A DNA stretch of 61,765 nt, counting the filler, from Isurus oxyrinchus (Eukaryota), in assembly GCA_026770705.1 (NCBI GenBank). It is 3 parts of 3 records of this genome, joined end to end, with 100 filler letters (N's around TTAATTAATTAA, not from the genome) between each part and the next. Parts side by side here need not be neighbours in the genome. Positions count along the whole stretch, not along the records: positions 25,537 to 50,447 come from JANJGN010005252.1; 2 more parts are not named here. One strand, given 5' to 3'. Numbering within the stretch: the first letter of the stretch is position 1; each line of letters begins with the position of its first letter. The notes under the pieces were generated by a model that was not told the DNA's origin, made no database searches, and saw only the letters and a program-made list of their open reading frames with translations. Made by a program: the position numbers and the translations under genes. Positions 1-61,765 of the stretch are shown one piece after another.

Positions 1-12657: not shown

Positions 12658-12945
12658 TGTAGTATCTGTACTGAGCTTTACAGTAATAGGTGGCGGTGTC
12701 CTCAACTCTCACATCCCGAATTTCAAGCGAAAATATCTTTCCTGCTTTATTCACCGACACAACAAATCTGCCCCTGCTGGAGATCCGCTCCCACTCTGTT
12801 CCGGTCCGGGTTTGTTTGAAGAAATTCCCACGCTCCAGAAAGACAACAGAGTATCCACGATACAAAATACAGGTGATGGTGAGAGACTGACACTCCTTCC
12901 TGGTCACCGCTGCCGGGATCTGCCTCACTGACTGACTGAAAGAGC
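12658..12945 (-). CDS. NAR-TCR (IgNAR-like) V exon, open frame, unrearranged
   Basis: SFSQSVRQIPAAVTRKECQSLTITCILYRGYSVVFLERGNFFKQTRTGTEWERISSRGRFVVSVNKAGKIFSLEIRDVRVEDTATYYCKAQYRYY. VNAR-type short FR2/CDR2 and extra FR1 Cys. RSS CACACTG, 22 bp, ACAAAAACT (12657-12620). Confidence 0.9.
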
Positions 12946-13093
12946 CTGGAAATTAAACAGAGAAAGTTTAATGGAGCATCAGAGCCGAACCACAAAACGG
13001 GATTAAAACCCCAGACAGTGTCTGTAATTGGGACGGACTCGGGCAGCTTTATATTGAATCCACACAATGTCGGTTTGTTTGACCGGTACTCAC

Positions 13094-13136
13094 AGGGTAA
13101 GCAGACAGACAGGGTGAAAACAAGAAGGATTCCCAT
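13094..13136 (-). CDS. NAR-TCR leader exon
   Basis: MGILLVFTLSVCLP, phase-1 donor GTGAGT, matching the acceptor at 12946-12947. Confidence 0.88.
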
Positions 13137-13160
13137 GGTTCTGCTGCCTGAAGCTGAGGG

Positions 13161-13171
13161 TTTATATGACG
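13161..13171 (-). promoter_or_regulatory. Putative TATA box with adjacent half-CRE
   Basis: Minus strand CGTCATATAAA about 25 bp above the ATG; conserved in the paralog near 7883-7893. Confidence 0.55.
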
Positions 13172-14859
13172 GGTAGCTGGAGACTGCAGCCATGGACTGC
13201 ACTGGCAGACCGGACCTCAGAGCTGGTCTGAAATACTTAGGGAGATCGAGTTGATTTGCACAGGGCCGTGTCGCTGAGATCATTGATGGGCCACACGGTC
13301 CCCGGGTCGCTGTCCATGTGTTGTGTGAATAAGAGACAGGTTTATAAAAGGAGGCTGCAATTTTCTGACTCTACATTTGGATTGTGGTCCGGATGTGAAG
13401 GCCCCTCCCACAATACTCTGGTGCACAGAGGTGGGGGAGGGGAGCTTTTCTTTCTGCCAGTTGTGCTGTCGCCTTCCTTTCCCCAAAGTAATGAACTGGG
13501 AGGGCTGTGTCTGTGTTTGTATGGGGTGGTGTTTGTTAAAGATAGAACGTGGGCCCAGGACAACAGGAGATTTCCCCCGCACCGCTCTTATCCCAATATT
13601 CCGGGCATTGTTGAACATCTCCCTGAACGGACTGCCGGGACCTCAGTTAGACTCCTGACCTGAAGGTCGGCGCCTCAGACCCGGCATTTTCCCTGGCCCA
13701 GCAACTGGGGGTCATCCAGTGACATTGCCAATATCTTGGCAGATGTACACAACATACCCAATCACTAAATGGGAGTTGGTTAGTTCAGTTAGCTGGATTG
13801 CGAGTTTGTGGTTCGCAATAATGCGAATTGAACGTGTTCTATTCACTTTATGGCTGAGAGAGGCTTAGGACCTGCCTACTCCTGCGAGTGGAAGGCAATG
13901 GTAAATCACCACAAACCACGCTGTCGAAAAAAAAAATCAATTCAGGAAGAAACAACTGCAGAAAATCGTCAGAGCACGCGTAAACGAATACAAAGAACAA
14001 ACCGTCCCTGCCATTTGGACAAAAGCTTCCTGCACAACTCCTGCGGTGGGTTACCTTTAAAATTTGGTGCTATTTCATTCATGTTTGATTTCCAGGTTGG
14101 GAAAGTGACTCCGAATGAAACAACATTCGGAAGGACAATCGACATTGGTGGAACCTTGTGCTTGTGGCTTGCTTTAAAGTTCGCAGTCACTACCTTCTGT
14201 TCTGACATCTGTTCATGGCGTATAATTATCTCTTACCCAGCAACAGCAACACCCGACTGAATAAACTCTGTGAGAAGGCCGATGTCAAAGACTTCATAAA
14301 CCTGACAGCGGACTTAGGGAAAATGCTGCGGAACGGAGAGGCCTTTAAAGGACTAAAGGGACGTTAAAAACCGCAGCAGATCGCCAAAATACGGCCGAGC
14401 GTACGTCACATAGACGTGGCCGATTATTTGAACTACAGTGGACAAAATCACAAATATTTTTGTATTTCGGAGCAATTGCTCACAGTTTCTTAATGGAAAT
14501 AAACAATGTCGTTTGAAGCTAATAATGAATGCTAAAACACAGTCTAAAATAAAATTTTAAATGTGTAGTACAGTGTAAACACATTTCATATGAATAGGGA
14601 TATGATCTAGAATAGTATTAAGAAAGACAGAGCCTGGTGTAATATAAATTGAGACAGGCCTGTGTCAGTAATCATTGAGGCAAGGCCTGGAGTAAAAAAG
14701 CTAGAGATGGCCTCGAATGTAACGTAAACAGGGGCTTGAGTTAGAATGGTCAGAACAAAGACAGGGCTGACTAAAAGCTAAACAGAGTCAAGAGTAGTGT
14801 CTTACGTTCCTCCTTCTGGTTCATCTCTTGATATTCAAATATGCTTGATAAGTTTTCTA

Positions 14860-16190
14860 AGTGTTCTAAGGTGAAGACAGATATAAAGCCCGTTCAACTT
14901 CTGCCATTTCCTTGTCCTCCATTATCAATTACACTATCATTAATAATCACAACCATGACACTTTCTAGAAGAACAACACTAGCTTTAATTATTCTTTTCC
15001 TATTTAAATACTTGTAGAAACTCTTGCTATCTGTTTTATATTATTATCCAGATTTCCTTCATGATTTCTTTCTCTCTTTTTCTTAATCATTCTTTGCTGC
15101 TTCTTAAAATTTAACCAATCTTCTGACCTGCCACTAAACTTTGCAGATTTGGACAATGTAACTTCCAATTTGATACTATCTTTAACTTACTTAATCAGTC
15201 ATGAATAATGCATCCATCTCAAACAGGGGCAAGTATTGGATGTGAGTGATTAAATATCTGCCACTTAAACACTACCATCCTAGCATTTAACCTCGTTTCC
15301 CAATTCCCTTTCTCGACATCTGCTTTCATACCCTTATAATTACCTTTATTCAGGTTTAAACGTTAGTCTTCGAATCACAATTCTGCCTTTCAAACTGAAC
15401 ATGCAATTCTATCGTGTTATGATCGCTGTCAGTTAGAGTGGCCTTTGCAGTCAGGTTATTGATTAATCCTGTCTCATGCTTATTATCATCTCGAAAATGG
15501 CCTGCACCCTGGTTGGCTCTAGAATGTACTGCACTAAAATATTGTCCATGAAATCATGTTCCAGATCACCCCTGCCGATCTGATTCGTTGAGATAGGTGT
15601 AGATTAAAGTCACCCATGATTATTGTTGTTCTTTCTGACACGACCCATTTATTTCTTCCTGTATATCCTGTCAGGCCATGTAACTAAAGTTAGCGTGCCA
15701 ATAGACTACTCCCACAAGTGACTTCTTATTTCATTATTTCTTATCTCTCCCCACCTGATTCCACATGTTAGTATTTGGAGCCCAGGACATATCTCACCAC
15801 TGTACCAATGAAAACTTCTATTAACAAAACTACCCCACCACATTTTCCTAGCTCCTTATGTTTTCGAAATGGAAAATACCTTTCAATATTTAGGTCCCAG
15901 CCTTTCTCATTCTGCAACAATGTCAGTGTAAGGGCTCTGGGGTCAGGTGTAGTTATTTCTATCCATTTTTTACGAATTCTCCACGCATTCAAATACTCTA
16001 ACTTTGTCTTTTTACCATTTCTGCTCACTCTGCTGGTGCACTCTTAAGTTTCTACTCTATGTCCATTTCTGTCACAGCCTTGAATTCATTATTCAAATCT
16101 CTATTCTGCTCTATTACCTTTCTGTTTCTGTTTGATTTAACATGCCTCCTCTCGCGAGATCCCTTTCCCCCAGTACATAGTTTAAACTCT
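14860..16190 (-). mobile_element. Degenerate CR1 LINE (endonuclease region)
   Basis: ORF 15768..16028 WDLNIERYFPFRK..ELGKCGGVVLLI is a CR1 APE-like motif. Confidence 0.7.
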
Positions 16191-18073
16191 CTCTGTCACT
16201 CTACTTATAGTGCTCGCTAGAACAATGGATATAATAACAAGTGAGGCAAGCTCTGGTTTAATACCAACAGAGAAATTACACAATGCAGCAATAAGTGAGC
16301 ATTGTTTAATTCTTGAATCACCGGTAGCAGCCAGGCACTGAGCTGATGCACCATTGCAGGCGTCACTCGCCTGTACAGCAAAATTGCTCAGATTATCCTT
16401 CCATTCAATCACATCCATTTTCCTGCACCGCAAGTGTCTGCTTTATTTGAACCTGCTGGTTGATTTTATAGTGTCTCTCTGTTAATTTTTCGCTGTTTCC
16501 CAATATTTTCACCAGCGTTCATCCCCAATTTCCTTACCAAAATCCACATAATTCACTAATTAACATATTTCCTGGTGACACTGAGGAGTCCAAAGTCTGT
16601 GTGTGCGTCCCTCAACTTCACTCATTGGTAGCTTCTCTTCTGCGTTTCAATTATACAGAGTAATGATGATCCCTTTATCGCAGCTCACTGCACCAAGAGT
16701 CATTTTAATGGCAGAATAGCAAATATCTGCTATTTACTTTCTGTGTCTTTATATTTATAAATATATCACTGCATCAATATCCTTTTCCTGTTCCCTCTCT
16801 TTATCACTAGTTGTCCTCAGTCTCAGATTTATTTACCTCACTCTATTAATGTCTTTCGCCACACTCAGTGTATTCAATCTCACCTTTATCTATGTCCATT
16901 TCCTAATGCCTCTCTGCATATGCTCATCTTTATCAAACACCCGATGTTAGTGTTTCTCTGTCTCGTACTTAATCTCAACTTAGTCTACATTCTGCATTGT
17001 GTATGTGTCTCAAACTTTCCAGACAGACACTGAGCTAATATATAGACGAGTTCCACATTCACGTGTCACAGACCCATGGTTCAAATCTTTAATCAGGGAG
17101 ACTATGCAGCAAGGAATGAAATCACTGTGCGATTTCAACGCCCGTCTTCCCAGGCGAATCTCTCAGGTATTTAACTATTCAGAGCAGATAGGGATATGGC
17201 TGATTCACTGAGGAGAGCCTCACTCTGCTACACAGGCAAGAATTGCAGGTCTTTAACCATTGAGGCCACGCAGGCACTGAGCAGGCATATTGACTTCGGT
17301 GGTGGTGGTGGTGGCAGTCGTGGAAGGAAGCAGCTCAATCACTATCACAGGAACCTTGTTGAGGTTTTAAGCATTGAGTACATACATTGAGATAGGACTG
17401 ATCCATCGTGGGGCAGGAGTCACTTACTTGCACAAGTACGTTGTTCAGATCTTTCTTTCAATAATCTCATTGCAATATTCAATAATTTTAAACCCACTCT
17501 TTCCTTTTTTGTTTCCTGACTGGATTTTTAAATCTATATTTATTTACACCTTTTCTGCTTTCATTTCTGCTTCTTTTCCACCATCTCCACTATCCCCTTT
17601 ACGATCTACAGATTATCTGCTGCCAGTGTCTGGGAAATTCTGCATGCATCACTAACTTGGCTGGACTTCAAATGAAGAGCTGAGTGTGGGCGGTTGGCAA
17701 TCATTATATAGAAGAGCAGTAAATGTTTTGCATCATTCATCTGAAGGACTGGAAGACTTCCTAAGTGCATATATTTATGTGCAAACATTGGGGACGAGTG
17801 AAAAGGGAAAAGATGCATAGAAAGGTCATCCAAAGACAAAGCGGAAGTTAAGGTGCAGAGTTGAAATTGGGAAGGTTTCTTATTGCAAATAACAATCATC
17901 CACCAATATAATCAAACAAGTCAAACTCAAGAGTTGTTTTGTATGTTTGCTCCTTTAAGCAAGCTCCCTCTGAATCTTAGAGTGGAGGGTGATAATTTGT
18001 CTTTTTTTAGCTATGGGAGAACCCTTTGCTGAGAACTAACTGACCCTCACAGTGTGGAATATTGTCTGAGATT

Positions 18074-18370
18074 CACTGTATCGCTGCCACAGCCTGGCAC
18101 TCATGGCACAGAAATACACAGCGGAATGGCAGATCAGGACCTGAGCTCCATTAGACTGATCGTTGCCTCAAAAGTAGAAGAGAAACACACAATGATGTCG
18201 GTCTTCTTGCGCATATTTACACAGATAAGGTGAACCAGGAGGCGTGGATCCGGGCATCTGACTGTGCCAGAACATATAATGGTTAGGGAGACTTATTTTC
18301 AAGTTGCAGATCAGTGTGATGTTAGTTCCCTCATTGTCTAACGTTTCAGTTCCCGACTCAGCCACTGCGC
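18074..18370 (-). pseudogene. Degenerate TCR alpha/delta-type V pseudogene
   Basis: EGTNITLICNLKISLPNHYMFWHSQMPGS...; after frameshifts SAVYFCAMS, then degenerate heptamer TACAGTG (18080-18074). Confidence 0.7.
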
Positions 18371-19124
18371 CTTGTCGTGCATAAACATAACGTAAAGTAG
18401 TTGGGATAGATGTCATTATTATCGGGATCGACATCACCATCATCTCAATTAGCATAATCATCAACAGCGCCACTTCACAAATAATATCAAGTGGGTAACA
18501 GCAATCAGGGGGAGAACAGACTTTTATCTGGGAAGGGAATACTTACTAAGAAGTGATATAATAGTGACGAACGATATGATGTACTTCCACTTGAGGCTTT
18601 CTGAGTCCGTAACTCTGCAGTCCATCAAATCCTCTGTCGGAACTGAAATGTCGATCCTCAGCTCCTGTGTTGCTGATCCAATGAACGTTAAACAGGAAAG
18701 AGCAGCAACCATCTCTCCAATAAAACAGGGAAGACAAAGAAGGCCAGAGTGAGAGAATCAAACGGAATCTGTGGGCAAGGCCATGCTAATTCACCCACAG
18801 GAAATCATTTACGTTTGCCTCTCTTTACGGAATGCATTACATTCACATTTATTTCAAATCTATGGTAACCAGACTCAAATGAATGAAATATAAGTATTAT
18901 TTTAAAGTTACTGATACCTTCATGGTTGAAATCGCTTAAAGCAAGAGGCTGAACCTATCAGTGGGGAATAGCAAAACTGGGCATCCCATCCCAATGTACT
19001 GGAGCCAAACTGTTCATTAACACTGAAATAACCTTCTCCATGATAGGTCTGTTAGGAAGCGTTATAGTAATGAGCATAAATATGAGATCAAAAGCATTTC
19101 ACCTGAAGTAATAATCAGAGAATT

Positions 19125-19350
19125 GTCTATTGGTATCGAAATATAACAGATGCTGGGAATCCACTACTTGATGAGCCACCTAGTGGCCACTAGAATGAAG
19201 TTTATTTCAGAACTAATTTCAGAGAACGCAGTCACGGTACAAGTTGCCCAGAAACCGTTCACACGAGGACTCAGCACAGAGTCGAACACAGCTCTGTCAG
19301 TGAGCTGCAGCCCAGTCAAGGTGAAAGCAGTGTATTATTGGGTGTTTCGA
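19125..19350 (+). pseudogene. Possible highly decayed V relic
   Basis: VYWYR near 19125 and AVYYW near 19327 at roughly V-domain spacing; no RSS recognised. Confidence 0.35.
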
Positions 19351-19676
19351 GGACGACTGCAAAACGAACCTCAACGCAGTTCTTTCCATAAGAATTTGCC
19401 TGAATTATGATGTGGGGGTCGTGATCTGGTGCTGACAATAAAGCTGCACGAAATAGCTATGTTCAGAAGTTGAATAAATACAATTGGTGCTCATCGAGAT
19501 TACTTCGAGGTTTTGGGCTTCTGTTTGCTCCTGCCCAACTGAATCTCCAGAACTCGCTCCTGCAAAAAATGTCTCCTGGTTAACTGTGGAGGTAGATAGG
19601 TAAATAGATAGATATTCATGTTTGCTTGGATGGGGCAATGATGGAACGAATGGATAGTTGGATAAATGAATGTTTT

Positions 19677-19850
19677 NNNNNNNNNNNNNNNNNNNNNNNN
19701 NNNNNNNNNNNNNNNNNNNNNNNNNNNNNNNNNNNNNNNNNNNNNNNNNNNNNNNNNNNNNNNNNNNNNNNNNNNNNNNNNNNNNNNNNNNNNNNNNNNN
19801 NNNNNNNNNNNNNNNNNNNNNNNNNNNNNNNNNNNNNNNNNNNNNNNNNN
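19677..19850. other. Sized assembly gap within a GGAT/GATA microsatellite
   Basis: N run flanked by simple repeat. Confidence 0.95.
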
Positions 19851-20959
19851 TAGACGGATGGACAGATAGATAGATGGATGGACCGATCTGAAAAATGCTG
19901 TCCCACGTTTTCAGCTTTACGATTGATTACTTCATAACTTGCAGGATGTCCTTTATTCAATTTGTGTCGGTCCGGTACTTTCAGCCCTTCCTGATTTCCT
20001 GGATCATTTCAATCCCTTGGCTGTCGAGAACTGACGAGCTACATGTCACCAAGTGCAATCTCGAAGTCCTTGTGGTACTGATGATCCTTCTCCAGAGATG
20101 ATGAATCTTCATCTGAAAGATAGAACCCGTTTTCATGACTCGGATGAGAAAGGATGATTGCAATAGTTGCAATGTGCAGCCTTTTCAAGGGCAACAAAGC
20201 ACACGATGTATCCTCGGTCAAATTACTTCAACCACAGCAGAAGCATAGCAGATCATTTGATAGATTTGTTTCCCATTTCCTTGGTAATTTCTTGCTGCTC
20301 TGTGATACTGCTGCAGTCACACCACTCTAAATGCCTGGAGGGGTGGGGGTCGGTGGGGGTGGGGGGCGGAGGTGTGGTGTGGTGGGGGCGGGTGGAGTGC
20401 ATGAGCTGTGACATTTTTCCAGCAATATATTCATTGAAAATCGTTGTCACAATGGAATATATCTGATGGGTATTACACATTGTTGTCTCAAGTTCGAAAG
20501 CTCTTAACTGCTTTAAACACATTCCCCAGAGTATTTCCATTCAGTGCATTCATTTGGGAATCGATTATTCACGTGTTGGATGGGTGGGGTCAGTGCTTCA
20601 ATGAGATATGCTCAGGGTCACCGTGAGGGAGATTCCTGGTTACAGTGTACATCAGCTGGACAGAGCTGAGTCGGTGAAGTAGCTGAAGTGATTTGAATCA
20701 CCATTTCGGACATTAATATAGGTTCAATGCTCTATGGAATAATACAAATCCAAACTTCTGCTTTTCACATTGTTGCACTTCTGCTGTGAGGCTTGTTTAG
20801 GGGTGGGGTGGGGGGGGGGGGGTGGACTTGACGTGATGATATAAAGTCTCCAACAAGTCAATGTGGGAATGTTCAGTAAATACTTTTCCACACAAATTTC
20901 TGCTCTGAATTTATACCTTGACACCATTTCCGAATGTTTGAAGGGTTTTTACAGACATT

Positions 20960-21390
20960 CATTGGCTGTGGGCATCGCCGGATGGGCCAGAATTTCTTGA
21001 CTAACACTTGTCGCTCTTTGGTGAGCTGCCTTCTTGAACCACTGCCGTCCATCTGGTGTAGGTATACTGCTAGAGAGGGAGTTCCAGGATTTTGACTCAG
21101 CAGCATTGAAGGAACGACAATATATTTCCAAGTGAGTGACTTGCAGGGAACATCCAGGTGTTGTTGTTCCCATCTAACTGCTGCCCTTAACGTTTTAGAT
21201 GGCAATGGTTGAGGGTTTGGAAGGTGCTGTCTAAGGAGCCTTGGTGAATCCCTGCAGTATATCTTGTAAATGTACACACTGCTGTTGCTGTGCATCGGTG
21301 GTGGAGGGGTGAATGTTTGTGGATGGGGTACCAATCAAGCGGGCTGCTTTGTCCTGGATGGTATCAAGCTTCTTGAGTGTTGTTGGAGCT
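20960..21390 (-). mobile_element. L2/CR1-like LINE 3' fragment (same family on + strand at ~48410-48885)
   Basis: Both locations share TWK.I..PS...SQN and DGSGSRRQLT/DCSGSRRQLT translations. Confidence 0.65.
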
Positions 21391-22044
21391 GCGCCAACAA
21401 GTGCAGCAAAATGAACTATAAATATTGTTATTAATATAACAATTTTTCGGCAAACGGCGCTGAGTTACTGGATACGTGGTTGATCTTCCGTTATTTTGCA
21501 AGAGGATCTCTCCCAATACCTAGGACTACCAATCTAGTCGCTGATCGCTGCCATTCATGTTCAATGGACCACTATCAGGAGCAACCTTCTGTTCTCCAGC
21601 TAACTGAAGCAGTGACAGATGAATGGAGAGACAATTACAGATCCAAAGGTATTCCCAGGCTGTCATATTGCAAAACAAATGATATTTCTGAATATTTTCT
21701 GCCTTTATCGTTTTTAAGAAATATTATATGCGCTCATTCCATTCATGGTTTGATCTATTGATAGTTCCAAACCTTCAACTTTCCGATACAACCAATTGCT
21801 TGCAAGCGAATGATATCTCTCACTCGATAAAAGAGTCTCAATCCTTTCACCACTCCTGAGATATCGATGTTTCACAATCTATCAATGATCGCCAATTGTG
21901 TAATGATTTAAGGTCCAATGCATATTCTTCTGTTTAAGGAAATGACCCAGTCTGTCCAGAAATCCTTTCAATTACTGTGAATTTCAGGCTAACCTACAAA
22001 ATGGTTGGGCCTTAGTGTACAGTTCACACAATAGCACAGCTAAT

Positions 22045-22890
22045 CTAGAACAAAAACAAAAATACCTGGACAAACTCAGCAGGTCTGATAGCATTTGCAG
22101 AGAGAGAGAGACAGATAACTTTTCGAGTGTGAATGACTCTTCATCAGAACTAAGGAAAAATGGAAAAGAGGTAAAACATAAGCTGGTTGAAGGTGGGGTG
22201 GGACAGGTAGAGCTGGATGGAGGGCCAGTGATAGGTGGAGATTGCCAAAGGATGTCATAGACAAAAGGACAAAGAGGTGTTGCCGGTGGTGATATTAGCT
22301 AAGAAATGTGCTAATGGGGACATGAAGGGTAGAAAGCAGGACAAGCTGGGGACAGATAGCCCTAGTGGGGGTGGGGTGTGGGGGGTGGGGGGGGGGCGGG
22401 ATCGAAATAGGCTAAAAGGTAGAGATAAAACAATGGATGGAAATACATTTAAAATAATGCAAATAGGTGGGAAAAGAAATGTATGTATAAATTATTGGAA
22501 AAAGGGAGATCGGAAAGGGGCTGGGGATGGAGGACAGAGTTCATGATCTAAAGTTGTTGAACTCAATATTCAGTCATCTTCTGACTAGGTACTTTACAGG
22601 CTTCTGGACTGAATATTGAGCTCAATATCTTTAGAGCATGAAATCTGTCCTCCACCCCCAGCCCCTTTCCAATCCCCCTTTTTCCAATAATTTATACATA
22701 TATTTGTTTTCCCACCTATTTCCATTATTTTAAATGTATTTCCATCCATTGTTTTATCTCTACCTTTTAGCCTATTTCGATTCCCCCCACCCCACCCCTC
22801 TCCCATCTGTTCCTTGATAGTCCTGCTTTCTGCCCTTACTGTCCCCAGTAGCACATTTCTTAGCTAATTTCACCACCGTCAACACCTCTT
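22045..22890. mobile_element. Penelope-like terminal fragments forming an inverted repeat
   Basis: ~22265-22575 is the reverse complement of ~22605-22890 (near-identical ORFs on opposite strands); similar to 58071-58600. Confidence 0.8.
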
Positions 22891-23589
22891 TAGCATTTCA
22901 CTTGCCCTTTGTACACTTAGCTCATTTGATAATTTTAATCTTGCAGCCTATCCCTCTCTAATTTAATTAAACCAGTCAGAACCAGGCAGAACCATTCACA
23001 CACACATACATAAGCCTACTTTACAATACCCCACAATAATGTTATGAAAAACATGATAGTTTCATGACATCTCGAGCCTTATGGAAAAATGAACCATGAT
23101 AATTTTAAAAGACGGTTTCATTCTCTCAACCTATCTTACATTATTTACTATATTTATCTAGAAACACAAGCTATTACATTACCGGGTGCACGCATTAATA
23201 TAAAACTATACACATTTTTTGTATCAGCAAAATGTCAATGTTTCAAATATCCAATTTCCTTTGAAATTTAACCTGTCAACAATGCATCAGCAATTATTTT
23301 TCCTTGTACCGCCACATGTATAATCTATAAAGTAAACAGTTACATTAAAAACCTTGACGTGAACTGTCTCGCATTTCGGTCTTGACATTTGTCCAGAAAT
23401 TTCAAATGATTGTCGTCTGTATACATAATTGTTTCTGACGATTTGTTTACAACATGAACCTTAAAATTCTGCAACGTTCACTAGACTTCGAGTCTCTTTT
23501 TCGGTGGTTGAGTTTGTTTTTCTGATAACATTCAATGTCCGTGAAAAACGTCCTGTCGACTTCTCCGTTCCAGATGCATCTTGTATTAG

Positions 23590-24160
23590 TAGATTTCAGA
23601 AAGTGAAGGGTAGAGCTTAAGAAAGCAATTAGGAGAGCAAAGAGGGGATATGAGAAAGCTCTGGCTGGTAAACGTAGGGAAAATCCCAAGACAGTCTATA
23701 AGTGTATCAATGGGAAGAGGATAACCAAGGATAGATTAGGACCCATTAGGGACCAAGGGGGAAATCTATGGGTGGGGCCAGAGGACATCGCTAGATTGTT
23801 GAATACTTCACATCCATCCTCACCCAGGAGAATGAGGATGAAGGTATGGAACTCGGGGAGAGACTGCGAGGTTTTTAAGCAAATTGATATAGGGAGTGAT
23901 AAAGTTTTGAAGGAGTTGGTAGGCTTCAAAACGGACAAATCTCCAGGCCTGGCTGATGTTGGTCCCAGACCGCTGAGGGAGACAAGATGCAGGAGATCTG
24001 AACCGAGTTTTCAATTCCTCTCTGGCCACGGGGGAGGTGCCAGAGGACTGGAGAACAGCAAATGTGGTTCCGCTTTTAAGAAGGGCTATAAAGATAAGCC
24101 AGGGAACTACAGACCAGTGAGTCTCACATCAGTGGTAGGGAAACAATTGGAGAAAAATCA
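23590..24160 (+). mobile_element. CR1 LINE ORF2 internal fragment
   Basis: KKGYKDKPGNYRPVSLTSVVGKQLE. Confidence 0.9.
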
Positions 24161-24189
24161 CTTGCAACCACTGCCAACTTAAACTGCTT

Positions 24190-25436
24190 GGCATAATTAG
24201 GGACTGCCAAAACTGGTGTCTTCATCAGCACTGTTTTTAAACTGTCAAAGGCATTCTGACAACTATTACACATTGCAAGGGTTCAATTTATTATAAGTGA
24301 TGATATAGCTGGGTCACAGAAGTTGGTGATGCCTGCTATAGTTGACTAGCCTGTGAAGGTGCATTCAACAGAGAATGTGCCCGTTGAAACTTGCTTTATT
24401 TAATACTTCAGTCATTGGAGAAAGGACACTGCTACTATTTGGTGCAAACTTCCAGTAAAATCCACACATGCCCTGAAATCTCATAATTTCTCGTTTTCTT
24501 GTAGACACTGGGAGATTCGCGATGGCTTTTATTTTTACATCTCTTGGAGCAACCTGACTATGTCCAATGGTATGGCCTAGATATATAACATGCACTTTTG
24601 TAGATTCACTCTTAGCCAAGTTCACCATCGAATTAGCTTTTTGTAGTGAATCAAACAGTTCTTCCAAATGTTGTAAATGCTCTCCCAAGTTTGACTGAAA
24701 ACTACCAAGTCATCAATATAAACAGTACAATTGCTCAGGCCTGAAATTACTTTGTTTGTCAGTCTTTTAAATGTTGCTGGTGCATTCTTCATACCAATTG
24801 GAATAACCTGAAACTAAAATAGTCCATCTAGTGTCACAAAAGCTGATATCTCTTTGGTCTGACTGATAATGGTACTTACCAATATCCTTGCAGCAAGTCA
24901 ATCTTTGTGATAAACTCTGATTGTCCCATTCTCTCAGTACAATTTTCCAAGTGTGGAATAGAATATCAATCTGCTCTTGTCACCGCATTCACTTTTCGAC
25001 GATCAATACACAGTCTTTAAGTTGCGACTGAGGCCAAAAATTTTCTTCTCCTTTTGCCTGAGTTTTCCTCATTCTTAAATGGCATGGTATTGGAATTTCA
25101 TCAGCTACTCTAAATATTTCATTTCTGTATCCAGATGGTATAACTGTTTGATGTACTACTTCACATTTCTCATTTGCTGAAACATAAGGCGGCCTCCACC
25201 TCCTCATTAGCACATTATCTTTAAGTGAATAAAATTCTGGAATACATTCTGCTTCTGCTTACGAATAAGCTTTTTGGTATAACTTTTTTATTTGCGAATA
25301 TATATGCTGTAACTGAACTAAAATTTCCCCCTCATTCTGTTCAATCACCTCTTCATGCAGAACTTTTTCAATGACTGATCCAGCTAACTGAATGTCAGCA
25401 TCTTTTCCCTGCCTTTTACATTCTTCCTCTTCCTAT
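24190..25436 (-). mobile_element. Ty3/Gypsy pol relic (integrase Zn-finger region upstream of RT)
   Basis: RT motifs RLCID.RKVNAVT, KIDLLQGYW, YIDD, YLGHTIG; upstream VIPSGYRNEIFRVADEIPIPCHLRMRKT..FWP. Confidence 0.85.
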
Positions 25437-25536
25437 NNNNNNNNNNNNNNNNNNNNNNNNNNNNNNNNNNNNNNNNNNNNTTAATTAATTAANNNNNNNN
25501 NNNNNNNNNNNNNNNNNNNNNNNNNNNNNNNNNNNN
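25437..25536. other. Artificial 100-bp contig linker
   Basis: 44 N + TTAATTAATTAA (stops in all six frames) + 44 N. Confidence 0.95.
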
Positions 25537-27214
25537 TGACTTGGGACCAGCCCCTTGGAATCATTAACAAGACTTGTGATTAATGGGCACTTCGTATCAG
25601 ATAAACCCTGCACCTAGAAGAAATTCCCAGGTTTTGAGCAACTAAACGGTCATCCAGGTTCTGGGGACAATTCCCAGCGTTTATGTTCTCTGCTGAGTCT
25701 GCTAGGCCTACGTGTTTGATACTAATCCCAGGATTTATGCTCCCTGATGCTTCTAATATCCCCCAGTCTCTAGGAATCACATCCAGGGTTTGTGCACCCT
25801 AGAGCGTCAGGTGCACCACAGGCTCTCGGAATCATTCCTTTGGTTTCTGCCACAATAGCATCATGCTCTGAGAATCATTCCTAGGATTCACACCCTGGTA
25901 CTTGAGAGAGGATACAGGTTCTGGGAATCAATCTCAAGTTATTAATTCATTTGAAATGAAAGTCAATATACCCAATGGAGATGAACCTGGACTGCTTGGG
26001 CATATTGTTGCTGGGCAGATCTTTGTATAAAAACGCTCCTTTGCTAACACCTGGGTTCTTGTTGCCTTTCTATCAGCGGGCTGGAAACTGATTGTTGAAG
26101 TTTCTGCACAGCAGCCACAGATGTTTCCTGTAAATTGCAATGTGACGTATCGCTCCTCCCTGATGATAGATTTCTGGGATCCTGCCAATTTCTGAGGAGC
26201 AGACATATGGGATGAACGTGTTGTTCAACAAACTGGGAATAAATTCATCAGTTAATGAATCGTTAGGCAATGTCGATCTAAATTGTGTTTCTCATGAGAT
26301 GATATGAAGGAAACTGCGTTTGGTGAATGGCATGTTCCAAACAGAATAAATGTGAGGTCAACAGTTTGGGATTTTAATTAATTAAGGCCAATTTGATTCT
26401 GATAATTGCGAAGTTCCTTTACAATCCTGTAGAAGGGAATGCCAGCTGAGCTGGTATCACACAGAAATAAAGAACACATTAACTACAATGATACCAATAT
26501 TTGATTCCTTAAATAAGTTTCTACTTCACCCAATAACCTGCAGTTGGCAGAGCGACAGCCCCAGTCTGGAGACTGACTGTGAACTCAAATTATTCACTGT
26601 AATGTTAGTACAATTATAATGGCAGGCTTTATAATTTCATATGTAACCTGTTGGTACAGTTTGTGTTGGCATCTGAAAAGCTGAACTTTAATTGCACAAT
26701 AAATTCAATGATTTCTCTTCCTTGGTGAAAATTAACAACATCAAAAAAAAAATCAAACTCGTGATGCCCCGAATCTCTGAATATAATTTCTGGTTCAGTG
26801 GTTACAGCCTGATCGATATTGTTTTATCTGCATTTCTAAATATCCCCATGGTTTGTGGGATGCATATGTCACATCAATAAGAAAGCTAGGCACGGTGATT
26901 TAATTCTCAACTAAATAGGGTTCGGCTGGACTATGCAGTCTTACCACACAAACACTCCTTGGTGTAAATCTCAATGTCTCCCATTTAGAATCGTTCAGTG
27001 TGAAATGAAAGAGCAATATTCAGACTGGTGAACTGAGATCCTGTGGAAAATTGATTCACCAGGAATTGTTTTAAAGTGAAGCTGCACATTTTACGATGGA
27101 TTATATCTGAAATTAAGTGATATTACTCCGAAACATTTCATGTCATTGGACAAATATCATCGCTTTCTCTGGACAAATATCAGTAACATTTGTATGTTCT
27201 GTCCCACAGGTAGA

Positions 27215-27530
27215 GAAAAATGGAAATAAGAAAGACTTGCAGTTACACATTGCATTTCACAACCACAGGATACCTTATAGCTCTTCAAAGGCAATGAAGA
27301 TTTTCTATTTCTAAATATATAATCACCAACGTAGTGCAAGGAAACGTGGCCGTGAATTCACGCACAGCAAGATCCAATAAACTGCACTGCGATAAATCAC
27401 CAGATAATCTGATTTTGGGATGTTGCCTGAGTGATAAATATTGGCCTTGGACACAGGGGAGATCTCTCCTGATCTTTGAAATAATTCCATGGGAGCGTTT
27501 ACATTCATCTGAGAGGAATTGGACACTTAG
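27215..27530 (-). mobile_element. SINE fragment (Deu-domain/SacSINE-like)
   Basis: Resembles shark SINE consensus from memory; related pieces near 36800-37050 and 39170-39340. Confidence 0.5.
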
Positions 27531-27807
27531 CACATGTGAGGTGTTTATTGGGAATGCAAAGATTCGCGCTGAATCAATTTAAAACTGAGGCTGCTTTGGA
27601 AAGAGAGTGTCTCATCCCAAAGCATAAACAGACAATCTAAAAAGATACGTTTGTGGAACACGGAATATTAATGGTTAATCATTGTTTATACAGCTGGACT
27701 CAGACAGGAAAAAGGAGGAGGAGCCAGGCTGTTAACTGGGGGAGGAGAGTGACTCCCATTCTCCAGCTTTGTCTCTCTCTCTCTCTCTCTTATTTGACTC
27801 TAGCCGG

Positions 27808-27815
27808 TATAAATA
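27808..27815 (+). promoter_or_regulatory. VH TATA box
   Basis: TATAAATA about 98 bp upstream of the leader ATG; no canonical octamer seen nearby. Confidence 0.65.
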
Positions 27816-27905
27816 GCGGGACGGTTCAGCTCCTGGTTCACAATCCGCAGGTGTCACTGCGACGGAGAGTCACGCTCCCAAGTCAGTTATACCTAGAGAC
27901 TGAAG

Positions 27906-27951
27906 ATGGGATTTGCGCTGTGCCTTTGCTTCTTATTGGCTTGCTTCACCT
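27906..27951 (+). CDS. IGHV: IgH leader exon
   Basis: MGFALCLCFLLACFT, phase-1 donor GTGAGT. Confidence 0.92.
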
Positions 27952-28076
27952 GTGAGTATTCCTGACTGTATAAGTGATACAATAAAGTCTGCTTCTTGTC
28001 TGATATCGTGTTGCTATTTAAGTTCAATGATTTGATTGTTTTCTAATGTAATTACATTTTTTCCATTCGCAAACAG

Positions 28077-28378
28077 ATGTCCAATCCGCCATTGTGCTGA
28101 CTCAGCCGGCTGCAGAGACCGCTAAGCCGGGACAATCTCGCAAACTGTCCTGTTCGGTGAGCGGGTTCAGTCTGGACAGCTACTATGTGAGCTGGGTTAA
28201 ACAAGTTCCTGGGAAAGGGCTGGAGTGGCTCCTTGCTTACAGAAAACCCTCGGATACCACGTATTACGCGCCTGGAGTGGAAGGTCGAATCAACCCATCA
28301 AGAACTTCATCCACAACTTACATTGAGATCAAAAATCTGAGAACCGAAGACACCGCGAGGTATTACTGTGCAGGAGGC
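28077..28378 (+). CDS. IGHV: IgH V exon (IgW-like), unrearranged
   Basis: YVQSAIVLTQPAAETAKPGQSRKLSCSVSGFSLDSYYVSWVKQVPGKGLEWLLAYRKPSDTTYYAPGVEGRINPSRTSSTTYIEIKNLRTEDTARYYCAGG. RSS CACAGCG, 23 bp, ACATAAACC (28379-28417). Confidence 0.95.
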
Positions 28379-28801
28379 CACAGCGACCTGAACAAGCCCA
28401 GAACTCGTACATAAACCACAGAAGAATAATTACAGCGAATCATAGGTCAGTATTAGCTCAAAATAGGTTAAGAGATGTGTTTGAACCTAGCTTGAAAAGT
28501 TACATTTTCCAAGGAAATAAAGTGGTGAATAATAAAAACCAAAAATGACTAACTCTGTATATTAAAGAGCATAGATACCGCTTAGAATGTGCACAACTGA
28601 TGACTAGGAGCCAAGTGGAAATATTAACAAATTATTAGGTGAATGGGGATAATTTTAGCCCAAAGTTCTGCTCCTGAGTAAAACTCTTGGATGAATTGCA
28701 ATCAAAATCTACAAACCTTCTGCTGACTGAAAGGTTTTATTTATACACTGACTCACAGTCAGTGTGTGAGAGCAGTATTTGTGCCGGCTTGTGTCACTGT
28801 G

Positions 28802-28815
28802 TTACTACATTGGGT
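28802..28815 (+). CDS. IgH D1 segment (12/22 RSS)
   Basis: AGTATTTGT, 12 bp, CACTGTG | TTACTACATTGGGT | CACGGTG, 22 bp, ACAAATACC (28774-28853). Confidence 0.93.
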
Positions 28816-29196
28816 CACGGTGCTGTGTATAGCGAACTCCTCATACAAATACCCCAGAGAGGGAGTTTGATCAAATCTGCGATCCATATCACAGCAGGAA
28901 AATCAAATAAAATAAATATGACCAACAATAAGGGTTTGAAGGAACACTGAATTACGAAAAATGTATAAAAGTCTCCATTTTTTACTAATTTTGATTGTCT
29001 TGCTAAATAGGGGCACAGATGTTAAAGGCATATTTCGGTCCATTTATAAACATAATGAAAAATTCTAACTGAAATATCACAGTGATGTATTCCTCGAGTA
29101 TTCAGTATCAGGTTTCTCAGGCCGCTGTGGATTTGAATCTCTGTATTTCTCATTTAACAGTCCGCCGCATTTTTTGTCATGGTGCGTCTCACAGTG

Positions 29197-29210
29197 ATAC
29201 AACTGGATGG
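29197..29210 (+). CDS. IgH D2 segment (12/12 RSS)
   Basis: ATTTTTTGT, 12 bp, CACAGTG | ATACAACTGGATGG | CACAGCC, 12 bp, GCAAAAACC (29169-29238). Confidence 0.93.
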
Positions 29211-29600
29211 CACAGCCGTTACTGTTAATGCAAAAACCTCATCGGGGCTAATTGATTGCATTTCGGTCGATGCATTTTGTTTTTTTACAATACAACCATT
29301 TTAACCAAAGCCCAAACTGTGCCTGGAACTGCCCAATTGACAGGTTTCAAGAGGTGCTAGTGTGTTAATTATTAAATCATTGGCTGCTGCTTTCAATGCA
29401 TGATCATCAGTTACTCTGTGAAATACAGAAAAAGTGTAATTTATAAACTTTAGAAATTCTTTAACAAATTTACTATTCTGATAAAGCAGGTCATGATTTT
29501 ACTCTGCCTCTCCGCTCGGAATTTAAACTAATATTGAATTTCTCCCCTTGTGTGCAGAACTGGTTATTGTGTGACCCAGACCAGCGAATGTAACACTGTG

Positions 29601-29648
29601 ACTATGCTGGCTACTGGGGACAAGGGACCATGGTGACGGTGACTGCAG
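29601..29648 (+). CDS. IGHJ: IgH J segment
   Basis: GGTTATTGT, 23 bp, CACTGTG (29562-29600); YAGYWGQGTMVTVTA; donor GTAAGA. Confidence 0.95.
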
Positions 29649-31524
29649 GTAAGAAACATGCCTTCATTCTGTGCTGTTGGATTTGCTTCATTGTCTCATA
29701 TTTGTTTATTTTAGACATTAATATGTTAACCAAAACATTGCATTGGTGGATTCTGTGTTTACAATGTTTCATTTAATTCTGCCGCAAAGGGATTTAACAA
29801 TTGCTTCTCGGCAAAAAAAAACAATGGGAGTTTTAAGGACTTGTTTGAGTGATTTGTCTTTTTTCTGCTGATGAGGCTTTGTGCCTGGCTTACTTTAAAT
29901 ATTTGAGTTTTGTTAAAGAATTTGGTGTTTCTACTGCTGCAAGTTTTGTAATCGACTGAAAGTATTGTGTTTAAAAGTGTTGGAAATAAGATTGTAGACA
30001 GGAAACCGAGTGCTATCAAGGTCAAAATGTCTTTTTAAGCTATGGATTTTATAATAAATGTTTGTCATGTTTATTTGTGTTAACTGCGCTGAAAAATATC
30101 AATATAAGGTTGACGAACTTTCACCTTAAATAAGTGAAATGCTACGATAAGTAGGAACAACAGAGTTAACAAATTTCCTGCCAGAATCAGGCTTAAAATA
30201 ATACAACTTGAAACATTGTAATGCTGTAATATTCCTCCCCATATTACTAAAGTATACCGTGAAAATCAAACAATGCATTAAACATGACCCATCGAAATAC
30301 AATTCTTCTGCCATTGTTTCATATTTCTGTTTATTTTAATAAATGACTTGTTCAATGAAAGATGATTTCAGTGCGATGTATTGAGGTTTATTTGAAATGT
30401 TGCATCTGATTCTGCTGAAAGGACTTAGGTAATTAAGCAGTTGTTGGATTCAGTCCCTCGGTGTTCTGATTTGGTGCTAAGTGCTAAGGAGAGTATGTGC
30501 CTTGGGTTACTTTGAACAGTTAAAGCTCGTGGAACTGTTTGATGATTCTACAACGTGTAATGTCGATCACATCAAACATGTGTTGGTTATGTGCTTAAAC
30601 CATTGTGAAGGAGGGTTATAGTTACAAAGCAAACAGGCTTTTTAATCAATATTGAAAGATATATTGATGCATTTTTATTTCAGTGCCAATTGCAGATTGA
30701 ACAATTAATATTTTGTTTCTGATGCTCCTATTTAATACTTGAGGTAATAATGCAATGCTAAAGTACATAACCAGCGAAGTTCAACTGTGATGGGGAGTTA
30801 AATGAATATAACTCAAACGACTATAATGCGACAATATTTCCCAAGATTACAACAATAAAAAATAATATTGTTAGACATTTAGCAGATAATCTGTGCTATC
30901 CACAACAATGCTGCAAAACGCAGCACAATTAATAGCAGCCGGACAAATGCAAAGGTTCCAGCAATTTCCATTCTTTTTTTTAATATAATACACACTGATC
31001 GCACTGCAGTATTTAGTTCAAACAGTGATTTTAAATTAATTGGTTCCTCCCTGGTTTATGCAGGTTGAAAGGTGCTAATTATTTATCAATATTAAATGCG
31101 TTTCAGCTGGCTAATTTAATATATCTGCCGGGTTGTTGAACCTTTGCTGTGCAGCCAAACAGTTCCTTGAATTTTAGCCCATTATCACTAAGCTAATCTT
31201 AAACGGTTTGCAGTTAATGAATTGCTCAATAATACTCAAATTCAAAGAAAGTTCAGAATGCATAAGGCTGGAGATGGACAAACATTGCTATTGAAGCAGG
31301 TTGGCTGAATTATAAATGTAACTTCTGAATTGAAGAACAGCAACTAATCTTGCAGAGCTGTGAGATATCCGGGTTGAATTAAATGGGAGCTACCTTTAAT
31401 TCTCATTAAAATCGTTCTGTTTGCTCGCAGAGTTTCAGTGTCTCAGGTGATGCAAAGGAATTGTTATCTCTCAGTTCTGCATTGATGATTGTGGATCTTC
31501 ATTTCAATAAGTAGCATTATATAT

Positions 31525-31725
31525 TTAAACAGAAAATGCTGAATAAAACCTCAGCATGACTGGCAGCATCTGTCCATGGAGAAGCAGAGATCTGAAGAAG
31601 AGTCCTACCGATTTGAAATGCTAAGTCTGTTTCTCTCTCCACTGATGCTGCCAGACGTGCTGAGTTTTGCCAGCATTTTCCGTTTTTATATCAGATTTCC
31701 AACATCCGCCGCATTTTATTTCCAT
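31525..31725. mobile_element. Short Penelope-terminus-derived fold-back element
   Basis: Arms aaaatgctg..ctcagca..tggcagcatc and gatgctgccaga..gctgagttttgccagcatttt are inverted and match the 58071-58130 terminus. Confidence 0.6.
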
Positions 31726-33939
31726 TATATATTTGAAACTCATTTACGTGTAGATTACGGGAATGGTATATCAAAGCTTGGCTGTATTATTATCTAGGGG
31801 AGGCTCCGATAATGGCTACAATCTGGCAGGGATACATTAATTATTAAAAATAAAACTGCTGTTGAAATGTGGGATGATATTTAAACTCCGGAGTCCTGCT
31901 TCAGTGACTTGAGGATGATGCACTCCATTTTTTATTACCGATATGAGTACCCGAATAGTGTTTGAACAATTTTAAGCTGCCAACTTATAAATCTATCATG
32001 TGAAATACACGTTTAGAACAGAAGAGCTTTTATGTCGTGCCAACATAATCACAAACATGAAAACTTTACCAGAGTGTAGGTATAGGACCACCTTCTTATA
32101 ATTTTTGGTCATCTTAATTTATTAAAAGTAATATAATGTATTTGTCCGAAAGTGTATGGAATTATTTATTTAATTTAAGAAGAGTCACCTTAATTTAAAC
32201 AAGCCTATTATTAACAAGAGACAAATCAGAAGGAGAATAAAATTATTAACAAATTTGGCATAATGGTGTTAAATATCACCAATATGAAAATAGAGTCTAA
32301 GTTCAGTACGAATTCATTACAAAAAAATCTCTCAAATGTGCTGCGCTGAGTCCAGGATTAAAGTTAAAACTCATGGTGGAGAATTTTTTAAATTATTTTC
32401 AATTAACTTGGAAAGCAACATGTTTCTTAGTCAACTGCCTTCAGCTCCATTGGATGTTGCTGTACAATTTAATTAATTATCTTCGTGTTTTGCCTCAGCA
32501 GTTTCAATGATTATATATTAATCTGAAAGTATGTCAGTGAATAATAGGAGTACAGTGTAAATATCTCCCAATTTGTTAAATTCTTGCTCTGTTACAATGT
32601 CCCTGTTAGAGACATAAATTACCATGAATGTAAATTATTTTGATGAACCTGTTCTCAGCCAAACTAACTCTAAGGCTGTTGTGAAAACTGCACACAGACA
32701 GGGAGAAATTAAGGCCCATCAAAGGGAATTTTTCCATTTAGAATCAGAATAATTTCACAGAAGTGACGTGGTCATAAATTTACAAACGTTTTAATCTATT
32801 CAAACGGATTAATGGATACTGGAGAAATCTATCTTTAACAGACTGATTTTTGCATCGTTAATGTCTGTTCTGTTTCTATGTGTGTGGTCACTGTGTGGGA
32901 ATCGGGAGCCTTCTGGCTGTTTGTGAACTTTCTGGTTCATTGTCCTGTAATTCAGGGAATTCATTTCGAACCATTTATTTAAGAAGTTTGTATATCCGAG
33001 AAAGGTGCAAATCTGTTCTAAAGTTTGAGAAGGTGCCTCAGAAATCAGATCAGTATTCCAGTTTGTGGAATTCAGAAGGAAAGCAAAATGTAGAAAGATA
33101 TTTTTCTGTTCAGTGTTTGCTGTATCAGAGCCGGTGGTTTGTTGATGGCCCAGTCTAAGCACAAGTTTTAACTAACAATGCGGAATAGAGGGCGTTTTAG
33201 AATGCATCCCACCATTACTGTTCCTGAAATACAGCGCTTCACAGGACTGTGCAAAGAGACTTTTAGTATAATTCACTTGTTCTGTATCTGACATGAGAGT
33301 GTTGGCATTGTCAATGGTCAAGGAACTTTAACCACTATCAAACATATTAATTGCTCCGAATTAGATATGTAAAAGTAAATGCTTAAATTCCTCCAATGAA
33401 GTAGCAGATCGTTAATTTAACGTACATTTCATTCTTAAAAAAAAGCTATGTTTGTGATGAAGGCTTGATGATTAAACATTTTCAATATGAGATAATATTT
33501 GAATCAGATTGGCCTGATCTAAAGCTCAATTTCAGGACAGTTACAGGAAGTGACGGTAACGTTACCTTCTGCGATATGATCGAATCTGAAAATAAATTGA
33601 GCAACTTAAATGGACATTATGGTGCCTTACCCCGTGTCTCATACAAACTACGGTGGGAAGGAAAGCTGGAAAAATATGAGTTTAATTTAACTCAGTGCAC
33701 AACCTGATTCCAACTGCCCGAAGGACATTTGATGAACTATCAGAGAGGCAGTTTTACTCTTGTTCCAAGGGCTTTACTAGGGCTGTGGGTTTTATGTGGA
33801 ACTTCAATGTTCTTCTATCTTGTATCTAATCAGTACAGTCTGTGAACTGTAAACATTTGATTATGTGGTGGAGATGAAACACCTTTTTCTGGACATGTAT
33901 CTATTCATGCATCCATTTTTCATCCAACGATGCAAAGAT

Positions 33940-34340
33940 CGATATATTGAATGGTCTATCTATCTATCGATCGATCTGTCTTTCTACATATCTGTCTACC
34001 TGCCTATCATGTCTATCTGTCTATCTCTCTCTCTCTCTCTATCTTCTATCACTCTCTATCTCTATCTCTTTCTATCTCTCTCTCTCTCTCTATCTATCTA
34101 TCCAACCATCTGTTTATCTGCCTGTCTCTCTCNNNNNNNNNNNNNNNNNNNNNNNNNNNNNNNNNNNNNNNNNNNNNNNNNNNNNNNNNNNNNNNNNNNN
34201 NNNNNNNNNNNNNNNNNNNNNNNNNNNNNNNNNNNNNNNNNNNNNNNNNNNNNNNNNNNNNNNNNNNNNNNNNNNNNNNNNNNNNNNNNNNNTACCGATC
34301 TCTTTAACTCTCTATCTATCTATCTATCTGTTTATCTAAC
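33940..34340. repeat. (CTAT)n/(CT)n microsatellite with N gap 34133-34291
   Basis: Seen directly. Confidence 0.9.
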
Positions 34341-35126
34341 CAAGATAGCTGATAATAATTGATTATTTGTAAACATCATTGTGCATTGGCAAATTTGGAG
34401 AGTTAATTCAGAATTGTGATAGACCGAAAGCTAACTATCCATGCTATCAAATAGTCTCATTGAACAATTCTGGGTCATGCTTTATAAAAGTGCTAAAAAA
34501 TTGCCTGTAAGTAATGAAACTAGTCGATCCACCCGTTGGAGTTACATAATCTTTAGAGCAAATGCTGCCAAGCATCATCCAAGTTTATCCTCTGAAAACG
34601 ACAACGTGTTGATCATGAAACTAGAATAGATTTGTGTAAAAACCCCTCTGGCTCACTGATGTCCTTCCTGGAAGATAATCGGCCATCCTGGCCCAGAGAT
34701 AGCTAACTGTTTCTGTATTACAATAGTCATTTGCTGGCGATAAGAGGTTGATAGTAAAATACTTTAAGCGAGAGCTCATTGGAAATAATGTGGAAGCGTG
34801 TAAAGTGAAAGTGTTTGAGGAATGATTGATGTTTTCTTCAATAGAGGAGCAAGGGCTGGAGGAAGCCCAGGTTACAATATCCCGTATTTAACTCGCAATT
34901 ATGTGGCCTCATGTAAAGTATTTCCCTTTTCCGACTTGTGCAACATCTTGTGTACAAGACTGGCCATCATGGCAGCGTGTCCTGTCGGGCATATCAACTC
35001 CTAAATGCAGTTTATTACCAGGATATTTTGGAAATTAATTATATCAATATTAAACTTCGAACAATTTGCTTATTTCATAATCACGAATCACATTTTTAAG
35101 TTGTTCAATTGACTCTTAATTCGCAG

Positions 35127-35426
35127 TGACACCGTCTCCCCCCACCCTCTACGCTCTGCTCTCCTCCTGTGAACAAGCAAACACTGCCGGCTCCATCACC
35201 TACGGCTGTTTGGCTGCGGACTACTCCCCCGAAATCACCAGCGTTTCCTGGAAGAAAGATCAAGAGACGATCACAGCTGGATTGAAGACTTACCCATCAG
35301 TACTGAACAAGAAGGGAACCCACACCCTGAGCAGCCAGTTAACCATCACCGAATCAGAGGTGGGAAGCAGCACAATCTACTGCGAGGTTCGAAGGAGCAA
35401 CTCGGTCTGGCGGAAGGAAATGCCAG
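35127..35426 (+). CDS. IGHM: IgM C-mu1 exon
   Basis: [17 protein letters not shown]...[18 protein letters not shown]...[17 protein letters not shown]; cgcag acceptor, phase-1 GT donor. Confidence 0.95.
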
Positions 35427-36337
35427 GTTCGTGTTGTGGGATGCACAGGGCGGCAGTGGCGGGGCTGGGTGAAGGGTGAACGTGGTCAGCAAATGAGTTA
35501 TGTTCAAATTCTGCATCACATGGGTTAGAATGGATTGAGAATATTATGTATAGTTCAGGTGCCCATATCACACTTAGTGCATTGTGGATACCTGTATTCT
35601 CCACATCACACTTAGTGTGATATGTACAGCTGTGATCTCCGCATCACAGTTATTGTACTGTAGACAGTTTTTTCTTCCACATCAAAATGTAGTGTACTGT
35701 GTATAATTAGGGCCTCCACATCATAAAAGGTGTATTGTGTGCAGTTATTCCCTCCAAATCATATCGAATATACCATATGTAGTTCTGGTTTCCATGTAAG
35801 GAAAATGCTACAGGGGCGTTGCAATCGGAGCTAAACTATTTACAAGGACATTACCAGAGCTGATAGATTACTTCTGTCATGTAACTGCGAACAGGTTGGT
35901 GGTCAATTCTCTACAAAATAAAAAATTGTGGTGTGACCAAATAAAGGTCCTCAGACTTCTGAAATAATTTGATACATTAGACAAGAATTAGAGCTCATGT
36001 TTACAACAGAATGTTAAAAAGAAACGATTGGCTATTCTGAATCTTTACACAAAGAGTGAGCAGAATGTGGGAATTCCTGTAGGTGAGATGTTACCGAAAC
36101 TCTGTTCAGGGGAATCTTAATAGATACATGAGGGAGAATGTAAGGGAGGTATTTTTTTTTTCTGCTGAGAGGTGAAATAGGGCGAGAGGATGTTCGTGTG
36201 GATCCTAAACTCCAGCATTGTACTATGGGGCCGGTTGGCCTGGTTCTGTCCTGTGGATTTTATGTAATTAGTTTTACAGTTTTTAATTGTTTGGTTTGAA
36301 GCAATTTTAATTCCAAATAATATATATTTTCTTGCAG

Positions 36338-36649
36338 TTATTGTGGTGCATCATCCGACTGTTCTGCTCACCGTGAGCCCCAGTGAAGAAATCACAAGCA
36401 GCAGATTTGCAACCATCATCTGTTCAATCATTGATTTCCGTCCAAATTCAATCAAGGTGAAATGGCTGAAAAATGGACAAGCCATGGCCTCCGGCTTCGT
36501 CACCTCTCCCGGCTTTGAAGTGAACAGGAACTTCTCGGCGACCAGTCGGTTGACAGTCCCCGCTGGGGACTGGTTCAGTCACACGCTCTATACCTGCCAG
36601 GTCACTCATAAAAGGGTCACCCAAAGCCGAAACATCACCAAACCTGAGG
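36338..36649 (+). CDS. IGHM: IgM C-mu2 exon
   Basis: [12 protein letters not shown]...[15 protein letters not shown]...YTCQVTH...NITKPE; ttgcag acceptor, gtaaga donor. Confidence 0.95.
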
Positions 36650-37289
36650 GTAAGAGACACAACCCGAGGAAGTTCAAGGCCATTCTTGGTGTCAATCTCT
36701 TCCAAGCCAAGAAATATTTTGGAATGATTAAACGTCAGCGATTGTGTCCCATTTGCCAACTTGCCCATTTGTGTTTCCTTCCAAAGGAAACAAGAACACA
36801 CTAAAGAAATCCTTTCATTTATAAAGCGCCCTCCCCAGCATCAGATTTTCCCAAAACACTTAGCAGCCAATGAATGACCGTGGAAATGTGCTCATTGTGG
36901 TAAAGTAGAATATTCAGCAGCGATTTGCTGCACAACAGTCACCAAGACCCTGGGACATGATGCTGACAGGATTTATTTATTTATTTTTTGATTTCATTCT
37001 GTTTGTTCAGGTACACATGTTGTCCAGGAAATAGACACACTTCAGCTCAGCATTTCGAACGTTTTCTTTTCATTTTTATTTCAAATTTCCAGCAATATTT
37101 GGCTTCTGGAACTAAAGACCATTATTGGTTTTGCTGTTGGGGAGTTAAACTAACTCAGGAGGAGCGTGGGAACAACGAGAGAATTTCAGCATGTAATAGC
37201 ATGAATTCTGGGAGAGGCAGCTAACTCTAAAAGAGGGAATAGTCAGTTAATAGGCGGAGTCAGGATAAGGGAGCAAACAATGAATTCTA

Positions 37290-39170
37290 AATTAGCGTTG
37301 CACTGCATGTATGTGCATGCATGGAAAATAGTTAATAAAATGTGGGAGTTACAGGCACAGATTGCCTTTTGGGATTATTATGATAGGGTGATAACGGAGA
37401 CCTAATTTAAGGAAGGACAGAATTGGGTGATACAAGATGTTCATAAAAGACAGGAAAGGACACAAACTGGAGGCGGGGTCGTGGTGGCGTTTTTGTTTAA
37501 GGAGAGTATTTCAGTACTGGCGAAAAATAATGTGTCAGGCGATTCAAGGACAGAACCAATTTGGCTGGAGCAAAGGAATAAGAATGGTGCAATTACATTG
37601 CTGGGTGTAATGTATAGACCGCAATAGCTAGTGGGAAGATGGAGAGGAGCAAGTAAATAACAGAGAGCTGTAAATATCATCGAGTAGTCATAACGGAGGG
37701 GGAAGGGTACATTACCCGAATACATACTGGGATAGTAGTACTGTAAGGGGCAGTGAGGGAGCAGCATTCCTAGATCATATTCTGGAGAATTTCTGACAGC
37801 AGTGTGTGTCCAGTGCAAGGAGAAAGGAGGCACTGCTAGACCTGGTTCTTGGGAATGAGGTGGGCCAAGTAAAGAAACTGATAGGAGGCGAGCATTTAGG
37901 GGACAGTGATCATTGTATCATAAGGTTTAGGATGACGGTGGAAAATGACATTGATCAATCCAGGGAAAGAGCAGCCAACTGGCAGAGAGCAGACTTCAAT
38001 GGGGCAAGAATGGGCCTGGGCCTGATAGACTGGAACCAAAGGTTGGTGGGAAAAACAGTAGCTGAACATTGGGCTAACTTCAAAGAGAAGATGGTTTTGG
38101 CGCAGTCTAAGTATGTTCCCTCAAAAGAGAAGGGCAGGAGAAACAAGTCCAGAGCTCCCTGGATGGCAAAGGAGATAGAAATTAAGTTAAGGAAGAAAAG
38201 ATGTCTTACAACAGGTGTCTGGTAGCAAATACATTTGAGAACCAAGCTTAATTCAGAAGTTTCAGAAAGGATGTGTAAAAGCAAATACGAGAATCAAAGA
38301 GGGATTATGAAAAAAATACTGACAGCTAACATAAAAGGAAATCCCAAGGTATTCTATAAGCATATCAATCGTAAAAAGGTTGTAAAAGGAGGAATAGACC
38401 GATCAGGGATCAAAAAGGGGATTTACACATAGCGGCAAGAGGCATGGCTGAGGTGTTAAATGAATACTTTGCAGCTGTCTTTACCTACGAGGTAGATACT
38501 GCCCAGGTTATGGTGACAGAGGAGGAAACTCAGTCACTAGAAGGGTTTGAAATTGCTAAGGATGAGGTATTGCATCAGCTGTCGGCTCCTAAAGTGGATA
38601 AGTCTCCGGGACAGGGTGATATTCGTCTAAGAGTATTGAAGGAAGTGAGAGTGGAATTGCAGAGGCACTGACAATAATCTTTCAGCGTCCCCTGCATTTG
38701 GACGAGGTGTTAAAGGACTGGAGAATTGCAAATATTACGCCCTTGTTCAAAAAAGTTTGTAAAGGTCTTCCCTGCAATTACAGACGATTCAGTTTAACTT
38801 CGGTGGTGGGGAAACTTCTAGAAACAATTATTCCGGATGGAATTAATATCATGTGGGATAATGTAGATTGATTAGGAAGAGTCATCATGGATTTATTAAA
38901 GGAAAATCCTGTATAACTAACTTGCTGGAGTTTATTCAAGAGGTAACAGAGATGGTTAATGAGGGCAAGGCCGTTGATATGGTCTATTTGGATTTCCAAA
39001 AGGCTTTCGACACAATGCCACACAACAGACCTGTGAGGAAAGTTATAGATGATGGACTTAAAGGGACAATAGCTAACTGGATAAATATTTATATATATAA
39101 ATGATGTAGATCTTGGTTTGCAGGGGGCAATTTAAAGGATTGTGGAGGATGCAAAACTTGGGAGAATTTG
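37290..39170 (+). mobile_element. CR1 LINE ORF2 relic (endonuclease + RT) in the Cmu2-Cmu3 intron
   Basis: LLDLVLGNE, HLGDSDH, HGFIKGKSCITNLLEF, VYLDFQKAFD; multiple frameshifts. Confidence 0.93.
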
Positions 39171-40236
39171 GAGAAAGGTGACGTCACACTGACAAAGCAG
39201 GCATTCCTGGGCCTTAACAGTTGATGTTGAAGTTGGTGCCTCCCACAATACAATACTCACCCAGTACTACATTGCTGGTATCAGCTACACTTGTGTTCAA
39301 ACATCTGGAGTGGGGATTGAACCCATGTTCTTTCTGAATCAGAATCCCCGGTGTCCAGGATTCTATTAGCTCACAAAACACGGTGACATTTTGTTCAAGA
39401 GTTGGACAGTGAGTGGGGAGTCAATGGTTTTAGTTTTACCCGAAATTGATTGTGGGTAGAATCGGTGTCTGCAGGCCTTTAGTGGTAATTGCCCACGACT
39501 TCAATTCTGACAAAGATATACACTTTATTTCTGCTGCTGTTTTCAGACTGAGCAGCGCTGATAGCAGTTTGCATAGTCTCGGCTGCATTTCTTTGAGTAC
39601 AATAGTCTAATGAGTGATCGAATTGCGGTGTTTCAGTTAATTAATAAAGTGGGGAGAAAATGCTTAGTCCTCCAAATTAGAGATAGGAAACTAGTGAGGA
39701 AGCCGATTTTGGCAACATTTTCCTCACACTGTGAAATATTATCACTTTCATTTTCCCCAAGAATTTCTGAGGCTGGGAATCAATTGACATTTCAAAAAAA
39801 GAGATTAACATTTTTTTTTGAAAATGTTATCGCACATGACAGAACGAGGAGGATAAATGGGGTTAAGGCACACATTATTCTTACAGAGAGACATAGAGAG
39901 CTGAATGGTCTCCTCCTGTGCTGTTAGCGTTCTATCATTCTCTGATTCCTTGATTTCGGGACGAGTAATATTCTGTCTGTAAGACGATTGTACCTGAATT
40001 TATTCACATTGTTGGACCGGCATTTGGTTTAGTCATTCCCACTGGTTCTGGCTGGAAATACACAGGGAATGTTATGGAGTCTCCCGGAATTATTGCAAGT
40101 CATTGACCTTCAAACAATGAAGGCGTTAACAGGGCAGGGGGAGATCAGGTAAATATTCCTGTCGTGAGAGTGAAAGCTGAATACCGGATTTCTGATTCTG
40201 ATGATGTTTTGGTTGACATTCATTTCTGCTTCACAG

Positions 40237-40542
40237 TTTCCGACTGCAACGACCCCGTAATTACTCTACAGCCGCCGCCAATAGCACAGGTCTTACTGGA
40301 GGCGACAGTGACCTTAACCTGTATCGTGAGTAACGCCCCTTATGGAGTCCTTGTGTCCTGGACACAAGAACAGAAGCCTTTGAAATCAGAGATTGCTGTC
40401 CAGCCGGGAGAGGATCCTAACAGCGTGGTCAGCCACCTGAACATCTCAACACAAGCCTGGCTGAGTGGGGCTGAGTTCTACTGCGTGGTGAGCCATCAGG
40501 ATCTGCCGACTCCTTTAAGAAATTCCATCCACAAGGAAGAAC
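40237..40542 (+). CDS. IGHM: IgM C-mu3 exon
   Basis: [14 protein letters not shown]...[16 protein letters not shown]...[22 protein letters not shown]; tcacag acceptor, gtgagt donor. Confidence 0.95.
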
Positions 40543-41040
40543 GTGAGTGCTGAGAATGAATCAATAAGTGAGAGAGTGTGCAAATTCCCGGTGTAAGTTT
40601 AAGAACCAATAATCAATGCACAATGTACTAATGAGCAAGTCTGATTGGCAATTTCACTAACTATAACCCCTTGGTCCGTAAATGATGCATTTAAGTAGTA
40701 AATTCATATTTAGGTGAATGAACAAGAAACTGTGCTGCAGGGTTTGATTATATAATGTGGGAGGAGCTTGGTGTGGAGTTCAGACACCAGTACAGAGCTG
40801 TTCGGCCGAATGGCCTGTTACTGTTACTGATGAAACTTTCCAGTCCAATCCCGCATATTCTCAGAGCGAATGATTGCATCCACATCTGCTCCGATCTAGA
40901 AAGCCGGTCAGACCCCAAAGTGGAAAATGGAGATCTTGAAAAGTCAAAACAAAACACATTTCTCTCACATCTAACCACTGGTGTCATTGTCCCTGGAATT
41001 CTCCAGTTTTTTTTTTACATTTATTGTCAATTTTTTGCAG

Positions 41041-41432
41041 CTAAATATCCGCGGGAACCGTCCGTCTCTGTCCTCCTGCCCCCGGCTGAAGATGTCTCCG
41101 CTCAGAGATTCATTTCCCTCAGCTGCTTAGTGAGAGGTTTCTCCCCCCGAGAGATCTTCGTCAAGTGGACCGTCAATGACAAGCCGGTGAATCCGGGGAA
41201 CTACAAGAACACCGAGGTGATGGCGGAGAACGGCAATAACTCCTTCTTCATGTACAGCCTGTTATCCATTGCAGCGGAGGAGTGGGCCAGCGGCGCTTCT
41301 TACTCCTGTGTGGTGGGACATGAAGCCATTCCCTTGAAATTCATCAACAGAACGGTTGATAAATCCAGCGGTAAACCGAGTTTTGTGAACATTTCCCTTG
41401 CACTGATGGACACCGTTAATTCATGTCAATGA
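41041..41432 (+). CDS. IGHM: IgM C-mu4 exon plus secretory tailpiece
   Basis: [12 protein letters not shown]...[16 protein letters not shown]...YSCVVGHEA...KSS. Internal donor G|GTAAAC at 41370/41371. Tail [20 protein letters not shown] with N-glycan site and penultimate Cys. AATAAA at 41469. Confidence 0.96.
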
Positions 41433-42439
41433 GAATCTATCACTTACTTTTCGAACTTTAGTAGAAATAATAAAGGATCTTCCTCCAATTGTGAATTAAA
41501 TACACAGCCACTTAATTAATTATTTTTTTTCCAGTTTTGCTAATGTTAGGCCTGTTTAGTTGATGTCGGGAATTTACAGGTCTCAGACCCGAGTCTTGTG
41601 CAATCCGTGCCCCCAGCTCAGATACACCCTGGGTTAGAGACAGAATAAAGCTCATTCATTACAGAATCCTGTAAAGTTACTTCACCAACTTGCCCCTCGC
41701 TGAGGTGAATTCTGACCATTTCCCATTTCCCACTAGCACACACAGTGGCAGCATTCAGATCCCATTGTTCCTGCTTCACTTTTCGTCCATCCATTCAAAC
41801 TTCTACCAGCCGGATGTTGCCACATCGCACCCACTGGGAACTGAAGTGAGGGTCACAAGGGAAGGTGAAATCTATCTCGACTTAGCCAACATAGAAATGG
41901 GGAAGGGCATTAGCTAACGCAATGCACCTGCACATCCCCAACACAGATAACCGGAGTGGAAATTGTTTAGCCAACGAGAGAGAGTGGAGAGGGGAACATT
42001 AACTCACTAACCTCCCAATCCCAGTCACAGAGGGTTTAGAAGTGAACAGCTGTCTATGATATGAGTTCAGATACAAGGCGGCTTCTAGCTTCCTGCGCTC
42101 AGATTGTAATCTTCAATCATGGCAAACATATCATGGCAAATCATGGCAAAGTGATGTTTTGAAATGATTTTCAATCTCTTGTTCTTGTAAATCACAAGTT
42201 GCCAATGATTTTTCATAATCCAAATCTGAACTGCTGTTTCCATCCTTCCTGTTTTTCCGGTACTGTTTCTAATGTTTCTGGGGAACCTCTGTTTAATTGT
42301 TGCATTCTATCGCTTGATGTCACATTGAACCCCAAAGAAAACACATTCATACATAGAATGGCGAATTGTGTTCTCCATCGATCATACCTTCACTGTCAGG
42401 CCACGTTATTGATGTTCAGTGATACAAGAAACAACAACA

Positions 42440-43198
42440 TAATACACACACACACTGACATAAGCTCATAAACACACACACACACACGGACTCACGTGCA
42501 CACACAGAAACACACACAAGCACGCACACATACTCACACACACATTGACAGAAACAATGCAAGTGCACGAGTACATAACAATACACACATAAACACACAC
42601 ATGCACACATACACACAGGCAAAGACAGACAGACACACACCCTGGCACAAGATCACACGCACACACAGACACACACACACACACACGCACACACATACAC
42701 ACACACACATATACACATACAGACAAAGACAGGCTCACACACACCCTGGCACAAGATTACCTACACACATGCACACTCACACACACACAACAAAGACACA
42801 CACACAATCTGACACCAGATCTCTCTCTTTCTCTCTCTCACAGACAAATGCACACAGCGACACAGAGATACAAACACATGCATACACAACCAGTGATAGG
42901 AAAATGCACACACAATAGTACGTAAAACATACACACATACACACACCCAAACACCCACACATACACACACACAGACAAAGACACTGTCACACACACCCTG
43001 GCAAAAGATCACAAACGGACTCACACACACATAACAAAGGCACACACCCAATCTGAAACCAGATCTCTCTCTCCGTCTCTCACAGACAAACACACACAGA
43101 GACACACACATGCACTGAAACCAAATTGCGTACAAACACGTACACAAAGGCAGGCACACACACACAAACATGAACAAGCACACACATCCACATGAACA

Positions 43199-43231
<33 letters not shown>

Positions 43232-43872
43232 TCCCGCGTGCACTGGATCATGCTCACATGCTCGAACAAATCAACACAGAAGACATACACACATGCAGAC
43301 AAAAACACGCAGACAGACATACACACACACATACACACACACACACATACATAAACAAGCAAACACATCCACGCACAAACACGCACACACAACATTGGAT
43401 CATGCCCGAACACATAAACAAAGGCTGACATAAACACAGTGAGAGAAAAGCACACGGACAGGCACAGATGCACATATAAGCACACACACACATACGTAAA
43501 CAAGCACACACATCCCCACACACACACTAACATCCACACACACACACAAATGCACACAGGCTTTGACACAGACATGCACACACAGACGCACTTACAGACA
43601 CACAAACACATGCATATATGAACACGCATACAGTTATGCACAGATATACACACATTCAGGCACACATGCAGGCAGACAGATGCACACACACTAACACATC
43701 CACTGGATCATACACATATGCCCGAACAGATAAACACAGACTGGCATTGACACAGACAGACAAAATTACACAGACAGACACAGAGGCACACACGCATGCA
43801 TGCACATACACAGACACACACACAAACATACAAACATACATAAACAAGCACACACATTGACGCACACACACA

Positions 43873-43910
<38 letters not shown>

Positions 43911-44324
43911 AACGCACTCTGATAGACACACACAAACATAGGCATGCGCACACACACACTCACACATGCATAAACGAGCATACATACAGGCATACACCGA
44001 CATACACACATTCGTGCACACACGCAGGCAGATAGACACACACACCCACCCACTGGATCATGCACACTTGCCCGATCACATAAACACAGACTGACATTGA
44101 CACAGACAGACAAAAGCACGCACCCAGACACAGAGGCATCACACACACACAAAAGCATATGTAAACAAGCACACACATCGACATACACACACACACATTC
44201 ACACACACACACATTCACACACACACACATTCACGCACACACACATACACAAACACACACACATTTGGATAGATACAAACCCACAGACATTGAAGCAGAC
44301 ATGCACACACACATGCACTTACAG

Positions 44325-44355
<31 letters not shown>

Positions 44356-44707
44356 CATACATGAGATCGCATACAGGCAAAACAGAGGTACACACATTCG
44401 AGCACACAAGCAGACAGGCAGACAGAGACACACAGAAGCACACATACATCATAAAGAGAAACACACACTCACACACATCCAGACACAAGATCACACACAC
44501 ACATACGCAAACACACACACAATCACACAGGCATATACACAAACCCGCGCACACATATTCACACAAACACACACACACACAAACACATGGACGCATACAC
44601 ACAAAAACAAATTGAGTCACACGATCAAAACACACAAACACACATGTAAACGCACACCCACACACTGATAAAATACACACACAAACACACACACAGGCAG
44701 AAGATCG

Positions 44708-44738
<31 letters not shown>

Positions 44739-45028
44739 AAACATGCATAGGTACACAGAAACAAACACACAGGTTCGTGCATAGGCACGGGAAAAGAGGC
44801 ACACGTACACAAACACGTGCAAGCATGCATGGATACATAGGCAGGCATACACGCGCACACACATACACATACATACACAAGCACAAGCATACATATACAC
44901 ACAAACCAGCACACAGACACATATACACATAGCCACACACACAAGCACACAAGAATGCACATGCAAACACAGACCCACACAATGATAAACATGCACAGGC
45001 ATACACACACAAACAAACCCACACTCAC

Positions 45029-45061
<33 letters not shown>

Positions 45062-46030
45062 AGAGTACACATATACATAGAAAATATGCAGACATGCAAC
45101 TCACAGGAACACACAGCACATATGCACAGATGCAACCTCACACTCAGAAATATACACTCACTCTCGACAAACAGACACACAGACAGACACACTCACGCAC
45201 AAGCAAGCACCTGAAAATGCAGATATCCTCTCACACACATGCACACACAGTCACACACATGCAAACGGTTGTGAGCAAACACACAAACACACATGCATGG
45301 ATGCACTCAACACACACAATTACAGATATACACAACCCCATAAACAGGCTCAGACAGGTCCTGTAAGTTTGTACATGAACATGTTCATTACTGTGCTTCA
45401 ACGAGCACAACAGTACAGAATTAAGGACACACTATCATACACAATAGTGCACATGCATAGGCATTTGTACACACACATTAAAAATCGACAAACGGGTACA
45501 CAGACAAATAGATGAGCAGACAGTAACATTTTCACAAACATAGTGCAAGAAACAACTATGAATACATCCACGCACTCACATTAAAACAAACATATGTAAA
45601 CACACGCTTTAGTAAACATAGATACGTAAATATACATTAAGACAAAGCTAGAAACATCCAAGAACACATAACGGCACGCCTCAACATACTCACACGCTCA
45701 TGGGGGCACAATCATTAACATATCAAACATAGAACATAAAAAGGCACAATATCAGATATATTAACAGGCATGGACGTAAATAAACTCCTTAACACAGACA
45801 TTAATAAGTGAACATAAACATCAACGCATACAGACACATTAACACACTGATACACATTCATTTACAAATGGACAAACATACACACAAAGGCGGGCCACAT
45901 ATAAATAAGCATATCAACACTCATGCCACATGAACACACACATCAACGCTCATACAACAGGGCACACAAACACAGTTAAAGGCAGAGCAAGAGATACACG
46001 TGCACATATACGCAAATATTTAAAAAACAC
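42440..46030. repeat. ~3.6 kb degenerate (CA)n tract
   Basis: Seen directly; source of the many HT/CV-rich spurious ORFs. Confidence 0.95.
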
Positions 46031-46629
46031 AAAGGCAAATGCCAGGCTAAAGACGAAAGAATATTTTAAATCTATTTTTTTTAAAGGACACATCTTCCAA
46101 AAATTTCTGGGAGCACATAAAGACCCAGGAGACAGGCTGAAGCAATGTTCTTAATCATAAACTGATTTAAGTTAATTATGTGCCAAACATTACCACCACA
46201 AATAAACAAACAAGATCAAAATTCACAAAAGATAGCTAACAGAGTTCAGAGTCTTGGAATTAATAGCTATCAGTACTTATCATTAAAATAATTGTGATCA
46301 ATTAGCAAACCTCCTGCAATTTCCACCATAATATAATCCAGTGATAGGTCGTACTAAATTCATCCAAAATAAACTGGCATCGAAGGAATAAAAACACATT
46401 TTCCAGTAGGGGCAGGATGAGAAATGTAAAGTGAGAGCAGCTGTGGAGTTAGTAACAGACAGAGATTGTTGAGAGTCACTTATTCATTAATAGATATGCA
46501 TTGAAAACTTAATTACTGAACAGATCAAAAGCTTGAGGAAGATACAATAGAATTAATATATTAAAAAAACGGTAAGACACCCTCGATTAATAAGAATGTA
46601 ATTAAAATTTCTCGGTTATATCCCTGTAG

Positions 46630-46757
46630 ATTCCACAGACCGCATCTGGATTGAAGACAATGAGGACGATAACGGGAACATCTGGACAACCGCTTCCACA
46701 TTCATTGTCCTGTTCTTCCTGAGCATTTTCTACAGCACTGCCGTCACTCTGGCGAAG
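46630..46757 (+). CDS. IGHM: IgM TM1 exon
   Basis: DSTDRIWIEDNEDDNGNIWTTASTFIVLFFLSIFYSTAVTLAK (CART motif); ctgtag acceptor, gtgaga donor. Confidence 0.95.
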
Positions 46758-46897
46758 GTGAGAAGATTCAATCCACTAACACTACAATCTGACAGAAGCG
46801 GTTTGAAAACTTTCTAAATATTTGAACAATTAAAAACTATAACATAAATGCACAAGATCATAAACATCTGCTTCATTATTTTCTCCCTCTTTTACAG

Positions 46898-46906
46898 ATC
46901 AAGTGA
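46898..46906 (+). CDS. IGHM: IgM TM2 exon (IK-stop)
   Basis: tttacag|ATC AAG TGA; candidate AATAAA at 47303. Confidence 0.9.
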   Translation: MK

Positions 46907-48409
46907 TCGGTTGAACTTGGACCCCGTAGCTTTTCCTCAGCTGTTCATTAAATCTCTGTATTTCAATTTAAAATATGTTCTCTTAATGATCCCGAATCTG
47001 TGACCGAGCCTCTAACAGTATTTCTGTGATCCTGTAAGAAATGTGCGAAATGGTAATGGTTGTAATGTAATTGTAGCATCTAATTTCCCTGGAATTAGGA
47101 TTTCAATTTTAATTAAATAACTTTTCTCATTCCTTATTCACTATTGCCCCCTTCCCTTTCCATTGAGCCGCTGTTTTCTTTTTCTGATCTATGTTCCAGT
47201 GGTACATACAGTTTACCAACTCAGAGCGCATATGGACTCAGAGCGCATGTGTTCTGTTCCCAACGTGACTTCAGGAATTATATTCACTTCTGTTAACTTT
47301 AAAATAAACTTTCCTGTAAAATAGTCTCTGAAATTACTAATAAATCTGGAATGAAAAGTGAACTAACTGTGACTTTGCTGAATTCCTTTCTCCAAGGCCC
47401 ATCGACACCGCTCCATTTTCCCTATTGCACATTTCTCTCAGTTTTACCAGTCCTGTCTGGGATCTGTTTCCACCCATCGCCCCATCCGTGTAAGGAGACC
47501 TTTATCTCTGTTTCTAACAATTGCCCGAGGCAGAATGAATGAACAGGGAGTGTCACCTCGGCGATTTCACTCTGGACGGTCACAGTCACATGTCTGGCAA
47601 TTCCAAACTGTAGGGTTCGGCTTCATCGGAGGCTGATATAGGACAGGAAATTGGAGCATAAAACGCCCATTACAATGCCCCATCAAACATTCCCACGGTT
47701 GGTGCAGCCAGGATCAGCAACAGGGTAAAGATCCCTCTGCATTGTTGGATTAAACACTTTGAAGGTGGGGATGCCACAGGCTAGATATATGACACAGGCA
47801 GAATAAGGAGCACAAACCAATGGGTGTATCCAGGGACTGAAGCGTATCTGGCACTGATATATTATTAAGTACAACTCCTGCAAATTATTACAGAGCTTTA
47901 GGTCTCTTGGACATACCTGGGGGGACAAAACTGCGAAAATGCTCAAAGACGGGGTTCAATGTTATGCAGCAAGTAACCATAAACATGAGGCTTGTTCCCA
48001 GACCCTGGGGCCGATCGGACACTGAGACACTGGCTTCGCATTTTCTGTTAAATACACAAACAGACATAGCCCACACCTCGCCCTGCCCCACCCCTTTCTG
48101 TTAAGCATATACACGTCCTTATTCCGGTAAACACACATTGACTCTCCACTTCCACCTTTTCTGTTAAATCCATTAGCCCTGTCATTTTCCCTTATGCTTC
48201 GATAATGAATCGTATTCCTGATCAGCTCAGTCGTACTGATACCATCTCCCTGAACTCACTGAACATCACCCCAGGGATCCGTTCTCCCTGCTCCATTCCC
48301 TCTGATACCAATTTCCTGAACTCACTGAACATCACCCCAGGGGTAAACATAGAAAGTGCTGGAAAGCTCGGCAGGTCTGATAGCATCTCCAGTTATCTCC
48401 ACTTGCCTG

Positions 48410-48885
48410 GGTGAGCGCGGTTCCAACAACACACTAGAAGTTCGACACCATCCAGCAAAGTCGCTCAATTGTTGACAGCTCATCTACCAGCTTCACCATT
48501 CACTCCCTCCACCACCGCCGCACAGTAGCAGCAGTGTGTGCCAATTACTAGATGCACTGCAGGAACTCATCAAGGCTCCTTCGATAGCACCTTTCACACC
48601 CACGACATCTACCATCTAGAAAGACAAGGGCAACAGATACATGGGAACACCACCACCTGGAATTTCCTTCAAGGGCACTCACCATTTTGACTTGGAAATG
48701 TATCGCTGCTCCTTCGCTGTCGCTGGGTCAAAATTCTGGATCTCCCTTCCTAACAGCACTGTGTGTGTACCTACACTACATGGACTGTAGCGGTTCAAGA
48801 AGGCAGCTCACCATCACCTTCTCAAGGGCAATTACGGATGGGCAGAGAAATGTTGGACTCACCAACGAAGCCCACGTCCCTTGAA
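48410..48885 (+). mobile_element. L2/CR1-like LINE 3' fragment
   Basis: Same family as 20960-21390. Confidence 0.65.
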
Positions 48886-49669
48886 ATAATAATAAATAAT
48901 TTTCTAACTGATCATTGGGAATAGAAAAGCCGATTCTTGGAAACAAAATGGACAGCCTGATATCACTTTGTAAACAATAGAAAACAACCCAATAGTTATT
49001 AATAAATAGTTGCAGTATTAAACTATCTGCAATTAAAATGCAGGAACACTTTGGGATTTAACACATTCACTGAGGGCGGAGATGGGCTGAAGGTTATCAC
49101 TGAAGTTAATGTAGGGGAATTATTCTTTATTCAGTTTTTTATTCAGAAAAGCGTTATTAGAAAATCGGAGATTTAAAGGAATGGGCAATTTCCGAGAGAC
49201 AGAGGGAGAGAGAGAGAGTTCATTAAGTTTCAGTGAGTTAGACTCTGTCTCAGGGAGAGAGATGACAGACATTAAGTAAGTGTGCTGACAAACATGCACA
49301 TCTTAGCAAAGAAATGGTCAGTATCACATGAAATTCTAAACAAGAGCACAACAGAATGTACTACTAATAAATATTTACGATATTAGGCGATCTGTAGTTA
49401 CAGGTTGAATAAGAGAAAATAAAAAAAGCTGAAACATTCTGGTGAAGATAAATCTTTTATCTTTGCAGAATGATATAGCATGATTTCATTTAACACAGAC
49501 ACACACAAAAGGTGATGTCTCATATGTAATTCTGTTGGCTGTAATGCAAATTAATATGAGGAGCTGCTTGGAACAACCAGTCAATGGGAAACCTCTAGTT
49601 TTAGGCCAAAGTGAGAGGCCCATTTCTAACTCAACATCCACTTTATAGAGACATAGACAAGTGAATTAA

Positions 49670-50447
49670 CAACAGAGACAGAGTTTGGTGTGGTAATTAC
49701 TGAGACAGGGCCTAGTGCAATTTAAGCAAAGACATTACAGGTGCAGAAATAATCGAGACAGCATCTAATGTTACTTAAGCAAAGATGTGACTGAGTGCAC
49801 GAATAACAGGGATGGGGACAAGAGCTATATTAACATGGACAGGGTCTACTGCTATAATAGCGGAGACGGGATTACAGGGCCTGGATCAATATCAAGTGAA
49901 ATAGGGCAGTTATTACAGGCACAGGGCCTAGAGTAATTGCTTCCTAGAGAGAGTCTAAGTCGTAATAATGGAGACTGCTGCCAGTGTAAGAGAGACAGGT
50001 ATGATGTCGTGGAGTAAAATCAGGGAAAGGGATAGTGGAATAGAAGCAGAGACAGAGGTACAAAGACAAAGCCTCTGCAAAGACAGGATCCATTTTAATT
50101 GAAAAGACAGACAAGGTCGTGTGTGATACAGGCTGATACAGAATCTAGTGTAACTTGTTCTGAAATGGTCTAGCGGAATATAAATGTAGACATGATTGAG
50201 TGTGTTATAAGCAGGGCCGCGATTAGTGGAACATAAGTGAGGCAGTGCAGAGTGTAGTAATAATTGAGACAGGATCTTGTGTAATACGAACCTGCCTTGT
50301 GTAGCAATAACACAGACCGGATCCAGTATAAGAAAACTGATACACGGTCTAGTGGAGCTTCACATAATCCAGCACTCTTTGTAATATAATCTGACACAGT
50401 GTCTGGTGAATTAAATACCTGCAAAGGTACGAGATTAATAAAAACAG
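49670..50447. repeat. Degenerate minisatellite (gagacagggcctagtgtaat-like units)
   Basis: Recurrent gagacag..agtgtaat motif. Confidence 0.55.
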
Positions 50448-50547
50448 NNNNNNNNNNNNNNNNNNNNNNNNNNNNNNNNNNNNNNNNNNNNTTAATTAAT
50501 TAANNNNNNNNNNNNNNNNNNNNNNNNNNNNNNNNNNNNNNNNNNNN
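50448..50547. other. Artificial 100-bp contig linker
   Basis: 44 N + TTAATTAATTAA + 44 N, identical to 25437-25536. Confidence 0.95.
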
Positions 50548-51289
50548 TCACTGGGTGGGGTTAACAATACAGGTGGTCAGGCTGCCTGGCAATGTGCATT
50601 GTGTTACAGATGATTGGTTGCAAAGATTGGAACCAGTTGGCCGCATGTGGCCTGTGGAGAGATAGTTCATGTGGAAACCCTGTCCAATCCTCTCGAGTTG
50701 GTCTAATGTGTCCACTCGGCAGCTCAGGCTCTCTGCACAGGGAACTGACTTTGACGTCCCATAACAAGCTATTGCTCTTACCCGACAGTATAAGTAGCAG
50801 CGAGGAAACACGGACAGCCATTATTCAGCCAGATCAAGCTGAGAGCCGATCTGATAGATATGTTCCACATTAGGGCCATGGTTAGATTTGGGACTGAAGC
50901 TTTTCCCCTTGACAATAATCTAAGGGAACGGGGGTCGCCGATTAAAGTGGATTCATAAACGGCCGACAGGGGAGATTCAGGTGATTTTTAATTCTAACTG
51001 ATTGTGTTATTAAGAGGTTACAGGAAGCAGATACAGCGGGAACTTTGAGAAGAGATTTGAATGGAACATTATTTCCCTGTCGCTTTGAGGGAATGGAATT
51101 ACTGAGAAGGGATATGAAGCAGTTTGAACTGAACACTGTCCCCGTGTTAACCTTCACCTTTCACTCGAGCTAATTCCCTCCGCTTTGGGAGGTGCTGAGT
51201 TTGGGGTTCCGAACTGTTGAGAAGCTGAGACATTGTTCTAGCCAGTCACAATCTTGTGGGAAATCGGACACCCTTCATCAATGATCTGG

Positions 51290-51552
51290 TGACACGTTCA
51301 GTATTTTCAGGCTGCACGACTTAATTTCGGGTCTGGTGACATCAAACCTCTCCTTGAACCCCTCTTCAGGCCTGGGCTCTGAGGTACCCACCGAGGTGAC
51401 CATGAGCTGCAGCCCTGCCCCGGGGTGCTGTTGATACCAGTACATGGAGCTGTCACTGCTGTCGTTCTGGTAACAGCCCATCTCCACCATCTCCCCTTTT
51501 CCCACGGACAATCTCTTGGGCCACTGGGTAATGAGAGCGCTCCTGCAGACAG
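51290..51552 (-). pseudogene. TRBV: TCR beta-like V exon, 3'-truncated
   Basis: AVCRSALITQWPKRLSVGKGEMVEMGCYQNDSSDSSMYWYQQHPGAGLQLMVTSVGTSEPRPEEGFKERFDVTRPEIKSCSLKILNVSPDH*. Lacks YYC and RSS. Confidence 0.75.
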
Positions 51553-52003
51553 CTACAGAGAAACACTTTTATTACATTAAAAAACAAACCACAGGCACAT
51601 AGGTTCAAACATCAACTTTCTGGTGATGGGGCCGGTTCTGTACATTTTAAACCACTAGAATCCGTAGAATTGGATTGGGGAACCGTGCCTGCCCATCTCT
51701 GGCGAGGCCATTTCCAATTAAACCCCCACTCCCGTGCCCTTTACCGTCAGCCCGAGCAATAATACCCCATTTGGAAATTTACCCCGTCCCTTGTCTGGAC
51801 ACAAGTTGCAGCTGCTTCCCCAGCCTCTCATGCAATGTATTCTCCAGACCACAGCCACTCACTGCTTCAATCAGTAAGGAACCTGCTCAATCTCTTCACT
51901 GACCGAAGCCTTTCTGCAGCTTCTAATGCTCCAAGAATTGAAGTTTCCCCCCAAAAGCAGGTTTAGAGCGGCCAGGGTTGGCCTACAAAGGATGAAAAGT
52001 AAC

Positions 52004-52049
52004 CTGGGAGCAGCAGAAACATGAGGTACAGGAAAGCACTGTGCAGCAT
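52004..52049 (-). pseudogene. TRBV: Leader exon of the truncated TCR beta-like V
   Basis: MLHSAFLYLMFLLLP, phase-1 GT donor compatible with the acceptor at 51553-51554. Confidence 0.75.
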
Positions 52050-52299
52050 GGTGCTGGAATCATGAACCACCCTGGGTCAATCCTTCTGCTCCATCCCAGC
52101 TCTCAGACAGACACACTGCAGCTCCAAATCCACTGTCACTCCTCTCGGGTTTGGGGGTGTGGAGACGACAACATTTCAGCAACACCCACAAGGTGTTTAC
52201 TGGCCCGTTTCTTACCCGAGACAAACAGCCAACCCTTTTCCTGTCTGTGGATAGCAGAATGATAAGTACACGGCGTTGTCTGGCACGGTGCAGGACATT

Positions 52300-53395
52300 G
52301 CATGCACTGTCAGAGGGGCAGTACTGAGGGAGTACTGCACTGTCAGAGGGTCAGTACTGAGGGAGTGCTGCACTGTCGGATGGTCAGTACAGAGGGAGTG
52401 CCGCACTGTCAGAGGTTCAGTACTGAGGGAGTACTGCACTGTCAGGTGGTCAGTACTGAGGGAGTGCTGCACTGTCAGAGGGTCAGTTCTGAGGGAGTGC
52501 TGCACTGTCAGAGGGTCAGTACTGAGGGAGTGCTGCACTGTCAGAGGGACAGTACTGAGAGAGTGCTGCACTGTTTGAGGGTCAGTACTGAGCGATTGCT
52601 GCACTGTCAGAGGGTCAGTACTGAGGGAGTGCTGCACTGTCAGAGGGTAAGTACTGAGTGAGTGCTGCACTGTTTGAGGTTCAGTACTGAGCGAGTGCTG
52701 CACTGTCAGAGGGTCAGTACTGAGGGAGTGCTGCACTGTTGGAAGGTCAGTTCTGAGGGAGTGCTGCACTGTCAGAGGGTCACCACTGAGGGCGTACTGC
52801 ACTGTCAGAGGGTCAGCACTGAGGGAGTGCTGCACTGTCAGGGTCAGTACTGGGGGAGTGCTGCACTGTCAGAGGGTCAGTATTGAGGGAGTGCTGCACT
52901 GTCAGTGGTTTAGCACTGAGGGAGTGCTGCACTCTCGGAGGGTCAGTACTGAGGGAGCCCTGCACTGTCAGAGGGTCTGCACTGAGGGAGTGCTGCACTG
53001 TCAGAGGGTCTGCACTGAGGGAGTGCTGCACTGTCGGAGGGTCAGCACTGAGGGAGTGCTGCACTGTCAGGGGGTCAGTACTGAGGGAGTGCTGCACTGT
53101 CGGAGGGTCAGTGCTGAGGGAGTGCTGCACTGTCAGAGGGTAAGTACTGAGTGAGTGCTGCACTGTCAGAGGGTCAGTACTGAGGGAGTGCTGCACTGTC
53201 AGAGGGTCAGTGCTGAGGGAGTGCTGCACTGTCAGAGGGTAAGTACTGAGTGAGTGCTGCACTGTCAGAGGGTCAGTACTGAGTGAGTGCTGCACTGTCA
53301 GAGGGTCAGTACTGAGGGAGTGCTGCACTGTCAGAGGGTAAGTACTGAGTGAGTGCTGCACTGTCAGAGGGTCAGTACTGAGGGAGTGCTGCAGA
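52300..53395. repeat. 33-bp minisatellite (~33 copies)
   Basis: Unit GTCAGTACTGAGGGAGTGCTGCACTGTCAGAGG. Confidence 0.95.
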
Positions 53396-53419
53396 GTGAA
53401 CGCTGATAGAGAAGCGGAG

Positions 53420-54760
53420 GTCAAGTTGTGTTTGGTTTAAGGGCTGTGCTGAGGCTGGTTGAAATGGGTCAAGGTGTTGACTTGAATGTGAATTCTAATG
53501 GGTTGGGGAGTGAGGAGGACAGAAATCTGGCCACAGTTCTCGGGGAGAGAGGGAAAGGATTAAGAGTACATGAGTGTGAAATGGGTCAGGCATGAGTGAG
53601 AGCCTCCTCAAATGCAGTGAGTCAGGAGCGATCCTCGGTTGAGGAAAAGGAAGACATATGTGAAGCAATGTTGTGGAAGGTTGCAGAGTCGGAAATGATG
53701 CAAGCGAGACAGGAAAGGGGAGAATCGATTGGAGTCCTTACAGTAGGATGTGTGTGAGGAAGAGCAGCCACAGTCAGTGAAGATGTGGAAGTGTGCGGGC
53801 CCTTGGTGATTATTAGTAGGTTGACTACCCCCCCGAAATGGAGGCATAGAAGGTGAGGAAGTGAAGTGAATTGTGGAAAGTGAAGTCGATGGAGGGCTGG
53901 AAACTGGAAGGAAAACTGATGAAGGATTCTGGTTCTGCATGAGGGCAGGAAACACCATCGATGTGTACTTCGTGGGGGGGGTGGGGTGTAAAAGCCTAGG
54001 TAGGAGGCAGAGTAGGGCTGGAAAAGGGAACGTCACACATAACCCACAAAGAGACAGGTATAATTGGGATTTACCATAACAACACCTTTTATTTCGAGGA
54101 AGTGAGATGTACTAATGGAGGCAATGCTCAATTCCAGAACAAGTTCAGCCAAGGTTCTGATCTCAATCCTTTCCCTCTCTCCAAAAACCACGACCCCTGA
54201 TTTCCATTCTCCCTGCTTCCCAGCCCACTCGATTTCATATTCAAAGGAACGTCTTGGGCCAGCGCTGTTGAAAGCAGAGTGATTGAGTCGCTGTCCAAGG
54301 GAGAATCAGCGAGCACTCTGACCATTCTGGTAGGATATTGAGGTGTAGAGGTATTGGATGCCCACAGTGGACAGGTGGCCTCGAAGACCTTCGTATTGTT
54401 CAAGTCACATAGGGGCCATCACAAGAGGCACGGATGTGGGTGGGGAGAGGCTGGACAAGTGGAGAAAAGATTGAGTGAATATAGGAAGCAGTAAGTTCAG
54501 TTCTGCAGGAGCAGGCTGAAGATGGGGCTACCAGGGGAGTGCTGTTTGTGGATTATAGAAAGGAGATGGAAGTGAGCTGTTGGGCATTGGCCAACTATGA
54601 GTTGCAAAGCTGTGGAGGAAAGGTCTCCAGTGGAACTAAAGTCAGCTGCAGTGCTGAAAGCAATGGCTTGATGCTCCGTGGTGGGGTCATGGTTCAGAGG
54701 AGCTAGGAAGGAGTGCCTGGGAGCTGACATTCATCCTCTGCATGTAGAGGTCTGTACAGC
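53420..54760 (-). mobile_element. Old degenerate Penelope-like RT fragments
   Basis: Translations such as HTSYCKDSNRFSPFL and AHFHLLSIIHKQHSPGSPI parallel the intact copy. Confidence 0.7.
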
Positions 54761-56029
54761 GTACACCGATAGCAGCAACTTCTCAGCAGTTCTGCTAGAA
54801 AGATTATTGAACATTATTCTCACCAGACGTAGAAGCCACAGTGCAGAATGTGCTACACATCACTGCATGGTGTGTACTACATTGAGGATGTAACCCTGCT
54901 AGCTTTTTCATTCAAAGCAGAAACCCCCCTTCATATCACCGCCAACCATAGCTGCCCACCCAGATTTCTTAAAACAAGAATCATGGTGTTGCAACTGGAG
55001 TGAGCTGGTTCTCTCCAGCGTTCCCACACAGAGCGCCCAAGTGAAATGGAATAGATCCCCAGTCACCATCCACACCCTCAACACATGGGGCGCTAGAGCA
55101 GGAAACGGCTGACTGGTGGAAACTGAAGACACTGCGGGGAAACCTGTCATTGAAGCCAAGTGACCCAGAGGGACCCGAGCAAGAAACCTCTGAATGCACC
55201 GGGAGACGCCAGAAACAAGTTCCAAGAGGCTGTCAGGGCGGTGCAGCCTAGATCTGACCAGAATGACTACTGGTTACAACTCAGCCAGAACACCCAGGTG
55301 TCCTACCACACGGGGAATGGCAAGGGGCATACATGTCGCTATCAGAAAGGGAACAGGTCACTCGGTGAAGAAAGCTGCTCAATTCAAAAGAGAGGCGGGG
55401 GAGGTCATCACTGACTGCAATAAGCTGCTGGTGAGATGGTGTCACATTGGGTGGTACTCTAGGGAGAAGACTGTTACCAAGGAAACGCCAGGCATCCAGC
55501 AGAGGTAGTCCTGGCCTATGAAGTTGCCATGCCACCATTGATAGCTCCTCTTACCTAGGCTCCACTATCACCAGCAATCTGTCACTTCATGTCCAAACCA
55601 GCACACACACTGCACAAGCTCTGACTGTGATGAAACAGTGTAAGATATTGTGAGGTAACATCAACCTTACCAAGAACTTTGTCAAAGCCGCATTGGCAGG
55701 CGTGCTCCAATCTACACGGTGAGACCTGAGCACCATGGGCTAGGCAGGAGGACAGGCTCTCTCAGGCGTCTCCTCAGTATCTCTCACCAGGGGCAAGGTC
55801 ACCATGTCAGCCACTTCCATCAGCGCACACTCATTACTAATCCATGGATACCCTGGGCAAGCCCCTCCACGTTCACCGGATGGGGAGGTGGTTGTACACT
55901 CAACGCCCCTCCTGCACAGTCAGTTGGCCACTGGGTCACCACATCTTGGCCATTCACACCTCTGTTACGAAGACACTTGCAAAGGCAGACCTGAAGCTGG
56001 AGGGAGTGGACGTTGCAAACAGGACGATG

Positions 56030-56220
56030 GTCTCTGGCCTGTGGGGATGGGACTGTTTGGGTTCTCTTAGCTCAGGTTGTCTCTGGCCTGTGGAGGTGGG
56101 ACTGTTTGGGTTCTCTTAGCTCAGGTTGTCTCTGGCCTGTGGAGGTGGGACTGTTTGGGTTCTCTTAGCTCAGGTTGTCTCTGGCCTGTGGAGGTGGGAC
56201 TGTTTGGGTTCTCTTAGTCC
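56030..56220. repeat. 49-bp tandem repeat (~4 copies)
   Basis: Unit TGTCTCTGGCCTGTGGAGGTGGGACTGTTTGGGTTCTCTTAGCTCAGGT. Confidence 0.9.
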
Positions 56221-56579
56221 ATCTCTCCCCAGTGGATTTGTCCCTCGCCCATGGATCCCTCCTTTCTCTCTCTCTGCCCTCTCGGTTCCACATTGTGTGC
56301 AGAAACAGAAAGTTCCTCCATCTGTGGAGGGGACTGAGGAGAGACGGAGGCCACAGTGAATGGTTCACATTCCGCACCCACTGCCTTCATTGTCCGCAAA
56401 CGGCAGCGGAGGTGGAGAAGCCAGGGTCTGGGCTCTTGAGCCACACCGGGTGATGCTGGACAGAGGGTTGACCCGACAGGGCCACAAACCATTTCCCACA
56501 CACCCATATCCTCACCTGAAACACTCAATCACTCACATCATTGATGTTTGAATGTTCCCCAAGGCTGAACGGGGTTTGG

Positions 56580-57270
56580 TTGGTGGGAGAGGGAGTGGTG
56601 GGGGAGGACGGGGGAGGGAGGAGTGTGGGGAGGGGGAGTGGAGGGAGGGGAGAGGGTGTGGGGGGAGTGGCTGTGGGGTTAGTGTGGGGAGTGGGGGAGG
56701 GAGTGGGGGGAGTGGCCTGGCTGGGTGGGGGGAGTGGGTGGGGTGGGGGAGTGGCGGGGGAAGTGGGAAGGGGGAGTGGGAGTGGCAGGGCTGTGGGGGG
56801 AGTGGGGAGTGGGGTGAGGGGGAGTGGGGGCGGCAGGGAGGGTGAGTGGGGGGAGGGGCGAGGGAGGAGTGGGGGTAGGGGTGTGTGAGGGAGGGAGTGG
56901 GGGGGAGTGACCGTGGGGGGGTTGGGGTGACTGGGGGGGAGCGGGTAGGGGGCAGTGGGGGGCAGTGTTTGGGAGGGAGAGGGGGCAGTTGGGGGAGGGG
57001 GAGTGGCGGAGAGGTGTGGGGTGTGGGGAGTGGGAGTGGCGGGAAGGGGTGAGTGGTGGGTTGGGGGGGGCATTGGGGAGGAGTGGGCGGAGTGGCGGGT
57101 GTGGTGGGGGGAGTGAGGGTGGCGGGGAAGGGGAAGTGGGGGGAACGGGGGAGAGAGTGGGGGGAGTGGCGGGGGGTAGGGCGGAGTGGGGGATGTGGAA
57201 GTATTGGGGGATTCGGGGGAGGGGGAAGATGGTGGGGGGGAGTGGGGGGTGTAGAGAGAGAGAGAGAGAT
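56580..57270 (+). repeat. G-rich low-complexity tract (GGGGAGTGG-like)
   Basis: Dense G runs. Confidence 0.9.
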
Positions 57271-57565
57271 TGCTAGTTTCCCTCCAGCCTGTGTATGAAG
57301 ATTTGCTTCACACAAACCTCCCCGAAAGGACTTGCGCTTCTTATTTGAAGTGTTAACGCGCCAGCTTATATCTCATTTGGAAGGTGATTATTATTCTGGT
57401 TTGATTTGTTAATATTATTTTTGATTGGCCAGCTGGATTTTACCAGTTCACAATGAGGTAATTTGGTAAAGGAGAGAGAGCGGTTAATGATGGATTCTTC
57501 ATGGAGATTTGGAGCTGACCAGCTCACAGCCCTATCAGGACTGGCTCCTGGTTTCATGTCCGAGT

Positions 57566-57620
57566 CCCTGTGAACACCAGCAGCGCAGGGACAAGCCGCA
57601 GTGTCTGTGGGAACATTGGA
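57566..57620 (-). pseudogene. Decayed duplicate of a TCR beta-like V 3' end
   Basis: PTDTAACPCAAGV + CACAGGG, paralogous to 57983-58030. Confidence 0.6.
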
Positions 57621-57950
57621 AAAGCACAGATTAGGCACTGCTGGAATGAGATGAACTCTCAGAACAGTTTCAAATAGGTGCGATAGGCCGGGGGGAGGGG
57701 GCTGCCCTGTATAATCCGCCGCTTATTCCTGCCTCTTTGTTTTTATTGGTCTTCATTATGGAAAGGATTTGCTGTGGGAGGTAGGTTTGGACTTGTCATT
57801 CAGGTCAGACCGAGAGGCGTTGGGACATTTTATCCACTGGGAAGGTTGCAGTAAAAACCACATAGATCGTCACCAATATCCAGGTGGTTGCAGGACCACC
57901 ACTTACTGGAGTTTACAGAGGTTTTAGCTCCCAGTAGAACAGAGTGGGGA

Positions 57951-58071
57951 TGTTTTTGAACAAGATCTACACCTGTTTGAGTCTCTGTGTTCACCAGCAG
58001 CGCAGTAATAAACCGCAGTGTCAGTCGGCTCCACGCTCAGTATTTTCAGGCTGAACAACATAATCTCGGGC
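57951..58071 (-). pseudogene. TRBV: 3' end of a TCR beta-like V with 23-RSS, interrupted by a Penelope element
   Basis: PEIMLFSLKILSVEPTDTAVYYCAAGE, then CACAGAG, 23 bp, TCAAAAACA; homologous to FR3 of the 51290 V. Confidence 0.8.
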
Positions 58072-60155
58072 AAAAACAGAATTAGCTGGAAAAACTCAGC
58101 AGGTCTGGCAGCATCGGCGGAGAAGAAAAGAGTTGACGTTTCGAGTCCTCATGACCCTTCGACAGAACTTGATTTCGAGTCCAGGAAAGAGTTGAAATAT
58201 AAGCTGGTTTAAGGTGTATGTGTGGGGGGGGGGGGGGAGGAGAGAGAGAGAGAGAGACAGAGGTGCTTGTGTAGACAAACAAGCAGTGATAGAAGCAGAT
58301 CATCAAAAGATGTCAGTAACAATGGTACAAAAGAACACATAGGTGTTAAAGTTAAAGTTGGTGATATTATCTAAACGAATGTGCTAATTAAGAATGGATG
58401 GTAGGGCACTCAAGGTATAGCTCTAGTGGGGGTGGGGGGAGCATAAAAGATTTTAAAATATTTAAAAATAATGGAAATAGGTGGGAAAAGAAAAATCTAT
58501 ATAATTTATAGGGAAAAAAAAAGGGGGAAACAGAAAGGGGTTGGGGATGGGGGAGGGAGCTCACGACCTAAAGTTATTGAATTCAATATTCAGACCGGAA
58601 GGCTGTAAGGTGCCTAGTCGGAAGATGAGGTGTTGTTCCTCCAGTTTGCGTTGGGCTTCACTGGAACAATGCAGTAAGCCAAGGACAGACATGTGGGCAA
58701 GAGAGCAGGGTGGAGTGTTAAAATGGCAAGCCACAGGGAGGTTTGGGTCATTCTTGCGGACAGACCGCAGGTGTTCTGCAAAGCGGTCGCCCAGTTTACG
58801 TTTGGTCTCTCCAATGTAGAGGAGACCACATTGGGAGCAACGAATGCAGTAGACTAAGTTGGGGGAAATGCAAGTGAAATGCTGCTTCACTTGAAAGGAA
58901 TGTTTGGGCCCTTGGACGGTGAGGAGAGAGGAAGTGAAGGGGCAGGTGTTACATCTTTTGCGTGGACATGGGGTGGTGCCATAGGAGGGGGTTGAGGAGT
59001 AGGGGGTGATGGAGGAGTGGACCAGGGTGTCCCGGAGGGAGCGATCCCTACGGAATGCCGATAAGGGGGGTGAAGGGAAGATGTGTTTGGTGGTGGCATC
59101 ATGCTGGAGTTGGCGGAAATGGCGGAGGATGATCCTTTGAATGCGGAGGCTGGTGGGGTGATAAGTGAGGACAAGGGGGACCCTATCATGTTTCTGGGAG
59201 GGAGGAGAAGGCGTGAGGGCGGATGCGCGGGAGATGGGCCGGACACGGTTGAGGGCCCTGTCAACGACCGTGGGTGGAAAACCTCGGTTAAGGAAGAAGG
59301 AGGACATGTCAGAGGAACCGTTTTTGAAGGTAGCATCATCGGAACAGATGCGACGGAGGCGAAGGAACTGGGAGAATGGGATGGAGTCCTTACAGGAAGC
59401 GGGGTGTGAGGAGCTGTAGTCGAGGTAGCTGTGGGAGTCGGTGGGTTTGTAGTGGATATTGGTGGACAGTCTATCACCAGAGATTGAGACAGAGAGGTCA
59501 AGGAAGGGAAGGGAAGTGTCAGAGATGGACCACGTGAAAATGATGGAGGGGTGGAGATTGGAAGCAAAATTAATAAATTTTTCCAAGTCCCGACGAGAGC
59601 ATGAAGCAGCACCGAAGTAATCATCGATGTACCGGAGAAAGAGTTGTGGAAGGGGGCCGGGGTAGGACTGCAACAAGGAATGTTCCACATATCCCATAAA
59701 GAGACAGGCATAGCTGGGGCCCATGCGGGTACCCATAGCCACACCTTTTATTTGGAGGAAGTGAGAGGAGTTGAAGGAGAAATTGTTCAGTGTGAGAACA
59801 AGTTCAGCCAGACGGAGGAGAGTAGTGGTGGATGGGGATTGTTCGGGCCTCTGTTCGAGGAAGAAGCTAAGGGCCCTCAGACCATCCTGGTGGGGGATGG
59901 AGGTGTAGAGGGATTGGACGTCCATGGTGAAGAGGAAGCGGTTGGAGCCAGGGAACTGGAAATTGTTGATGTGACGTAAGGTGTCAGAGGAATCACGGAT
60001 GTAGGTGGGAAGGGACTGGACAAGGGGAGAGAGAAGGGAGTCAAGATAACGAGAAATGAGTTCTGTGGGGCAGGAGCAAGCTGAGACGATCGGTCTACCA
60101 GGGCAGTTCTGTTTGTGGATTTTGGGTAGGAGATAGAAGCGGGCCATCCGAGGTT
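58072..60155 (-). mobile_element. Penelope-like retroelement (Neptune-type), 5'-truncated inverted copy: RT + GIY-YIG
   Basis: 528-aa ORF 58561..60147 with FYLLPKIHK, GVAMG, RYIDD, Cys linker CPRKRCNTC and NLVYCIRC..LYIGET. Confidence 0.95.
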
Positions 60156-61765
60156 CTGTTTTTGTTTTGGATTTCCAGCATCCGCAGTTTTCTTTGTTTT
60201 CAACTCTGTGTTTAATTGACTGCCACTGCTCTTCAAGAAATGCCTACCTCCTTGAAGAAGTTCTGTTCCTCTCTGCGACAAGATTTCCGTATCTCTCTGT
60301 TGCCTTGTTCACCTTCTTTGCTTTCCATTTCCCTCCTAGTGTTTGACAAGGTGTTTACTAAAACCCGCTTTCACAGCCATATCTCCTTTCTCAGTGACTG
60401 CCTCCGTCTCCGACTTAACCCACGTGGATTTCAACTGAAATTCCACCCCTCATCTTTCGAACCCACCCAGGATTACCGGTATCTCCGGGACATAAAACGT
60501 TTCTCAGACTGCTGTTCCCGTCACATTCTGAAATCCACACTCAGTGCCATGCGCCGCCATATGAACACACTCGACCTTTCCCTCCAGCAGCACCGCCATA
60601 CCCTTTTTCAAAGCTGCGCGTGCCCCCAGTTTCATTTTATCCTTCGGCTCATCCGACGCCTCAACAAGAAACTTTTTCTCTTTCTCTCAACTGCTAAGGA
60701 ACGCAAGCTCCAACAACTCATCGACACCAACACCCATCTAGGACCCTCCACCCCAGCCTGTCCCTCCGTCCCCACCCCATCTTCCAATCCCAGCCCCAGC
60801 CGTGTATTCACTATACCCCCTGACCTTCCCCTCTCCGATGCTGAACGTTCAGTGCTCAGCAAAGGACTTAGTTTCATACCCTTACGCCCTCACCTCAATG
60901 AATTTCGGGCTCGGCATGATGCTGAACTCTTCTTTCGCCGTCTTCGTCTCCGGGCTCACTTCTTTGGGCAGGAGTCCTCTCCCAGTTCAACGGATCCTTT
61001 TACCCATCTCCAATATTCTCCCTCCACCTGGACCCCTCCCTCTGGATTCTTACCTTCTCTTGATCTTTTCATTGAGAACTGTCGGCGCGACATTAGTCGT
61101 CTCAATTTCTCTGCTCCTCTCACCCATTCTAACCTGTCTCTCTCTGAACTTACTGCACTCCATTCTCTCAGGTCCAACCCTGACATTGTCATCAAACCCG
61201 CTGACAAGGGTGGTGCTGTTGTTGTCTGGCGCACTGACATCTACCTCGCGGAGGCTGAGCGTCAACTCGCAGACACTTCCTCCTACCTCTCCCTGGACCA
61301 TGACCCCACCACTGAACATCAAGCCATTGTTTCCAGGACTGTCACTGACCTCATCTCCTCTGGGGATCTCCCTCCCACAGCTTCCAACCTGATAGTCGCC
61401 CAACCTCGGACGGCCCGCTTCTATCTCCTACCCAAAATCCACAAACAGAACTGCCCTGGTAGACCGATCGTCTCAGCTTGCTCCTGCCCCACAGAACTCA
61501 TTTCTCGTTATCTTGACTCCCTTCTCTCTCCCCTTGTCCAGTCCCTTCCCACCTACATCCGTGATTCCTCTGACACCTTACGTCACATCAACAATTTCCA
61601 GTTCCCTGGCCCCAACCGCTTCCTCTTCACCATGGACGTCCAATCTCTCTACACCTCCATCCCCCACCAGGATGGTCTGAGGGCCCTTAGCTTCTTCCTC
61701 GAACAGAGGCCCGAACAATCCCCATCCACCACTACTCTCCTCCGTCTGGCTGAACTTGTTCTCAC
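60156..61765 (+). mobile_element. Penelope-like retroelement, 5' part with open ORF running off the window
   Basis: Frame from ATG 60240 read without stops through IVIKPADKGGAVVVW and FYLLPKIHK; 61402-61765 is nearly identical to the reverse complement of ~59790-60155. Confidence 0.92.

Follow-up and report, generated by a model that had tools for sequence, protein, structure and literature searches.

Organization of the cluster

The window, which is the whole 61,765-nt stretch of Isurus oxyrinchus DNA analyzed here, contains an intact immunoglobulin cluster arranged as leader-V-D1-D2-J-Cmu1-4-TM (Table 1). All exons are in frame with AG/GT ends, and both the secreted and the membrane chains, spliced from the exons by script, are open and contain no stop. 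One V, two D, and one J segment lie within approximately 2 kb (28077 to 29648) and are followed by Cmu exons. The constant region has the features of shark IgM, namely, a mu-lineage C with a tailpiece Cys and a membrane splice; an internal donor after 41370 in the CH4 exon gives the membrane form, and an AATAAA is present at 41469. Pfam assigned the V to V-set and all four C exons to C1-set. Canonical IgM clusters (nurse shark groups 1 to 5, horn shark family I, and Triakis IgM) have the same V-D1-D2-J-C1-4-TM and RSS order, J, tailpiece, and membrane splice. No octamer match was identified in positions 27300 to 27910, upstream of the leader. Artificial 100-base spacers at 25437 to 25536 and 50448 to 50547 flank the piece that carries the cluster.

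Table 1. Positions of the cluster's features within the window
Feature	Position	Strand	Basis
TATA-like box	27808..27813	+	5' of leader
Leader exon, IgW-type, MG..LC start	27906..27951	+	Leader comparison; splice in run X1
V exon, IgW-lineage, lambda-1113 counterpart	28077..28378	+	Trees, identities, Pfam
V 23-RSS	28379..28417	+	RSS scan
D1 5' 12-RSS	28774..28801	-	RSS scan
D1, 14 nt, with two lambda-1113-specific bases	28802..28815	+	By-eye comparison, PMC2191167 Fig. 1
D1 3' RSS, 22-nt spacer, ordinary orientation (lambda-1113: inverted)	28816..28853	+	RSS scan
D2 5' 12-RSS	29169..29196	-	RSS scan
D2, 14 nt, like horn shark IgM D2	29197..29210	+	Sequence comparison
D2 3' 12-RSS, heptamer with 2 mismatches	29211..29238	+	RSS scan
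J 23-RSS	29562..29600	-	RSS scan
J segment, mu-type	29601..29648	+	J comparison
Assembly gap, 160 N, in microsatellite within J-C intron	34133..34292	.	Sequence
Cmu1 (CH1) exon	35127..35426	+	Identities, Pfam, run contigs
Cmu2 (CH2) exon	36338..36649	+	Identities, Pfam; CH1>CH2 joint in runs
Cmu3 (CH3) exon	40237..40542	+	Identities, Pfam
Cmu4 (CH4) and secretory tail, penultimate Cys at end	41041..41432	+	Identities, Pfam
TM1 exon	46630..46757	+	Splicing/translation
TM2 exon, IK-stop	46898..46906	+	Splicing/translation

The RSS spacers of V, D1, D2, and J read 23 / 12-D1-22 / 12-D2-12 / 23. Each of the six RSSs around these segments carries two to three mismatches, except for that of J, with just one. 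As 27 RSS-like matches occur across the whole window at the same laxity, the six were taken as real from their positions adjoining the segments and not from score alone. The first-pass annotation, which had been made from the sequence alone, described an intact cluster with this RSS layout and mu exons; its frames, splice sites, and RSSs were all confirmed.

Relationships of the leader, V, J, and C regions

The V shares 58 to 69% identity with all eight of the IgW V compared, versus 42 to 53% with all six IgM V. Its leader has 9 to 12 identities over 19 positions with 10 IgW leaders and 13 of 19 with the leader of a catshark V (see below), while eight of nine IgM leaders have 7 to 8 of 19, the ninth being out of register. 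The FR3 is equal in length to that of 14 of 15 IgW V and is 2 amino acids shorter than that of every one of the 17 chondrichthyan IgM V. The J matches eight IgM J at 10 to 12 of 12 positions versus 6 to 8 of 12 for nine IgW J. Identity of CH1 is 80 to 83% to the two closest Cmu, 46 to 72% to other Cmu, and 25 to 35% to IgW chains; for CH4, it is 78 to 95% to shark Cmu versus 37 to 41% to IgW chains. These comparisons confirmed that, as judged by sequence, the leader and V are of IgW type and the D, J, and C are of mu type. The V has the marks of the IgW V lineage (grouping with IgW V, a W-type leader, and a short FR3) and lacks those of a canonical shark IgM VH (a place in the IgM V clade and a long FR3), and the gene has neither the C-omega exons nor the W-type J of the IgW isotype. 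The nearest V after the catshark orthologue are of the W26 type of IgW (horn shark P83907 and white shark XP_041031595), with 65 to 69% identity and a like leader and short FR3. However, the W26-type genes use a W-type J and C-omega, whereas the window gene uses a mu J and four Cmu domains.

A V tree of 43 rows and 96 columns was calculated; it contained no TAILV or IgNAR V, and P0248 was dropped because no V was extracted from it. The horn shark family-I V (P0261) lay outside this tree and was used solely when FR3, J, leaders, and C were compared. The window V and the catshark V formed a pair (support, 99/92) that was nested with a white shark IgW V and the horn shark IgW V W26 (97/95), the latter being row P0164, which is Swiss-Prot P83907. 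All 16 chondrichthyan IgM V in the tree, the holocephalan sequence included, formed a separate clade (97/97). The IgW backbone was not resolved, and the IgW V did not form a clade in the free tree. Using AU tests, placement of the window V with IgM V was rejected (p = 0.007), as was an IgW clade without the window V (p = 0.006), while an IgW clade including it was not rejected (p = 0.67) and had a slightly better fit than the free tree. Joining the W26 clade to IgM was rejected marginally (p = 0.045), with the group having been picked after the tree was seen. In the C tree, the window C fell within elasmobranch Cmu and grouped with the catshark model, with support (94/96) that narrowly misses the star threshold.

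The IgM and IgW parts of the V phylogeny that the first-pass annotation had called for placed the V outside IgM V and with the W26 type of IgW. The outcome named there as contrary to its reading, a V inside canonical IgM VH, did not arise, given the separate IgM clade and the AU result. Its proposal of an IgW-like V and leader on Cmu was borne out by identities, FR3 length, the leader, the V tree, and the AU tests.

Counterparts in other sharks and expression in close relatives

In 1993, Hinds-Frey et al. described the horn shark (Heterodontus francisci) lambda-1113 cluster (GenBank Z11776) as a monotypic second VH family, the family threshold being 70% nucleotide identity (PMC2191167). Its V is only approximately 61% identical to family I, from which it differs by a 3-nt insertion in CDR2 and a 6-nt deletion in FR3, and three cDNAs with Cmu were reported (PMC2191167). 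The D1-D2 spacer is inverted (V23-12D12-23D12-23J), which was proposed to have relieved the cluster of gene correction, and no link to a second isotype is stated in the available text of that paper (PMC2191167). By a hand count against the machine-read text of its Fig. 5, the window V shares with lambda-1113 79 of 96 amino acids (82%) and 242 of 287 readable nucleotides (84%), gap-free and above the 70% threshold; lambda-1113 itself is not in the V tree. Relative to family I, both have one additional codon in CDR2 and two fewer in FR3 (23 versus 25; net length, -1). A 27-nt CDR2 stretch of lambda-1113 matches positions 28232 to 28258 with 1 mismatch, which was equaled by 0 of 100 shuffles. Compared by eye, the window D1 agrees with the D1 of lambda-1113 at 12 of 13 aligned bases, versus 9 to 10 of 13 for family-I D1, and has both of the bases given in the 1993 paper as specific to lambda-1113; both clusters have a J and C of mu type.

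On this sequence evidence, the window V is the counterpart of the horn shark lambda-1113 V. A possible match to the monotypic second VH family of horn shark had been raised at first pass, and the Fig. 5 count and the CDR2 27-mer bear it out. One copy of this second-family V is present within the window. Unlike lambda-1113, the cluster described here, from another species, is in the ordinary order (12-D1-22 / 12-D2-12 versus 12-D1-12 / 23-D2-12), the inversion being particular to the horn shark cluster and not part of the V family definition. As the window copy is equally divergent without an inversion, the inversion is not needed to explain the divergence.

Two cloudy catshark gene models, both unannotated hypothetical proteins, are sisters of the window gene in the V and C trees. 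The V of scyTo_0014239 (GCB60864) is 81% identical to the window V, and scyTo_0014240 (GCB60865) contains a J and a Cmu, with CH1 to CH4 being 83, 78, 73, and 83% identical to those of the window. The two have consecutive tags and accessions and lie on contigs of equal size (159,436 nt), and it is from the tags and contig size, not from DNA, that their adjacency was deduced. The catshark pair is known here as gene models, and the window gene as DNA with D, J, and RSS. Nurse shark IgM VH are all >75% identical to each other (PMC2435157, in the part available), so a gene of the lambda-1113 type seems to be absent from that species, where it may have been lost, or to have been missed. A PDB search gave mammalian-type antibody V alone among the best 60 of 5,829 matches, and a metagenome scan gave six loci, comprising five mammal-type VH and one weak match, none of which was useful.

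In a search of sequencing runs, 17 of 19 rows contained part of the stretch, and none contained half of its words. The window's own sequence was present in no public run searched, the best word share being 0.34; expression is therefore seen only in relatives that are approximately 95 to 97% identical. Rows with a small share included a coral metatranscriptome and were not used. Four runs from two close relatives (organisms A and B) were compared over the V-J region. In organism B, runs X3 and X4, from two studies, each have one contig in which V and J are joined; the junctions, of 32 and 36 nt, respectively, are not germline sequence, and both joins are in frame with no stop when read by eye. 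The 536-nt contig of X4 extends from V (8 differences in 250 positions) through the 36-nt junction and J into CH1 (7 differences in 211), having been recognized in the V-J and CH1 comparisons by the same length and depth. Contigs of other clusters differ from the window CH1 region at 19 of 120 or 24 of 140 positions. Run X1, from organism A, contains the leader-V splice (27951>28077, GT..AG), and no V-J joint was among the joints listed for it. The CH1>CH2 GT..AG joint was found in three of three runs. The RNA status of the runs is a guess, with exon-only coverage and GT..AG joints fitting mRNA; in run X13, 30 of 30 bins were covered, introns included, as genomic DNA would be. Of the V-to-Cmu cDNAs that the first-pass annotation had suggested looking for, one probable example, the V-J-CH1 contig, was found in a relative and none in I. 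oxyrinchus itself. This contig and the catshark neighbor pair make the link between V and Cmu independent of the 160-N gap. Taken with the V-J contigs of organism B, they indicate that the lambda-1113-type gene is old, conserved, expressed in kin, and no assembly artifact.

Origin and significance of the gene

The reading favored here, to which we give a probability of about 80%, is that this is an IgM cluster with an IgW-lineage leader and V, likely derived from one ancient germline exchange between IgW and IgM, and that it matches lambda-1113. The leader and V would have been replaced as a unit, by crossover or gene conversion between neighboring IgW and IgM clusters, with a putative break between the 3' end of V and D1 (bounded to 28379 to 28801) and a date before the split of horn shark and catshark. 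The gene may then have stayed single or low copy, escaping homogenization with the main VH family, and the D1-D2 spacer inversion of horn shark would have arisen afterward, in that lineage only. An old event shared with catshark and horn shark accords with the first-pass suggestion of intercluster recombination or an ancient lineage; a recent recombination in this genome does not fit. In the present-day gene, RAG would join V-D1-D2-J inside the cluster under the 12/23 rule, in keeping with the in-frame joins of relatives and with the established V(D)J joining inside clusters in sharks (PMC2191167; PMC2435157). The VDJ would be spliced to Cmu1, as one relative's contig shows, yielding an ordinary membrane or secreted IgM whose binding site has an IgW framework.

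TAILV are stand-alone Ig-like V that rearrange only to TCRdelta D-J. Along with NAR-TCR, somatic IgW/IgM switching, and Ig-TCRdelta trans-rearrangement, they exemplify V sharing between linked shark loci (PMC12227049, PMC4279169), and the IgM, IgW, and TCR-alpha/delta loci are linked in sharks (PMC12227049). Both switching and trans-rearrangement are somatic, whereas the Ig cluster of the window is in germline, unrearranged form, complete with D, J, and Cmu; TAILV and NAR-TCR are used by TCRdelta, whereas the window V has its own D-D-J-Cmu, and these are joined in relatives.

Exchange in the opposite direction, in which an old VH lineage was always on Cmu and W26-type IgW obtained its V from it, or an ancestral V type kept by both, is unlikely. 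It would account for the IgW V, which form no clade in the free tree, branching close to the base of the V from cartilaginous fishes, and for a window C region that is also a lineage of its own. The short FR3 may likewise be ancestral, as several bony-vertebrate V look similarly short by row length. However, the IgM V of holocephalans and elasmobranchs form one group, so the ordinary mu V is older than the lineage of the window V; in addition, the slightly better fit of a single clade of IgW and window V and the marginal rejection of a W26 clade attached to IgM both count against it. Since the IgW backbone is not resolved and the V offers only 96 columns, the direction from IgW to mu is carried by the nesting and this one marginal test.

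A family-I mu V that drifted far after its escape from gene conversion, as suggested in 1993 from the inversion, was rejected as very improbable. The window copy, with no inversion, is as divergent as lambda-1113, the grouping with IgM V was rejected, and IgW is indicated by the leader, by FR3 length, and by the closest relatives. A germline-fixed product of AID-type somatic switching between IgW and IgM clusters has a precedent in nurse shark, where a review places IgW V on IgM C by this route (PMC4279169, in part). Switching transfers a VDJ that is already joined, and a W-type J would come with it, so it cannot yield the window gene, whose V, D1, D2, and J segments are unrearranged and whose D and J are mu-type; given these same segments, the join falls between V and D1 and outside the J-C intron, and a fixed switch product was rejected, its chance being minimal. 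Equally remote is an assembly chimera, with an IgW V-D-J scaffolded onto Cmu. The 160-N gap between J and C and the artificial spacers that join the window's pieces would allow for one, but the J that precedes the gap, contiguous with V, is already mu-type, the same V-Cmu pairing occurs in catshark and horn shark, and V-J-CH1 is spanned by one relative's contig at 97%, on which ground a chimera was rejected.

Genes of this type were described by 1993 at the latest, and the window gene is mostly known, which limits its interest; as the first-pass annotation foresaw, identity with the second horn shark family takes away most of the novelty and leaves the observation standing. Conservation in several sharks, the formal placement with IgW, and the indication of a secondary D1-D2 inversion may be new. 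Papers on IgX/IgW from the 1990s may have noted a likeness of lambda-1113 to IgW. In the accessible literature, which included parts of PMC5192425, PMC6795676, and PMC3964593 and to which the main IgW primary papers did not belong, there was no statement that lambda-1113 is IgW derived.

Tentatively, lambda-1113 could represent, instead of an oddity of horn shark, a hidden and conserved IgM subclass of galeomorph sharks, although this is rather doubtful. On that view, an IgM cluster took up an IgW V once in the germline, and for well over 100 million years the resulting gene would have remained intact and expressed in at least three lineages, two of them horn shark and catshark; its C would form a separate lineage, and it might have a function of its own. 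If this reading is true, the gene would be a fossil, so far unrecognized in print, of the step by which the linked IgM and IgW clusters shared V segments. A 30-year-old anomaly can be reread, in that the second VH family of horn shark seems to consist of an IgM cluster with an IgW V, a pairing that is conserved among sharks. It would offer a concrete case in which the linked IgM and IgW clusters exchanged a V in the germline, similar exchanges having been proposed for NAR-TCR/IgNAR and to explain how the shared-V translocon locus arose.

NAR-TCR-type and TCR-like V elements

The first record carries a V-D-J unit which we take to be of NAR-TCR type and which is apparently intact. Its V exon (12945-12657) is an open frame, its RSS spacers follow the arrangement 22 / 12-D-12 / 23, and its J has a GT donor. 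Within the window, the DNA downstream of this unit yielded no supporting TCRdelta V that is intact. The TCRdelta-like V with a stop in frame is likely the broken supporting V; its tandem 23-RSS copies lie at 4312 and 4253. The second NAR-TCR-like V is a germline-joined pseudogene, having lost its ATG and acquired a frameshift as well as a stop inside J.

V elements and reverse-transcriptase ORFs located in the window
Feature	Position	Strand	Remarks
NAR-TCR-type V-D-J unit	13136-11816	-	Leader, open V exon, RSSs, J
Second NAR-TCR-like V	7860-7325	-	V joined to D-J in germline; pseudogene
TCRdelta-like V	4620-4215	-	Stop in frame; 23-RSS duplicated in tandem
Another V 3' remnant	near 2093-2230	+	
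TCR-like V	52048-51281	-	Truncation in FR3; exon starts at 51551, leader lies near 52048
V 3' end with 23-RSS	58060-57951	-	Cut off by retroelement
Reverse-transcriptase ORF	58564-60243	-	560-residue open frame; RVT_1; weak GIY-YIG match
Reverse-transcriptase ORF	60216-61763	+	Opposite orientation to preceding ORF

The 560-residue ORF is Penelope-like.

Exons and introns of the IgM cluster

CH4 (41041-41370) of the IgM cluster shares 95% identity with a canonical catshark IgM versus 83% with the presumed orthologue, whereas for CH1 and CH2 the presumed orthologue is the closer. The 3' exons may have undergone partial gene conversion. The CH2-CH3 intron contains decayed, putatively LINE-like sequence (by eye) at about 37200-39100. 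Several shark and ray chains labelled "mu heavy chain-like" or "gamma-1-like" (P0013, P0014, P0015, P0019, and P0021) are IgW by sequence.

Linkage between the records

The spacers at 25437-25536 and 50448-50547 are identical, each comprising 100 bases (44 N, 12 fixed bases, and 44 N), and both mark artificial joins; order and orientation across them provide no evidence of linkage. The truncated TCR-like V and the V 3' end with a 23-RSS, together with the NAR-TCR units, suggest the antigen-receptor complex, but these spacers part them from the IgM piece.
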